The notes under the pieces were generated by a model that saw only the letters and a list, made by a program, of their open reading frames with translations, was not told the DNA's origin and searched no databases. This document shows positions 1 to 64,000 of a DNA stretch of 64,000 nt, in pieces; within the stretch, counting starts at the first letter, position 1; the number at the start of each line of letters is the position of its first letter. The position numbers and the translations under genes were made by a program. The stretch spans positions 896,001 to 960,000 of the forward strand of contig CAXWPH010000015.1 in NCBI GenBank assembly GCA_963666055.2, read 5' to 3'. Source of the DNA: Acidobacteriota bacterium (GTDB lineage Bacteria > Acidobacteriota > UBA890 > WLXD01).

Positions 1-15
1 AAGGCTGGGGCGGTT

Positions 16-29
16 AAGTTGACAGTGCC
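16..29 (-). mobile_element. IS6-family-like terminal inverted repeat (right end of an element lying left of the window)
   Basis: Reverse complement is GGCACTGTCAACTT, resembling IS6/IS26-type ends (GGCACTGT...). Near-identical ends occur at 16349-16362 and 17648-17661. Confidence 0.5.
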
Positions 30-141
30 TAATCGAGGCCGTTGCGACGATGCTCTCGAAGAAGAAATAGGAAAAACAATCACAAGACTTAGTCGCTTAT
101 GTAAGCTGAGACAGATCTCCGTTGAAACAGGGAGCCTGAAG

Positions 142-492
142 ATGCCACCGACTACTCGCTTCAAGAAAAGGCACAGTCGTCACGCTCGGCGCCGAGGGTG
201 GGCCCACGCGGCCGCGGCAGTCCTCTGTGCAATGTATGCGACCCTGGTCGTGGGGATACCCGCGATCGGTACCGCCGCGCAGCAGTCGGGCGTGTTCTAC
301 CCCGACATCCCCGGTGAGCTGTTGCTCGAGAACGACTACGTCGTCGTGCAGAGGTTCCTCATCGAGCCCGGGCAGTGGGAGGGGATTCACCCCCATCCGG
401 GAAGCCAGATCGCGGTGCGCATCAAAGGTGGCCTTTGGGCCGGACGCCGCGGTGGCCACGAGGTGTACAGGATGACCGGCGCCGCCCCGTAG
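142..492 (+). pseudogene. Secreted cupin-like protein, probably 3'-truncated
   Basis: Signal-like N-terminus, then LLLENDYVVVQRFLIEPGQWEGIHPHP (cupin motif 1). The ORF stops before a second cupin motif. Confidence 0.5.
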
Positions 493-578
493 CTTCCGAG
501 CTTGTCGGTGATCAACCATCGCGGTCCTCATCAGGAGGCGGTCGAAGCGGGGGTGTTGGAAGCGACCCTACAGTTGAC

Positions 579-855
579 CTAGCAGGCCGTGGTGAAAGTG
601 TGGTGGGTCTGGTTACGGCGAGTTGGGGCCAGATGGAAGGCGGCCTGACACAGGCGATGCCCTAGCCATCGTCCAGGAAGGCAACGCCGCAAATGGCCCC
701 AAATCGCCGTAATCCTTCGGGCGAAAGGGGGTTGCGCGCGTATCCTGCGTCGTTCCTCGTCAACGATGGGTAACCATCGCCTCCTCCTCTCTCCTTGCCT
801 CCACTTCGCAACACCCTGTCGCCAGACCCACCACACTTTCACCACGGCCTGCTAG
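579..855. mobile_element. MITE-like non-coding element bounded by CTAG
   Basis: Perfect 36-bp inverted repeat at 577-612 / 822-857 (ACCTAGCAGGCCGTGGTGAAAGTGTGGTGGGTCTGG) and an internal IR at 613-631 / 694-712. Related copies at 56020-56092, 46534-46560 and 62461-62476. Confidence 0.75.
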
Positions 856-947
856 GTGACTGGAGGCAGCTTCTATAAGAACATGTGGTTGCTCGCGCCA
901 TGGGGCCACCGTGAACGCTCCTCCTGCTGCCAGCGTTAGCTAGAGAA

Positions 948-2150
948 ATGTCACTGAAAGTCCGACGAGTCGCCCTGACCGCCACGATTTTCCTGGCGCT
1001 GTCAGCACTGTGCACCGTCGAACTGCGTGCGCAGTCGGTCGGTGAGCCGTTGCCACCCTGGACACCCGGGACTCTCGACATTCACCAGATCAGCACCGGA
1101 CAAGGCAACGCAGCGTTGCTGATCTTCCCAGATGGCACCTCGATGCTGGTGGATTCAGGAGACGGAAACCCGGAGCCCCCGCGTGGTGCCGCACCTGTAC
1201 CCGACGGGTCCCGCACCGCCGGCGAATGGATCGCTCGCTACGCCCGGCGGATGCTCGCCCACGACCCCGATCCGGCCATCGACTACGCCCTGATCACCCA
1301 TTTCCACGGTGATCATATGGGCGGGTTCACCGAGGTGGCGGAGTACATCCCGATCCGTACGATGCTTGATCGGGGGTGGCCCGACTACGACTACCCGCGG
1401 CCGCTCTCGCTGAACGACTACCGAGCCTTTCTCGAGAACCAGCGCCTGAACGAAGGCATGGAGGTGGAGCGGTTGCAGCCTGGCCGCCACGACCAGATCG
1501 TCCTTCAGCGCCAGCCGGGGCTCTATCCGAGTTTCGTGGTCAACAACGTGGCCGCGAACGGCGAGGTGTGGACCGGTCTCGATACCGATACCGAGGAGCA
1601 TTTTCCGGACCTGTCCCGGATACCGAGGGAGGACTGGCCCACCGAGAACCAATGCAGCCTGGCGATTCGGGTAAGCTACGGTCAGTTTAACTACTATACG
1701 GGGGGCGACATGCCGGGGGAGACCGCCCCGGGGTATCCGGACTGGCAAGGCGTTGAGACCCCGGTCGCCAAGGCGGTGGGACCGGTGGACGCAGCCGTGC
1801 TCAACCACCATGGCCTCGGCAACGGGACGACAGAGTTCTTCGTGCGCACGCTGCAAGCTCGCGTGTGGGTCATTCCGTCGAGATCAGCCGATCACCCGGG
1901 CCGTTACGTCGTCGACCGGGTGACTTCCCCGCGGCTGTACGACGGCCCCCGGGATGTCTTCGCCGTCACCGTGGTCGAAGCCACCGAGCATACCCTCGGC
2001 CCACAACGATTCGCTCAACTGGCGAGCGATCAGGGCCACATCGTCATTCGCGTAGACGAGGGCGGCGAGTCGTACCGTGTCATTATTCTGGACGACTCAG
2101 CCGAAGCGTACATCGTCAAGGCTGTGCACGGACCCTACCAGGCCAAATGA
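948..2150 (+). CDS. Secreted MBL-fold metallo-hydrolase (ComEC/Rec2-like)
   Basis: Signal peptide, GQGNA, LVDSG, THFHGDH metal motif, GGD and NHHG. Confidence 0.85.
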   Translation: MSLKVRRVALTATIFLALSALCTVELRAQSVGEPLPPWTPGTLDIHQISTGQGNAALLIFPDGTSMLVDSGDGNPEPPRGAAPVPDGSRTAGEWIARYARRMLAHDPDPAIDYALITHFHGDHMGGFTEVAEYIPIRTMLDRGWPDYDYPRPLSLNDYRAFLENQRLNEGMEVERLQPGRHDQIVLQRQPGLYPSFVVNNVAANGEVWTGLDTDTEEHFPDLSRIPREDWPTENQCSLAIRVSYGQFNYYTGGDMPGETAPGYPDWQGVETPVAKAVGPVDAAVLNHHGLGNGTTEFFVRTLQARVWVIPSRSADHPGRYVVDRVTSPRLYDGPRDVFAVTVVEATEHTLGPQRFAQLASDQGHIVIRVDEGGESYRVIILDDSAEAYIVKAVHGPYQAK

Positions 2151-2209
2151 ACAGCCCCCCCGGTGACGAGCACGGGAATAAATCGCTGCGCCACCGAGGC
2201 TTTCCTGAG

Positions 2210-2251
2210 TAGCGGGGGCAGGATTTGAACCTGCGACCTTCGGGTTATGAG
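2210..2251 (-). pseudogene. 3' half of initiator tRNA-Met(CAT), att-like remnant
   Basis: Reverse complement CTCATAACCCGAAGGTCGCAGGTTCAAATCCTGCCCCCGCTA runs from the anticodon loop to the acceptor strand. No D arm or 5' half is present. Confidence 0.8.
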
Positions 2252-2337
2252 TTTTATTAGTGCCTCTCGAATTCTTCGATCACTGCGTCAGCGGCGCTGT
2301 CTCACTGCCCCCACCTTGACGCTCGAGGAGACATGAA

Positions 2338-4323
2338 ATGAAGAAGAGCGATCGTGAGCTGGGCATGAACCGGGAGATCACCCGTCGCGACCTCCTGAGC
2401 GGAACGAGCATCGCGATCGCGGGAGCGGCCCTTGCGCCGGGGGAAGTGGGGGCGCAGGGACGCGATGCCCGGCTGGCTCCGGCCGCATCTCCAGTTGTCG
2501 ATCAATCTGCGATCCAGGAGACGTACTATCCGCCAACCCGTACGGGGATGCGGGGCAGCCATCCGGGGTCGTTCGAGGTGGCTCATCGCATGCGGTTCGG
2601 CGAGACGTGGGACGACCCGCAGGAAACAGGGGAAGAGTACGACCTGATCGTGGTGGGTGGCGGGTTGAGCGGTCTCGGGGCGGCCTACTACTTCCGCAAG
2701 GCGATGCCTGAGGCTCGGGTCCTGATTCTGGAGAACCACGACGACTTCGGAGGGCACGCGAAGCGGAACGAGGCCATGGTCGACGGGCGCCAGGTCATCG
2801 GCTGGGGAGGCACGACGTACATCACCGGAGCCTATACGTACGAAGGCCTGGAGTTGCTGCACGACATCGGCCTGGATGCGGAGGTGTACAGGCGTGCGAA
2901 CGTGGGACGAAGCTTACGGGCGCGAGAGCCGGATTTGGGAAGCGCGGTCTTGTTCGACGAGGAGACGTTCGGTGAGGATCGCCTGGTGGTAGGAGAACCC
3001 GGATCGGACGAGCCGGAGGCCTGGACGAAATGGCTTCGAAAGACGCCGCTCTCGGACCGGGTGCAGAAGGACATCGCGAAGCTGTACCAGACGCAGGAGG
3101 ATTACTTCCCCGGATTGTCGGTGGAGGAGAAGATCGCTCGGCTCCGCAAGATGAGCTATCAGGACTATCTGCTGAACGTCGTCGGCGTCGACCCGGACGT
3201 GATCCCCTTCTTCATGCGCCGCGGCCCGGATGCCAATGGCACGGCCGGTATCGATACGTTGAGCGGATGGGCTGCGTTCCGGTACAGCGGTTTACCCGGG
3301 CTGCAGGGCCTCGGGCTCGGGGAGCCGCCGCCGAGAGACGGATTCCCCGGGCTGGAGAATCCGTTCGATGGCATGCACTTCCCCGACGGAAATGCTGGCA
3401 TCGCCCGCCTGCTCGTGCGCTGGCTGATTCCGGGTTCGCTACCGGGCGAGACGATGAACGATTCGGTGCCGACGCGGGTCCGGTATTCGACCCTCGACCG
3501 GACGGAAAACGACGTGCGTATCCGTCTCAACAGCACGGTGGTGAACGCCCACCACGTGGGCGATCGGGCGAAGGCGAACGCGGTGGATGTCACGTACGTA
3601 CGGGACGGCCAGGCGCATCGCGTGCGCGCAGGCACCTGCGTGATGGCGTGCTACAACTCGGTGATCCCGTATCTGTGTCCCGAGCTGCCGGAGGACCAGA
3701 AAGAACACCTGCATATGGCGGTGCGCAGACCCTTCGTTGCGGCCAACGTCATGGTTCGCGACTGGCGAGCGTTCGAGCGGCTCGGTGTGGCGCGCATCCA
3801 TTGCCCGGGCGCGTACTTCGAAAGTGTCAGTCTTGACGGTTACAGCAACAGCTTCGGGGAATACCAGACCGCCCAGTTGCCCGACGAACCGGTCGTCGTA
3901 GGGCTCTGGGCATCTCCGATCGCTCCGGGGCTCCCCGTACGGGACCAGTGGCGGGCCGCACGGGAGGAGCTTCTGGCCATGTCGTTCGAAACGTTCGAGC
4001 GTGGCATCAGGGATCAGCTTGCTCGTGCCCTGGGGGAGGGAGGCTTCGATCCCGCCCGGGACATCGAGGCCATCTTCGTCAACCGCTGGCCCCACGGGTA
4101 CGCGGGCGCAGGCAATGACCTCTTCGACCCCGACTGGGGGTACGACGAGGCTCCCTGGGTATTGGGCCGTAAGCGGTTCGGGCGGATCGCCATCGCCAAC
4201 TCCGACGCGGCCGCGTCTTGTCTTACACAGGCGGCGTTCGACCAGGCACATCGAGCGGTCCAAGAGCTGATCATCGACGTCATTCGACCCGAATTCCAGT
4301 ATCCGTGGGCGGAGAGGACCTAG
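2338..4323 (+). CDS. Tat-exported FAD/NAD(P)-binding oxidoreductase, spermidine dehydrogenase (SpdH)-like
   Basis: TRRDLL Tat motif, YYPP..GMRGSHPGSFEVAH, VGGGLSGL, GGHAKRNE, NRWPHGYA and IANSDA. Confidence 0.85.
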   Translation: MKKSDRELGMNREITRRDLLSGTSIAIAGAALAPGEVGAQGRDARLAPAASPVVDQSAIQETYYPPTRTGMRGSHPGSFEVAHRMRFGETWDDPQETGEEYDLIVVGGGLSGLGAAYYFRKAMPEARVLILENHDDFGGHAKRNEAMVDGRQVIGWGGTTYITGAYTYEGLELLHDIGLDAEVYRRANVGRSLRAREPDLGSAVLFDEETFGEDRLVVGEPGSDEPEAWTKWLRKTPLSDRVQKDIAKLYQTQEDYFPGLSVEEKIARLRKMSYQDYLLNVVGVDPDVIPFFMRRGPDANGTAGIDTLSGWAAFRYSGLPGLQGLGLGEPPPRDGFPGLENPFDGMHFPDGNAGIARLLVRWLIPGSLPGETMNDSVPTRVRYSTLDRTENDVRIRLNSTVVNAHHVGDRAKANAVDVTYVRDGQAHRVRAGTCVMACYNSVIPYLCPELPEDQKEHLHMAVRRPFVAANVMVRDWRAFERLGVARIHCPGAYFESVSLDGYSNSFGEYQTAQLPDEPVVVGLWASPIAPGLPVRDQWRAAREELLAMSFETFERGIRDQLARALGEGGFDPARDIEAIFVNRWPHGYAGAGNDLFDPDWGYDEAPWVLGRKRFGRIAIANSDAAASCLTQAAFDQAHRAVQELIIDVIRPEFQYPWAERT

Positions 4324-4524
4324 GTCACGACCGCCTCATGAAGGAGCCCTGGGGCTGCTTGCGGAGAACCGCATGAGCAACCAGGACGATAGAACCAGGA
4401 AGTCGAACCGGCGGTGAGCGGGGCCACGGCGGGGGCTGCCTATGGGACAGGAGAGCATCACCGGTCTTCCGGCCAACGGAAGCCGGGGCACGGTAGATTG
4501 TCCGTTCCCAGGCAGGACCCTCCC

Positions 4525-6021
4525 ATGACCAGACGAATCCGTCCGAAACGCCACTTTCTCGGCGCCTGCGCAGCCCTGTCGGTGATTTTCCTGCTCGGAT
4601 CGTGCGGGCCGGAGACAACCGTGGAGGAGCCGTTCGCAGCGTCGTCTCTGCGATCGCCCAACATCATCCTCATCCTGGCCGACGACATGGGCTACGGGGA
4701 TCCGCGCAGCTACAACCCAGATTCCAAGATTCCGACGCCGCACATGGACCGCCTGGCTGCCGAGGGAATGCGGTTTACCGATGCGCATTCGCCCTCCGGC
4801 GTTTGCACGCCTACGCGTTATGGGCTCCTGACCGGGCAGTATTCCTGGCGGACCCAGCTAAAAAAGGGCGTTCTCCTAGGCTATTCGCCCAGCCTGATTG
4901 ACACGAACCGGACGACGGTGGCGTCGTTGCTGAAGCAGCACGGCTATGCCACCGGCGGCGTAGGAAAATGGCACCTGGGCCTCGGCGATGAAGCGAGGAC
5001 CGACTACAGCAAGCCGCTGCGCCCAGGCCCCGCGTCGCTGGGGTTTGACTATTACTACGGGATCCCCGCATCGCTGGACTTTGAGCCGTATCTCTACTTC
5101 GAGAACGACCGCGTCGTCGAGGCGCCCACCGCCCGCACCGAAGGCAACCTCGAATGTTGTTTCGGCGCGTTCTGGCGGGAGGGGGCGATATCGCCGAGCT
5201 TCGAGCACGATCAGGTGTTGCCGATCACTGCCGAGAAGGCCGTCGCGTTCATCGAAGACCGGGCCGCGACGGAGCAGCCCTTCTTTTTGTACGTTCCCCT
5301 GTCGGCGCCCCACACGCCATGGTTGCCGCTGCCGCCGTACGTGGGCACGACCGAGGTCGGCGAATACGGCGACTTTACCGCGCAGGTAGACAGCGTCGTC
5401 GGTCAGATCCTCGACGCGGTGGACCGGCTGGCAATTACGGACAACACGCTGGGTATCCTCACCAGCGACAACGGCGCTATCTGGCCGCAGAGCAAGATCG
5501 ACGAGTTCGGTCACCGGGCCAACCTGAACCTGCGCGGGCAGAAGGCCGACATCTGGGAGGGGGGCAACCGGGTTCCGTTCATCATCCGTTGGCCCGGCCA
5601 CATCGCGCCGGCTTCGCAGAGCGACGCCCTGGTCTCGCTGACGGACATGTTGGCTACCTTTGCTGCCATCGTCGGAGCGGAACTGCCTCGTGACGCCGGG
5701 GAGGACAGCTACAGCCTGCTGCCCGTCCTGCTGGGTGAGAATCCGGAGACGCCCTTGCGCGACGCCGCTATCCATCATTCGGCGGACGGCATGTTCGCCA
5801 TCCGGCAGGGACCGTGGAAGCTGATCGAAGGGCGCGGCTCCGGCGGCTTTACCGAGCCGATCCGCATCGAACCGGGGCCGGGTGAGCCCGCCGGGCAACT
5901 TTACAACCTGTCGGAAGACCTCGGCGAGACGAACAACCTCTACCGGCAACACCCCGATGTGGTGGCACGCCTGACAGCGCTGCTGGATCAGTACCGGCAA
6001 CAAGGCCACAGTCGCCCGTGA
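4525..6021 (+). CDS. Arylsulfatase (formylglycine-dependent), probable lipoprotein
   Basis: LLGSC lipobox, PNIILILADDMG, CTPTR active-site motif and GKWHLG. Confidence 0.9.
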   Translation: MTRRIRPKRHFLGACAALSVIFLLGSCGPETTVEEPFAASSLRSPNIILILADDMGYGDPRSYNPDSKIPTPHMDRLAAEGMRFTDAHSPSGVCTPTRYGLLTGQYSWRTQLKKGVLLGYSPSLIDTNRTTVASLLKQHGYATGGVGKWHLGLGDEARTDYSKPLRPGPASLGFDYYYGIPASLDFEPYLYFENDRVVEAPTARTEGNLECCFGAFWREGAISPSFEHDQVLPITAEKAVAFIEDRAATEQPFFLYVPLSAPHTPWLPLPPYVGTTEVGEYGDFTAQVDSVVGQILDAVDRLAITDNTLGILTSDNGAIWPQSKIDEFGHRANLNLRGQKADIWEGGNRVPFIIRWPGHIAPASQSDALVSLTDMLATFAAIVGAELPRDAGEDSYSLLPVLLGENPETPLRDAAIHHSADGMFAIRQGPWKLIEGRGSGGFTEPIRIEPGPGEPAGQLYNLSEDLGETNNLYRQHPDVVARLTALLDQYRQQGHSRP

Positions 6022-6124
6022 TGGAGAGAGTTGGAGCTACATGGACCTCGCGATCTACGCCGCACGATGATCTGTGCACACACCTGCCACGAGAGCCGAG
6101 GGACGAGCGGCGGAAGGAGAGAGG

Positions 6125-6619
6125 ATGATCGAGGAAAGGGATGGCTGGTTTGTGAAGAACGTCAAGGACGCGCCGTGGGAGCAAACCGAGGCGTTCGGAA
6201 AGGTCTGTTGGTTCGATACGGAGGATCCGTTCCCGCAAATCGGGATACATATCTTCTTGCTCGAGCCTGGCAAGCCGAACTCTCGCTACCACCGGGAAGA
6301 GGCGCAGGAGGACTTCCTCGTCCTGGCCGGGCGCTGCAAGCTGCTGGTTAACGGCGAGGAACGCTCGCTGGAAACCTGGGATTTTGTCCATTGCCCGGCC
6401 GGAGTGTCCCATGTCTTCGTCGGTGTCGACGGGCTATGTGCTCTCTTGGCGATCGGGCACCGACCCGACAGGGAAAAGGAGCAGCTGTTCTACCCGGCCA
6501 GCGAGCTGGCCCGCCGATACAACGCTGAGACTCCCGAACCCACGGGCGATCCGGAAGTCGCATACTCGGACATCAGGCAGCGGGTCAGGATCGATCCGCC
6601 GAAGTGGCCGATAGTGTAG
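6125..6619 (+). CDS. Cupin domain protein
   Basis: YHREEAQEDF and HCPAGVSH cupin motifs, with an RBS before ATG 6125. The stop codon abuts the tRNA-Val half. Confidence 0.8.
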   Translation: MIEERDGWFVKNVKDAPWEQTEAFGKVCWFDTEDPFPQIGIHIFLLEPGKPNSRYHREEAQEDFLVLAGRCKLLVNGEERSLETWDFVHCPAGVSHVFVGVDGLCALLAIGHRPDREKEQLFYPASELARRYNAETPEPTGDPEVAYSDIRQRVRIDPPKWPIV

Positions 6620-6657
6620 GGCGCACCGGGATTCGAACCTGGGACTTCCACCGTGTG
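6619..6657 (-). pseudogene. 3' half of tRNA-Val(CAC), att direct repeat copy 1
   Basis: 39 bp identical to 8959-8997, with 4 mismatches to the resident tRNA-Val. Begins exactly at the CAC anticodon. Confidence 0.85.
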
Positions 6658-6785
6658 TTCAAGCGACACACTTGACGATGGTTGCTATCCCTTGACGTGG
6701 CTTGAACTTACGGGCTGGTGGTTTTGACGTCAGTTGGGTCTGTTTGACGCTGTTTGCACCCGAAATGTCAAAGGAATTGTCACAG
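6658..6785. mobile_element. att arm-like flank 1
   Basis: GCTATC..TTACG box at 6684-6712, TTG repeats phased at 10 bp (6724/6734/6744/6754) and a TGTCA direct repeat at 6766/6778. Confidence 0.55.
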
Positions 6786-6830
6786 GCTCGATGAGGAGCT
6801 TTCGAGTCGAGTGAGCTCAACAGGGCCGCG

Positions 6831-8795
6831 CTAGCGCACGAGCGTGCCGAGCAACCTATTGACCGCCGCTATCGTGCCTTCCGGACCGGAGAGCCCCTGG
6901 CATTCGCTACAGTCCCATACCTTGGCCATGCGAATCGAGATCAGACCCTGCGGGTACATGATTACCTGGTTGGAGCCGGCGCCGAAGGCGCCCGGCAAGT
7001 AAACGACCGCGCCGCCATCGAGATCGACATGCGGCGTGAGATGGAAACCCATCTTGTAGAGTCCCTCGCCGGCTGCCAGCGGCACTGGCGCGCGTCGGCC
7101 GAATGCGGCAGCGACGGAGAGATCCGTTTCCTTGGTGATCGCGCCCTCGGTGCTGAAGATCTGGGCGGCCAGCCCCCGGTGCAGGAGTTGCTCGCCGTCG
7201 TGTTGGCCGAGGTTCTGGTACAGGGTGAAAATCTTGGCCACGTCGTCGAGGGTCACGTAGATGCCGGCATGAAACCAGGGCAGACCTAACTCTCCATCGG
7301 CCTCGCGCGTCCTTACGATCGGCGCGTGATGGATGCCGATGGGTGCGAGGACCTCCTCCTCGAGCATCTCCCAGATGTCGGCGTCCGGGCCCCTGACCGA
7401 CCTCAGGAACCCGTCGGTCGCAGCGCCGAGCAGGTGAAAGTCGCGATCGCGATAGCGCATGACGATCCCCGCTCCCCAGGGATACGGCGAGCCGTTCTCG
7501 GTGATGCTGGCGATCTTCTCGGCGTTCGAAAACGCGCCGTTGTACCAATCGTCATAGGTGTCGTCGACGTAGCCATCGCCGGTGCTGTTAGGACTGGTAA
7601 CTGAGCTTCCATGGCCACCCATGCCAGTGGCCATGTTGGCGGCGTCGATGAAGCGCACGTCGTCGTACTCGGGATCCAGCCCGGCGACGTAGTCGCCGAT
7701 CTTCAGGTCGAGCACGTAGGGACCGTAGACTTGCGCCAGACGACCGAGCGCCAGGGGCACCGTAACCGACTTGGCCACCGATCGCGGCCCGAACCGCATC
7801 TCCTGCGGATACGGATAGGGCCCGTAGGGGGTCTGCGATCCCTGGTGGTAGACAACGCCGTCGCGGACCAGGGCCTTGGCGACCACATAGTTGTCCGGAA
7901 GCGGGCCGCCAAAACCCTCGAGCGTTGCTTCTGGCAAACCCTCGTCCGCCAACGCCGTCACCAACTCGCCCCAGGGTCGCAGCGGCAACCTCGCCGCCAA
8001 CTCTGAATCGACCCGGGCTCGCCGGGCCTCGAGATTGCCGAATGCCCCCGCTTCGAACGACGCTTTCGCCGCGCCCCAGGCGACGAAGTGCACCGGAATG
8101 TTAAATGGCGCCGTCTGCTGGACAAACTGAAACCGCAGATCGGTGACCTCGCCACCGGCGTATAGAAAACTCGCGAGGCCTTGATGGGCGTGATTCTCCA
8201 TGTCATGTACCAGCATCAGGGCGAAGGCGGCGCGCGACCAGTCGCCATCGCCGGGCTGTCGCCACACACGCCCGTACTGCGGGATCACGTGCCAGTAGCT
8301 CCGGCTACCACCGGTGCGTTCGTCTCCAAGCATTTCGCCGATCTGAATCGCGGCGAGAACTTCGCCGGCGGTGAACAAGTCCAGAGTGAACGCGGGCAAC
8401 AGGCGCTTGTCGTGGCCACCCCGGCACGACCCGCCCAGCTCGACCGCCGAGCCATCGCACACCGGCTGCGGGATCTCGGGTTCAAACAGCATCCGCGTCT
8501 GCTCGATGGCAAGCCGCACAGCAAGCGCCGGAGCCGGTGTGGCGTCGCTGGGGGGATAGAAGCCGGCGTTGTCGACCGGAGCTGCCAGATCGCTGCCGGA
8601 GAGCATCATGTCGAGCGGCAACGGCGTCGAATCAGAAGAGATTTGCACGGTGCTCGATGACGGCTCGTCTACCCCAGCATCGGTCACCGCCCGCACACCG
8701 GGTCCGTCTGCCGGGCCACACGCACCGACAACGGCGACGGCCAGTAGCCAGCGCAGCCTCGCGAAGTCTCTGGCGTCGGCCGCGGGGTTCTTCAT
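6831..8795 (-). CDS. Serine hydrolase / class C beta-lactamase-fold lipoprotein
   Basis: VVGAC lipobox, SVAK (SxxK) and YRD motif. Start chosen at ATG 8795. Confidence 0.75.
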   Translation of the reverse strand: MKNPAADARDFARLRWLLAVAVVGACGPADGPGVRAVTDAGVDEPSSSTVQISSDSTPLPLDMMLSGSDLAAPVDNAGFYPPSDATPAPALAVRLAIEQTRMLFEPEIPQPVCDGSAVELGGSCRGGHDKRLLPAFTLDLFTAGEVLAAIQIGEMLGDERTGGSRSYWHVIPQYGRVWRQPGDGDWSRAAFALMLVHDMENHAHQGLASFLYAGGEVTDLRFQFVQQTAPFNIPVHFVAWGAAKASFEAGAFGNLEARRARVDSELAARLPLRPWGELVTALADEGLPEATLEGFGGPLPDNYVVAKALVRDGVVYHQGSQTPYGPYPYPQEMRFGPRSVAKSVTVPLALGRLAQVYGPYVLDLKIGDYVAGLDPEYDDVRFIDAANMATGMGGHGSSVTSPNSTGDGYVDDTYDDWYNGAFSNAEKIASITENGSPYPWGAGIVMRYRDRDFHLLGAATDGFLRSVRGPDADIWEMLEEEVLAPIGIHHAPIVRTREADGELGLPWFHAGIYVTLDDVAKIFTLYQNLGQHDGEQLLHRGLAAQIFSTEGAITKETDLSVAAAFGRRAPVPLAAGEGLYKMGFHLTPHVDLDGGAVVYLPGAFGAGSNQVIMYPQGLISIRMAKVWDCSECQGLSGPEGTIAAVNRLLGTLVR

Positions 8796-8954
8796 GGATG
8801 CCCTCTCACCTATGTTCGAACTTCTTGATGCTGCCGTAGCAGTCTGATGCAAATCAGATTGGAGCGACAGGGGCATGATCAGCCCGCCGCCCCGAGGAAT
8901 CGGAGGGGGAACCTGACGTAGGCGAGAAGTCCTTTGACCACAGGAGGTTGGAGA

Positions 8955-8997
8955 GAGTGGGCGCACCGGGATTCGAACCTGGGACTTCCACCGTGTG
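8955..8997 (-). pseudogene. 3' half of tRNA-Val(CAC), att direct repeat copy 2
   Basis: GAGTGGGCGCACCGGGATTCGAACCTGGGACTTCCACCGTGTG also matches the GAGT flanking the resident tRNA 3' end. Confidence 0.85.
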
Positions 8998-9123
8998 GGA
9001 CAAGGACGTGTTTGCCGTCGATAGCTATCTCTAATGATTAGAGGTAGTTACGTCATCGGTCATTAGCGGTTGTTGGCCGCAATTAGCCCCTTTTCACAGC
9101 CAATTATCCACGGATTACCCACA
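8998..9123. mobile_element. att arm-like flank 2
   Basis: GCTATC..TTACG box at 9024-9052, containing the IR CTATCTCTAA/TTAGAGGTAG. 10-bp-phased TTRGC at 9063/9073/9083 and a TTAYCCAC direct repeat at 9104/9115. Confidence 0.55.
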
Positions 9124-9162
9124 AGATCGGGCGTTCGGTTGTGCGCCGGCCAGGTCAGGCGG

Positions 9163-9225
9163 CTACGGGTCCATCGGCACGAGCCGCTTCAGCTCGTCGA
9201 ACCAGTTGAGAGCGACGTGGATCTG
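9163..9225 (-). pseudogene. C-terminal stub of a Ser/Thr kinase-TolB/PD40 propeller protein
   Basis: Translates QIHVALNWFDELKRLVPMDP*, matching the VxLNWFxELK C-terminus of this family. Confidence 0.65.
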
Positions 9226-9380
9226 CGTTACATGGTCCAGAACTGCACGTTACGCAGCATCTCGGCATCACCACCATGCGGGGTGCGGCCTCAGCGCTCG
9301 GCCTGGACATAGTGGCGACGCTGTGCTTGCATCGAGCGCTATCTACAAGGGCGTGTTTGCCAACATCGGATAGGTGTGTC

Positions 9381-11456
9381 ATGAACAAGAAGAAGCGTGA
9401 TCGCGCACTCGGCATGGATGCAGAAATCTCACGGCGGGATTTCCTGGACGGCGTGGCCGTGACCGTCGGGGGGACGATGGTGGTCTCCACTCTGGCAGGC
9501 GGCACCCCCGTACAGGCGCAGACGGCATCCCCGCCACCGCCGATGTCCGCTCCGCAAGCCGCACCTTCGGATTACCCACCCATGATCCAAGGGCTCCGCG
9601 GGCAAACTGACGCGGCCATGAATGCGGGGCATGCCGTCCGCGACGGGACAGCGTTCAGCGCCCCGGTCGATACCGGCGAGTTCTACGACCTGGTTGTCGT
9701 GGGTGCCGGCATGGCCGGACTTGGCGCCGCCTATTTCTATCGGAAGCAGATCCCGCATTCGAAGGTCTTGCTGATCGATGGGTGCGAAGATTTCGGGGGC
9801 CACGCCGTGCGCAACGAATTCATGGTGGACGGCACGCGCCTGATTGCGGGCGGCGGCACCGCCGCCCTCTGGCGTCCGAATACGTTTACGCCCGAGGCGC
9901 AGGAGCTGATGCGCGATATCGGGATCGACCGCGCGCACCATGATAGAGAAGTGGCCAACAACCCGAACGCGCCGCGAGAGTTGGGTCTCCGGCGAGCGGT
10001 GTTCTTCGACAAGGAGTCCTCTGGTGAGGACCGGCTCGTTATGGACCCACCGCCCGAATTGGGCCTCCGGGGCCGCAGGGGCGAGGAAGGGACGACGAGT
10101 GCTCAGTTCGCCGAATTCTTTGCCCAGACGCCGTATTCAGCCGGCACCCGAGAGGGCTTGTTGAAGCTGTTCACCGAGCACCGTGATTGGATGCCCGGGG
10201 TCCCGACCGCGGAGAAAGTCGAGCAACTCAAGAAGATGAGCTACATCGACTTTGTGAGCAACGTCGTCAAGATCCATCCCGACGCGGTAGCCCATGTCCT
10301 CTCGGTGGGCGGCACGGGCGGGACCAACCAGACCGCCGGTCCGGACACCTATAGCGCCTGGTATGCCTGGCGGAAGGGCGCACCCGGCTTCAACGCGATG
10401 GCTCTCCCGCCCGCCTCGCAGTTGTCCAACCTGGTCAAAGACCCGGGGCGGAACATCGCCTGGCCCGACGACGCGACCACCGCGGCGCGGCTCTTGGTCC
10501 GGTGGCTGATACCGGACGCCTTGCCAGGCCGCACGGCGGATGATTCGGTCTTGCAGCATATCGATTACGCCGCCTTGGACCGTCCGACGAGCGATGTGCG
10601 CATCCGCCTTTCAAGCATGGTCATCCGCGCCAAGCACCTGGGCGACCCGCTGACCGCGAAGGAAGTCGAGGTGACCTATCTGCGTGACGGCCAACCCCAC
10701 ACCGTCCGTGCGCGCGGCGTCGTGATGGCCTGCTTCAACGCCATCATTCCCTACCTGGTGCCGGACCTGCCGGAGTCCCAGAAGGCTGCGCTACATATGG
10801 CGGTGCGGAAGCCGCTCGTCGCGACCAATGTGGCCATCCGTAACTGGCGTGCGTTCCAGAAGCTGGGCGTCTCTTCGATCAACTGCCCAGGCATGTTCTG
10901 GGCGTCGATCGGGCTCGCCGTCCCAGCGGCCATCGGCGGGTATCAGAACGCGTCCACGCCGGACGAGCCGATTGTCGTCCGGATGTCCCTCACCGCTCGC
11001 ATCCTGGAGAAGGCGGGCTCCGGGCTCTCGCCGCGCGAACAATGGAAGGCCAGCCGTACCGAGCTGCAGGAGATCACCTTCGAAACATTCGAGCGCAACA
11101 TCCGCGAACAGCTCGATCGCGTCCTGGGACCTGGCGGCTTTGACGCAAAGCGTGATGTCGCGGGTATCATCATCAACCGCTGGAGTCATGCCTACGCCCC
11201 CGGGTCGAATGAGCTGTACGATCCCGACTGGTCACACCGGATGGATGCTCCATGGGTGGTCGGGCGTCAGCAATTCGGTCGGATTACGATCTCGAACTCG
11301 GATGCCGCGTGGGTTTCGCTCACGAACGCGGCGTGGCAGCAAAGCCACCGCGCCGTGAACGAGCTCATCTGCAACGTGGTTCGGCCGGTGTTCGATTGGC
11401 AGTGGTCCGAAAGTATGCACGCCGGCGAACCCGGCGACTATCCGAACAACTTCTAG
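9381..11456 (+). CDS. Second Tat-exported SpdH-like FAD oxidoreductase
   Basis: SRRDFL Tat motif, VGAGMAGL, GGHAVRNE, NRWSHAYA and ISNSDA. Colinear with 2338..4323. Confidence 0.85.
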   Translation: MNKKKRDRALGMDAEISRRDFLDGVAVTVGGTMVVSTLAGGTPVQAQTASPPPPMSAPQAAPSDYPPMIQGLRGQTDAAMNAGHAVRDGTAFSAPVDTGEFYDLVVVGAGMAGLGAAYFYRKQIPHSKVLLIDGCEDFGGHAVRNEFMVDGTRLIAGGGTAALWRPNTFTPEAQELMRDIGIDRAHHDREVANNPNAPRELGLRRAVFFDKESSGEDRLVMDPPPELGLRGRRGEEGTTSAQFAEFFAQTPYSAGTREGLLKLFTEHRDWMPGVPTAEKVEQLKKMSYIDFVSNVVKIHPDAVAHVLSVGGTGGTNQTAGPDTYSAWYAWRKGAPGFNAMALPPASQLSNLVKDPGRNIAWPDDATTAARLLVRWLIPDALPGRTADDSVLQHIDYAALDRPTSDVRIRLSSMVIRAKHLGDPLTAKEVEVTYLRDGQPHTVRARGVVMACFNAIIPYLVPDLPESQKAALHMAVRKPLVATNVAIRNWRAFQKLGVSSINCPGMFWASIGLAVPAAIGGYQNASTPDEPIVVRMSLTARILEKAGSGLSPREQWKASRTELQEITFETFERNIREQLDRVLGPGGFDAKRDVAGIIINRWSHAYAPGSNELYDPDWSHRMDAPWVVGRQQFGRITISNSDAAWVSLTNAAWQQSHRAVNELICNVVRPVFDWQWSESMHAGEPGDYPNNF

Positions 11457-11469
11457 GGCTCACGGCGAG

Positions 11470-11580
11470 CTTGAGGTCATCGGCCAGGTAGGCCGTTGCC
11501 ATGCCGCCCTCGCCCAGCTCACGCTCAATGGCGTAGCGGCCTTCGAGGGCTGCGTTGAGGCGGGTGACGGGATCGGACAT
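11470..11580 (-). pseudogene. N-terminal stub of a Hanks-type Ser/Thr kinase
   Basis: MSDPVTRLNAALEGRYAIERELGEGGMATAYLADDLK contains kinase subdomain I (GxGG) and is truncated before VAxK. Confidence 0.8.
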
Positions 11581-11791
11581 ATGCGCACTCCAGGATCAGA
11601 CTGCGCTCAACATCCGAGAGCGGGCCGGTAGGCGCAAGCAGAAGCCCGTCAGACGCTGAGAAGCTCGCCTGTTACGAGTTGCTCGTGCCTTTCTAGGCCG
11701 TCCTCAAAATTTGGTGCGTACGCCTGAGCAGGAGTCACACGCGTATATACAGGCCCCTCTTGGGGGGAACCCGCCTTTCGAGGAGAGCGGG

Positions 11792-12988
11792 TCATAATCT
11801 ACCCAAGCCAAATTGGTCACCTGCCTTGGTTACTTTGCCGTCTTGCATATGTATCTCAATCATCTTTTCGCTGCAAACGGTGTTGTAATTTTCATCTTTC
11901 AACAAGTACAAAATTCTCCGTGTCTTGGTATGAATCACTTCGCCACTAGATGCATAGGCATACTGACCATCTATACTAAAAGTGACCCAACCCGGCATAT
12001 CACGTAGTGCAATGGTGGTGAGCTGTTGATAAGGGGCTTCTCCGCTAAAGACATGCATTCGCATATTATGGCCATCGCTAATCCATATCTCTTTTTCATC
12101 TGGGGTCAAAGCTATACCGTGACTTGGATTTTCATGTCGTTGTACGGGACCTTTGTCCCAACCCTGGACCTGAACACTCGCTACCTTTTCTCCTGTTTTC
12201 AAATCACCCACTTCAAATCCCAGTAAATCATCAACGTTCACAAACACAAGCGACTCGTCGCTCTTGATGGTAAACGGTCGCACAGGCCCACTAAAAAGGC
12301 CTATTTTCTGTACGACTGTGTGCGTTTTGGTATCTGCAACGTACAACCAGGGAGATTTATAATCCGCCATATATGCTCGATTTCCTGAAGGACCGTAAAT
12401 CGTGTTGTGTGCACTGGTATCTACTACGATCTTGGCAATGACATCACCGGTTTCGGTATTCACGACATTCCAAAACTCTTTTTCTAAGGATGGCAAATAC
12501 ATGGTCATCCCATCAGGTGAAATTGACATACGGTCACAGCCGCCCTCAAAAGCGATGTCCCACAGCACCTCTTCCGTACTCAGATCTATTCGCTGCATAC
12601 CTTCCAAGGTGGTGATATAGACACTGTTGAGCGGCACACTGACATCAATGCCCTTGACATTTGACGGGCTGCCATCTTCATGGAACCCCCTAGTGCTAAT
12701 TCGTTTTACAAAGTTGTGATTGTTGTCTATATCAAAAACCAGCAATCCGTGACCCCCATAGCCCAAATAATCTCTGATACCAGGAGTCGCTACATACAGG
12801 TAGTGGCCGGTACCCCCTGTTGCCACAGGTTCATCTATGGGTGGAGGACTTGGTATCATCGAAGCGGTGCTAGCGGCCGCGGCTCCCGGCGCGAGGACCG
12901 TTCCCGCGATCGCGATGCTCGCCCCGTTCAGCAAGTCGCGACGGTTGATCTCCCGGTCCATGCCCAGCTCGCGGTCGCTCTTCTTCAT
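11792..12988 (-). CDS. YncE/YVTN beta-propeller protein with a grafted Tat signal (chimera, low-GC body)
   Basis: Propeller blades (YLYVA, SISPDG, HGIALTPD, FSIDGQYAY). The first ~35 aa match SpdH-like 2338, and GC drops abruptly at ~12870. Confidence 0.85.
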   Translation of the reverse strand: MKKSDRELGMDREINRRDLLNGASIAIAGTVLAPGAAAASTASMIPSPPPIDEPVATGGTGHYLYVATPGIRDYLGYGGHGLLVFDIDNNHNFVKRISTRGFHEDGSPSNVKGIDVSVPLNSVYITTLEGMQRIDLSTEEVLWDIAFEGGCDRMSISPDGMTMYLPSLEKEFWNVVNTETGDVIAKIVVDTSAHNTIYGPSGNRAYMADYKSPWLYVADTKTHTVVQKIGLFSGPVRPFTIKSDESLVFVNVDDLLGFEVGDLKTGEKVASVQVQGWDKGPVQRHENPSHGIALTPDEKEIWISDGHNMRMHVFSGEAPYQQLTTIALRDMPGWVTFSIDGQYAYASSGEVIHTKTRRILYLLKDENYNTVCSEKMIEIHMQDGKVTKAGDQFGLGRL

Positions 12989-13162
12989 TCTCAGGTCTCC
13001 TCGAGGATCGAAGTGTAGGCCCCGGAATCCAGTTCCATTTCTTCAAGCTCTGATGATAGATGGCACGCGTCCTAAGCACCATCACCCAAACAATGTTCAC
13101 TGATCACTAAATCCAACCCCCAAAACACTCGCGTGCCAGAGCCAACAGCGGCGGTCCAACGC

Positions 13163-13378
13163 TCACCGCGGTCTCCTCATTCGCCGCACCTTGCCACGCT
13201 TGATGCCGAGCGACGGCACTGTTCGCTGCACCTGCTCCGACCTCCATCGTGCGACCAAGTGCTTGTAGTTCTCCTCGATCATCTTGGTATCGGAATGACC
13301 GAGCTGTTCGGCCAAGTCCGTCGGCGATCCGCGGTTCATGAGGTAGGCGCTCGCATAGTGGCTTCGGAACTGATGGAC
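13163..13378 (-). pseudogene. Tyrosine integrase C-terminal remnant
   Basis: Not in the ORF track. Translates VHQFRSHYASAYLMNRGSPTDLAEQLGHSDTKMIEENYKHL..., with HxxR, LGH and the catalytic Tyr. Confidence 0.85.
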
Positions 13379-13465
13379 CAGGCCTTCCTGCTGATCTGGT
13401 TATTTTTTTCCGCGGCCATCATCGCCCACGGCGCCTGGGGCCTGCTCAAGGACTAGTCGAGCGCG

Positions 13466-15130
13466 TCACCGAACCGTTACCGCCTCGCTTGGCGCGTAGC
13501 CCAGACGATGTGCCACGGCGTGCAGCTGGTGCCCGGCCGGCAGCGTTACCGGTTCCGTGTAGACGTGCCACTGCGTCCCCGGCATGCCGCCCTCGGCCAC
13601 CACCTGGTATCCGATGGAGGCGCCTTCAGTAGCGGAGTGGATCGTGATCTCATTGCCGTCGCGTTGGATTCTCGGAGCCATCGTCGGGGGCTGTTGTCGG
13701 CCCGGCCAGAACTGCTCCAGCAAGTCGGCTTCGGGGATGAGGCCCTTGTCGTCGGTGGCTTCCATCCAGCGGTCGAGCTCGGCCCGGAGGTCGGCGAGCT
13801 TGGGGGCGTAGGTCGGGTCAGCGGCAAGGTTACGGAGCTCGTGAGGGTCGGCGGCAGTATCGAACAGCTCTTCGCGCGGCTTGGACGGGCGGAACCACTG
13901 CGCCTGGTATTCATCGAGGCCGCCGGCATCGCGCAGTCGTAGCAGCTCCTGCATCGTCGCCATCTGCTCGCGGTAGGTCACCGCCAGGTAGTAGCCGCGC
14001 TCGGGCTGGAAGTTACGCAAGTACTTGAACTGGCTGTCGCGCACGGCGCGGATCGTGTCGTATTCGGTGTCGAGGCGATCGGCGGCGGCGTGGACGTAGC
14101 GGCGGGGCTCGGCGGCGCGCGCGGCACCGAGGAACGCTCTGCCCTCGACGTAGCCGGGCACCTCGATGCCGGCCAGGGAGAACGTGGTCGGGGCGAAGTC
14201 GACGAAGCTGACCAGCTGATCGTCGACAGCGCCGCCGTACTGGGCATCGGGAAAGCGGATGATCATCGGAACATGTAGGCCCGAGTCGTAGAGCAGGCGC
14301 TTCTGACGCGGCAATGGGCCACCATGGTCGGCGTACCAGACCACGATGGTGCGCTCGAGCAAACCGTCGGATTCCAGCTCGGCGAGGATCTGCCCGACCT
14401 GTTCGTCCATCTCGACGACGTTCGAGTACATCCGCAGCACATCACCGCGGACAGCGTCGGTGCGGGGCAGGTAGGGCGGGATGGGCACGTCCAGGTCGGC
14501 GTCCACCCGTAACGGATCGTCAGCCTTGGCCCAGATCTGCGACTCGTGCGTGACGCCGAAGTTGAAAACCGAGAAGAACGGAGCTCCCGACGGGCGATCG
14601 CGCCAGTGGGCCTCGCCGCTGCTCGCGTCCCAGGCGGTCACCGGCGCGGTGAGCTGGTAATCGTGCTTGGCGTTGTTGGAGGTGTAGTAGCCGTTGCGCC
14701 GCAGCACCTCGCTCATCATCCGGACCTGCGGAGGCGGCACGGTCTCATAGGGGAGGAGGCCGATGGCGTCCATGTACGCCTGCCGCGAGCTCGTACGCAT
14801 GTTGTGGGCGCCAGCGCTGGTGGTGTAGACGCCCGTCGCCAGTGAAAACCGGCTAGGTGCGCAGACACCAGAGACCGAGAACACATTCCTGTAACGCACC
14901 CCTTCGCGTGCCAGCCGATCCAGGTGGGGCGTCTTCACGGTGGAATCGCCGAAGGCGGCAAGGTAGGGGCTCATGTCCTCGGCCACGAGCCATAAGAAGT
15001 TGGGGCGGGACGCCTGGTCGAGGCTTGGATAGCCCACCGGCGGGTCGGACAGCGGGGGCTCTGACCGCTGCGTGTCACACCCGGCGCCGACGAGCAGCAG
15101 GGTCAGGATGACGGCGGCGAGGTTCTTCAT
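13466..15130 (-). CDS. Sulfatase lipoprotein with C-terminal Fn3-associated-like domain
   Basis: GAGC lipobox, PNFLWLVAEDM, CAPSR and DHGG. Confidence 0.9.
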   Translation of the reverse strand: MKNLAAVILTLLLVGAGCDTQRSEPPLSDPPVGYPSLDQASRPNFLWLVAEDMSPYLAAFGDSTVKTPHLDRLAREGVRYRNVFSVSGVCAPSRFSLATGVYTTSAGAHNMRTSSRQAYMDAIGLLPYETVPPPQVRMMSEVLRRNGYYTSNNAKHDYQLTAPVTAWDASSGEAHWRDRPSGAPFFSVFNFGVTHESQIWAKADDPLRVDADLDVPIPPYLPRTDAVRGDVLRMYSNVVEMDEQVGQILAELESDGLLERTIVVWYADHGGPLPRQKRLLYDSGLHVPMIIRFPDAQYGGAVDDQLVSFVDFAPTTFSLAGIEVPGYVEGRAFLGAARAAEPRRYVHAAADRLDTEYDTIRAVRDSQFKYLRNFQPERGYYLAVTYREQMATMQELLRLRDAGGLDEYQAQWFRPSKPREELFDTAADPHELRNLAADPTYAPKLADLRAELDRWMEATDDKGLIPEADLLEQFWPGRQQPPTMAPRIQRDGNEITIHSATEGASIGYQVVAEGGMPGTQWHVYTEPVTLPAGHQLHAVAHRLGYAPSEAVTVR

Positions 15131-15177
15131 CGCGCTCCCGTATGACGGTGTGTAGCCCCGTGCTGATTTCGAGTTAA

Positions 15178-16346
15178 GGAAGGTCTGATCAATTGGCCGT
15201 CAGTCAGGATGGAGCCTGATTGGAGGAACTGGTCGGCATAAGGGTGGGAATGCAGTCGCCCTCCGAGCTGCTGCCGACGGGTTCAACCGCGACGGCGGCC
15301 TCTCAGGGTGCCTGTTTCAGGTGTGCGCGAGCAGCACCTTGCGTGCCATGAATAGGTTGGCCAACGCGCAGGTCACGAAGAGCCGGTGCGCGTTCTTGTG
15401 GAGCCCTCGGTATCGGACCTTTCTGAAGCCGAAGATGCGCTTGATCACCAGCATCGGGTGCTCGACTTTGGCCCGCACCTTCGACTTGGTGCGGTTTCGA
15501 GCTCGGTCTCGCTCGGTCAGTGGCCGGTGACGGTGCCCTTTCTTGTTGGTGAAGTCCTTGGCACCGGGAGCACACCGGACAATGACCTCCCGTCGGCCCG
15601 TATAAGCGCTGTCTCCCCACACCCGCGTCTCCTGCCCATGCAGCAGATCCTCTAGCACCTGGCTGTCATGGACATTGGCGGCGGTGGCCACGACCGAGTG
15701 AATGAGCTTGGATTTGCTGTCCACACCGAAGTGTCCCTTCATCCCGAAGTACCATTGGTTGCCCTTCTTGGTCGAGCGCATCTCCGGATCCCGCTGCTTG
15801 GCCTTGTTCTTGGTCGATGACGGGGCGGTGATGATCGTCGCGTCGACGATGGTGCCCGTGCTGACCTTCAGCCCCCGCCCCTGCAGGTGCTCGGCAACGA
15901 TGTGGAACACCTGCACGCCCAGCTCGTGGGTCTCCAGAAGGTGCCGGAACTTGCACACCGTCGTCTCGTCCGGCGCCGGCTCCCGTCCCAGATCGATCCC
16001 CACGAAGGCACGCATCGCCCGCGAGTCGTACAGCGCCTCCTCCACCCCCGGGTCCGACAGGTTGAACCACTGCTGCATGAAGTAGATGCGCAGCATCCTC
16101 TCCAGCCCGACTGGGCGCCGTCCCGCTCCCTTCGGCTTCGGATACACCGGCTCGATCAAAGCGCACAGCTGGGCCCACGGCACCACCTGATCCATCTCTG
16201 CCAGGAACCGCTCCCGGCGGGTCACCTTCCGGTACTGCTCAAAGGACCCTTCGGCAAGCGTCTGCTGGCGCATTCCCTTCTCCCTCTGGCGGCGTGATCG
16301 GATCCGCGTGCATTATCCCATCGAACCCGAATTGATCAGAGGTTCC
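15178..16346 (-). mobile_element. IS5-family insertion sequence, complete (1169 bp)
   Basis: TIRs GGAAGGTCTGATCAATT / GGAACCTCTGATCAATT (15/17), with TTAA duplicated at 15174-15177 and 16347-16350. Confidence 0.95.
15317..16273 (-). CDS. IS5-family DDE transposase
   Basis: TRRERFL, PDETT, IVDAT, WYFGMK, GDSAY and RAKVEH. Confidence 0.95.
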   Translation of the reverse strand: MRQQTLAEGSFEQYRKVTRRERFLAEMDQVVPWAQLCALIEPVYPKPKGAGRRPVGLERMLRIYFMQQWFNLSDPGVEEALYDSRAMRAFVGIDLGREPAPDETTVCKFRHLLETHELGVQVFHIVAEHLQGRGLKVSTGTIVDATIITAPSSTKNKAKQRDPEMRSTKKGNQWYFGMKGHFGVDSKSKLIHSVVATAANVHDSQVLEDLLHGQETRVWGDSAYTGRREVIVRCAPGAKDFTNKKGHRHRPLTERDRARNRTKSKVRAKVEHPMLVIKRIFGFRKVRYRGLHKNAHRLFVTCALANLFMARKVLLAHT

Positions 16347-16348
16347 TT

Positions 16349-16362
16349 AACTTGACAGTACC
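16349..16362 (-). mobile_element. IS6-like terminal repeat cut off by the IS5 insertion
   Basis: Reverse complement is GGTACTGTCAAGTT, with the same TTAA-nTTGACAGT context as positions 14-29. Confidence 0.5.
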
Positions 16363-16425
16363 CCCCCCGGCTCATCGCGCCGAGGGACTTGCTCCATCTC
16401 CCGTTCAGTTTCATGTCCGGAACGC

Positions 16426-17553
16426 CTAGTTCGTGAGAACCAATCCTCGGCCGACGAGCTTTATGGGATCGGCTCCGGGCTTCGGAACGAACTTGCTCAA
16501 CCATCCGCCGTCCCAGCTGGCGACATAGACGTTGCCGTCCTGGTCCACGTCCATCTGGTGTGGACGCGCGAGGCCACCAGGAAAGCCACCCCTCGTCCCG
16601 CCGAACGCACCCCAGTGGTACTGGAGGACCCCGTCCAGGTTGTACCTGAGGATCCGGTTCAGTGCCGCAGAAACCACCCAGACCGCGTCATTCTCGTCGA
16701 TAAAGATTCCGACGGGATCGGTGACGTCGGGCCACTCCTCGATGAACTCGCCGTCTTCCGTAAAGACTTGGATGCGGTCGTTGTTCCGGTCGCCGACGTA
16801 GATGCGGTGATCGCGGTCCACGGCGACGCCGTGGATGAGGTCGAACTGTCCGGGGCCGCTCCCGACCGAGCCGAACTCCGACACGAGCTCGCCGGCCGCG
16901 TTGTACCTGGCGATACGACCGTTCTGGTAACCGTCCCCGAGCAGAAAGTCGCCGTCCGGGAGGAAGGTCATCACCGAGGCCTGGCCGAAGTCGAGTGGTC
17001 CCGGGTTCTTGTTCGCCCGTGCCTCCTCCCCGCTCTGGCGCGGGTTGGGGTCGATGAGCCGCATCACGATCTGTTTGCCGTCGTTGGAGAACTTGATGAC
17101 CTGCTCGTGGATGTCTCTGGTTCCTCCGCCGCGCTCGACGAGCCAGATGTGGCGCTCCGGGTCGTAGGGGCTGATGTAGACCTGGTGGGGAGTGTTGAGC
17201 ATGGTGTCCCACTGGGTCCAGCGCTCGACGATGTCCCCGTTCCCATCGACGACCACCATGTAGTTGGAGCTGTCCGGCCGCTCTTCGCCTTCGGCGTTCC
17301 GGTCGCCCCACACTGCAACGATAATCCGGTTCGGATTGTCAGCCGCCACACCAGAGACCTGACCCCAGGTCCACTCCTCGTCGTGGTCTGGCGCCGGCTT
17401 CCACCAGTCTGCCACCGGATCGTATCCTCCGGTACGGTCGTCCCCGCCCTTCATGGCCGCCTCCTGTGCGGCCTGGTCCTCACCAGCGCAGGCTGGGAGT
17501 ATCGCCAGCCCAACGGCGAGGAAGAGGGCCACGCCCATGCGCTCTAGTCTCAT
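16426..17553 (-). CDS. NHL-repeat (PAL-like) beta-propeller lipoprotein
   Basis: LPAC lipobox, GDGYQNGRI, GSGPGQFDLIHGVAVD and DRNNDRIQVF. Confidence 0.85.
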   Translation of the reverse strand: MRLERMGVALFLAVGLAILPACAGEDQAAQEAAMKGGDDRTGGYDPVADWWKPAPDHDEEWTWGQVSGVAADNPNRIIVAVWGDRNAEGEERPDSSNYMVVVDGNGDIVERWTQWDTMLNTPHQVYISPYDPERHIWLVERGGGTRDIHEQVIKFSNDGKQIVMRLIDPNPRQSGEEARANKNPGPLDFGQASVMTFLPDGDFLLGDGYQNGRIARYNAAGELVSEFGSVGSGPGQFDLIHGVAVDRDHRIYVGDRNNDRIQVFTEDGEFIEEWPDVTDPVGIFIDENDAVWVVSAALNRILRYNLDGVLQYHWGAFGGTRGGFPGGLARPHQMDVDQDGNVYVASWDGGWLSKFVPKPGADPIKLVGRGLVLTN

Positions 17554-17647
17554 CGTCAAATCCTCTCGCGGAAAGGCTTTCATAGAAGCCGATAGAAAGG
17601 GCCGCCGTTCACATGCGGTTCAATTCAGCGGCTCGAGACAGGCCGCG

Positions 17648-17900
17648 GACACTGTCAACTTTACCTGGGCGACGCACGGATTTGGGCGAGTTCTGGCCCT
17701 GAAGCTGGGTTCCTTCAGACGGTGACTACCTCACTCCAGGTCCCAAAAGCGCTCGTCCGAAGTACCCGGTAGTCCGCGGATCGTAGTCGGTGCCGGCTCA
17801 GGTTGAAGAGATTCCGGACGACAGCGTGCACCGACAGAAACCGTTGAGCTTGAGCCGCAGACTTGAACCTCCGTATCTGTCGCTCGCGCTGCCGTGTCTA
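17648..17900. mobile_element. IS6-like element end remnant
   Basis: Starts GACACTGTCAACTT (one mismatch to the end at 16-29). No intact transposase follows. Confidence 0.4.
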
Positions 17901-18641
17901 TTACCAGAGCTTGTCCACCTCATCGGTGAGACCCGTCAGCTCCCAGTGGGCGAGCGCGAACGGGATGAGGCCGGCGGCGAGAATCTCGTCGATCACGTCG
18001 GGCATGTTGAAGTCGTCGCCGAGCTGGTGGGCGCGGTCGGCGATGATCTTCTCGAACTGGCTTCTTCCCACCGGATACGCCACCTGATATCCGGGCGCCC
18101 TTACGGCGTCGCGCTTGTGGTTCCACATCGAGCTGCTGTCGGCAATCGCCCAGCCGTAGGGAGTCATATCGGCCTCGAACTGGTTCCACCCGGCGTAGTC
18201 CACGGCGTTGGCAATGAACTGCAGTTCCCCCATCGCCCGGGCGCCTTCGTAGGCGTACTCGATAACCTGGAGCTCTCGGGCTCGGCGCCCCGGTCGCTCG
18301 TCGTAGACGCCGGCGTGCATGAGCACCTCTTCCAATCCGCCGGCGAACCCCTCCCAACGGGGATGGGTCAACTCGTAGAGTCGCCGGGCGGCGCGTATCG
18401 GCGACTGAGTACCCGTCTGCCGGATGGAATCGAGCCCGTGACCGATGTCCTCGTGGATGATGTTCATCTTGGGGTTGCGGGCGATCAGGTTGGTGAAGAA
18501 CGACATCGGCCGGCCCATCCATTCCGTCGACGCCGGTATCGCAACGTCACCGATACGGGCGTAGGCCTCGGCGATGTCGACGAATCCTCGTTCCCGGAGG
18601 AATTGCAACAGCTCATCCTCCGCCTCGGCATAGGCTCTGGT
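17901..18641 (-). pseudogene. DUF885-like protein, C-terminal fragment
   Basis: HEDIGH, WEGFAGGLEE, PGYQVAYPVGR and ILAAGLIP. The 5' part is replaced by parA sequence. Confidence 0.6.
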
Positions 18642-19170
18642 GCAACCGACCACGGCCGCGGGTGTGTTTTGCATCCCTTCGGGGGCCATGCTGCACGCTG
18701 ACGAGATCGTCACAAGGCACCTTCAGGCCGCTGTCGCGGCGCTGAACGCCCGCCGATGGCGCTACCTATTGATTGACACCCCGCCGTCGCTGGGGCCGGT
18801 TACGATCGCGGCGATGGCCGCTTCTGCTGGGGTGATCGTGCCCGTGTCGGCGACACCGATGGCGCTTGATCGCGTGGCAGCCACAGTGGCTCAGGTTGAG
18901 GCCGTGCGCGCCGGGCTCAACAAGGCGCTACGAATTGTCGGCCTGGTCGTCTGCCAGGCGAAGGTGCGGACGCTGGTCTACCGCGACGTGCGGGGGATGC
19001 TCGAGGAGCAATACGGCGCGCTGGTGTTCGACACGGCGGTACGGGACACCGTGCGGATGGCAGAGGCACCCTACTACCGCGAGTCGATCATTACCTACGA
19101 CAACACCGGCACCGGAGCCGAAGACTACCGGTCACTGGCAATCGAGTTTGAACGGAGGGCAATGAGATGA
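18640..19170 (+). pseudogene. parA: ParA/Soj ATPase, N-terminally truncated
   Basis: LLIDTPPSLG, VIVPV and AEDYRSLA. The deviant Walker A (KGGxGKT) is missing. Confidence 0.8.
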
Positions 19171-19544
19171 CGCCGCGACGTGTCGGGCTTCAACCACACG
19201 CTGTCGACGAAGCTGAGTTGAGGGCCGCGGAGAGAGTGATCGCCGACACCAAGCAGACGGGCGAGAAGAAGAGCAAGGAGAAGGCGCCGCCCCCGTGGGC
19301 AGTCAGGATCGACCCGGCGGTAGTTGAGGACGTGCGGAACGCCGATGTCTACCTCACGATGCTAGCGAACGCTGCTGCGTCTGGGCTGACCGACAAGCCG
19401 GCGCCAACGACAGTGTTGGGCATGAGTGGGCTCGTTGAGGCGGCGCTGAAGCGCGAGTTGGCGCGGCTGTCAAAACGCTACAACGACGGCAAGCCGTTTC
19501 CTCGTCGAGTCACCGAACCTCGGCGCGGCCGTCGGGTCGGCTAA
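19167..19544 (+). CDS. Small plasmid-type centromere-binding protein (ParB_C-like)
   Basis: ATGA overlap with parA, and C-terminal LVEAALKRELARLSKRYNDGKPFP..RRGR. Confidence 0.7.
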   Translation: MTPRRVGLQPHAVDEAELRAAERVIADTKQTGEKKSKEKAPPPWAVRIDPAVVEDVRNADVYLTMLANAAASGLTDKPAPTTVLGMSGLVEAALKRELARLSKRYNDGKPFPRRVTEPRRGRRVG

Positions 19545-19691
19545 AGGAGCGACCACGACATTCGAGGCAATCGCAGACTGCCGGTCGCCGGCAGTGCCGT
19601 CGTGGCGGTGCTGCCGGCTATTGGGCTGGTGGATGCGGTGATGCCGCAGGAGATTCCCGAAGTAATAGATGCGTAGTCGAGGACTAGTCCT

Positions 19692-20138
19692 CTACGGTTC
19701 CGCTTCGTATGGAAGGCCCCCCGAGTCCAGGATGACGATCATCGCCGTGGGGCATTCCAGTCGCACGCCAGGGGCCATCCCCATATTCGCGGGGTCCATC
19801 GTGACGATGTCGTCGCCGAAGAAGATCGTGTCGGCCTGCGGCCCCGAGTCGCCCCCGGGTATATTGGGCCGGTCGTTGACGACCATCGGGAACGGGTCTC
19901 CCTCGAAAGTGCGTGTGCAGGAGCGTTGGTCTCCGTCGAAGCGGACGGTGAGCATTCCATCGCCGGTCGTGCCGCCTGCCTCGACCACGCGGAATGCGGT
20001 CGCGTTCGATTGGCCGCCCGTAGCGACATCGTCACCACCCTGGTTGACAGACGTCGGCCAGAGCAGCAGAACGACGAACCCGATGACCGCGAGCGCGATC
20101 ACTATGTGTCGGATCGACCACTTCTTCGACTCGGCCAT
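19692..20138 (-). CDS. Hypothetical membrane-anchored protein
   Basis: GGAGG RBS, an N-terminal TM helix and a soluble domain with 2 Cys. Confidence 0.6.
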   Translation of the reverse strand: MAESKKWSIRHIVIALAVIGFVVLLLWPTSVNQGGDDVATGGQSNATAFRVVEAGGTTGDGMLTVRFDGDQRSCTRTFEGDPFPMVVNDRPNIPGGDSGPQADTIFFGDDIVTMDPANMGMAPGVRLECPTAMIVILDSGGLPYEAEP

Positions 20139-20579
20139 TGGACCCCTCCCGGTTATTCGTCGTGCTGGTAGATGCTGGTAGATGCCGATACCTTCGCCGC
20201 ACCCGGCGACATCCCGGACGCGAGCTCATCCCAGTACGACCTCAGCGGATCTTCGATCATCGGCATGTCGATCAGGATAAACGGTGATCACCGGCTCGAT
20301 GGTGGTATTCGCCGATCGTGTACCCCACTGGCGCCGGAAGGGTTGTGTTCTAAAAGTCTCCTTATCGAACACAAAAGTGACTGCGGGCCGACGTAGCAAA
20401 GCGAGCTCGGCGCTACAACCGACGGCAAGTCGTTCCCGGCTCGCGTCACCGAGCCGCAACGCGGTCGACGCGCCAGCTAGTTCCACACCGCGATCGAGAA
20501 AGACCGATGATGTGTATAGGGGTCTCGCCGACGGACGCATGCGAAAGGTGCGGACTGGCCCACCGAAGAGGGGGAAGAC

Positions 20580-20936
20580 ATGAGGTTGATCGTGGCCATG
20601 ATCCCCGTTGTCTGGTTGTGGGTCTTTTTCATCCGGTGGATTGTGATGAGCCGCAAGGATGGTGCCGGACGGTACGCCGCGTATATGGAGAAGCACGTGT
20701 GGGAATACTGGGTCGCCTGGGCGTTACTTCACGTGATGAGTCTTTACGCATTCCCCGAGGCGCTCGGTGCAGCCTTTGCGCGGTCCCTGCCGGGGCTCGT
20801 GGCCGTCCTGATTTACATGGCGTACTGGAGGGGTCGACTGAACTTCGGGCATCGCCGAGTAGGCCAAGTGTTCTTCCACTGGACCTATTGGTTCAATACC
20901 TTGTTCGCCGTGGTGCGGGGAGCACAAGCTGGCTGA
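20580..20936 (+). CDS. Hypothetical membrane protein
   Basis: RBS, and several hydrophobic aromatic-rich helices. Confidence 0.55.
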   Translation: MRLIVAMIPVVWLWVFFIRWIVMSRKDGAGRYAAYMEKHVWEYWVAWALLHVMSLYAFPEALGAAFARSLPGLVAVLIYMAYWRGRLNFGHRRVGQVFFHWTYWFNTLFAVVRGAQAG

Positions 20937-20963
20937 GACACTCGGCTGCTTGATAGAAAAGCT

Positions 20964-21236
20964 ATGAGCGAGACGACAGCGTACCGAGAAAATCTCGCGT
21001 CCTGGATTCGCATCTACGGCCAGCCGTGCCCCGCCTGCGGATCCTCGAGGGTTGCGGTCATTCAATACGGCTATCCGCCGCAATACCTGTTTTCAGAATC
21101 CACAGAGGTCGAGGGTGGCGGCAGGATGCTTGCCGGCAAGCTCTTCAAGCTCGGCGGCTGCTGCGTGACCGTAGGGGAGTCTCCGGAGTTCGAGTGCCTC
21201 AGCTGCGGGGAAGGGTATCGGCGTCTACCGCGATGA
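20964..21236 (+). CDS. Small zinc-ribbon-like protein
   Basis: CPACGS..IQYGYP..LGGCCV..CLSCG. Confidence 0.65.
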   Translation: MSETTAYRENLASWIRIYGQPCPACGSSRVAVIQYGYPPQYLFSESTEVEGGGRMLAGKLFKLGGCCVTVGESPEFECLSCGEGYRRLPR

Positions 21237-21352
21237 TGATGACGATGGTGATGATGATGGTGATGATGATCGGCACCCTTGACCCCATGGAGCAGCCTGA
21301 CCCCATGGAGCTCCAGCAGCGGGAACCCTAACTGGGAACCGCATATATAGGC

Positions 21353-21381
21353 TTGACATTATAAAGGCTCCGATCTATATT
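21353..21381 (+). promoter_or_regulatory. Sigma70-type promoter of the TA operon
   Basis: TTGACA-17 bp-TATATT, 10 bp before the toxin ATG. Confidence 0.7.
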
Positions 21382-21391
21382 TAGTCCTGTC

Positions 21392-21742
21392 ATGACGAAT
21401 TGGAACGTCGAATACACGGACGAGTTCGGAGCCTGGTTCGAAGGTCTGGACGAGGACGACCAGGACGCTGTTGGCGCCAAGGTCGACCTTGGCGAGATGA
21501 TCGGTTCGGCGCTTGGCCGCCCGCACGCCGATACGGTGAAGGGGTCTAGCCATCCGAACATGAAGGAGCTTCGCGTGAAGCGCCATCAGATCCGTGTGTT
21601 CTACGCCTTCGATCCGCGCCGTTCGGCGATACTGCTGATTGGCGGGGCGAAAGAAGGTGACGACCGATTCTATGACCGGATGATCCCGATCGCGGATGCG
21701 CTGTATGACGAACACCTGTCCGAGATCACCCGGAGGCACTGA
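21392..21742 (+). CDS. Type II toxin, RelE/ParE (HigB/Gp49-like)
   Basis: LGRPHADTVKGS.HPNMKELR..RVFYAFDPRR.AILLIGG.K. Confidence 0.9.
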   Translation: MTNWNVEYTDEFGAWFEGLDEDDQDAVGAKVDLGEMIGSALGRPHADTVKGSSHPNMKELRVKRHQIRVFYAFDPRRSAILLIGGAKEGDDRFYDRMIPIADALYDEHLSEITRRH

Positions 21743-21801
21743 AGGGGGTAAGCGCCGCGAGGCGACAAGCCCCGGTAGCACACGACCGGAGGCTCAAGAC
21801 G

Positions 21802-22113
21802 ATGGCTAAGACGTGGCAGGAGCTCAAGGACCGCACGATGAGTCCAGAGCGACAGAAGAAGGCGAGGGAGCTGGCCCTGCAGATGCTGGCGGAGTTGCCG
21901 CTGGCCGAGCTGCGGAAGGCACGCGAGCTTACGCAAGAGACGATGGCTGAGACGCTCAATCGTTCACAGGCGTCCGTCTCCGAGCTGGAACGACGGACCG
22001 ACGTTTACGTCGGCACGCTGCGCCGCTACATCGAGGCAATGGGCGGTGAGCTCGAGATCGTCGCGCGGTTCCCTGACGGGGACGTGCGGATCACGCAGTT
22101 CGCGGAGGCATAG
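21802..22113 (+). CDS. XRE-family HTH antitoxin (HigA-like)
   Basis: LAELRKARELTQ..QASVSELERRTD..TLRRYIEAMGGEL, directly downstream of the toxin. Confidence 0.9.
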   Translation: MAKTWQELKDRTMSPERQKKARELALQMLAELPLAELRKARELTQETMAETLNRSQASVSELERRTDVYVGTLRRYIEAMGGELEIVARFPDGDVRITQFAEA

Positions 22114-22116
22114 AGA

Positions 22117-22575
22117 ATGTGGAAAATGGTGGCCGTCGGTGACGGCATAGAAGTTGACGTCGGCCAGGGGTTCCAGGCTCACTCAGTGAGCCTCGTTGAG
22201 CCGGGAAGGATCTGTGTGCATCCGATCGCGGCGAACGCGTCGGGCGCGGCGGTGCCTTCGTATCGGTTCCCGCCGATCGGCCAGACGGTGCGGATTCGGA
22301 TCGGCGACCAGGTGCGCACGGCGGCGATCAGCGAGGAGCACGACTCTCTGATGACGCTCACGCCAGCCTACATGCGGCACGGTGGCGACGGGGCCGATTG
22401 CCCGTTCTGTTGGCAGGAACGCGTACCGGGATCGCCGACGGGGTTCGCGGTCGGAACCGGCTTCGGTCCGCACCACAACGCTCAGGCGGTCCCGACGACG
22501 CAGCACGACTGCCCAGGTTGCAAAGAATCGTTCAACAGCCTCGAGTGGTACTCGCTCGCGCGCGAGCAACTGTAG
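22117..22575 (+). CDS. Hypothetical protein with two CxxC motifs
   Basis: Starts 3 bp after the antitoxin stop and contains CPFC and CPGC. Confidence 0.5.
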   Translation: MWKMVAVGDGIEVDVGQGFQAHSVSLVEPGRICVHPIAANASGAAVPSYRFPPIGQTVRIRIGDQVRTAAISEEHDSLMTLTPAYMRHGGDGADCPFCWQERVPGSPTGFAVGTGFGPHHNAQAVPTTQHDCPGCKESFNSLEWYSLAREQL

Positions 22576-23424
22576 CTGAGGCTGATGACATCGACGAGGA
22601 TGATTGGGTGCGGCTCGAGATGCCGAACCTGAAGCCATCGACCAAGCAGATCGAAAAGCAGGACCCTGATGATGGCGATCCTGATCGACCTGATCGCGGT
22701 GATGTGTAAGCAAAGCACCCTCTTTCGAGGCGTTCCATGAGCGGAGTTCTCATAGCCATCGTCGTAATCGTGATCGCGGTCTATCTCGTCCGTGTTCGGG
22801 GGATCGGCGTCTATCGCGACGATGATGAGTAACCCGGCAAACGGTGGAAGTGCGCCGCGCGAATCTTCTAGGGGCTCGCTGGTGAAAGGCTCCCCGGCCC
22901 ACCGTCCGTAGCTTCCGGTACGACTGGTACCGAGACGGTGCCCACGGTGACCTCATGGAAGGCGGTGACCCCATGGAGCTCCACCCTGCAGAATCCTGAT
23001 CGACCCTGATCAACGTAGGGGACTCCGGAGTTCGAGTGCCCTGGGCAGGTAAATGCCGCCGCACGGTTCGGAAGAGCCCGTCGCCGGCAATCGCAGCTGC
23101 GAGATCCTCGGGGTTGGGATCGATATCGGGCGACCGAGACCCTGGCGGCCGGCTATATAGAACTGCTCCATGCAGGACGTCTACCTTGCCGAGATTTCCA
23201 GCGCCGCGGCGATGGTGACCCCATGGCGCAGACTCCATGGAGCACCCCGGCCCCCTGCTCCCAAAGCAGCGGTGGCCCTACGACAGGCTACGAATCCGGG
23301 CTCATGCAGAGGCGGTTCGAGGGCCGGAACATACCGAAGAAGTACCGACGGACGTACCTCTGGTGCGATCAACAAGGTACCGGTAACGGCTATAAAGCCA
23401 ATGTCTTCAGTGAGTTGAAAGGAG

Positions 23425-23497
23425 TGGGCGCAGCAGGATTTGAACCTGCGACTTCCACCGTGTGAGGATGGCACTCTAGCCGCTGAGTTATGCGCCC
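23425..23497 (-). tRNA. tRNA-Val(CAC), CCA not encoded
   Basis: Cloverleaf: acceptor GGGCGCA/TGCGCCC, D stem ACTC/GAGT, anticodon arm CCATC-CTCACAC-GGTGG, T arm GCAGG-TTCAAAT-CCTGC. Confidence 0.97.
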
Positions 23498-23702
23498 ACC
23501 TGGGGTGGTCTGGCTCGAGTGAGCCGGCCGAGGTGGAGTGCCCAATCACACGGACTCAGCAGGCGTCCATGATAGCGGCCACGCTTGGGCTCGCCAAGAG
23601 CTTGCGTGTTGCTGTGGACAGCCGAGGGTGAGCCGTTAGTATGGCTGCTTCCATAGCCAGTGAAGTTTGTTCTCGATCTTGGTCCTCTAGGCAGGCAGAC
23701 GT

Positions 23703-24029
23703 ATGGATAACCCGGAAGACATCGCTCCTACTTCGGAGGGGCACGTTCAGATCTCCGCAACCGATGATGACCTCAAGGGTCGGTACGCCAACCTGATGTC
23801 CGTGAGCCACACCGCGGAGGAGTTCGTTTGCGATTTCTTCTCGGTTACACCAGCGGGTGAGGGGCCGCGAGGGCATCTGGTTTCGCGGGTGATCGTGTCA
23901 CCGTCGCACTTCAAGCGCATCGTCAGCGCGCTGAGCGACAACCTGCGCAAGTACGAGGAGCAGTTCGGTGAGATTCAGGATCCGCAGGGCAACCTGCCGA
24001 ATCCGGATGACATCGGGTTCGTTCACTAG
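23703..24029 (+). CDS. DUF3467-like protein
   Basis: GRYANLMSVSHTAEEFVCDF..SRVIVSPSHFKR..LRKYEEQFG. Confidence 0.8.
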   Translation: MDNPEDIAPTSEGHVQISATDDDLKGRYANLMSVSHTAEEFVCDFFSVTPAGEGPRGHLVSRVIVSPSHFKRIVSALSDNLRKYEEQFGEIQDPQGNLPNPDDIGFVH

Positions 24030-24058
24030 CTGTTGTTGAGCATGGCAGGAGGCGGCAT

Positions 24059-25369
24059 TTGAAACGACGTGACCTGATCCGGGCCGGTGTCGGCGCCGTA
24101 GGCGCGGGCCTGGTTACTGGGCCCTCCGGGCTTGCGTCGGCGTCTACGCCCCGGCAGTTCGGGTTCGCGCGCGGTGCCCCGGGCCGTCGCTTCGACGCCT
24201 GGGTGAGCGTCAACGTCGCCAATCTGAACGCCAATCTGGCGCTCGTTCGCGAGCGCGCCAACGGCTTGCCGGTGATGGCCGTGGTGAAGGCCGACGCATA
24301 CGGACACGGTCTTGTTCCCGTTGCCCAGACGCTCGCCGAGGCCGGGGTCGACGCCTTCATGGTGGCCAATACTCAGGAAGCAGTGGCGCTGCGCGAGGCC
24401 GAGATCGAGACACCGATCCTGCACTTCGGACGCGTGTTCGGCCCGGCGGCCGAGCTGATTATCGAGCATCGCCTCGAGCAGATGGTCGATTCACGCGACG
24501 CGGTTTCCGACCTGGTGGCGGGCGCCGCCATGCAGCAGTCGGAGGCGGTGGTTCATGTGCATATCGACACCGGCCTCGGTCGGGTCGGGGTGCCCTGGCG
24601 TGAGGCTTCCGAGCTGCTCAGATACATCGACGGCCGATCGCGTGTGCGCATCGCCGGGGTGAGCACCGCCTTCGCCGAGGATGTCGACTTCGATCGCGTC
24701 CAACTGGGGCGTCTCAACGAGATCTGCGAGCGTGCCGTGGCCGAGGGAATCGACATCGGACGGCGCCATGCGGCGAGCAGCGCAGCGCTCCTGGCGATGC
24801 CCGATGCGCACCTCGATATGGTGCGACCCGGGATTCTTTTGTACGGTCACTACCCGTCGCGCGCGGCGCGCGACCGCGAGCCCGATCTGGGGCTCAAGCC
24901 GGTGCTTGGGTTGCGCGCCCGAGTGGTGGGCGTGAAGACGCTTCGGCAGGGCGAGTCGGTGGGATACCACCGCGTGTACGTGGCCGATACGCCGCAGATC
25001 ATCGCCTTGCTGCCGATCGGCTACTCCGACGGCTATCCGCCGGAAGCCGTAGTGGGCGGCGGACACGTGTGGATTCGCGGCACGCGGTGTCCCTTCGTCG
25101 GCGAGATGAGCGCCAATCACTGCATGGTAAGGATCCCCGAAGGGCTGGACGCGCAGCCAGGCGAGCTGGCGGTGCTGATTGCCACGGGCGACGAGGCGGC
25201 CGCGTTCGGCGCCGAACCAGTACCAGAAGCGCGGAATCCGAGCATGGGAATGCCGATGGCGGAGATGGTGGCGGACTGGGCCCAGATGTCCGACTATCGC
25301 GTCCACATCCAGCTGAGCTCGGAACTGCCGCGTAGCCTGGAAGGTCGCCGCCGGCGTCGGAGGTTCTAA
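24059..25369 (+). CDS. alr: Alanine racemase-family PLP enzyme with Tat signal
   Basis: AVVKADAYGHG, DTGLGRVG, MVRPGILLYG and GYSDGY, with N-terminal KRRDLI. Confidence 0.8.
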   Translation: MKRRDLIRAGVGAVGAGLVTGPSGLASASTPRQFGFARGAPGRRFDAWVSVNVANLNANLALVRERANGLPVMAVVKADAYGHGLVPVAQTLAEAGVDAFMVANTQEAVALREAEIETPILHFGRVFGPAAELIIEHRLEQMVDSRDAVSDLVAGAAMQQSEAVVHVHIDTGLGRVGVPWREASELLRYIDGRSRVRIAGVSTAFAEDVDFDRVQLGRLNEICERAVAEGIDIGRRHAASSAALLAMPDAHLDMVRPGILLYGHYPSRAARDREPDLGLKPVLGLRARVVGVKTLRQGESVGYHRVYVADTPQIIALLPIGYSDGYPPEAVVGGGHVWIRGTRCPFVGEMSANHCMVRIPEGLDAQPGELAVLIATGDEAAAFGAEPVPEARNPSMGMPMAEMVADWAQMSDYRVHIQLSSELPRSLEGRRRRRRF

Positions 25370-25372
25370 GCG

Positions 25373-25921
25373 CTATTGCTGCTGGCGGGGCACCGGGTTG
25401 GTGAGGGTTCCGCCGCCCGTCGGGCCCCGCAGCGTTGGCATCATCTGCAGCGCCTGCATCATCCGGTAAGTCACCGGGTTCATGCCCCACAGACGAGTGC
25501 TTTGGTCCGGATCCTCGAACCACGACAGCGCCGCCAGCTCCTCCGCCGTTCGAGTTGGCTGCCCGGCCGCCGAGACACCGGCAAGGAAGTTCTCCGCCGC
25601 GTCCACACGGGCACGCCAGCGCTGCGTCCAGCTACGGAACGTATCGCCGCTGCCGGCGACCATCGAGATATCCCGCACCGAGAAGCCGCTATCCGCGGCG
25701 GCAGCGAGGCGAACGTCGATGAGCGTTCCATCACGCAGCTGCAATAGGGCGCTGCCGCCGACATCGGTTGCCAGGGTGGAGCGCACCTGCAGACTGTCGA
25801 GCGTCAGGCTTACGTCCTGGAGCGCGTACAGCACCTCTTCCGTGGTCGGTGAGTTCTGCGCGTACAACGGAGCTGCTGCCAGGATCACGGCGAACAGCGC
25901 GAGGGCGCGGGAACGAATCAC
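25373..25921 (-). CDS. Secreted hypothetical protein
   Basis: Clear signal peptide (LYA-Q). Confidence 0.6.
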   Translation of the reverse strand: MIRSRALALFAVILAAAPLYAQNSPTTEEVLYALQDVSLTLDSLQVRSTLATDVGGSALLQLRDGTLIDVRLAAAADSGFSVRDISMVAGSGDTFRSWTQRWRARVDAAENFLAGVSAAGQPTRTAEELAALSWFEDPDQSTRLWGMNPVTYRMMQALQMMPTLRGPTGGGTLTNPVPRQQQ

Positions 25922-26052
25922 GGCTGTGGTCCTGGGGACGGTGTGGCAGGTGGTAGCGGCAGCGTAGAATCCAGATTAGCACAGCCGGCGGGCGGGGTCT
26001 TGGACCGATCTGGACCACATCCTGCCGGCTGGGGTCTCCAGTGCGTCGGGGG

Positions 26053-26370
26053 TCAGTCCCAAATACCGAGCATCATTTTGACGTCCTCGGTTGCCATTGC
26101 ACGAGGGTCCCAAGGCGGCGTCCAAACCAGCTGGATATCGACGTCCTCGACGTCTTCCATCTGCAAGCAAGCAGTGTGCACCGCTCCCATGATCTGTGGG
26201 CCGACCGGGCACATCGGCGACGTGAGGGTCATTTTGACGCGCAGCCGGCTGTCTTCCTCCTCGGCCTCGACGTCGTAAATGAGCCCGAGGTCGACGATCG
26301 AGACGTTCATCTCGGGATCGACGATTGGCCTCAGCGCCTCGAAAACCTCTTCCTTGTTCGGTAGTGACAT
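26053..26370 (-). CDS. sufT: DUF59/SufT Fe-S maturation protein
   Basis: DPE..SIVDLGLIY, TLTSPMCP and WTPPW. Confidence 0.85.
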   Translation of the reverse strand: MSLPNKEEVFEALRPIVDPEMNVSIVDLGLIYDVEAEEEDSRLRVKMTLTSPMCPVGPQIMGAVHTACLQMEDVEDVDIQLVWTPPWDPRAMATEDVKMMLGIWD

Positions 26371-26435
26371 GCAGCGCTCCGTTGGTGTGGTTTCGGGCCA
26401 CAGCTCGACGCCGGTTGCTTGGTCCTGCGCCGTGC

Positions 26436-26918
26436 CTAGTAGGCCCTGACTTCGATGTCCTTGTCGGCCTCCACCTGCGAGACGAGCTCCGGGTCGTGCT
26501 GCGCCAGCGCCTGCTCGAGCGTCATCCAGGCGAGCAACGCACACTTGATGCGGACGGGGAATCTCTTCACTCCCTCGAGTGCCTCGAGATCACCGGGGTC
26601 GGTTCCGGACGGCCAGTCGCCGCCGCGCATCACCGCCTTGAAACTCTCCTTGAGCTGGACCGCCTCTTGCACGGTCTTACCCTCGAGTTGTTGCGCCAGC
26701 ATTGAAGCCGAAGCCACCGATATCGAGCACCCGGACGGCTTTATGTGCAGCCCGCGGATGCGGCCATCGTCGATGTCGAGGGTCATCACCAGCTCGTCGC
26801 CGCACAGCGGATTGAAGCCCTCGACCCGCACCGACGGGGCGTCGATCTCTTCGGCGCCGTGCGGGGTCCGATAGTGGTCGAGAATGACCTCCCGGTAAAG
26901 ATCGTCGAGTCCTTGCAT
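26436..26918 (-). CDS. sufU: SUF system SufU/NifU-like protein
   Basis: LYREVILDHY, NPLCGD, GCSIS and RIKCA. Confidence 0.92.
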   Translation of the reverse strand: MQGLDDLYREVILDHYRTPHGAEEIDAPSVRVEGFNPLCGDELVMTLDIDDGRIRGLHIKPSGCSISVASASMLAQQLEGKTVQEAVQLKESFKAVMRGGDWPSGTDPGDLEALEGVKRFPVRIKCALLAWMTLEQALAQHDPELVSQVEADKDIEVRAY

Positions 26919-26935
26919 CTGTTTGGATCCAGGCG

Positions 26936-28204
26936 TCAGGTCGAGAGGCCGAACACTTCGCGTGCTGCAAGCAGCGCGTTGATCAGCACATCGACCTCGC
27001 TCCTGTCGTTGTATACGTAGAACGAGGCGCGGGCACTGGCCATCACCCCCAGCCGTCGCATGAGCGGCTTGGCGCAGTGATGCCCGGCGCGAATCGCCAC
27101 GCCGTGCTGATCGAGGACGGTACCGAGGTCGTGCGGGTGAATCTGGTTGTCGTTGAAGGTCACCAGACCACAGCGATCGTTGGGGTCCTTGGGCCCGAAG
27201 ATCGTCAGCCACGGCAGCTCCTGCAGCCGCTCGAGCAGGTATTCGTTGATGCTCACCTCATGGTGGCGGATGTTCTGCATGCCGAGCGTCTCGAGGTAAT
27301 CGATGCTGGCGTCCAGCCCCACGGCGTCGGCTACCGACGGCGTGCCCGCTTCGAATTTGTGCGGCGCTGCTGCCCAGGTGCTGCGCTCGAGTGTTACGTC
27401 GCGAATCATCTCGCCGCCGCCAAGGAAGGGGTCCATCTCCTCCATCAGGTCGCGGTCGACCAACAGCACGCCGATGCCGAGCGGGCCGAGCGCCTTGTGC
27501 GGCGAGTAGGCGTAGAAATCACAGTCCAGCGCGCTGAAGTCTACCGGCCCGTGCGGCACGCCTTGGGCGCCGTCGACGAGCACCTTGGCGCCAACCGACC
27601 GTGCGGCACAGGCGATGGTCGGGATCGGGTTGATGGTACCGAGCACGTTGGATACGTGGCTGATAGCCACCAACCGGGTGTGCTCGTTGAGCACCTCATC
27701 GAGCTGGTCGATGCGCAGGTGCCCCTCATCGTCGATGTCGAGGAAGCGCAGCTTGCAGCCGATCTCCTGAGAGAGGATCTGCCAGGGGACGAGGTTGCTG
27801 TGGTGCTCGGTGACGCTGAGCATGATCTCGTCACCGGTGCGCAGGTGACGGCGCGCCCAGGAGTGCGCTACGAGGTTGATCGACTCCGTCGTGTTGCGGG
27901 TGAAGATGACGCTGTCCGGCGTCTCGACATTCAGAAAGCTCGCGACCCTGGCTCGGGCGCCCTCGTAGGCATCGGTAGCTTCCTCCGACAGGGCGTGCAC
28001 GCCGCGGTGCACGTTGGCGTTACTCGTCCGGTAGAAGCTGGCAATGGCCTCGATCACCGCCTCTGGCCGTTGCGTGGTTGCCGAGTTGTCGAGGTAGACG
28101 AGGGGCTTGCCGTGCACCTCCCGACTCAGAATGGGGAAGTCGGCGCGTACCCGCGCGACGTCGATCGCCTGCGGCTCGGTGGCTTGCGCTGTTGACGTGG
28201 ACAC
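26936..28204 (-). CDS. sufS: Cysteine desulfurase SufS
   Basis: LVYLDNSAT, SPHK, FEAGT and RAGHHCA. Confidence 0.95.
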   Translation of the reverse strand: MSTSTAQATEPQAIDVARVRADFPILSREVHGKPLVYLDNSATTQRPEAVIEAIASFYRTSNANVHRGVHALSEEATDAYEGARARVASFLNVETPDSVIFTRNTTESINLVAHSWARRHLRTGDEIMLSVTEHHSNLVPWQILSQEIGCKLRFLDIDDEGHLRIDQLDEVLNEHTRLVAISHVSNVLGTINPIPTIACAARSVGAKVLVDGAQGVPHGPVDFSALDCDFYAYSPHKALGPLGIGVLLVDRDLMEEMDPFLGGGEMIRDVTLERSTWAAAPHKFEAGTPSVADAVGLDASIDYLETLGMQNIRHHEVSINEYLLERLQELPWLTIFGPKDPNDRCGLVTFNDNQIHPHDLGTVLDQHGVAIRAGHHCAKPLMRRLGVMASARASFYVYNDRSEVDVLINALLAAREVFGLST

Positions 28205-28216
28205 CTTCGCCCTCGC

Positions 28217-28579
28217 CTACCAGTCGTCGCCGGAATCGGCTGCGGCGCGGGCCGCTTCAGGTACGCTGACCTGTACCTTGCCGTCCTGCTCCTGCACTGG
28301 GAAAGTGTCGATGGGCACGAGCGCGGGCATCAACAGCACCTCGCCGGTGCGGATGTCGAACTGCGCGCCGTGGCGCGGGCACTGGATGGCGTGTCCCTGA
28401 AGCTGTCCCTCACCCAGCGGCCCGTCGTCGTGGGTGCACAGGTCTTGGACCGCGAACAGCTCGCCCTCGACGCGTGCCACGGCGATACGGACCCCACCCA
28501 CCGTGAAGGTGCGCGCCTCGCCGTCGGGAATCGCATCCGACGCTGCCACCTCGACCCAGGTCTGTGTCGTCGTGCTCAT
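28217..28579 (-). CDS. Rieske-type [2Fe-2S] ferredoxin
   Basis: CTH..CPRH, with ATGA overlap with sufD. Confidence 0.9.
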   Translation of the reverse strand: MSTTTQTWVEVAASDAIPDGEARTFTVGGVRIAVARVEGELFAVQDLCTHDDGPLGEGQLQGHAIQCPRHGAQFDIRTGEVLLMPALVPIDTFPVQEQDGKVQVSVPEAARAAADSGDDW

Positions 28580-29889
28580 CGGCGGGTTCTGCCGGCGAGC
28601 TTGGCGTCGATGTAGCCCCACAACAGGTCGCGGATCTCGTCGTCCGCGATGCGGTCCATGGCGGGTCCGAAGAACCCCTCCACGATCAGTCGCTCGGCCT
28701 CGGATTCTCGCAGCCCGCGCGTGCGCAAGTAGTAGATCTGCTCTTCGTCGATCGGGCCCACGGTGGCGCCATGGGTACAGCGCACCTCCTCGTTGAGGAT
28801 CTCGAGCTCGGGGATCGACTCGGCGCGACAGGTCGGGTCGAGCATCAGGTTGCGGTTCTCCTGATAGGCCTCGCAGTTGGGCGCCGACCGGTCGATACGG
28901 ATGAGCCCGGTGTAGACCGAGCGTGCCTGGTCCTCGAGCACTACCTTGAAGTCCATGTCGGAGAAGCTGTTGCCGGCCTCGTGGACGTGTTCTGTGTGGT
29001 TGTCGAAGTGCTGACGATTGCCACCGAAGATCACGCCGATCATCTCGGCCTGGGCGTTGCCACCCTGTTGAACATTGCCCAGGTCCGCCTTGTTGTACTG
29101 GCCACCGAGCCCGATGTTGACTGTCGTTACCGAGGCATCGCGTTGTAACAGGAACCGCTGTCGCGCATGGCTCCGGGTTCGATCCCCCCAGCGCTGGACG
29201 TTGAAGTAGGAGAGCCGCGAGTTGGGCAGCAGCGCTCCCTCGACTACCGAGTTTGCCAGCACGCGTGGGTCCTCACCGTCGTTGCTGTATTCGTCGAACA
29301 GGGTCACCTCGGCGCCTTCGTCGACCACTATCAGCAGCCGCGCGAACAGGCCAGCCAGATCGGCGCGGGTACGCTGGAACAGGTGGATGGGCTTGTCCAC
29401 TTTCACGTTGCGAGGTACGTAGAGAAACAGGCCGCCCGCAAAGAGGGCGGCGTTGAGCGCCTCGAACTTGCCCGAGTCGGCGCCGGCGGCGGTGCCGAGG
29501 TGGGCGCGTACCAGGTCTTCGTGTTGGCGCGCCGCGGTCCCCAGGTCCATGAGCACGACGCCGGCGTCGCGGCACGTAGGATCGACCCAGCAAGACTGCA
29601 GCACTGCGTCTTCAACCACCGCCACCGCGGCCGGATCGCCGGGCAGGTCGTCCGGGGCGGCCCCCTCCGGAGCCGTGCCGTTGGGAACCAGCGGGGTGAT
29701 GCGGTCAGGGAGGAACTTCTCGGGCTTCGAGTAACGCCATAGGTGGGCAACGCGATCGGGCAGGGGAGCGGCGGAGTAGATATCCCAGGCGGCGTGACGC
29801 CACTGCGCCAGCCACTCGGGCTCACCGGCTGCCTGCACGATCGCACGCACGTGGTCGGAGCTCACGGAGGATTGAGCGGTCGCTTGCAT
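28576..29889 (-). CDS. sufD: Fe-S assembly protein SufD
   Basis: PELEI..V.CTHGATVG..YYLRTRG. Confidence 0.92.
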   Translation of the reverse strand: MQATAQSSVSSDHVRAIVQAAGEPEWLAQWRHAAWDIYSAAPLPDRVAHLWRYSKPEKFLPDRITPLVPNGTAPEGAAPDDLPGDPAAVAVVEDAVLQSCWVDPTCRDAGVVLMDLGTAARQHEDLVRAHLGTAAGADSGKFEALNAALFAGGLFLYVPRNVKVDKPIHLFQRTRADLAGLFARLLIVVDEGAEVTLFDEYSNDGEDPRVLANSVVEGALLPNSRLSYFNVQRWGDRTRSHARQRFLLQRDASVTTVNIGLGGQYNKADLGNVQQGGNAQAEMIGVIFGGNRQHFDNHTEHVHEAGNSFSDMDFKVVLEDQARSVYTGLIRIDRSAPNCEAYQENRNLMLDPTCRAESIPELEILNEEVRCTHGATVGPIDEEQIYYLRTRGLRESEAERLIVEGFFGPAMDRIADDEIRDLLWGYIDAKLAGRTRR

Positions 29890-29928
29890 CGAAATGTCGT
29901 CCTTAGGGTCGTCTGGGCGCCTCGGCGG

Positions 29929-31341
29929 CTAGCCGACCGAACCTTCCATCTCGAGCTGGATGAGCCGGTTGAGCTCGACGGCGTACTCCATCGGCAGCTC
30001 CTTGACGAACGGCTCGATGAATCCGTTGACCACCATCACCAGCGCTTCCTCCTCGGTGAGCCCACGGCTCATCAGATAGAAGAGCTGCTCGTCGCCGACC
30101 TTCGAGACGCGCGCCTCGTGCTCGACTTGTACCTGCTCCTCGGCGACTTCCATCGTCGGATAGGTATCGGAGCGTGACCCGGTGCCCATGAGGAGCGCAT
30201 CGCACTCCACGTGCACCTTCGAGCCCACCGCGCCGGGGTAGACCTTCACCATGCCGCGGTATGAAGACCGCCCACCGTCCTTGGAGATCGACTTCGAGGT
30301 GATGCGCGAGGTCGTGCGCGGCGCGGCGTGATAGATCTTGGCGCCGGCGTCCTGATGCTGGCCCTCGTTGGAGAACGCCACCGAGAGGATCTCGCCGTGA
30401 GCGCCCTCGCCCACCAGGTTTACGCACGGGAACTTCATCGTGAGCTTGGAGCCGAGGTTGCCGTCGACCCACTCCACGGTGGCGTTCTCGTGCGCGACGG
30501 CGCGCTTGGTCACCAGGTTGTAGACGTTCTTCGACCAGTTCTGAATGGTCGTGTAGCGTAGGTGCGCGCCCGGTAGCGCCACCAGCTCGACCACCGCCGA
30601 GTGCAACGCGTCGCTTACGTACGTCGGCGCCGTGCACCCTTCGATGTAGTGCACGCGCGAGCCCTCGTCGGCGATGATCAACGTGCGTTCGAACTGGCCC
30701 ATGTTCTCGGTGTTGATGCGGAAGTAGGCCTGCAGTGGCATCGTCACCTCGACACCCGGGGGCACGTAGACGAACGAGCCGCCCGACCACACCGCCGAGT
30801 TGAGTGCCGCGAACTTGTTGTCCTCCGGCGGGATCAGCTTGGCGAAGTACTTCTTGACCAGTTCCTCGTGCTCGCGCAGGCCCGTGTCCATGTCGGTGAA
30901 GATCACACCCTGCTCTTCGATCTCCTTCTGCAGCGAGTGGTACACGACTTCGGATTCGTACTGCGCCGACACGCCGGCGAGGAACTTGCGCTCCGCCTGG
31001 GGGATGCCGAGCTTTTCAAAGGTGTTCTTGATGTATTCCGGAACGTCGTCCCAGCTCGTGCCCTGTTGCTCGGTCGGCTTCAGGTAGTAGTAGATCTCGT
31101 CGAAGTCGATCGAGTTCAGCAACTCCTGGTTGCCCCACCGCGGCATCGGCTTGGACTCGAAGATGTCAAACGAGCGCAGCCGGAAGTCGGTCATCCACTT
31201 GGGCTCTTTTTTCATCGCCGAGATGTCGCGCACGACGTCGACGCTGAGGCCACGCTCGGCCTTGTATACCGAGACCTCGGGATCGTGGAAGCCGTACTTG
31301 TATTCGTCGTTGATGTTCAGGTCGTTGGGTTGTGTCGACAT
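29929..31341 (-). CDS. sufB: Fe-S assembly protein SufB
   Basis: [22 protein letters not shown] and LPMEYAVE. Confidence 0.97.
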
Positions 31342-31344
31342 GGT

Positions 31345-32112
<768 letters not shown>

Positions 32113-32157
32113 CAGCGTGGTGCTCCTGTAATCGTTTCTTGCCTACAAGTCAGCAAG

Positions 32158-32688
32158 TCAGCTGGATTCGGTTAGCTGCACCTTGTGGAGGGTCGGGGCA
32201 GCTGGGAACTTTGTTTTGCTCGCAAGGTTCGGAATGGCTTCAACCATGGGTTGGAGCTCGCGACACATCTCGTGCTCGGAGCGCAGCAGATCTGCCAGCG
32301 TGATGCGCTCGAGCAGCTGGTGGACATGCTCTGACAGCGTTGACCAGACCGGGCGCAGCGCGCACGAGGTCTCGTGCACACAGACCTCCCCGGCGCCGCT
32401 GTGGCGCTCGCAATATTCCGCGTCGAAGAGTTCGTTAGATAGCGCCAGGACGATCTCGCCGAGGTTGATGTCGTCGGCCGTGCGGGTCAGCAGGAAGCCG
32501 CCGTTGCGGCCGCGAACGCTGTCCACGAGTCCGTGCTGGCGCAACATGTTCAGCAGCTTGCCAGTGTACTCGGGACTCAGGCCCTCGTTCACCGCAACCT
32601 GCCTCACTGACATCGGTTGCCCGGGGTCGTTCAGCGCCAGCTGCAACATACAGCGCAGACCGTACTCCTCGAGCGCGGTGATCTTCAC
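32158..32688 (-). CDS. Rrf2-family (IscR-like) regulator
   Basis: EYGLR, SVRGRNGGF and three C-terminal Cys. Heads the suf operon. Confidence 0.9.
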   Translation of the reverse strand: MKITALEEYGLRCMLQLALNDPGQPMSVRQVAVNEGLSPEYTGKLLNMLRQHGLVDSVRGRNGGFLLTRTADDINLGEIVLALSNELFDAEYCERHSGAGEVCVHETSCALRPVWSTLSEHVHQLLERITLADLLRSEHEMCRELQPMVEAIPNLASKTKFPAAPTLHKVQLTESS

Positions 32689-32792
32689 GGAGAGACTCCG
32701 AAGTGGGAAAGGCGAGCCGGGAAACAGCGCGGCTACGCACGCTCTTGGAATGAAACTAGCGAGAAACTCGCTGCGTCAGGGCCCAGAATACA

Positions 32793-32818
32793 AAAACCTG
32801 ACTTTTTTGTCAACTTTT
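32793..32818. promoter_or_regulatory. Candidate Rrf2/IscR-type operator
   Basis: Imperfect palindrome AAAACCTGACTTTTTTGTCAACTTTT about 105 bp upstream of rrf2. Confidence 0.6.
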
Positions 32819-32888
32819 CTGGGGCCTGATCAAGAGGAGAGGACGAAAGGTCCCTTCCGCCTGTCGAGCGCCGCTACGAAGGCTCGAG

Positions 32889-33422
32889 TCAGTACTTCTT
32901 CGACCACGGGAACTTGGCATGTTCACGCGACTCCGGCACATAGTGCTGGAGCGACTTCACGTAGCCGAACTCCTTGGGAAATGCGAGCTCGTATTCGTCG
33001 GGGTTGATGCCGTCGTCGAGGAACACCTTCCTGGCGTCGCGGGCGGCCTTCGTCATGAATATCCCACCGGGAATGGTCTCGGCAGGGTAGGCGCGCGTGC
33101 ACCGCAGGTTGGCGTTCAGAACGCCTGCCGGCTCCAGATAGAAAAGGAATTCCGAGTCGTCGAACTCGCCCGTCAGCACTGACTCTTCGAACGCTTCCTG
33201 CCCGATGACGATGCCCTTGCAGGTGGCCGGGTCGGGAGGGGGTGGCGGCGGCGGGACGTCCTCGACCTTAGCCTCGGGGACAGAATCCTTGGCCGGCTTG
33301 GTCGAGGTAGTGTCTTCAGCAACGTCCGCCGCTTCGGCCTTGGCGGCCGACACGGGCTCGGCCGATACGGCCTCGGGAGTCCCTTCTTCCGGCGGGGTGG
33401 CCGCGTCGTCAGCGGCTGTCAT
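32889..33422 (-). CDS. Hypothetical protein (acidic low-complexity N-terminus, poly-Pro linker, globular C-terminus)
   Basis: GGAGG RBS before ATG 33422, with coding-like codon usage. Confidence 0.7.
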   Translation of the reverse strand: MTAADDAATPPEEGTPEAVSAEPVSAAKAEAADVAEDTTSTKPAKDSVPEAKVEDVPPPPPPPDPATCKGIVIGQEAFEESVLTGEFDDSEFLFYLEPAGVLNANLRCTRAYPAETIPGGIFMTKAARDARKVFLDDGINPDEYELAFPKEFGYVKSLQHYVPESREHAKFPWSKKY

Positions 33423-33611
33423 CGTGACCTCCTGTCGATCCGGCTTCATGGAGCGCCGGGTAGGATATCAGGTACGGTAGTTGCCGGTCGAAACGCCAAG
33501 TCGTGCCTCGCACCGGCGCCGGTCGGTTATTGACAGGTTGATACCGCCGAAAGAAGATTCCCCCGCCGGCGCACGCTGCCCGGAACTGCCCGGAATCAAT
33601 GGAGAAGGCCG

Positions 33612-34343
33612 CTGAGGATCCACGCGGGAGCAACGTCGCTAGTAGGTACCGTCCGCCGCCACAATGAGGACGCCTGCCGGGCCGAAGAGGATCTCGGCCT
33701 TTTCGTGGTCGCGGACGGTCTCGGCGGCCACCGGGCTGGCGAGCACGCCAGCAACATGGCCGTGGAGGTGCTCATGCACACGCTGCAGACGGCTCGCGAC
33801 AACGGCGACTCACCTGACCTCGATCTGGTTCTGGACGCCTTCGATAGGGCCAACCACGGCATACTGAACGAGGCTCGTAGCTCGCCCGAGCGCGAAGGGA
33901 TGGGGACCACCCTTACGGCGATCGTGGTCCACGGCGACCAGCTGCTGCTTGGTCACGTAGGCGATAGTCGTGCCTGGCGCATTCGCGACGGGGTGATCGA
34001 ACAGCTCACCCAGGATCACACCGTCGTGGGGCAGCAGGTGCGCGACGGTGTGCTCACCGAAGCCGACGCCGAGACCCACCCCATGCGGCACGTGCTCAGT
34101 CGGTGCCTGGGGATTCACGAAGAAGTCGAAGTCGATCTTGCGGAGGGCGCCGTCACGCCGGGGGATATCTACGTGCTTGCTTCGGACGGCCTCATTCCCT
34201 CGACGCCCCCCGACGAGATCGTACGCATCGTGAAGGAGAACAGCGAAGCGAAGATCGCGGCGGAGGTAATGGCAAACCGCGCTTGCGAGCGTGACGGTCG
34301 AGACAACATCACCGTCGTCGTGGTGGTATGCGCGGACAACTGA
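33612..34343 (+). CDS. PP2C-type Ser/Thr phosphatase (Stp1-like), probable CTG start
   Basis: RRHNEDA lies upstream of the track start. Also [23 protein letters not shown] and DNIT. Confidence 0.9.
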
Positions 34344-35644
34344 CTCGCAGCGCGGCGCTAGCGTTGGCTCTTTGCGGCACCGTAGGGCAGATTGCCGATG
34401 CCTCGGCGCAACAAACGGAAACCGCCGAGGCCGCTGAGGCCGCTGAGGCCCTCTTCGCCGAGGCCGAGGGTTTCTTGCGGCGGGGACGGTTGCGTGAGGC
34501 GCGTGTGGGCTATGAGCGCATCGTCGCCGAGTTCGGTGCTATGGCCGCGCCGGCCGCATCGTGGCGCGCCGCTGCCCGGGTTCGCCTCGGCGACTTACGT
34601 TGGCGTTCGGGTGCGTTCGCGTTGGCCGGCGGCGAGTATGTGCGGGTGCTCGAGCAAGAGCCGCCGTCTGCCTGGACGTCACGAGCTCGCCTCGGATTGG
34701 CCAGTGTTGCGCTCCTCGATCGTGATTGGGTTTCGGCCGCTGACATGTTGCAGCGGGTAGTCACCGCTACCGACGCCGGCTGGCCGGAGGGCGATGCCGG
34801 AGCGGCGACCGATGCGCGGCAGCGCCTGGGCTTGATCCAACGGTTCCGGGTACGCCCCCGCAGTGGCACGCCGTACTGGACTGCGGCCAGCGTGTTGATT
34901 ACGCCTGGTCATGAGCTGCGGCGCCCCATCGCGCTGGCGGCCAGCAGTGACGGTCAGCTGCTGGTCGTCGACGAGGGCATAGCGGCCGTGCTGTTGATCC
35001 ACTCCGACGCGTCGCGTGTCAGCCGGCTTCCGCATGACGACCATCGCCGACCATGGTGGGGATTCGATGGGCTGCCATACCTACCAACGCGCAAGGCGGG
35101 TGTCATCGCGCTCGGTGGATCGCAGCTCCGATTCGTCGCCAGCGAGGCCGGCCGACGAGTGCCGTTGGAGGATCTGCAGGGTGGGGCGCGGACACCCGAG
35201 GGGTATTGGTACCTGCTGGACTCGGATCCGCGGCGCGTGCTGCGATTTACCCCGGAAGGGGAGTTCGAGCGACAGATCACGGGCCGCGACGAGGAGCCTG
35301 TCGACCTCGTTGTTGACGGGCGTGGCCGGTTGCTGGTGCTCGAACGCCGCTCGGATCGCGTCATTCGCTTCGATGCCGACGGCCGCCGAGAACTAGTTGT
35401 CGTTGAGGGAAATTGGCGACGTCCGGAGGCCATCGAGGTCGATGGCCTGGACAATATCTACGTGCTTGATCGGGACGCGAAGCTCATCGACGTATTCGAC
35501 GCTGACGGCAAACCATTCAGCCGCCTGGGTCCCGACTTCCCTAGTGCCGTGCAGATGCGAAGCCCGCGGGATCTCGCCGTTGACGGCACTGGGCGTGTTT
35601 ACGTCGCCGATCGCAGCGCCTCCATCGTTTACGTGATCCGGTGA
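34328..35644 (+). CDS. Secreted TPR + NHL-repeat protein
   Basis: Signal peptide, helical repeats and NHL blades (PRDLAVDGTGRVYVAD). Confidence 0.75.
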   Translation: MRGQLTRSAALALALCGTVGQIADASAQQTETAEAAEAAEALFAEAEGFLRRGRLREARVGYERIVAEFGAMAAPAASWRAAARVRLGDLRWRSGAFALAGGEYVRVLEQEPPSAWTSRARLGLASVALLDRDWVSAADMLQRVVTATDAGWPEGDAGAATDARQRLGLIQRFRVRPRSGTPYWTAASVLITPGHELRRPIALAASSDGQLLVVDEGIAAVLLIHSDASRVSRLPHDDHRRPWWGFDGLPYLPTRKAGVIALGGSQLRFVASEAGRRVPLEDLQGGARTPEGYWYLLDSDPRRVLRFTPEGEFERQITGRDEEPVDLVVDGRGRLLVLERRSDRVIRFDADGRRELVVVEGNWRRPEAIEVDGLDNIYVLDRDAKLIDVFDADGKPFSRLGPDFPSAVQMRSPRDLAVDGTGRVYVADRSASIVYVIR

Positions 35645-37767
35645 GCCGTCTCGAGGCGCTGGTCGCCAATGCCCGGCGCAGGGTACTTGTCGCGGCCGTA
35701 TTGTCGTTGGCGCTGGCCGCCATTGATCCACCGTTGGCGGCAGCACAGGGCTCGGTCGAGCAACTGGGGATTCTCTACGCCCGTGCCGAGACGATGATCC
35801 GTGCCGCTGACCACGAAGGTGCGATCGTGCTCCTGGATCGGATGATCGGGCGATTCGACGCCCCTGGCGGAGCATCCTCGGAGGCTCTGCGGCTGCTACT
35901 GCGCCGCGGTCTGATGTCAAGAGCACGAGCACTCTGGGAGGTCGGCCGTCGGGGTGAGGTCGATGATGATCTCGACCAGGTGATCGAGCTGGCTCCTTCC
36001 TACGAGATAAACGCCGGGTCGGTGTCCGCCGACTTCGCGTCCCGGTTTCGGCGACGTCGCGAACGCAAGGTCGGATTCCTACGCATCGGGCGCTCCCCGG
36101 CCGACTTGCGAGTCTTTCTCGATGGTCGCGAGCTCGGTGACGTTCCCGACATCTTGCCGGTGCTTGCCGGCGACCATGTCGTCGTGGGCCGACGTGCCGG
36201 ATACGCGAGTCGGCGCGAAGAGGTCAGCGTCCGCAACAACCGTACGGAGGGCGTCGGGTTATCGCTGGAGCGATCGAGTGCCACGCTGCGCTTGGCGACC
36301 GATCCGCCAGGCGCAGTCTTGACCCTCAATGGTGAAGTGATGGGCACCACGCGGCCTTCGACAAGCAACCCAGCGACCACCGTGTCGTTGCCGTTGACTG
36401 TCGACGCGTTGCTCCCGGGCTGGTACGAGATCGAAGTCACGTTGGCCGAGCACCGGACATTCCGGCAGCGGTTGGAGGTGCCGGACCTGAGCGACTACGA
36501 CCTTGGCGTTCTGCATCTCGACGCGGCCTTGGGAATGCTGCTGTTGCGCGGCCTGCCTCCGGCGGCCAACTTGTATGTCGACGGTGAGCTTGTCGAACCA
36601 AAGCGGCAGGATGGCGTTAGCGATCAGGCGCGCGTGGAGCTGCCGGTCGGAGATCACCGCGTGATGGTGTCGATGCCGGGTGCAGGCGTGTTCGAAATGC
36701 CGTTCCGGCTCGAGGACGGCACTACGCGCAGCTTGGAGGTGCGCCTGTTGCCGGGGATCGCCGTGCTCGGTGCTCGAGGCGGTGACGAGCTAGATCGCGA
36801 CGAGATACTAGGTGACCTCGTCAGCGAGCTCAGCAGCGCCAGCGGCTGGTACCAGATGGATCGCCGCCACCGCATCGCCGATCTCGAGTTCCAGGACGAC
36901 GGAACGCTGGCCGCCGCTGTTCGGCGTCGGTTGGAGGAAGAGATCCCGGCGAGCGTGTTTGTCACCGTCGAACTGGAGTCGACGCCGGCCACGGAGGTGG
37001 TGCTGCGCCTGTGGGCCGCCGGATCAGGCCTGTCGCATGGCGTCGTCCGGTTGCCTCGCGGCGATCGTGCTGCGCTCACAGCATGGGTCGACGAGCTCAA
37101 CGCGCCGCTGACTGGTGACCGCGCTTGGCTGGGAGCTTTGATTATCGACGGCGGGCTCGAGGGCAATGCGATCGTAGCGTCGCTGACGCCTAATGGGCCT
37201 GCCGCCAACGCTGGCCTGAGCGTCGGCGATCACGTTCTGACCATCGATGGACGCCCGATAGCCGGCGCCGCCGACGTAGAAGAGGTGCTGATAGATTCGG
37301 CGCCATTTACGAGGCTTGCTATCGGCTACGAACGTGGCAACTCGCCGGGTTTGACGAGCGTGACGCTGGGCTCTAGCCCAACGCTTCTGACGGACGTAAA
37401 GCCGGCGCGGGCAGTGGCGCTGTGGGCAGCGGCCACAGCGGCTCTAGAAGCCGCCGACTCGGTGACGCCGCGCTGGGTGCTGCAGTTACAGCTGGCGCAC
37501 TTGCTGCTGGAACAAGAGCGCTTCGCAGCCGCGGTGGATGTGCTACGTCAGGTGCGTGCGCCCTCCGGCGTCCCCTTCGGCGCCGGCGCGGTGGATTATT
37601 GGCTCGGGGTGGCCCTGTTGGCGGGCAAGGGCGACGACGTGCAGACGGCTCGCCAGGCTCTGACTCGGGCGGCGGCCGACTCCGAGGCGAGACTCATTCA
37701 CAATGACGGGCCTCGGCTCGCACCCCGGGCACGGGTGCGGTTGGCCGAGCTCGGAACGCAGGACTGA
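35641..37767 (+). CDS. Secreted TPR/PEGA/PDZ multidomain protein
   Basis: TDPPGAVLTLNG (PEGA) and GPAANAGLSVGDHVLTIDG (PDZ). Confidence 0.75.
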   Translation: MSRLEALVANARRRVLVAAVLSLALAAIDPPLAAAQGSVEQLGILYARAETMIRAADHEGAIVLLDRMIGRFDAPGGASSEALRLLLRRGLMSRARALWEVGRRGEVDDDLDQVIELAPSYEINAGSVSADFASRFRRRRERKVGFLRIGRSPADLRVFLDGRELGDVPDILPVLAGDHVVVGRRAGYASRREEVSVRNNRTEGVGLSLERSSATLRLATDPPGAVLTLNGEVMGTTRPSTSNPATTVSLPLTVDALLPGWYEIEVTLAEHRTFRQRLEVPDLSDYDLGVLHLDAALGMLLLRGLPPAANLYVDGELVEPKRQDGVSDQARVELPVGDHRVMVSMPGAGVFEMPFRLEDGTTRSLEVRLLPGIAVLGARGGDELDRDEILGDLVSELSSASGWYQMDRRHRIADLEFQDDGTLAAAVRRRLEEEIPASVFVTVELESTPATEVVLRLWAAGSGLSHGVVRLPRGDRAALTAWVDELNAPLTGDRAWLGALIIDGGLEGNAIVASLTPNGPAANAGLSVGDHVLTIDGRPIAGAADVEEVLIDSAPFTRLAIGYERGNSPGLTSVTLGSSPTLLTDVKPARAVALWAAATAALEAADSVTPRWVLQLQLAHLLLEQERFAAAVDVLRQVRAPSGVPFGAGAVDYWLGVALLAGKGDDVQTARQALTRAAADSEARLIHNDGPRLAPRARVRLAELGTQD

Positions 37768-37784
37768 GGCGCCCGACCAAGAAC

Positions 37785-38762
37785 ATGCGGTACCTGTCTG
37801 CCGCCGATCTCGACTTAGCGCTTCCCATCGATGCCGCCATCGATGCGATGGAGGCGGTCTTCGGCGCCGCTGCTCGCGGGCAGACCGATGTGCCCGAGCG
37901 GACGGTTATCTACGGCACGCGCAGCGACGGCGATTCCGAGTCGCTGTTGCTCACCATGCCGGCTGGCTGGCAGGGGCGTGGCTCAGGTGCGAAGGTCTCG
38001 AGCTTCATTGCCGACAACCCGTCGCGCGGCTTGGCCGCCGTGCAGGGAATCGCGGTGCTGTTCGACACCGATAGCGGGAGCCCGGTGCTGCTGACCGACG
38101 CGGCCGCGCTCACGGTGCGGCGAACCGCGGCCATGGCCGGTCTGGCTACACGCTTTCTGGCGCGTGCCGATGCGACACGCTTGGCAATTATCGGTACGGG
38201 TGCTTTGGCTGCCGACATGATCGCGGCGGTGTGCTGCGTACGGTCGATTGTGGCCGTGGTGGCCTTCAACCGCACCCCGTCGAAGGCGGAGGCGTTGATG
38301 GACTCGCTGGTCATCGGCGGAGCAGTGGCCGCGACGGCGGAAGACGCGGCGCGCGATGCCGACGTGTTGGTGTTGGCAACGTCATCGACGACGCCCGTGG
38401 TGGCCGATGCGGCGATCGGGCCCGGCACGCATATCAACGCCGTCGGCAACTTCTCGCCGCGGGGGAGCGAGCTGCCGCCGGAAACCGTCGCCCGGTGCAC
38501 GCTGTTCGTAGATAGCTACGACAGCGCGCTCTCAGAGGCCGGTGACCTGATCCTTGCCGCCGAACAGGGTTTGATCCCGGCCGGCCGCGAGGGCGTTTGC
38601 GGGGATCTCGCGGAGTTGTCTGCCGGGGCGGCCCCGCTACGCTCGAGCGCCCAGGAGATCACGCTGTTCAAGAGCGTTGGGACGGCCCTTGCCGACCTGG
38701 GGGCGCTTTGGGCCGCGAACCAGATGGCTTCGGATCGCAACATCGGCATACGTCTTGACTGA
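37785..38762 (+). CDS. Ornithine cyclodeaminase/mu-crystallin family protein
   Basis: LTVRRTAA, IGTG, HINAVG and LFKSVG. Confidence 0.9.
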   Translation: MRYLSAADLDLALPIDAAIDAMEAVFGAAARGQTDVPERTVIYGTRSDGDSESLLLTMPAGWQGRGSGAKVSSFIADNPSRGLAAVQGIAVLFDTDSGSPVLLTDAAALTVRRTAAMAGLATRFLARADATRLAIIGTGALAADMIAAVCCVRSIVAVVAFNRTPSKAEALMDSLVIGGAVAATAEDAARDADVLVLATSSTTPVVADAAIGPGTHINAVGNFSPRGSELPPETVARCTLFVDSYDSALSEAGDLILAAEQGLIPAGREGVCGDLAELSAGAAPLRSSAQEITLFKSVGTALADLGALWAANQMASDRNIGIRLD

Positions 38763-38853
38763 GTGGGGGCGCGAGCGAGTCTTGTGACCACACCAGGACA
38801 CGTTTATCCTAAAGAGTACTGGTCATCCGCTTACGAGCCGTTACGGAGCCTTC

Positions 38854-39237
38854 ATGGAACCCACAGCTAGCGAGCAGCCCGAAAGCTCGGCCTTGCCGCC
38901 GACCTCGAAAGCACCGCTTGTGTTCACCGAGGCCGCCATCGCCAAGGTACGCGAGTTCCTGGACACGAAGCCGGACGCCCAAGGCAAGATGCTGCGCATC
39001 TTCGTTCAGGGAGGCGGCTGTTCAGGCTTCGAGTACGGGTTCTCATTCGACGAGCACAAGGAAGGCGATCTGGTGATCCCACAGGGCGACATCGAGGTGC
39101 TGCTCGACTCCTTCAGCCTTCCATACCTGGAGGGGTGTCACGTCGACCACGCCGAGACTCTGATGGGCAGCGGGTTCTCGGTGAAGAACCCGAACGCCAC
39201 CGGGACTTGCGGCTGCGGGCATTCGTTCTCCGCCTAG
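38854..39237 (+). CDS. erpA: A-type Fe-S carrier (ErpA/IscA)
   Basis: GGGCSGFEY and NPNATGTCGCGHSF. Confidence 0.9.
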   Translation: MEPTASEQPESSALPPTSKAPLVFTEAAIAKVREFLDTKPDAQGKMLRIFVQGGGCSGFEYGFSFDEHKEGDLVIPQGDIEVLLDSFSLPYLEGCHVDHAETLMGSGFSVKNPNATGTCGCGHSFSA

Positions 39238-39246
39238 CGGAGTTCT

Positions 39247-40086
39247 TCAGCACCCTGCGAGGGAGTCGGTGCCGGGGCGACTGCGCGGCTTGGTGCCCCA
39301 GTGGAGGGCGACGGTACCCAGGGTGAGGCGCCGATACGCGACCTCGGTGAAGCCGGCTTGGCTGAGGATAGCGGCGAAGGACTCCGGGCTCTCCCAGGCG
39401 TCGATGCTGCGGTTGAGGTAGTGGAACGGGACGGAGGTGCCAGTTAGCCAGCGACCGATGTTGGGGACGACGGCTCGCGTGTAGATGCGGTGCCCCCAGC
39501 GGACAGCGGCAAGTGGGGGGTCGCAAAATTCGAGGATCACGAGGCGTCCGCCGGGTTTGAGCACACGGTGTGCTTCGGAGAGCACGGGACGCAGGATGGG
39601 GCGCACGTTGCGCATCGCGAAGGCGGAAAGGGCTCCGTCGAAGCTGGCCGCGTCGTAGGGAAGGGCTTCGGCGCTGGCGACGTGAAACGGCACCGGGAGA
39701 TCGGCTCGCGATTGCTTGGCGTGGGCAGCGTTGATCATCTCGCGGGCGAAGTCGACACCCACCGCTCGATGGCCGGCGCCGGCCGAGGCGAGTGCAAGGT
39801 CACCGGTTCCTGTGGCGATGTCGAGAACAGCACCGCCGGCCGGCACTCCGAGTTGGCGGATCGCAGCGCGCCGCCATGCGGTGTCCAGGCCGAGGCTGGC
39901 CCAGCGGTTGAACGTGTCGTAGCGGGGCGCGAGGCCATCGAACATTCGCTGCACGGCGTCGGTGAACGATCCGCCGGCAGCCTCGACGCGGTCCGGAGCG
40001 CCGCCGCTGTCAGGATCGAGTTCTTTGCCCACGATCAGAGAGCGTGCCAGAATATGCCTCCTCGCGTCGTTATCAGGTGTCGACAA
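39247..40086 (-). CDS. ubiE: Demethylmenaquinone methyltransferase
   Basis: MFDGLAPRYD, LDIATGTGD and RVLKPGG. Confidence 0.88.
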   Translation of the reverse strand: MSTPDNDARRHILARSLIVGKELDPDSGGAPDRVEAAGGSFTDAVQRMFDGLAPRYDTFNRWASLGLDTAWRRAAIRQLGVPAGGAVLDIATGTGDLALASAGAGHRAVGVDFAREMINAAHAKQSRADLPVPFHVASAEALPYDAASFDGALSAFAMRNVRPILRPVLSEAHRVLKPGGRLVILEFCDPPLAAVRWGHRIYTRAVVPNIGRWLTGTSVPFHYLNRSIDAWESPESFAAILSQAGFTEVAYRRLTLGTVALHWGTKPRSRPGTDSLAGC

Positions 40087-40127
40087 GTGTGCGGTTCCCG
40101 TCGTCGGGCGGCCTCGGAGGCCCAGAG

Positions 40128-40433
40128 TTGAGTGAGCTAAAGACGGTGGCCAGCGTTACTGACCTGGTCGAAGGCACCGGTAAGACGATCGAGATCGGCG
40201 AGTCAGAGATCGCATTGTTCAACGTTGGCGGAGCGTTCCACGCCATCGAGAACACCTGCTGTCATCGCGGCGGTCCGGTCGGTGATGGTGATCTCGACGG
40301 CCACACGGTCAGCTGCCCGTGGCACGGCTGGCGCTTCGACGTGGCCAGCGGCGAGTGCCTCAACTCTCCCGGCGATTGGCTGCGAACCTACGAGGTTGTT
40401 GTCGAGGGGACGGCGGTGCGGGTGAGGCTTTGA
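40128..40433 (+). CDS. Rieske [2Fe-2S] ferredoxin
   Basis: CCH.GGP..CPWHG, with GGAGG before TTG 40128. Confidence 0.85.
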   Translation: MSELKTVASVTDLVEGTGKTIEIGESEIALFNVGGAFHAIENTCCHRGGPVGDGDLDGHTVSCPWHGWRFDVASGECLNSPGDWLRTYEVVVEGTAVRVRL

Positions 40434-40524
40434 GGATCTGTTCCCTTTCACGGGTTACGTTCTACACTGAAAGATCGAAAACGAGTCGCAGCCCAGGTCG
40501 TGGCGGACTAGTGAGGCACGAGCG

Positions 40525-41172
40525 GTGGTGAAGAAAGCGCGGGTCACTCGGGAGCGTGAGGTACGGCTCTACGAGAACGACTTCCTCGAGTCGCTTACTC
40601 GCGTCCATCCGGCGGTGCCGATCGCCATTTGGGGACCGATCGCGTTGGCGCTCATTTACCTGGGGTATTTGCGCGATCTGTCGGTCGGAACCGTCATCGC
40701 TTTGTCGATCTTCGGCGCCTTCGCGTGGACATTCACCGAGTATTGCCTGCATCGCTGGATCTTCCACTGGGAACCACAGCACGCCAGGCTCAAAGAGTTT
40801 CTCTACCCGCTGCACCGGCTCCATCACGACGTACAAGAGTGGGATCGGCTGTTGGCCCCGCCGATGATGGCAGTGCCGCTATACCTGATTCTGATGAGCG
40901 TCGGCTACTGGATCCTCGGCACTCCGACCCTGTTTCCGTTCTGGGGCGGCTTCACGATCGGTTATCTCTGCTACGACTACATCCATTTCTATACTCACTT
41001 CGTGAGGCCGAAGAACCGCATCGGGGTGGGGCTGCGCAAACGCCATCTGCAGCACCACTTCTCCGCCGAGGAACGCTGGTACGGCGTGAGCTCGCCACTG
41101 TGGGACTACGTGTTCCGCACCCATGTGCCACGTGGGCAGCGACCGTTCGAGGCCACCTCGCGACCGGACTAG
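40525..41172 (+). CDS. Fatty acid hydroxylase / sterol desaturase family (FA2H-like)
   Basis: His boxes HRWIFH, HRLHH, HFYTH and HLQHH, plus YGVSSPLWD. Confidence 0.9.
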   Translation: MVKKARVTREREVRLYENDFLESLTRVHPAVPIAIWGPIALALIYLGYLRDLSVGTVIALSIFGAFAWTFTEYCLHRWIFHWEPQHARLKEFLYPLHRLHHDVQEWDRLLAPPMMAVPLYLILMSVGYWILGTPTLFPFWGGFTIGYLCYDYIHFYTHFVRPKNRIGVGLRKRHLQHHFSAEERWYGVSSPLWDYVFRTHVPRGQRPFEATSRPD

Positions 41173-41201
41173 ACGACCGGGGGGGGGGTCGTACGGGGGC
41201 C

Positions 41202-41783
41202 CTACGGTTGCTCGAACCGAGCGCGACTCAGCAACGGCGATTCCAGCGCGCGCGTTGCGGTTCCTTTCTCAACGACATCCACGGCCAGCTCGTAGGTAGT
41301 CTCGGCCGGCGCGAAACAAGCTTTGTCGTTGCAAGCCTGATACAGGACGACGAACTCTAGGTCGCGAAATCCGAGCGCCGCCGTATCGGACACCTCGAGC
41401 ACTACGCCCGCCACGACGGATCCCTCCCACACTCGTAGCGGTCCATCCCAGAAGCCGAACGTGAGCTCGAGGGCGGGTGGATAGAAAACCTCGCTGACCG
41501 CGAATCCGTCCGCCTCCGCCAGACTCACCTCGGTGGCGATCAGGAAGTCCTCCGACGCGGGGTTCGCGTTGATATGGAACCCTTCGGCGACGCGGATCTC
41601 CACCGCCGCCCGCAGCGTTCCGCCGCGCGTTACCGGGCTCGTGGCGACCATCGCGGTGGACTCGGCACGCTCGCCCACCAGCTGCCCAGTGGCGACGTAG
41701 GCTGGCAACAGCATCGCGATCACCGCCGTCACCACGGTGCCTAATCGGATGGCGTGCGTGAGCGTGACACTAGTTCGCTGCAT
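41202..41783 (-). CDS. DsbD N-terminal domain protein
   Basis: GFHINAN and YQACNDKACF. Confidence 0.8.
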   Translation of the reverse strand: MQRTSVTLTHAIRLGTVVTAVIAMLLPAYVATGQLVGERAESTAMVATSPVTRGGTLRAAVEIRVAEGFHINANPASEDFLIATEVSLAEADGFAVSEVFYPPALELTFGFWDGPLRVWEGSVVAGVVLEVSDTAALGFRDLEFVVLYQACNDKACFAPAETTYELAVDVVEKGTATRALESPLLSRARFEQP

Positions 41784-43854
41784 CCGCGGCTCTCTTGCTC
41801 GCTTCGATTACCTTCTGCGCGATGTTCGGCGGCACGTCCTCGTAGCGGGAGAATTCCATCGTGTATGTGCCGCGCCCGCCGGTGAGTGAGTTGAGCTCCA
41901 CAGCGTAGCTGAGCAACTCGGCCAGTGGAGCCTCGGCGTGGATGATCTGCCGGTTCTTGCGGGGATCCATGCCCTGCACGCGCCCGCGCCGGGAATTCAG
42001 GTCGCCCATCACGTCGCCCATCGAATCGTCGGGCACGTTGATCTCCAGCTTCATGATGGGTTCGAGCAGCACCGGCCGCGCCCGTGGTAGAGCGTCTTTG
42101 AAGGCGAGTGAGCCGGCGATCTTGAACGCCATCTCCGATGAGTCGACGGAGTGCTGCTTGCCGTCAGTCAGCTGGACCTTGAAGTCGACCATCGGGTATC
42201 CAGCCAATACGCCGCGAGCCGATGCCTCGATGACGCCTTTCTCGACCGCCGGACGATACGACTGCGAGATCGAACCGCCGAAGATCTTGTCCTCGAACTG
42301 AAAGCCACTCCCGGCGGGAAGCGGCATGACAGTGATCTTGGCGACGCCGAACTGTCCGCGGCCACCAGACTGCTTCTTGTGGCGCCCTTCAGCCTCGGCA
42401 GTGCCGCGGATGGTCTCGCGGTAAGGAACCTTGGGCGGATGCAGCTTGGCGTTGACTCCATAGCGACGTTTCATCTTCGCCAGGGTTACCTCGACATGCA
42501 GCTGTCCGATACCCGATAGCAACAGCTCGTGGGTCTGCGGGTCACGCTCTACGCCGAGCGTCGGGTCCTCGTCCTTGAGGCGCGCAATGGCGTTGCTGAT
42601 CTTCTCCTCGTCGCCCTGGCTCTCGGGCTCCAGGGCGAACGAGATCGCTGGCTTTGGGAACGTTACGTGCTCGACTACCGCCTTGCTCGCCTTGTCGCGC
42701 AAGGTGTCGGACGTTCCGGTGTCCTTGAGCTTGGTGACCGCGAAGATCTGCCCGGAGACCGCTTCGGCGAGGGGTTCGAGCTGCTTGCCCTGCACCAAGG
42801 ACATGTTGGAGAGTCGCTCGTTCGATTCGGTACGCGCGTTGACGACGGTGGCGTCGGCCTTGACGCCGCCGGTGAAGGCTTTGACATAGTTGATGCGACC
42901 GGCGAACGCATCGGAGACCGTCTTGAAGACGAGTCCGGCGAATGGCGCGTCTGCTTTGGCGTCGATCCACACGTCCTCGCCGTCCTCGCGTATCAGCAGC
43001 TGTCGGCGATCGATAGGCGATGGAAGGAAGTCGACGCATGCATCGAGCACCCGATCCGTGCCGATGTTGCGGGCTGCCGACATACACAGTACCGGGAACA
43101 AGTGCATCCCGAATACCGCCTGGCGTACGCCTTCGGTGAGTTGTTCACCGGTGAGGTCGCCCTCCTCGAAGTAGATCTCCAGAAGCTCTTCGTTGCTCTC
43201 GGCGACCATCTCCACGAGGGCCTCGCGCGCCGCTTCGGCGGCGGCTTTCATGTCGTCCGGAACGTCGCCTGCGACGCCCTTGCCGTCGCCGTCGACCGTG
43301 TAGGTGTAGGCCTTCATGTCGAGTAAATCGACTACGCCGGTGAATTTGTCGGCTTCGCCGATCGGTAGCTGTAGGGCCACGACCTCGCGCCCGAAGGCAT
43401 CGACGCACGATTCGACGGCCCGCTCGAAGGAGCTGTTCTCGCGATCCAGGCGGTTGATGACGACGACGCCCGGGACCTTGAGGTCGCGCATGTACTCCCA
43501 CACCTTCTCGGTCATGACCTCGGCGCCCGATAGGGCGTCGACGGTGACCAGCGCGCCGTCCACCACCCGCATCGCGCCCTTGGTCTCGGCGCGAAACACG
43601 GCGTATCCGGGCGTGTCCACGAACGTGACCTGGGAACCACGCCACTGCGCATGGGCAAGGCCGACCTGAATTGAGATCTGGCGGTCGATCTCCTCCTCGT
43701 CGAAGTCGGTGATCGAATGGCCCTCCTCGACCCGCCCGAGCCGGCTCACAGCTCCAGTGGTGTAAAGGCACGCCGACACCAGGGTCGTCTTACCGGCGTC
43801 ATCGTGCCCGATAACACCTACGTTCCGGAGATCCTCGCTCGCGAACTTGGCCAT
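41770..43854 (-). CDS. fusA: Elongation factor G paralog (EF-G2 type)
   Basis: GHDDAGKTT, DTPGY, NRLD, KKQSGGRGQFG and HSVDSSE. Not in a str operon. Confidence 0.92.
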   Translation of the reverse strand: MAKFASEDLRNVGVIGHDDAGKTTLVSACLYTTGAVSRLGRVEEGHSITDFDEEEIDRQISIQVGLAHAQWRGSQVTFVDTPGYAVFRAETKGAMRVVDGALVTVDALSGAEVMTEKVWEYMRDLKVPGVVVINRLDRENSSFERAVESCVDAFGREVVALQLPIGEADKFTGVVDLLDMKAYTYTVDGDGKGVAGDVPDDMKAAAEAAREALVEMVAESNEELLEIYFEEGDLTGEQLTEGVRQAVFGMHLFPVLCMSAARNIGTDRVLDACVDFLPSPIDRRQLLIREDGEDVWIDAKADAPFAGLVFKTVSDAFAGRINYVKAFTGGVKADATVVNARTESNERLSNMSLVQGKQLEPLAEAVSGQIFAVTKLKDTGTSDTLRDKASKAVVEHVTFPKPAISFALEPESQGDEEKISNAIARLKDEDPTLGVERDPQTHELLLSGIGQLHVEVTLAKMKRRYGVNAKLHPPKVPYRETIRGTAEAEGRHKKQSGGRGQFGVAKITVMPLPAGSGFQFEDKIFGGSISQSYRPAVEKGVIEASARGVLAGYPMVDFKVQLTDGKQHSVDSSEMAFKIAGSLAFKDALPRARPVLLEPIMKLEINVPDDSMGDVMGDLNSRRGRVQGMDPRKNRQIIHAEAPLAELLSYAVELNSLTGGRGTYTMEFSRYEDVPPNIAQKVIEASKRAADAAN

Positions 43855-44044
43855 GCCTACCCTCGTTCCCTCGTTTCAGGGTAGCGCCGCCGACAGGCAC
43901 GCAGCGGAATCAGGGGGGGGCCGTGCGGGCCGACGAAGAACCGGTCGGCGCGAAGACTGCGCGAAAACGCTGGATGGTACCACGGCGAAGACGATCTTGG
44001 CGCGCCTTCGTAGGAGCGGTAGTGGCGCCCGCTCCGATCCGAGC

Positions 44045-45043
44045 TCAGGCTCGCCGAGCCTGCCTGAGGGTGGCGAGTAGGGTGCTCATGTCGCCTGGCG
44101 GTGCCACCTCGAATTCCATCCGCCGGCCGTCTTCGGGGTGCTCGAACGCAAGCCTGTGAGCATGAAGCGCGGGGCGCCCGAAGCCAGCGATCGCCCGTCG
44201 GACGCCGACGTCCTGGATGCCCTTCCACTGTTTCCCGGAGTACAGCGCATCACCTACCAGCGGATGGTGGATGTGCGCTAGGTGAGCGCGCACCTGGTGC
44301 GTACGGCCGGTACGCGGAAACGCGCGTAACAGCGTCACTCCGGGTCCCGGAAAATCCTCTTCGAGACTCCAGCGTGTGAGGGCGTCGCGCGCCTGGTTGG
44401 TGTTGGCGGAGATCTTCTTGCGGTCGGATCGGTCACGTCCCAGCGGTGTGTCGATCGTGCCGCTGTGTGCTTTCGGGCGCCCAAACACCAGGGCCAGGTA
44501 CTCTTTGCTCACCGTGCGGTTGGCGAACTGGTCGGCGATGCGCTGATGCGCCACGTCGGTCAGCGCGACGACGATTACACCGCTGGTTCCGCGATCGAGT
44601 CGGTGCACGATACCCGGCCTCGCGGTATCGGTCAGCGCCGAGAAGCGTCGTTGATAGCGGTGCAGCAGTGCGTGGACCAGCGTGCCGGTGGGGTGGCCAG
44701 GAGCGGGGTGTACGACCATGCCGGCCTGCTTGTTGATCACCGCCAGGGCAGCGTCCTCGTACAGGACGTCGAGCGGGATGTTCTCGGCGGTGATGTCCCA
44801 ATCCGGCGGGCGCGGCGCGAGGACGACGTGGACGGTCTGTCCCGAGATAACCGGGCTGGAGGCCTTGCGGGCGAGCGCGTCTCCGATTCGCACCGCGCCG
44901 GCCTCGATCAAGGCACGTGCACGAGAACGCGACACGTCGGCGAGCCGGCGGGCGAGCAATCGGTCGAGTCGCTCCCCGGCCTCTTGGTCGCTCACCTCGA
45001 GCCGTATCGTCGTTGGCTCGGGAGGTAGATCGGGCGGACTCAG
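44045..45043 (-). CDS. rluD: RluA-family pseudouridine synthase RluD (start uncertain)
   Basis: S4 domain RLD, NKQAGMVVHPAPG, HRLDRGTSG and TGRTHQVR. Confidence 0.9.
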   Translation of the reverse strand: MSPPDLPPEPTTIRLEVSDQEAGERLDRLLARRLADVSRSRARALIEAGAVRIGDALARKASSPVISGQTVHVVLAPRPPDWDITAENIPLDVLYEDAALAVINKQAGMVVHPAPGHPTGTLVHALLHRYQRRFSALTDTARPGIVHRLDRGTSGVIVVALTDVAHQRIADQFANRTVSKEYLALVFGRPKAHSGTIDTPLGRDRSDRKKISANTNQARDALTRWSLEEDFPGPGVTLLRAFPRTGRTHQVRAHLAHIHHPLVGDALYSGKQWKGIQDVGVRRAIAGFGRPALHAHRLAFEHPEDGRRMEFEVAPPGDMSTLLATLRQARRA

Positions 45044-45939
45044 GTGGTGCTCTCCGCTGCCTTCTGCACCCCGGTGCGCAGGCGCGCCAACATGCCCAGG
45101 GCCAGCGTCACCATCACGATGGAGACGAACTGCGAGGTAGAGAGCATGCCGTTGAAGATTGCCCCTCGAGGATCGCCACGCCAGAACTCGAGCACGAATC
45201 GGAAAACGCCGTACCCCAACACATACACCCAGAACACCTGGCCGTCGAATCTCTTGCGCTTGTACAACCACAGCAACAACCCGAAGATCGCCAGGTTGCC
45301 GAGCACCGAGTACAGCTGCGTAGGATGCAGGGGGATGTTCAGCGGAACACCCACCAGCGTGCCGCTGTAGCTGTTGTCGAACGTCACGCCCCAGGGTGCA
45401 TCGGTGGGGATGCCGTAGCAGCAGCCAGCCGCGAAGCAACCGACGCGGCCGAACGCATGCGCGATGGCGATTGCCGGCGCTGCGACGTCGGCCGCTTTCC
45501 ACAACGGCATCCCATAACGGCGTATGTACCAGATCCCCACCACCAGTCCGGCGATCATGCCGCCGTAGAAGACGCCTCCCGCCTGCAGCAAGCTCAGCCC
45601 CATTCGAGAGACCGTTCCGAGGAACGCGCCGAAGCTGCCGAGATACGGTGAGAGCACCTCGCCAACCCTGCCGCCGCCGTCCTCGAGGATGCTCCTGAAC
45701 TGGCGACCGTAGAAGTCGTGATCGACGACCAGCAGCAGCAGCTTCGCTCCCACCAGACCGCCGAGGATGATGTAGACGCCGAGGTCGACCATCTGATCCG
45801 GGTCGATGCCCTCGCGACGTGCCAGACGCCGCGCCACGATGACCGCGACCAGAAAGGCAACGACCAACAGCACGCCATAGGTGTGGATCGTAATGGGGCC
45901 GATGCCGGGGATCGGCAGCCGAAACAGAATCGGAAACAT
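45040..45939 (-). CDS. lgt: Prolipoprotein diacylglyceryl transferase
   Basis: GGVFYGG, GRVGCFAAGCCYG, HPTQLY and EFWR. Confidence 0.92.
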   Translation of the reverse strand: MFPILFRLPIPGIGPITIHTYGVLLVVAFLVAVIVARRLARREGIDPDQMVDLGVYIILGGLVGAKLLLLVVDHDFYGRQFRSILEDGGGRVGEVLSPYLGSFGAFLGTVSRMGLSLLQAGGVFYGGMIAGLVVGIWYIRRYGMPLWKAADVAAPAIAIAHAFGRVGCFAAGCCYGIPTDAPWGVTFDNSYSGTLVGVPLNIPLHPTQLYSVLGNLAIFGLLLWLYKRKRFDGQVFWVYVLGYGVFRFVLEFWRGDPRGAIFNGMLSTSQFVSIVMVTLALGMLARLRTGVQKAAESTT

Positions 45940-45954
45940 CGAAACCTCGTGAAC

Positions 45955-46527
45955 TCAGGCGTCGTCACGCGCCGGCTGATCGGCCGGTGTCACGACGTCG
46001 CTCGGGGAGTGCTCGGGTTCTGCTGGTTCCTTGGTATCCCGGGCAAGTGCCAGGAACAGAGCGATCCCACCCATGGTAACGGCTGAGTCGGCGACGTTGA
46101 AAGCGGGGAACTCGTACCGATTCCAGTGCAGAAGCACGAAGTCGATGACGTAGCCGTAGAGCAGCCGGTCGACAAGGTTCCCCATGGCGCCGCCGAGAAT
46201 CGCCCCGAACGCTAGGATGACAGATCGTTGCGCGCTTTCGTGGCGAGCGTACGACCAGATGATCCCAACCGCCGCGATCGCCACCGCTACCAACACCCAG
46301 CGAACCCATTCGGCTTGCCCGCTGTTGAAGAAGCCGAAGGCCATGCCGCGGTTGTGTACGTGTGTGAGCGAGAGCACGTTGCCCAGTACCGGCACCCGCG
46401 CGTGCAGGGGAATGTTCATCCAGCAGAGCGTCTTGGTGATTTGGTCGATGACCAGCACGCACACGCTGGTAAGCAGGATGACGCGCCGACGGTCAGACGG
46501 GTCGGGCACGGCAGCAGTCGATTCCAT
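45955..46527 (-). CDS. lspA: Signal peptidase II
   Basis: DQITK, NRGMAFG, GNLVDR, VIDF and FNVAD. Confidence 0.95.
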   Translation of the reverse strand: MESTAAVPDPSDRRRVILLTSVCVLVIDQITKTLCWMNIPLHARVPVLGNVLSLTHVHNRGMAFGFFNSGQAEWVRWVLVAVAIAAVGIIWSYARHESAQRSVILAFGAILGGAMGNLVDRLLYGYVIDFVLLHWNRYEFPAFNVADSAVTMGGIALFLALARDTKEPAEPEHSPSDVVTPADQPARDDA

Positions 46528-46533
46528 GTTTCC

Positions 46534-46560
46534 CTAGCAGGCGGTGGTGGAAGCGTGGTG
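46534..46560 (+). repeat. Degenerate end of the CTAG-MITE family
   Basis: CTAGCAGGCGGTGGTGGAAGCGTGGTG versus CTAGCAGGCCGTGGTGAAAGTGTGGTG at 579. Confidence 0.55.
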
Positions 46561-46594
46561 TAACCCTTCGGGCGCGGGCTCGCGGGCTCGGCGA

Positions 46595-48646
46595 TCACGC
46601 GTCGGGTTTGTCACCCTGACCAGTAGTCGGTGCCGCGAGTGGATTAATGTCGACCACTCGCAGGCCGTGGCCGCGGGTAGCGACGAGAGCATACCCCGGC
46701 GCTTGCGCGCTGAGTCGCAGCGCCCAAGCTCGATCGAGGCCGGGGTCCTCGTCGAGGACGAGCCAGTGCTGGCCCTCACCGTGGCCACGGTACAGGGCAC
46801 CGCGGTAGTCGAGCGCCAGTACCTGATCTGGATTAGCGGGGTCAACCTCCACCGCACGCAGCCCCGCGGCTGGCCAGGGAATGGGCAGCTGCGTCCAGGT
46901 CGCTCCACCGTCTTGCGTCCGGTAGATGGCGCTGGCAGTCACCGCGTAGGCGATGTTCCGGTCCTCGGGGTGGAGGGCGAGGTCCTCGACGCCTCCCGGC
47001 AATCCCTTGAGCTTGACCGTCTGGGGCCGCTTTCCGGTGATCAGCTCCCGGAGGTCGCCGCGCACCGCCCAGCCGTCGCCCACGGCGAGAGTGAATGTAT
47101 TGCCAATCGTCAGTGCCTCAACGGCGGCGCCGCTCCATATTGCCCGCCACACGGGGCCGGCTTCGCTGTCGAAAGGCTGCGCGGCACCCTGCTTGTCGTC
47201 GAGAGAGGCGGCGGCCGCCACGTACAGCCCGCGGCTGGTGGCGGCAAGGATATGTCCATCCACGGCGTGGGCGATCTCGAGGGCCGTGAGATCCCCGGGA
47301 GGGGAGGGAACGGGCACCCAGCGGCCGCCCGGGAACGCACTCCACCAACCCGTCTCGCCGACAACCAACGCACGGTTGACGGGCTCGACCTGCGCCCGCA
47401 GGAATCGGATCGAGCCGATCGAGGGGGTTACCCCAAGCGGACGCCACGTCTGACCGATATCGGTCGAAACATGAACGGACTCGCGTAGGGGTCCGTCGCT
47501 GCGTGCCGCGAACAGGACGCGCGGCGCGCCTGGCAACACATCGAATGCCACGACACGAGCGCTGTGAAGGCCGCGGTTGCGCTCGTCAAAGCCGTCGCTG
47601 GGAGTGCCCGCCAGAACCCCACGCTCCTCGGTTGCCACGAAGAGCCGTTCGCCCCCTGGGCCGAGGGCGAGGGCGCTCACCGAGACAGCTCCGAGGAGAA
47701 TCGACCAGTTGACACCGCTGTCGGTGGATTGATACAGGGCCCCGCGAGTGCCCGCGTAGATCACTTCGGGGTTGCGAGGGTCATGGACGATCGTGTGTAT
47801 GCGATTGTGCGCGGGCGACACTCCGGTGCGGCGCTCAGCCCAGGTGTCACCTGCGTCGTTAGAGCAGTACAGGAAGTTGCAGGTGCCCGCCAGCACGGTA
47901 TCGGGATCGTTAGGGTCGATAGCGAGCGAGAAGATGTCACGATCGATGGCCATCCCCTGATAGACGCGGCGCCAGGTCGCCCCGCCATCACGGCTCCGAT
48001 AGACCTGCCGCCAGGTGCCAGCGTAGACGTGATCGGGATCGCGTGGGTCGACCGCCAGCGACTCTACGAACTCGGCCACTAGGCCCTGGCCATTGACGTT
48101 TGTCCATGAGTCACCGCCGTCGTCGCTGCGCCAGACACCGCCGATCCCGCCCACGTACATGGTGCGCACGCGCGAAGGGGCGACGGCAATGGACCGCAGC
48201 GACGGATCGCCCGGCAGCGACACGAGCTCCCAGGTTGTGCCACCGTCACTCGTGCGGGCCAGGCCGCCACTGCCCTGCGGCGTCCAGTAGGCCGCGAACA
48301 CGATGTCGGCGTCGCCGGGGTGAACCAGCAGGTTGTCGACCACAGCATCGTGTCCGAGAGCGACCGGTAGCTCCTGCCAGGATTCGGCGCTGTTGAGCGA
48401 CGCGTATACGTGGCCCGTCGCGGTCCCCAAGTACAGGCGAGTCGGCTCGCTTGGCGCCACTACGAGCGATCGAACCTCCCCCCCTGGGGGTCCGAGGCTG
48501 CGCCCGACGCGCGTCGCGAGGTGTGCTGTGATGCGTTCCGGCGTGTATTCCTGGGTGCCGGTCGCCGACCACGAAAGCCCGGCTGGGGCGATGACGAGCG
48601 TCGCCCCAGCCGCAAGAATCAGCGCCCGGGCTTTCCGAGCCGCCAT
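46595..48646 (-). CDS. Secreted BNR/Asp-box (VPS10/Ycf48-like) beta-propeller protein
   Basis: Many SxDGGxTW Asp boxes, with a signal peptide from ATG 48646. Confidence 0.85.
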   Translation of the reverse strand: MAARKARALILAAGATLVIAPAGLSWSATGTQEYTPERITAHLATRVGRSLGPPGGEVRSLVVAPSEPTRLYLGTATGHVYASLNSAESWQELPVALGHDAVVDNLLVHPGDADIVFAAYWTPQGSGGLARTSDGGTTWELVSLPGDPSLRSIAVAPSRVRTMYVGGIGGVWRSDDGGDSWTNVNGQGLVAEFVESLAVDPRDPDHVYAGTWRQVYRSRDGGATWRRVYQGMAIDRDIFSLAIDPNDPDTVLAGTCNFLYCSNDAGDTWAERRTGVSPAHNRIHTIVHDPRNPEVIYAGTRGALYQSTDSGVNWSILLGAVSVSALALGPGGERLFVATEERGVLAGTPSDGFDERNRGLHSARVVAFDVLPGAPRVLFAARSDGPLRESVHVSTDIGQTWRPLGVTPSIGSIRFLRAQVEPVNRALVVGETGWWSAFPGGRWVPVPSPPGDLTALEIAHAVDGHILAATSRGLYVAAAASLDDKQGAAQPFDSEAGPVWRAIWSGAAVEALTIGNTFTLAVGDGWAVRGDLRELITGKRPQTVKLKGLPGGVEDLALHPEDRNIAYAVTASAIYRTQDGGATWTQLPIPWPAAGLRAVEVDPANPDQVLALDYRGALYRGHGEGQHWLVLDEDPGLDRAWALRLSAQAPGYALVATRGHGLRVVDINPLAAPTTGQGDKPDA

Positions 48647-48647
48647 G

Positions 48648-50453
48648 CTAGCGCGGCGGGATCGTAACGATGATGTGAATTCGCCGGTTGCGCGCCCGCC
48701 CGGCAGGGGTGCCGCCGTCGGCAATCTGTTCGCTGCTACCACGCGAGCTCGTGTGGATTCGCGACGCGCCGATGCTATGACGGTCTACGAGGTCCGCCCG
48801 AGCGTTGTCGGCGCGCTGCTGCGAAAGCTCGTCATTGGCGGTAGCCGCTCCTGCCAAGTCGCTGTACCCGGTGATTGCGACCGTGGCGCTCGGGTTCTGC
48901 CGCAGCAACAAGGCCACGTCGTCGAGCACCGCCTTGCACCTGTTGTCGATCCGGGCGCTCCCCGAGCTGAAGTCGTAGCAATCGAACGGCCGTTCCTCCG
49001 GGGTGAGGTCCGGCATTTCCGGTATCTCGACGGTAACGCGAACCGTGCAGTCCGCCGTGCCGCCGCGGCCGTCGCTGGCCCGGCCGGTGATGTTCCCCGA
49101 ACCGGCCGGCACGCCGCTGCTGTTCCAGGTAACCACGTCGCCGGTCGTGGCACTCAGGCTTCCCGCCGCGGCATTCCAGTTGACCGTCACGGGGTCGCCG
49201 TTGGGGTCGCTGGTCACCGCCCGCACACGCACGCTCTCACCCTGCCGAACCGTCGACCGCTCGACCTCGCAGGTGAGCGTCGGCGCTCGGTTCCTAGCCT
49301 CCTCCTCGGCCAAGCGCCGTGCCTCCTCCTCGGCCAAGCGCCTTGCCTCCTCTTCGGCCAAGCGCCTTGCCTCGGCCTCCGATGCCGACCTGCCTTCGCC
49401 ATTGGTGTAGGCGAGGCCGAACAGCATTCCCCAGCGCCTGAGCGCGCCGTCGATTGCGCCCGGGTCGGTCTGCCAGGCGATGTCTCGGACGTTGATCTGA
49501 CTCTGGTAGTTAGCGGCGGCGTTGATCGATAGGCCACTGTCTAGCGCGGCACGCAGGCCGAGTCGGTAGACCGACTGATCGGCGTAACCCATGAAGTCGT
49601 TCTCGGTCGAGCTCTGGGTGGCCGCGACCCCGGTCCACTCGGCGATCGCCTGTAGTTGGCCGTCGGTCGGGAACTGCAATCCGACGCCATACAGCACCTC
49701 GGGGCTGACCTCGAAATTGAACAGGGTTGGAAACACGGTCTCCGGGGCGACGAGCGGCGCTCCGGTGATGTTGCGCCCGACGACGCCGGAGATCTTGTCG
49801 GCGGGATCCGGCGTGTCGTGCCACAGGTAACCGCCGTAGGCGTTGACACCGAGACGACCCAGTGCGGCGCTGCCGATGAGCTTGCCGCCAACGCTGAAAG
49901 CGCCGGTGCCGATGCCGGCGTTGGCCGCGGAGGTCGGTAGCTTGACCATTCCCTGAAGGGCGACGCCGCCGTACTCACGGAGATCGCCTGCAACCTTCAC
50001 CTTGATGCCCATCCAGATGTCGCCGAACCCGTCCTGGTCACGCTGCGCTGCGAACGGGTGGTTGTTGAGGCCCGAGCAGCAGAGGGGTGGCAGGAAGAAA
50101 AGCCCGCTGCCCGCGGGTACGAGATGCATGTCGAACAGCGTGGCCTCCGAGGTGAACCGTCGGTCGACCTCGATGCGCGGGGTTGCGCCGAAGAACACCT
50201 CGACGCGGTTGGTGAGGCCATAGGCGCCGGAGAAACCGTAGGAGGTGATAACGGAGTCGCCGTCCTCGCGGGCGATCCGATCAAAGAAAACCCCGAGCGA
50301 CCACTTTCCGGACTCCAGAACGCTGGCGCGCGCCACAGTAAACAGACCGGTGGTGCCTTCCTGGGTCGGGTCGTTCTTCGTCTGCGCAAAGGCTGCCGTA
50401 CCTGTCATGGCCACGAGCGCCAGTGCACCCACCAGAACCAGTGTGCGACGCAT
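48648..50453 (-). CDS. OmpA-family outer membrane protein (N-terminal barrel, charged linker, Ig-like domain, OmpA_C)
   Basis: Signal peptide, GYSD..NDELSQQRA and RARNRR. Confidence 0.88.
   Translation of the reverse strand: MRRTLVLVGALALVAMTGTAAFAQTKNDPTQEGTTGLFTVARASVLESGKWSLGVFFDRIAREDGDSVITSYGFSGAYGLTNRVEVFFGATPRIEVDRRFTSEATLFDMHLVPAGSGLFFLPPLCCSGLNNHPFAAQRDQDGFGDIWMGIKVKVAGDLREYGGVALQGMVKLPTSAANAGIGTGAFSVGGKLIGSAALGRLGVNAYGGYLWHDTPDPADKISGVVGRNITGAPLVAPETVFPTLFNFEVSPEVLYGVGLQFPTDGQLQAIAEWTGVAATQSSTENDFMGYADQSVYRLGLRAALDSGLSINAAANYQSQINVRDIAWQTDPGAIDGALRRWGMLFGLAYTNGEGRSASEAEARRLAEEEARRLAEEEARRLAEEEARNRAPTLTCEVERSTVRQGESVRVRAVTSDPNGDPVTVNWNAAAGSLSATTGDVVTWNSSGVPAGSGNITGRASDGRGGTADCTVRVTVEIPEMPDLTPEERPFDCYDFSSGSARIDNRCKAVLDDVALLLRQNPSATVAITGYSDLAGAATANDELSQQRADNARADLVDRHSIGASRIHTSSRGSSEQIADGGTPAGRARNRRIHIIVTIPPR
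49297..49373. repeat. 24-bp in-frame tandem repeat x3 (RRLAEEEA)
   Basis: GCCTCCTCCTCGGCCAAGCGCC(G/T)T units at 49297, 49321 and 49345. Confidence 0.9.
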
Positions 50454-50920
50454 TACATCTACTCCTCCGGGGTGGGCACCGCGGAACGATTTCTCTCGAC
50501 CGGATGCGCGGCCCCGAATCACAGCGCGCTACATCCTGTCATTTGGGGGATTTCGAACACCCATTGTACACGTCTAGGACAAGTCGTTGTGCGTCCAGGG
50601 AGCACGTATAAGGCAGAGTTTCACAGTTCACGGCAACTGCGGACGTGGCTGGACAGGACCGGACAGGAGAGACGCGCCGGATGCATGCCAACCGTGCTCG
50701 TCTTGGTCGGGACCGATCTGTCAACTCGGGTGTTCCGGGTGAAACGCAGAGTGCCCCGCTCCGACCACTGCCGGCTGCAGTCCCTCCGCCGATTCGGTGT
50801 GCGGGCTGACCTACCGCGGGCCTCAGGAACGGGTAATCTTCGGTGATACGCGCGCTTACCGCCGCTCCGCTTGTGCCGCTCGACGGAGCGAGAATCGCAG
50901 ATATCCGGAGGGCCCCACGA

Positions 50921-52555
50921 ATGTTCGCCTCATCCGTTCGCCGCAGGTTGGCTTGCGGCCTACTCGTGTTCGCCTTGGCCGCACCTGCCCTTGTGAATGC
51001 AGCGCCGCAGCAGGAGGCCGAGCTCGAGATCAGCCTTCCCGAGGCTGTGCGGCTGGCATTCGAACACAACCTCGACATCCGCATTGTCGGCTACGACCGC
51101 TCCTTGGCCGACGAGCGGGTGACGACTGCCAAGGGCCAGTTCGAGCCGTCGCTATTCTTCGGTATCCCCGGTGCTATCGGCGTTACCCCCTTCCCCACTG
51201 GCGGTGCTTTCGGCGGCAGTGCCGGATTTGGCGGGCTCGGCTACTCCAATCAGCGGTTCCCGGTATCGACACTGCTGGCAGGTGCCGACGTGACCACGCA
51301 GAAGTCGTTTGCGTCGCTGCTCGACTTCCAGCAGCAGCTCGGCTTCGGGTTGCGCTTCGACATTAGCTACGTCGCTTCGAGGACCGACTCGAACAGCATT
51401 TTCAACAGCCTGAATCCGGCCTGGAACAACACCGTGGCGGTCAGCTTCGTACAGCCGTTGTTGAATGGCCGCGGACGTGCGGCCACCGAAGCCCCATTGC
51501 TGTTGGCTCGCGCCAACACCGCTGTCAGTCGCGCCTCGTTCGTGGCACAGGTCGAGCAGGTGCTGTTGCAGGTAGAGCGCGCCTACTGGGAGTTGGTGTT
51601 CGCCGAGCGCGATCTCGAGGTGAAGCAGTCTTCTCGACAACTGGCATTGGAACAGCTCGAGCGCACGCGGGCGCAGGTCGAGGTGGGCTTGATCGCGCCG
51701 GTCGAGGCGACTCAGGCTGAGGTGCAGGTTGCGGGCCGGGAGACCGACCTCATCGTGGCGCGCAACACGCTCGACAACAGCCGCGATGCGCTACGTGCGC
51801 TACTACGAGCCGATCGTCTACCGGCCGGCTGGGATACGCAGCTCATCGCCACCGAAGAGCCCACCGTGGTAGCCATCGAGATCGACGTCAACGCAGCGAT
51901 TCAGCAGGCCCGGGAACGCCGTGCTGAGCTTGCCGGGGCGCAGGCCACCATCAACGCGCGTCAGGTAGAAGTGAAGGCGACCCGCAACGCGCTGTTGCCG
52001 AAGTTCGATCTCATTGGACAGATTTCAGCCAACGGAATCGGCGGTGACCTCCTAGTCCGCGAGGGATTCTTCGGCGGCGAGGTGATCGAGACCATTCCCG
52101 GGGGCTACAGCGACGCGGTCAAAGAGCTGTTCGGGCTCGACTTCGCAAGCTGGAGCGCCGGGTTCAACATCACGATACCGCTGGGAAACAGCACCGCCGA
52201 GGGCAACTACGCGCAGGCGACGCTGAACGAAGACCGAGCGCGCACCGAGCGACTCCGTACCGAGCAGCAGGTTGTGCTGGAGGTGCGACAGGCCGTCCGA
52301 GGAGTGCGTGCCGCGTTCGAAGCGGTGGAGTCGACCGGCAAGACGCGCGAGCTTGCAGAGGAGCAGCTGCGCATAGAGACAGACCGGTTCGGCGTCGGAA
52401 TGTCGACGAACTTCGAGGTGTTGCAGTTCCAGGACCAGCTTGCCGTGTCACGCTCACAGGAGCTCCGTGCTCGCATCGAGCACGCACGGGCGACGGCGGA
52501 ACTGGCGCGCGCCACCGGCACGCTGCTCGACAAGTACGGCATCCGTATCCGGTAG
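50921..52555 (+). CDS. TolC-family outer membrane protein
   Basis: Signal peptide, ISLPEAVRLA, VERAYWEL and RFGVGMST. GGAGG before ATG 50921. Confidence 0.88.
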   Translation: MFASSVRRRLACGLLVFALAAPALVNAAPQQEAELEISLPEAVRLAFEHNLDIRIVGYDRSLADERVTTAKGQFEPSLFFGIPGAIGVTPFPTGGAFGGSAGFGGLGYSNQRFPVSTLLAGADVTTQKSFASLLDFQQQLGFGLRFDISYVASRTDSNSIFNSLNPAWNNTVAVSFVQPLLNGRGRAATEAPLLLARANTAVSRASFVAQVEQVLLQVERAYWELVFAERDLEVKQSSRQLALEQLERTRAQVEVGLIAPVEATQAEVQVAGRETDLIVARNTLDNSRDALRALLRADRLPAGWDTQLIATEEPTVVAIEIDVNAAIQQARERRAELAGAQATINARQVEVKATRNALLPKFDLIGQISANGIGGDLLVREGFFGGEVIETIPGGYSDAVKELFGLDFASWSAGFNITIPLGNSTAEGNYAQATLNEDRARTERLRTEQQVVLEVRQAVRGVRAAFEAVESTGKTRELAEEQLRIETDRFGVGMSTNFEVLQFQDQLAVSRSQELRARIEHARATAELARATGTLLDKYGIRIR

Positions 52556-52576
52556 ACTCGGCCGAAGCGGAGGCAC

Positions 52577-53470
52577 ATGACTTCGATGATCCGGGGTGCG
52601 CGGACTCACCGCGGCGGCCTCGATGCCGTGCGTCGCTCCCGCACCTGGGCGGCGTTCATTAAGGTCGAGCACACGCTGTTCTCGCTGCCGATGCTGGTCG
52701 CAGGCGCCCTGCTGGCGAGCGGTGGTCAGCCGGCGTGGCGACCGCTGGGTTGGGCGGTGGTCGCTGGCATTGGCGCGCGCACCTTGGCGATGTCGCTCAA
52801 TCGGCTGATCGACCGTCGCCTCGATGCCGCCAACCCGCGTACACGGGGCCGCGAGTTGCCGAGCGGTAACATGAGCGTCGCAGAAGGCTGGGTGATCGCC
52901 GGCGTCGGCCTGGCAATCTATCTGGTCGCGTGCGCCCGCTTGCCGCCCTTGTGCCTGTGGCTTTCGCCGGTACCGGTGGTGGTGTTCGTGGGCTACCCGT
53001 ACTTGAAACGCGTCACGCCCCTGGCGCACTTCGGGGTCGGCCTGGCACTGGCGCTCGCCCCCCTGGGTGGCCATGTAGCGGTCGCCGGCACTTTGCAGGC
53101 GGCTGCGCCCGCCCTGCTCCTGGCGCTGTTCACCCTGCTCTGGGTTGCGGGGTTCGACATCATTTACGCCACCCTCGACGAGGTCTTCGATCGTGGCGCT
53201 GGGCTCCATAGCCTTCCCAGTCGCTTCGGCAGCGTGGCGGCGCTACGGTTTTCGGCAGCGACGCATACGGTTGCGGTCGGAGCACTGGGGGTGCTGTACT
53301 TCGGCTATCTCGGCGGCGTTGCGTCGGCGGCGTTGCTGGCCGCCGTAGCGATCTTGTTGGCGGCGGAGCAGCGGTTGGCCGACCGCGTGAGCCTGGCGTT
53401 CTTCCAGATCAATATTGTTGTCGGGTTCGTCGTCCTGGCGTTCGTAATCGTCGGACTCGCAGGAAGCTGA
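52577..53470 (+). CDS. ubiA: UbiA-like prenyltransferase (MqnP type)
   Basis: IKVEHTLFSLP, NRLIDRRLDAANPRT..RELP and GFDIIYA. Confidence 0.9.
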   Translation: MTSMIRGARTHRGGLDAVRRSRTWAAFIKVEHTLFSLPMLVAGALLASGGQPAWRPLGWAVVAGIGARTLAMSLNRLIDRRLDAANPRTRGRELPSGNMSVAEGWVIAGVGLAIYLVACARLPPLCLWLSPVPVVVFVGYPYLKRVTPLAHFGVGLALALAPLGGHVAVAGTLQAAAPALLLALFTLLWVAGFDIIYATLDEVFDRGAGLHSLPSRFGSVAALRFSAATHTVAVGALGVLYFGYLGGVASAALLAAVAILLAAEQRLADRVSLAFFQINIVVGFVVLAFVIVGLAGS

Positions 53471-53558
53471 AGAACTCTGGTGAGTCTGATTGCATCTTAC
53501 TTCCCGGACGGGACGCTAAGCACTTGATACGAGACCTCCTAGGCAGCGGCGAGTCAGG

Positions 53559-54140
53559 TTGGTGAGCGCTCGACGGCGGCGCATTCTCGTAGGCATGACC
53601 GGTGCGTCCGGAGCGCCCTACGCGGTGGCCCTGCTGAGACGTGACCTCGGCGAGGCGTACCTGGTGCTCAGTAACTGGGGCCGCATGGTGTTGAAAGAGG
53701 AAACCGGTCTGACCGAGGAGGACCTGCGTCCGCTGGTACGGCGGATCTTCTCGGACAAGGATCTCGCCAACGCCTTCGCGTCGGGCTCCAACGCATTCGA
53801 CGCCATGGTGGTCATTCCGTGCTCCCTGAGCACCCTGGCGAAGATCGCCAACGGCTTGGCCGACTCGCTGATCACCCGCGCCGCGATGGTGGCGCTGAAG
53901 GAACGCCGCAGGCTGGTGCTGGTGGTCAGGGAGACCCCGTGGCCGACGAACGCGCTGGAGAATGCCGCACGGCTGTCACGTGATGGCGTGATCATCGTGC
54001 CAGCGTCGCCGCCCTTCTACCATCAACCCGCTGATCTCGAGGAGCTCATCGAGCACTTCGTGGACAAGGTCGCGGCCACCCTGGGGGCCGAGACGCCCCG
54101 CGCCTGGCGGTCGGAGCAACTCGAGCCGGAGCCGGAGTAG
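53559..54140 (+). CDS. ubiX: UbiX flavin prenyltransferase
   Basis: GMTGASG, ASGS, LKERR, RETP and PPFY. Confidence 0.92.
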   Translation: MVSARRRRILVGMTGASGAPYAVALLRRDLGEAYLVLSNWGRMVLKEETGLTEEDLRPLVRRIFSDKDLANAFASGSNAFDAMVVIPCSLSTLAKIANGLADSLITRAAMVALKERRRLVLVVRETPWPTNALENAARLSRDGVIIVPASPPFYHQPADLEELIEHFVDKVAATLGAETPRAWRSEQLEPEPE

Positions 54141-56023
54141 TGAGCTTCACGGACCTACGCGGTTTCCTCGACACACTCGAGCGGGCCGGTGAGCTGCGGC
54201 GCGTTCAGGCGAGCGTTGACGCACGTCTCGAGATTACCGCCATCGCCGACCGGGTAGTCAAGGAAGGTGGCCCCGCGTTGTTGTTCGAGAACGTCAAGGG
54301 CGCCAAGCACCCGTTGCTGATCAATTCGCTGGGGACAGAGCGGCGCATCCAGCTCGCTCTCGGGCGGCCGGCCGATGAGATCGGCGCGATGCTGTTGGCT
54401 ACCGCCGAGGGACTCAACCCGCCGTCGCTGAATGCCGTCTGGCAGCTGCGCTCCAACTTGATGCAGTTGCTGCCAATGCGGACGCGGCGCGTCCGCCGAG
54501 GGCCGTGCCAGGAGGTGGTCGAGGCGCCCGACCTGGACCAGTTTCCAGTGCAGACCTGTTGGCCGGACGACGGCGGCCCCTTCATCACATTCGGCTTGGT
54601 GATCACCCGCGACCCGCTGACCGGCGAGCGCAACATGGGCATCTATCGTCTCCAAGTTCACGATAGCGACCTCACCGGAATGCACTGGCAAATCACCAAG
54701 GGCGGCGGGTTCCACTACGCGCGTGCCGAAGAGTTGGGCCAGTCGCTTCCGGTAGCAGTGGTGATCGGGGCGGACCCGGCGCTGCTGCTGTCGGCGGTCG
54801 CCGCCTTGCCGGAGGGCATGGATGAGATCGCCTTCTCCGGCATCCTGCGAGGTGCACCGTGCCCGATGGTGCGGTGCTCGAGCATCGACCTGGAGGTGCC
54901 GGCCAACGCCGAGATCGTGCTCGAGGGCGAGGTGGTCCCGGGCGAACGGCGGCTCGAAGGCCCGTTCGGCGATCACTTCGGCCACTACTCGCACGCGGCG
55001 CCGTTTCCGGTGTTCAAGGTGCGGCGCGTCACCCGCCGCCGCCGGCCCATTTACCTGTCGGCGGTCGTTGGGTTGCCGCCCCAGGAGGACAAGTTCATCG
55101 GCAACGCCACCCAGGACATCCTCGGGCCGCTCATCAAGCTCATCCACCATGAGATCGTCGATCTGTGGGCCTACTTCGAAGCCGGCTTCCACAACCTGCT
55201 GGTGGTCTCGGTGCGTCAGCGCTTTTACAAGGAGGCGGTGAAAACCGCCCTCGCACTGATGGGTACGGGACAACTGGCGCTGACCAAATGCCTTGTGCTT
55301 GTCGACGAGGGGGTGCCGGTACGCGATTTCAGCGCCGTCCTGCGTGCCGTGCGGGCCAACTTCGAGCCCGAGAGAGACTTCCTGCTCCTGCCCGGCGTGC
55401 CGCTCGATACGCTCGACTTCACCAGTTACCGAATGAACCTTGGTAGCAAGATGATTGTCGATGCCACCAGCGGCCCCACGGAAGCGCTGCACGGCGCACC
55501 TGGAGCCGATCATGAGGCCGTCCGGGTGGCGTTGGGCTCCGCCGCCGATGCGCCAGAAATGAGCGCCGCGCTACGCCACCCGACGCGATACTCCGGCGGC
55601 TCCGCCGAGCCGGCGTCGGGTCGCGGCGATCGTATCGCCGATCCGCGTGCCATTGACAGGCGCGTAACGGCGTACCGGGTGCTGGAGGATTCGCTCATGC
55701 TGGTACAGGTAAGCGCCGAGGGTCGCGCCGTCGTCGAGCGGCTCGTCGATGTCGATCTGGGCCCGGTTCGGATTGTTGCCGCGCTCAGCGACGACGTCGA
55801 CCTGGACGATCCCGACCAGCGGCTCTGGGGACTGTTTACCCGCTTCGATTGCGCCCGCGATGTTGTCTTTGAGCGCACCGAATGTCGCGGCCCATGGACT
55901 ACCTGCTACGGGACGATGGGCATCGACGCGACCTTCAAACCAGGCTACCCGGATCGGCTCGTGATGCCGGACGAGTTGCTCGACCAGGTGAGCCGCAGAT
56001 GGGCAGAATACGGGCTAGACTAG
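54140..56023 (+). CDS. ubiD: UbiD-family menaquinone-biosynthesis decarboxylase (MqnL type)
   Basis: GGPALLFE, NMGIYR, EGPFGDH and PPQED. Confidence 0.92.
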   Translation: MSFTDLRGFLDTLERAGELRRVQASVDARLEITAIADRVVKEGGPALLFENVKGAKHPLLINSLGTERRIQLALGRPADEIGAMLLATAEGLNPPSLNAVWQLRSNLMQLLPMRTRRVRRGPCQEVVEAPDLDQFPVQTCWPDDGGPFITFGLVITRDPLTGERNMGIYRLQVHDSDLTGMHWQITKGGGFHYARAEELGQSLPVAVVIGADPALLLSAVAALPEGMDEIAFSGILRGAPCPMVRCSSIDLEVPANAEIVLEGEVVPGERRLEGPFGDHFGHYSHAAPFPVFKVRRVTRRRRPIYLSAVVGLPPQEDKFIGNATQDILGPLIKLIHHEIVDLWAYFEAGFHNLLVVSVRQRFYKEAVKTALALMGTGQLALTKCLVLVDEGVPVRDFSAVLRAVRANFEPERDFLLLPGVPLDTLDFTSYRMNLGSKMIVDATSGPTEALHGAPGADHEAVRVALGSAADAPEMSAALRHPTRYSGGSAEPASGRGDRIADPRAIDRRVTAYRVLEDSLMLVQVSAEGRAVVERLVDVDLGPVRIVAALSDDVDLDDPDQRLWGLFTRFDCARDVVFERTECRGPWTTCYGTMGIDATFKPGYPDRLVMPDELLDQVSRRWAEYGLD

Positions 56024-56092
56024 CAGGCTGCCCTGCATCTGAGCCCAGCTCGCCGTAACCAGGCCCCTCACACTTCCATCACGGCCTGCTAG
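56020..56092 (-). repeat. 73-bp short copy of the CTAG-MITE family
   Basis: CTAGCAGGC...GCCTGCTAG ends. The reverse complement aligns with 579-648. Confidence 0.8.
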
Positions 56093-56116
56093 GCTCCTTC
56101 GGAGCCGACCGCAACG

Positions 56117-57454
56117 ATGAGACGATCGACCGACCGACGCCTTCAACGCGTCGTTGAGAAAGCCGTCGCAGGTGAGCGTCTCGACTTCGACGACGGAATG
56201 GCGATGCTGTCGACCGGCGATGTCGTGGGTCTCGGGCGCATTGCCAACGCCGAAAAGGAGCGTCGCACCGGTGCGTTTGTGGGCTTCGTGCTCAACCGAC
56301 AGATAAACCCTACGAACGTCTGTGTGCTGAGCTGCAAGTTCTGTGACTTCGCTGCCAAGAAGAACGATGATCACGCCTACGAGATGACGTTGGCGCAGAT
56401 TCGCGAGCGGGTCCAGGAGCCCATTCGCGAGGTGCATATCGTCGGTGGACTTCATCCGGATTGGCCGTTCGAGCGTTACCTCGAGGTGTTAGAGACCATC
56501 CGCGAAGCGAACCCCGGAGCCCAGATCAAAGCCTACACCGCTGTCGAGATCGACTTCTTTGCACGCCGCGAGAAGATCTCCGTCGATGAGGTGTTCGACC
56601 GTCTTCAAAAAGCCGGCCTGGTAGCCATGCCCGGTGGTGGCGCCGAGGTGTTCTCGGAGCGCGTTCGTCGCGAGATGTACCGCGACAAGATTGGACACGA
56701 GCGCTGGCTGGAGATCCACGAGATCGCGCACGGTCGGGGGATTCGCACCAACGCCACGCTGCTCTACGGCCACATCGAGACGTATGAAGAGCGCGTCAAC
56801 CACATGCTGCTGCTGCGTGCGCTACAGGACCGTACCGGTGGGTTCTTGAGCTTCATACCCCTGGCCTTCCAGCTCGGATACTCCAACATCGCCGACCGTC
56901 CGGCGTCTGCCCTCGAGGACCTCAGAACGATCGCTGCCGCTCGGCTGCTGCTCGATAACTTCCCGCATATCAAGGCCTACTGGGTGATGCTCGGAGCGGA
57001 AACTGCGTCGATGGCGCTGCAATGGGGTGCTGATGACCTCGACGGTACAATCGGCGAAGAGCTCATTGCCCACGCAGCGCTGGCGAGCAGCCCTGCGGGT
57101 ATGACCACGCAGAAGCTCACCAAGATGATCCGTGAGGCCGGTCGGGTTCCGGTGCAACGCGATGCGATGTATCGGGTCGTCGCCGTTTATCCGCCACCGG
57201 ACCACACCGCCCACTGGTCGCAGCGCATGGAGATAGCCAACGGTGAACCGATCGCGCTCCGTGGCAAGGTTGCTGAGCCGGTGGCCGTTGACGTCGAGCG
57301 CTATGGGCTGCATACCTGGGACCTGGTCGGAGAGAGCGCCCGCCACGTACGGCGACTGGCCCAGACTCCGCCGACTGTCCAAGCCGCGCCGGAGGTACCT
57401 GCCGACGTATCGCTCGTTGGCGAGTCCGAGGTGAGCGTCGCGAGCTCTCCATGA
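56117..57454 (+). CDS. mqnE: Aminofutalosine synthase (radical SAM)
   Basis: CVLSCKFC, EVHIVGG.HP, KAYTAVE, MPGGGAE and HIKAYWVM. Confidence 0.92.
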   Translation: MRRSTDRRLQRVVEKAVAGERLDFDDGMAMLSTGDVVGLGRIANAEKERRTGAFVGFVLNRQINPTNVCVLSCKFCDFAAKKNDDHAYEMTLAQIRERVQEPIREVHIVGGLHPDWPFERYLEVLETIREANPGAQIKAYTAVEIDFFARREKISVDEVFDRLQKAGLVAMPGGGAEVFSERVRREMYRDKIGHERWLEIHEIAHGRGIRTNATLLYGHIETYEERVNHMLLLRALQDRTGGFLSFIPLAFQLGYSNIADRPASALEDLRTIAAARLLLDNFPHIKAYWVMLGAETASMALQWGADDLDGTIGEELIAHAALASSPAGMTTQKLTKMIREAGRVPVQRDAMYRVVAVYPPPDHTAHWSQRMEIANGEPIALRGKVAEPVAVDVERYGLHTWDLVGESARHVRRLAQTPPTVQAAPEVPADVSLVGESEVSVASSP

Positions 57455-58308
57455 GTCCACTGAGGGTGGCGCGGATCCCCTACCTCAACTCGGTTCCGTT
57501 CTATCAGCACGTTGATGACGGCACCTTCGATCTGATCGATTTGCCGCCACGCATGCTGGGACAGGCAGCGCGCCGCGGCGAGATTGACGCTGGCATCATG
57601 TCGCTGTGCGATTCTTTCAGGAGTCCGGAGTTCATGACGCTGGGCAGCCTCTGTGTGGCGTGCGATGGGCCGGCCCATTCCGTGTTGCTGTTCTCGTGCG
57701 TATCACCTGATCAGCTCTGCGGCGCGACCATAGCCGTAACGGGACAGACCAGCACCTCGTATCCGCTGCTGCGACTGCTGTTGGAGCGGCGGTACGGCGT
57801 GGGCGCTGTACGCTACGTGCGCCGCGAACACGCTACCGACGAAGACGAAGCGGTTCTATTGATCGGCGATGCGGCACTCAAGGAGGCGGCCTCCGGGGGA
57901 CTCGTACCCGGCGGGCGCGATTACGGTGCGGTGTCCATGAGCCTGACTGGTGGGCGCTGGAGTCAGGCGCTTGATCTGAGTGCCGCGTGGGGACGGTGGC
58001 AGGAGCTGCCGTTCGTGTTCGCGCGGTGGGTGGTTCGACGCGAGGCAACGTCGGCCACGAGCGCCGAGTTGCTCGATTGCCTGGCCGCCTCGCTCGATCA
58101 GAGTCTGCGTGACCTACACCCGCTAGCTGTCGCACACGGCGGTCAGGCTGGGCTAGATGCGGCTGCAGCCTATGCCTACCTGATGGGGTTCACTTATCGG
58201 CTCGGCGCGCCGGAGACCGAGGCGATCGAGCGCTTTCGCGCCTTGCTCTCGGAATCACCCTGGTGGGCGGATCGCCGTCCGGCGCACCGTCCGGAGACCA
58301 CGACGTGA
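57451..58308 (+). CDS. mqnA: Chorismate dehydratase
   Basis: IPYLNSVP, LLIGD.AL and LPFVFA.W. Confidence 0.88.
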   Translation: MSPLRVARIPYLNSVPFYQHVDDGTFDLIDLPPRMLGQAARRGEIDAGIMSLCDSFRSPEFMTLGSLCVACDGPAHSVLLFSCVSPDQLCGATIAVTGQTSTSYPLLRLLLERRYGVGAVRYVRREHATDEDEAVLLIGDAALKEAASGGLVPGGRDYGAVSMSLTGGRWSQALDLSAAWGRWQELPFVFARWVVRREATSATSAELLDCLAASLDQSLRDLHPLAVAHGGQAGLDAAAAYAYLMGFTYRLGAPETEAIERFRALLSESPWWADRRPAHRPETTT

Positions 58309-59540
58309 CCACCCCCGGCCTGGTTACCAAGGCCTCCGAAGTGATGCGCGCTTCACGTCGGAAGGCAGCTGGCTTGAGCGACAGCGCGGCCGCCGGTGCT
58401 GCGCCCGGCTGCGTGCTGGGTGATCTGCTGATCGAGGGCACGCGCTCGGTCCGGCCCGAGGAGATTCGCGAGAAGGTCGACGCTGGCGCGCGCATCACTC
58501 CGCAGGAAGGCCTGTGGTTGCTCACGCAGGCACCGTTGGCGGAGCTTGGCGAGCTGGCCAATGTCTGGCGCTACCGGCACAACCCGGAGCGACGCGTAAC
58601 GTTCGTGGTCGACAGCAACCCCAACTACACCAATTTCTGCGATGCCGATTGCCTGTTCTGCGCTTTTTATCGTAAGCCCGGCGATGCCAAGGAGGGCTAC
58701 GCGCAGACGATCGATGAGCTCATGGATACGATCGGAAGGTCGGTCGAGCTTGGCGCGACCACCGTGCTGCTTCAGGGTGGGTTGTACGACGACCTGCCGT
58801 TTTCGTACTACGTCGACGTGACGAGAATATTCCGAGAGCGCTTCCCCGACGTTCATCCGCACCTGTTTTCGGCGCCGGAGATCGGCAAGATGCGCGAGGT
58901 GTCGGGACTCGGCTACGACGATATCTTCCGTGCTCTGAGCGACGCTGGCCTTACAACGATGCCCGGTGGCGGCGCCGAGCTTCTCTCGGACCGGGTGCGC
59001 GCGCGCATTTCTCCCAAGAAGCAGAGCAGCCTCGAGTGGCTCGAAATCCATCGAACTGCACATCGGCAAGGGCTGCGAACAACTGCCACGCTGATGTACG
59101 GGCATGCGGAGCAGCCGGCCGACATTATCGAACACCTGGAGTGTTTGCGCCGCGTACAGGACGACGCTGAAGAAGGGGAGGGGTTCACGGCGTTCATTCC
59201 GTGGTCGTACAAAGCCGTCAACACGCCGATGGAGCGCCAGTTTCCCGATAGCGTGGGGCCGTCCGTGTACCTTCGCGTCCTGGCTCTGGCCCGCCTCTAC
59301 CTCGACAACGTTCGCCACATACAGGCGTCGTGGTTCTCAGAGGGCAAGAAGGCCGGTCAGGTGGCGCTACAGTTCGGGACCGACGACTTCGGCGGTACGC
59401 TGATCGAGGAGAACGTGTTGCACGAAGCGGCGCACGATGTGAGGACTACCACCGAAGAGACCATCGAGCTCATCCGTGAGTCTGGGTTCACACCGGCGCG
59501 CCGGAAGACTCCTCTCTATGATGTGGTCGAGACGTACTGA
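58305..59540 (+). CDS. mqnC: Cyclic dehypoxanthine futalosine synthase (radical SAM)
   Basis: NYTNFCDADCLFCAFYR, LLQGG, FTAFIPW and QASW. GTGA overlap with mqnA. Confidence 0.92.
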   Translation: MTTPGLVTKASEVMRASRRKAAGLSDSAAAGAAPGCVLGDLLIEGTRSVRPEEIREKVDAGARITPQEGLWLLTQAPLAELGELANVWRYRHNPERRVTFVVDSNPNYTNFCDADCLFCAFYRKPGDAKEGYAQTIDELMDTIGRSVELGATTVLLQGGLYDDLPFSYYVDVTRIFRERFPDVHPHLFSAPEIGKMREVSGLGYDDIFRALSDAGLTTMPGGGAELLSDRVRARISPKKQSSLEWLEIHRTAHRQGLRTTATLMYGHAEQPADIIEHLECLRRVQDDAEEGEGFTAFIPWSYKAVNTPMERQFPDSVGPSVYLRVLALARLYLDNVRHIQASWFSEGKKAGQVALQFGTDDFGGTLIEENVLHEAAHDVRTTTEETIELIRESGFTPARRKTPLYDVVETY

Positions 59541-59568
59541 GTCTAAGTTGCGCGGTCGGCGTAGGGCG

Positions 59569-60225
59569 GTGCTCAAGACGCCGGCTGTGCTGTACCCCGG
59601 GCTCGTGTCTGCCCTGCTCGCTGTCGCGGTGTGCGGAGGACGCGATGCGTGGCTACACGACCCGTTGCCGGAGCGCGGCCCGGTGGTTGAACCTGCTCCG
59701 TTGCCGGCGCATGCGCCGCGAGTTCGGTTGACTACCATGGTGGGCGACATCGTCGTGGCGCTGTACGTGGATCGAGCGCCGGTCAGCGTCGCCAACTTCC
59801 TGCGTTATGTCGATGAGGGTTTCTACGACGGCACGATCTTCCACCGCGTCGAGCCGCCGACTGCCCTCCCGGTCATCCAGGCAGGTGGTTACGACGAGGA
59901 TCTGAATGCACGGCCGACGCACGATCCGGTTGCCAGTGAGGCTCACAATGGCCTGGCGAACCTGCGCGGTACGGTGGCGCTTGCCCGTCGCGGAAACGAT
60001 ACCGGCAGCGCCACTTCACAGTTCTTCATCAACTACCTCGACAACCCGAGTCTCGACCACGCCGGGACCGACCACCCGGGTTACACGGTGTTCGGGCTCG
60101 TCGTCGAAGGGATCGAGGCCGTCGATCGGATCGCTCTGGTGCCGACAGCGCCGGAGCCTGGCACGACCCTGGGATACGTGCCAATGGTTCCGCTAGTGAT
60201 CGAGAGCGCACGCCGCGATCCGTAG
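59569..60225 (+). CDS. Cyclophilin-type peptidyl-prolyl isomerase (exported)
   Basis: APVSVANF, FYDGTIFHRV, SATSQFFIN and YTVFG. Confidence 0.9.
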   Translation: MLKTPAVLYPGLVSALLAVAVCGGRDAWLHDPLPERGPVVEPAPLPAHAPRVRLTTMVGDIVVALYVDRAPVSVANFLRYVDEGFYDGTIFHRVEPPTALPVIQAGGYDEDLNARPTHDPVASEAHNGLANLRGTVALARRGNDTGSATSQFFINYLDNPSLDHAGTDHPGYTVFGLVVEGIEAVDRIALVPTAPEPGTTLGYVPMVPLVIESARRDP

Positions 60226-60327
60226 CCCCGTTACCGGTCTTCGATGCGCGACGCCCGAAGTCTGGCGCCAGGTAGTGGCAGCGCGGAGAGAGTCTCCAGA
60301 GAAAACGCGCTTGCCGACAAGCAGGCG

Positions 60328-62343
60328 CTATTGCCCGCGGCGTGGCGCATCCTCGCCGAGGCGTGCCTGCAACCAGGCGTATGTCCGGCCGGTGCGCAAG
60401 CGCAAGCCGGCGTCCTCCCGCTCGATACCCGGTAGCGCGAAGGCTCGCAGCGAGCTCTCGGCGGCGTGCATGTACGCACTTCGGCGACCCGTGTCATCGG
60501 TAAGCAACGCGCCGTACGCGAATCCGTCGGCAAGGAGCGATGCGGCGGGGCACGAGAGCATTTGATCGAGCAGTTGCTGTAGCGCCTGTTCGGCTTGACG
60601 ATCGGCTCGCTGCGTCAGCCGCCTGGCCCAGGCATAGCGGCCGAGTGCCTCGAGCACCAGCCCGGCCTTCGCGGCGTCGGGTCCGCATGCAGCCGCATGC
60701 AGTCCGATCGCCACGGTTCGTAGCCTGGCTTGCGCCGCCTGCAGGTGGACGGGAGAGCCGGTGAACTCCCACATGTCGAGGTGCGCCACGGGCAGCCACG
60801 GATTGGCATCACGATCGTTGTTTCGCAGGAGTGCGCCCGCCGCCGCAGCGAGTGCCTCCTCGACGCGCGGATCTCCGGTGAGCCAGAAGTACAGTAGCGG
60901 CCCGCGCAGCCGCAGCCCGAAGCCCTCGTCGGCACCGGCGGCGACGCGCTGCGCCGCGGCTTGCAGCCAGGCAGCCTCGTTTCCCTGGCTGCCAAGCCAG
61001 CTGGCGAGTAACCCGAAGGCCGGGTCCCAGTCTCCGTCGGCCCTCATCGCAGCATCGGCGGCTGCCGCCTCGACGACGCCGAGGCCTGCCGGGCCCAGAC
61101 CGAGTGAGTCGTGATACCAGGTAGTCTCTGCCGTCGCCACGAGCGGGCTCGAGAAGGCGCGGAACTCTCGGACGTCACCGGCACGCCCACCTCGGAACTG
61201 CAAGAAGAGCTCGACCGTGGCACAGCCGTTGCCGACGGGGGTGATGTCGACGGTAATGTCGCCGGCGCCTGCGAGGCTGATCTCGCGTACGCTGCTATCG
61301 GAGCCGGGCAGCGCTCCGACCGTGACGCCCCACCCGAGGGCGCTCACCTCGGCCCAAGCGACGCTCTCGTCGGTCCAGAACGACTGCCCGTCGAGTTGGG
61401 CACTCCACACTGCATCGGCATCCTGTCGGACCATCCGTGCCACGCTGCGGGCGTCGAGAGGGAAGGACTCGCCAGGAAACCAATCGCTTTCCGCGTCGCC
61501 GACAGATAATCCCAGCGCCACGCGGAGCGGGTCACCGAGGGTCTCGACGGGAATACGCAGCCGCACAACATCGTTGGTCGGAACCCCACAAGCCCGCACG
61601 ACGGTCCGTAGCCACGGCCGATTCCGATAGGCGTGCAGCCAGACCAGCAGGCGTGCAGCAGAGTTGCCCGTTGGCTGCGCTTCCAATCGAACGATGGCCT
61701 CGGCCGGCCCAGAGGAGAGCAGTCGCGCGCGCAACGGTATCGCCTCCAGCCCTGTGGGCCCCGGCCACTGCAGCTCAGCGCCGCTGTCGCCAATCAGTCG
61801 TACATCGAGGCGCCGGTCCCCGTTCATGTCGATGCGGAGATTCTCGAACAGGCCACCGCCTTCGTTGGCGACGCGGAATCCGAGCGCCCCCGTATCAACA
61901 TGGATACCGTCCGGCCCACGCCAAGCGATCTTTGCGGTCGGAGCAGCAGTCGGGCTTTGCACGAGCTCGAAGGTTGCTTTGCTCCGTGCCTGCAGGTCGG
62001 TTGCGAAGGTCAGTGCCAACCATTTGATGGGCGCGCTGGGGTCGTCGGTCGGACGGTTCCAACGCGCCAGCACACGAGCGTTGAAAGGGATCGGCTCGCC
62101 GTTCGAGTCGCGCAGGTCGAACGCTGTGATATCGACAACGCCGCTGTTCTGGGGCAGCGGGACGCCGGCCAGCACGGGCGCCTGTGATCGTTGAATCCCG
62201 GCAGTTTCCGTTACCTGCAAGCGGATGCCCTGCGGCTGGCTGCCGCCCAGCGCCTGGGCGCGAGCGCCGCCGGCGCACACAATCGCCAACAGTGCGGTAA
62301 GCAATGCGCGGAATGATATTCGTGATTTCAAAGCTCTCATCAT
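60328..62343 (-). CDS. Secreted hypothetical protein, possibly PcRGLX/YetA-like fold
   Basis: Signal peptide, then PVLAGVPLP..RVLARW..IKW N-domain, a beta-sandwich and a helical C-terminus. The family call is tentative. Confidence 0.6.
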   Translation of the reverse strand: MMRALKSRISFRALLTALLAIVCAGGARAQALGGSQPQGIRLQVTETAGIQRSQAPVLAGVPLPQNSGVVDITAFDLRDSNGEPIPFNARVLARWNRPTDDPSAPIKWLALTFATDLQARSKATFELVQSPTAAPTAKIAWRGPDGIHVDTGALGFRVANEGGGLFENLRIDMNGDRRLDVRLIGDSGAELQWPGPTGLEAIPLRARLLSSGPAEAIVRLEAQPTGNSAARLLVWLHAYRNRPWLRTVVRACGVPTNDVVRLRIPVETLGDPLRVALGLSVGDAESDWFPGESFPLDARSVARMVRQDADAVWSAQLDGQSFWTDESVAWAEVSALGWGVTVGALPGSDSSVREISLAGAGDITVDITPVGNGCATVELFLQFRGGRAGDVREFRAFSSPLVATAETTWYHDSLGLGPAGLGVVEAAAADAAMRADGDWDPAFGLLASWLGSQGNEAAWLQAAAQRVAAGADEGFGLRLRGPLLYFWLTGDPRVEEALAAAAGALLRNNDRDANPWLPVAHLDMWEFTGSPVHLQAAQARLRTVAIGLHAAACGPDAAKAGLVLEALGRYAWARRLTQRADRQAEQALQQLLDQMLSCPAASLLADGFAYGALLTDDTGRRSAYMHAAESSLRAFALPGIEREDAGLRLRTGRTYAWLQARLGEDAPRRGQ

Positions 62344-62460
62344 AATTTTCGAAGTTTTATACTAGTGCACAGTGTCTTTTAGATAGTATCAATAGCTAAT
62401 CGAATGCTCGAAGAACTAACCGGTCGACGAGAAATTTGCCCCTCAACGGCAGCAGCGCGT

Positions 62461-62476
62461 CACCACGGCCTGCTAG
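62461..62476 (-). repeat. Isolated end of the CTAG-MITE family
   Basis: CACCACGGCCTGCTAG is identical to 840-855 and lies 3 bp from the mqnD stop. Confidence 0.55.
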
Positions 62477-62479
62477 GGG

Positions 62480-63319
62480 TTAGTAGAGGTCGACCGCCGG
62501 TACCGCGGTCAGGAGCCCAGCAGCTCGGGCGCGTTCAAAAAGACGTTCGATGGCCCGTTGCCCGGCTACACCCATATCGAGGGTTGCCGCGTTGACATAT
62601 CGGTACACGTACTCCTCGAGGTCATCGCGGGCCAGGCCGCGCGCGTAGCTCGCGGCGAAGTCGAGGGCTTCCTCCGGATGCTGGAATGCGGCGTGCACGC
62701 TGTGAGCGAAGGCGTCGGCGACCGCCTCCTGAACCGCTGCGGCAAGATCGCGGCGAATAGCTACCACTCCGAGCGGTAGCGGTAGCTGCTCGCGTTTGGC
62801 CCATTCCAGCGCCGGCTCGAAGAGCGCGTGCAGCCCCATACGTTCGTATACCAGTTGCCCTTCGTGAATGATCAATCCGGCGTCCACCTCACCGGCGACC
62901 ACCGCGTCGAGGATGGCATCAAATCGCATCTCGACCTCCTCATAGGTCGTGCCGGCATAGATGCGCAGTAGCATCCGGGCGGTGGTCAGGGCTCCCGGGA
63001 TGGCCACCGTGAGCCCCGAAAGTGGTCCGTCGGTGCCCGCGCTCGGCGGTCGGTTACCGACCACTAGCGGTCCGTACCCGTCGCCGAAGCTGGCTCCGCA
63101 GCGCAACAGCCGATAGCGGTCGGCGAATGTCGGGTAGGCACCCACAGAGATTGCGCTGAGATCGAGGCGGCCGTCCTCGGTACCTCGATTCAGCGACTCG
63201 ATGTCGGCGAACTCCAACTCGGCGTCGAGGCCGCGCCGCTTCAACTCAGCGCGCAGCCCCCATGCCATGAACGCGTCGTCGGGGTCGGCGCTTTGCCCGA
63301 TTCGGAGGATCTGTGACAT
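62480..63319 (-). CDS. mqnD: 1,4-dihydroxy-6-naphthoate synthase
   Basis: SADPDDAF, GDGYGP, AIPGALTTA, IIHEGQ and LPLPLG. Confidence 0.9.
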   Translation of the reverse strand: MSQILRIGQSADPDDAFMAWGLRAELKRRGLDAELEFADIESLNRGTEDGRLDLSAISVGAYPTFADRYRLLRCGASFGDGYGPLVVGNRPPSAGTDGPLSGLTVAIPGALTTARMLLRIYAGTTYEEVEMRFDAILDAVVAGEVDAGLIIHEGQLVYERMGLHALFEPALEWAKREQLPLPLGVVAIRRDLAAAVQEAVADAFAHSVHAAFQHPEEALDFAASYARGLARDDLEEYVYRYVNAATLDMGVAGQRAIERLFERARAAGLLTAVPAVDLY

Positions 63320-63423
63320 CGTTTCCAGAAGTCCTGTGCCCGGCTCGGGTGGGCGCGGGGAGCTGGCGACTGTCTCTCGGGCACTGTAGTTTAGCTGCTC
63401 CCGCCAACCCCGTCTGATTCCCA

Positions 63424-64000
63424 ATGAGTTCGATCGAAGCTCCTACATCGAGAGCGTCTGCGGTTGAAGAGGAGGATCTCCTCGCCTGGCGTGAGGAGTT
63501 CCCGATCCTCGAATCGTCGTCCTATCTGATCTCGAACTCGCTAGGCGCGATGCCGCGTGGGGTACGCGCGGCGCTGGCCGGCTACGCAGACACGTGGGCG
63601 ACCCGTGGTGTAGGTGCTTGGGAAGAGGGGTGGTGGCTCCTGCCGGAGGAGGTCGGCAACGCCATCGGCAGCATCATCGGGGCGCCGCCGGGCACCGTAT
63701 CGACGCATCAGAACGTCACCTTGGCGTCAGCTGTGCTGGCATCATGTTTCGACTTTTCGTCAGAACGCAACCGCATCGTTTGCTCGGAGCTCAACTTTCC
63801 GTCGATTGTGCAGATGTATCGTGGCTACGAGCGCCACGGAGCGCAGCTGCATCTCGTCGCGTCGCCAGACGGTTTCGAGGTGCCTACAGAGGCGATGATT
63901 GCTGCGATCGACGAGCGCACCGCGCTGGTGCCAATCTCGCACGTCATCTTCCGCGGCAGCTACTTGCAGGACGTCGAAGCGATCATTGCCCGCGCCCGCG
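63424..64000 (+). CDS. Class V PLP enzyme (kynureninase-like), runs off the window
   Basis: Not in the ORF track. Translates MSSIEAP..WREEFPIL..YLISNSLGAMP..ELNFPS..ISHVIF. Confidence 0.8.
   Translation, partial: MSSIEAPTSRASAVEEEDLLAWREEFPILESSSYLISNSLGAMPRGVRAALAGYADTWATRGVGAWEEGWWLLPEEVGNAIGSIIGAPPGTVSTHQNVTLASAVLASCFDFSSERNRIVCSELNFPSIVQMYRGYERHGAQLHLVASPDGFEVPTEAMIAAIDERTALVPISHVIFRGSYLQDVEAIIARAR

Follow-up and report, generated by a model that had tools for sequence, protein, structure and literature searches.

The window, a stretch of 64,000 nt from an uncultured Acidobacteriota lineage (genome G000; assembly 95.7% complete), carries an intact tRNA-Val(CAC) gene and, downstream of it on the same strand, two displaced 3' halves of this tRNA that enclose a single gene (Table 1). 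The halves were identical over exactly 39 nt with differing bases on either side, began at the anticodon (tRNA position 34) and extended to position 72, delimiting a unit of 2.34 kb core to core. Coordinates and alignment confirmed these features, which an earlier note on this DNA had described, and the anticodon-loop start and orientation of the fragments, as in tDNA islands, supported its reading of the halves as tyrosine-integrase attachment sites. Two points had been missed: the halves differed from the intact tRNA of the window at 4 of 39 nt, and the arms beside the two halves differed from each other. The halves correspond to the genus-native allele, matching the intact 3' half in the genomes G001-G004, and the 3' half of the intact tRNA of G000 was identical to that of G021, which belongs to another family. 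The last base of the distal half is shared with the stop codon of a cupin gene. A 'tRNA-Arg' called by ARAGORN at 6604-6680(+) was rejected, being the antisense of the distal half.

Table 1. Features of the window, and units found at the same tRNA gene in relatives
Feature	Position or locus	Strand	Basis or remark
Distal tRNA-Val(CAC) 3' half, positions 34-72	6619..6657	-	forms the core of the right (attR-type) site of the unit
Right arm of the unit (arm A)	6658..6787	-	homology to right end of G002 element; repeat pair
Gene for the 654-aa cargo protein, a predicted lipoprotein whose C-terminal domain is of the SxxK serine-hydrolase type (beta-lactamase fold)	6831..8795	-	homologues, motif, structure model
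Truncated left arm, 66 nt	8893..8958	-	homology to left end of parent element
Proximal tRNA-Val 3' half, genus-native allele	8959..8997	-	internal junction between both units
Arm B, the right arm belonging to the 14.5-kb unit	8998..9098	-	unlike arm A
Younger of the two units (14,467 nt from core to core)	8998..23423	.	absent at the same place in G002
Tyrosine-integrase C-terminal remnant, 78 aa	13166..13399	-	family other than that of the arm-A integrase
Intact tRNA-Val(CAC), target gene	23424..23497	-	foreign allele in the 3' half, differing at 4 nt
Unit at tRNA-Val(CAC)	L033		1.86 kb
Unit at tRNA-Val(CAC)	G004		3.19 kb
Unit at tRNA-Val(CAC)	G011		2.06 kb
Unit at tRNA-Val(CAC)	G009		0.59 kb
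Unit at tRNA-Val(CAC)	G003		13.0 kb

The protein encoded by the cargo gene gave no match of its own in Pfam, NCBIfam and PDB sequence searches; many of its homologues carried PF00144 or were named 'CubicO group peptidase (beta-lactamase class C family)'. S339, K342 and Y448 were invariant, with S339 and K342 present in all 26 aligned sequences, and the structure model (pLDDT 80) matched 6-aminohexanoate-dimer hydrolase, family VIII esterases and class C beta-lactamases (E 4e-10 to 1e-7). By motif and modelled fold, the product is a predicted PF00144-like SxxK serine hydrolase of the beta-lactamase fold. The hydrolase part of the earlier designation 'lipoprotein serine hydrolase' was thus upheld by homologues, motif and fold, and the lipoprotein part has as its sole basis a lipobox-like VGAC at Cys26, judged by eye. 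The gene is of host type, with orthologues at a non-tRNA locus in G001, G003 and G004.

This hydrolase was the sole gene of the 2.34-kb unit, which contained neither a PF00589 match nor a match to our own integrase profile, and had no functional gene for an integrase, a relaxase or conjugation. Integrase coding sequence was confined to a 33-codon tail at 8893-8997. The neighbouring unit carried genes for an FAD oxidoreductase, a low-GC beta-propeller, a sulfatase, an NHL protein, a ParA fragment and a RelE/HigB-type toxin-antitoxin pair, together with an IS5-family element. As the earlier note had stated, this second unit lacked an intact integrase; it retained only the 78-aa remnant, which was 58% identical over 67 aa to the integrase of the locus L148, itself 27% identical to the arm-A-type integrase of the locus L133 described below. 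No integron integrase was present in the window.

A full-length tyrosine integrase (PF00589, PF13102) adjoining the same arms, which the earlier note had proposed to look for, was found at L133 in the sister species G002, in a 14.5-kb element whose two ends matched both ends of the unit. The integrase adjoins the left end, followed by DUF3631 and primase-like genes, cargo and the right arm. Nine ORFs of the locus, seven of them within the element, were scanned in Pfam and included the integrase, DUF3631, restriction genes and a Rieske oxygenase, with no relaxase among them; the primase match, in PHROGs, was weak. The integrase stayed far below both thresholds for integron integrases (95.6 of 265 and 69.6 of 435 bits). 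The element lies inside a kinase gene, a secondary site whose core is altered, and is flanked by a 17-nt direct repeat; the corresponding empty kinase site was retained in G000 (contig C11) at 91-95% identity. An arm-A fragment elsewhere in G000 (C15:484346) was considered as a possible insertion of a unit into such a gene and rejected, as the kinase pieces were different paralogues overlapping in frame position.

The two arms of the unit differed in their state of preservation. Arm A and the right end of the G002 element shared 86% identity across 118 nt; together with the core, the arm was 88% identical over 121 nt to L033. At 6765-6782, at a distance of 125 nt from the core, it contained a TGACA repeat pair with a 12-nt period; these repeats are predicted to be arm-type integrase sites. 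The left arm was identical to the left end of the parent at 47 of 66 ungapped positions but at only 12 of 44 beyond them (75% over 68 nt, E 5.6e-6, by search), and it doubles as the coding tail of the lost integrase (EESEGEPDVGEKSFD...VGAPGFEP on the plus strand). The homology stops at +66, just before the left arm-type repeat pair of the parent, which begins at +68; the unit is therefore one-armed, with cores at both ends, a whole right arm and a left arm devoid of arm-type repeats. In the parent, these repeats form part of the integrase coding sequence, so that one deletion would have removed both. The two ends and the integrase coding tail thus point to a unit derived by deletion from an integrase-bearing element, as in the CIMEs (cis-mobilizable remnants) discussed below.

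The repeat pair occurred upstream at exactly -125 in 4 of the 17 halves scanned and downstream in none of 32 cores, against a background of 19 matches in 11.5 Mb for a motif derived from these same sequences. The four genomes sharing exactly this position (G000, G004, G006 and G011) belong to two families, and the complete pair was retained despite divergence of the sequence between; homology among the arm copies stopped just beyond the outer repeat. Other right arms were eroded or cut (L033, G004 L135, G002 L029 and L138). Arm B had neither a match nor a parent in the 25 other genomes of the order.

The cognate integrase was otherwise scarce. An arm-A-type integrase was present in one of 26 genomes of the class; the best match to it in G000 was 30% over 264 aa, and no close relative was found among 401 genomes of the phylum (30-36%, five candidates scored per genome), in viral contigs or in a protein collection, where the best match reached 49% across half of the length. 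Within the class, the search turned up no integrase-bearing element at tRNA-Val(CAC), and at none of the 13 loci with at least 5 kb of sequence downstream of the intact tRNA was there more of an integrase than a fragment. The integrases that adjoin this tRNA gene in loci of Acidobacteriaceae and Planctomycetes were rejected as unrelated (27-33% over short stretches).

Comparison with relatives bore out the expectations of the earlier note that the locus varies between genomes and that other cargo occurs between such ends. Integrase-less units with other cargo, 0.6-13 kb, were found at the same tRNA (Table 1), and G000 contained two further single-gene units of 1.8-2.0 kb between like tRNA halves; overall, units ranged from 0.6 to 14.5 kb and from 1 to about 14 genes. 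The displaced half of L033 also carries a foreign tRNA allele. The unpublished genome G047 underlies none of the statements made here. In G002 the hydrolase segment directly adjoins the intact tRNA; there, and in the sequencing run X8, the counterpart of the proximal half is the 3' half of that intact tRNA, followed by the same hydrolase. On this sequence comparison, the proximal half in G000 is the half displaced by the arrival of the 14.5-kb unit.

The segment 6789-8997 was 99.1% identical between G000 and G002 against a background with a median of 92.0% and a maximum of 97.2% (60 aligned of 96 fragments), indicating that it crossed species recently. In G002 and in runs of four other studies, the segment stopped at 6789, just outside the right arm, where an IS5-type end was seen in G002, X8 and X10. 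The neighbouring island genes were 95-96% identical between the two genomes and flanked by IS ends.

These results are, in our view, probably best explained by the 2.34-kb unit being a CIME left by tandem accretion, which would exit the chromosome only in company with a relative that had recently integrated. The homology shows that a G002-type element supplied both ends. The host hydrolase gene would have come inside such an element, and a deletion may then have taken the integrase with the left arm-type repeats. The state 'intact tRNA followed by hydrolase' seen in G002 represents the earlier condition, and comparison shows that in G000 the 14.5-kb unit with its foreign tRNA allele then inserted, pushing the old half and the hydrolase outwards. 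For mobility, the complete left site of an incoming element would recombine with the retained right site of the unit, lifting out both, and in a new host, precise loss of the element at a later time may leave the unit attached to the tRNA. Such composite hitch-hiking would explain why right arms were kept, why left arms were lost and how the recent passage between species took place. The stop at 6789 runs counter to it, since the copy involved in the recent transfer lacks the right site that the CIME model needs. Further points against the model are that the only parent found occupies a secondary site rather than tRNA-Val(CAC), and that its scanned ORFs include no relaxase although CIMEs by definition stem from ICEs or IMEs.

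That copy lends some weight to a reading in which the unit is a dead deletion leftover of an old island with an inactive right arm, the hydrolase having been exchanged between the G000 and G002 lineages through homologous recombination, with the tRNA and the shared island genes as anchors. The similarity and flanking IS ends of those genes, the eroded arms elsewhere and the lack of a cognate integrase in G000 agree with it. We nevertheless regard it as unlikely. A whole repeat pair at an exact spacing in four genomes and two families, although the intervening sequence has diverged, with arm homology ending just beyond the outer repeat, argues against an inactive arm, and integration by the parent family is recent enough that the empty kinase site can still be recognized in G000.

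The earlier note had instead proposed an integron-like, trans-mobilised system, in which an integrase supplied from elsewhere cuts out individual cassettes, each made up of a gene, one arm and a tRNA half, and inserts them again at the tRNA one at a time. The packing is indeed tight (the gene plus about 200 nt), several units of 0.6-3.2 kb with unrelated cargo, besides the two additional single-gene units of G000, share this type of border, and junctions coincide with gene ends such as the cupin stop. Gene order also differs, the propeller gene being tRNA-proximal to the hydrolase in G000 but distal in G002, and an amidohydrolase and a sulfatase lying on swapped sides of arm A in L033 and G004; these changes, however, adjoin IS ends. 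The proposal did not hold up well against the remaining evidence and appears improbable: the left arm-type repeats are gone, arms A and B do not form one repeated site family, the stack comprises only two units, one of them 14.5 kb long with an IS and an integrase remnant, unit sizes span the wide range given above, several right arms have eroded, no cognate integrase resides in G000, and the two-ended unit was seen at no second site in any comparison. A bolder version, which we consider similarly doubtful, would have a rare roving integrase element leave behind a right arm with its tRNA half and use the pair again as a movable handle, capturing host genes to their start and stop codons and shuffling single-gene units across species at tRNA-Val and secondary sites without a left arm, an integron-like but tRNA-based system of one-armed gene cassettes.

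An assembly artefact or chance repeat, conceivable in a metagenome assembly with some tRNA clusters duplicated between contigs, is highly improbable, because a single contig spanned 6628-8988 without differences in three of the four runs examined, from two studies (one possibly the source), which refutes it as far as contigs show, and the repeat is exact over 39 nt with homologous ends in other genomes. Contig depths of flank and unit (13.8 vs 11.2, 7.0 vs 4.8 and 5.2 vs 5.2) differed too weakly to be used. Among the contig joints listed, none linked 6657 to 8998 as an empty site would; these contigs are built from 31-letter words, shorter than the 39-nt core. Of the outcomes that the earlier note had named as fatal to its proposal, the artefact was therefore not borne out, and the one-off deletion derivative was half right: a deletion derivative fits, but a recurrent one.

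The anatomy and size range of the unit are those of published CIMEs (PMC7563491, PMC5704250, PMC3146451), and the claim of an undescribed system is not supported. CIMEs are defined as derivatives of ICEs or IMEs; those of Streptococcus are described there as att-bounded, cargo-bearing and free of recombination and transfer genes, 1.2-13 kb long, with the most decayed unit of a stack farthest from the target gene and movement predicted with an element integrating alongside (PMC7563491, PMC5704250). The present unit is likewise att-bounded, integrase-less, cargo-bearing and stacked at its target gene. It differs in that its parent is a small integrase and DUF3631/primase-like element with no relaxase among the seven ORFs scanned in Pfam, both units of the stack are integrase-less, and the host is an uncultured Acidobacteriota lineage in which mobility is predicted from sequence.

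Work on Dehalococcoides reports tandem ssrA islands with metabolic cargo bounded by target-gene 3' repeats, 15 of them without an integration module and proposed to be cis-mobilizable (PMC3146451). The likeness lies in the tandem arrangement, the borders and the missing module; those islands use a serine recombinase, the tmRNA T-loop region and a 20-nt repeat, whereas here a tyrosine integrase, the anticodon loop and a 39-nt half are involved. Prochlorococcus tycheposons, as outlined in bioRxiv 10.1101/2020.12.28.424599, combine a tRNA-specific tyrosine integrase, a replication module and cargo; new elements push older ones outwards with partial tRNAs between, and elements are rarer than the islands they leave. 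The G002 parent fits this outline in gene content. The 2.34-kb unit, unlike tycheposons, carries neither its own integrase nor a replication module. In the Islander survey, a restored tRNA and a displaced 3' fragment mark island ends, as they do here, with 2083 of 3919 islands at the anticodon site (site A), and integrases extending across attP are noted for Mx8 and SSV (PMC4383910). Islander rejects candidates lacking an integrase, and units like the present one, in which integrase coding is reduced to a tail and to the remnant next door, are therefore uncounted there. Cargo added behind a tRNA also recalls the additive islands of Alteromonas, where cassettes accumulate in this manner (PMC4119200).

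An integron cassette consists of one gene and one recombination site, with the recombinase outside the unit. The present unit resembles it in this respect; its site, however, is a tRNA half with arm-type repeats rather than an attC hairpin, there is no intI or attI, the boundaries are tRNA halves and the sites of the stack do not form one repeated family. Our literature search found no paper joining Acidobacteriota, genomic island, tRNA, integrase and tRNA fragment, and the term 'integrase-less' was absent among the matches listed.

As a CIME, the unit is ordinary in kind, and gene pile-up behind tRNAs has already been described. Here the parent integrase and both parent ends are known along with a stripped derivative, an earlier stage of the locus and the empty form of a secondary site, which makes it directly testable whether a right arm suffices for hitch-hiking or for independent movement. 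The question bears on many integrase-less tRNA stacks that are skipped by integrase-requiring island finders, and if one-armed units did move singly, they would constitute a new gene-capture system.

Two identical 39-nt repeats (6619-6657 and 8959-8997), whose flanking bases differed on both sides, corresponded to positions 34-72 of tRNA-Val(CAC) on the same strand as the intact gene (23424-23497, minus strand). The core-to-core distance was 2,340 nt for the unit between them and 14,467 nt for the neighbouring unit, which extends to the intact tRNA. A difference-free contig spanning 6628-8988 recurred in three of four sequencing runs from two studies (one possibly the source), and the structure of two halves is therefore real. 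The anatomy reported in the earlier note, identical tRNA-Val halves with a single gene between them, was thus borne out.

Both halves were identical to the 3' half of the intact tRNA in the four other genomes of the genus (G001-G004). The intact tRNA of the source genome G000 deviated from the halves at 4 of 39 nt and was the same allele as that of G021, a genome of another family. In G002, the intact tRNA was directly followed by the sequence of window 8997-6789 without the 14.5-kb unit, at 99.1% identity (2,211 columns), compared with a median of 92.0% and a maximum of 97.2% for the background between the two genomes; this background was drawn from 12 arbitrary regions of G002, divided into 2.2-kb pieces; 60 of the 96 pieces aligned over 1.5 kb at ≥80% identity and were used. 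The G002 arrangement, the foreign allele in G000 and the excess over background indicated that the 14.5-kb unit is the later arrival at the tRNA and brought a foreign tRNA half, and that the hydrolase segment has recently crossed between species. The 6789-8997 segment was also found in four more runs from four further studies, as a single contig in X8, X9 and X17 and as two pieces in X10. Among the contig ends listed, X8 had the tRNA 5' half beyond 8997, and both X8 and X10 had, ahead of 6789, an IS-type end matching the terminal repeat of the window's IS5-family element. The right arm was missing in all these copies (G002, X8, X9, X10 and X17). The IS5-family element itself (15169-16363) had near-identical copies at seven other places, and free copies of its terminal repeat were present at many island junctions in G000 and G002. 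Shared island genes were reordered among G000, G002, G004 and the loci L033 and L034, often adjoining IS ends. The much more distant genome G004 carried, at another place, a copy of the cupin gene at 6086-6619 with 96% identity; the match stopped precisely with the stop codon, immediately next to the tRNA half.

The 654-aa cargo protein had no sequence match in Pfam, NCBIfam or PDB. Among 8,000 sequences scored, 737 were homologues, many of them tagged PF00144 or 'CubicO group peptidase (beta-lactamase class C family)', and the nearest named one was labelled Acidobacteriota. S339, K342 and Y448 were invariant in the alignment (n=26), the structural model (pLDDT 80.3) resembled 6-aminohexanoate-dimer hydrolase, esterases and class C beta-lactamases, and a lipobox-like VGAC was recognized by eye at Cys26. 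With this query, all four other genomes of the genus had the gene, and no copy was found in 96 further relatives. It adjoined one conserved gene cluster at a non-tRNA locus in G001, G003 and G004, and was absent from that locus in G000 and G002; it is thus a host-type gene relocated behind the tRNA.

A search with the right arm located an integrase-bearing parent on contig C9 of G002, where a 14.5-kb element, accompanied by a 17-nt direct repeat, splits a protein-kinase gene; the same site was uninterrupted in G000 (C11, 122170). The element carried a full tyrosine integrase by its left end, a DUF3631 protein, a weakly primase-like ORF, restriction genes and a Rieske oxygenase. Its right end was 86% identical to window 6665-6782 over 118 nt. 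Its left end retained the last ~25 nt of the tRNA-Val half, and beyond this core 47 of 66 nt matched window 8958-8893 (E 5.6e-6 in a separate alignment), falling to 12 of 44 further out. The integrase frame continued through the left-end sequences and across the T-arm complement (KMSKKMSK...EKSF...VGAPGFEP), and 33 codons of this tail were preserved in the window; integrases spanning attP are already known from Mx8 and SSV (PMC4383910). A TGACA repeat pair started at +68 in the parent's left end, and its position and the organization of lambda-type att sites suggest that the integrase would bind such repeats. As the unit's homology stopped at +66, the unit has its right arm in full and lacks predicted arm-type sites at its left end. 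In the parent (L133, 3000-17550), the core at both ends was replaced by 17 nt of the protein-kinase gene, which exceeds the overlap length of tyrosine recombinases; the att site may have switched its target from tRNA-Val to a family of kinase genes.

Integrase-less units with different contents were also present at tRNA-Val(CAC) of relatives, and two additional single-gene units between like tRNA halves were found in G000.

Features of the unit, of G000 and of relatives (positions without contig refer to the window)
Feature	Position	Strand	Size	Remark
Hydrolase gene	6831-8795	-		sole gene between the two halves
Single-gene unit, G000	C5:49753-51618		1.8 kb	between tRNA-Leu(CAA) 3' halves
Single-gene unit, G000	C6:241244-243281		2.0 kb	between tRNA-Lys(TTT) 5' halves with ~200 nt of flank also repeated
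tRNA-half cluster, G000	C5:65608-65888
tRNA-half cluster, G000	C10:20102-20401
tRNA-half cluster, G000	C14:492902-493156
tRNA-half cluster, G000	C15:475780-476230
tRNA-half cluster, G000	C15:481222-481474
L033 unit			1.86 kb	one amidohydrolase; arm 88% identical to right arm (6658-6787)
G004 unit			3.19 kb	integrase-less
G011 unit			2.06 kb	integrase-less
G009 unit			0.59 kb	integrase-less
G003 unit			13.0 kb	integrase-less

The displaced half at L033 was likewise a foreign allele, that of G014, and G006 had, at a distance from the tRNA, two tRNA-Val halves separated by 1.7 kb. The TGACA repeat pair occupied position -125 precisely in 4 of the 17 halves scanned; none of 32 cores had it downstream. 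The background was 19 matches in 11.5 Mb, and these counts are descriptive because the motif was derived from the same sequences. The remaining right arms were eroded or cut. The arm of the 14.5-kb unit (8998-9098) was of a different kind, matched in none of 25 other genomes. Outer fragments of the unit's right arm were observed at gene ends or starts (G000 C15:484346 and C15:1140643; L143 2472 and 9609; L134 7890), for example with the stop codon of a hydrolase lying within the outer repeat or an ABC permease starting immediately past the arm. Halves of tRNA-Val distant from the tRNA flanked reverse-transcriptase genes (PF00078) at three places (G006 L021 6210-7961, L139 and L140), and in G022 (L027 5500-5784) tRNA-Val was followed by several tandem ~70-nt repeats, each with T arm and acceptor end.

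Outside its intact tRNA genes, G000 had 46 tRNA fragments, roughly ten being initiator-Met halves far from their gene; compact clusters held two or three different halves within 300-450 nt, and fragments in the window lay at 2209-2251 and 23247-23269. Small repeats with dozens of genome copies were a 280-nt element bounded by terminal inverted repeats and a ~50-nt repeat (window 577-857 and 9099-9240). The beta-propeller gene at 11792-12988 (minus strand) was a fusion of a low-GC body (~50% and below) with a Tat-like leader of host type; over 105 nt this leader shared 89% identity with the leader of the oxidoreductase at 2338 (2338-2441). The fusion was shared by G002 (96%) and G003 (89%), and may represent a foreign gene captured onto a host export signal.

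The unit is probably a deletion derivative still liftable in cis: an incoming relative would bring the integrase and a full left site, and the unit would contribute the right site. Such lifting requires the right arm only, in agreement with the asymmetry of the unit. This reading is weakened by the absence of any observed transfer and by the G002-type copy, which has no right arm. Moreover, no integrase element of that kind was found at tRNA-Val(CAC) of this group; a profile derived from 21 integrase stretches of G000 detected fragments at most downstream of all 13 intact loci with ≥5 kb flank (the shorter L016, L030, L032 and L147 were excluded), and eight integrases adjoining tRNA-Val(CAC) in other groups. 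A dead relic moved through homologous recombination is a rather unlikely alternative. The undescribed, integron-like trans-mobilised cassette system proposed in the earlier note is more doubtful still and was not upheld, as the parent integrase was found in 1 of 26 class genomes, its best match in G000 (assembly 95.7% complete; 29 PF00589 matches genome-wide, 0 in the window) was 30%, and left arm-type sites were missing.

A unit liftable in cis would correspond to known elements. According to PMC7563491 and PMC5704250, cis-mobilizable elements (CIMEs) are decayed elements of 1.2-13 kb with cargo that kept att sites and lost recombination and transfer genes, and in tandems they stand farthest from the target gene. 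Other reports describe 15 such islands without integration modules in Dehalococcoides (PMC3146451), older tycheposon units pushed outward behind partial tRNAs (10.1101/2020.12.28.424599) and cassettes added in Alteromonas (PMC4119200); our literature search returned no paper on such islands in this lineage. The unit is thus best read as a member of an already described kind of element, and the novelty of a cassette system was not confirmed. With the parent integrase found here, the claim of trans-mobilisation is now testable.
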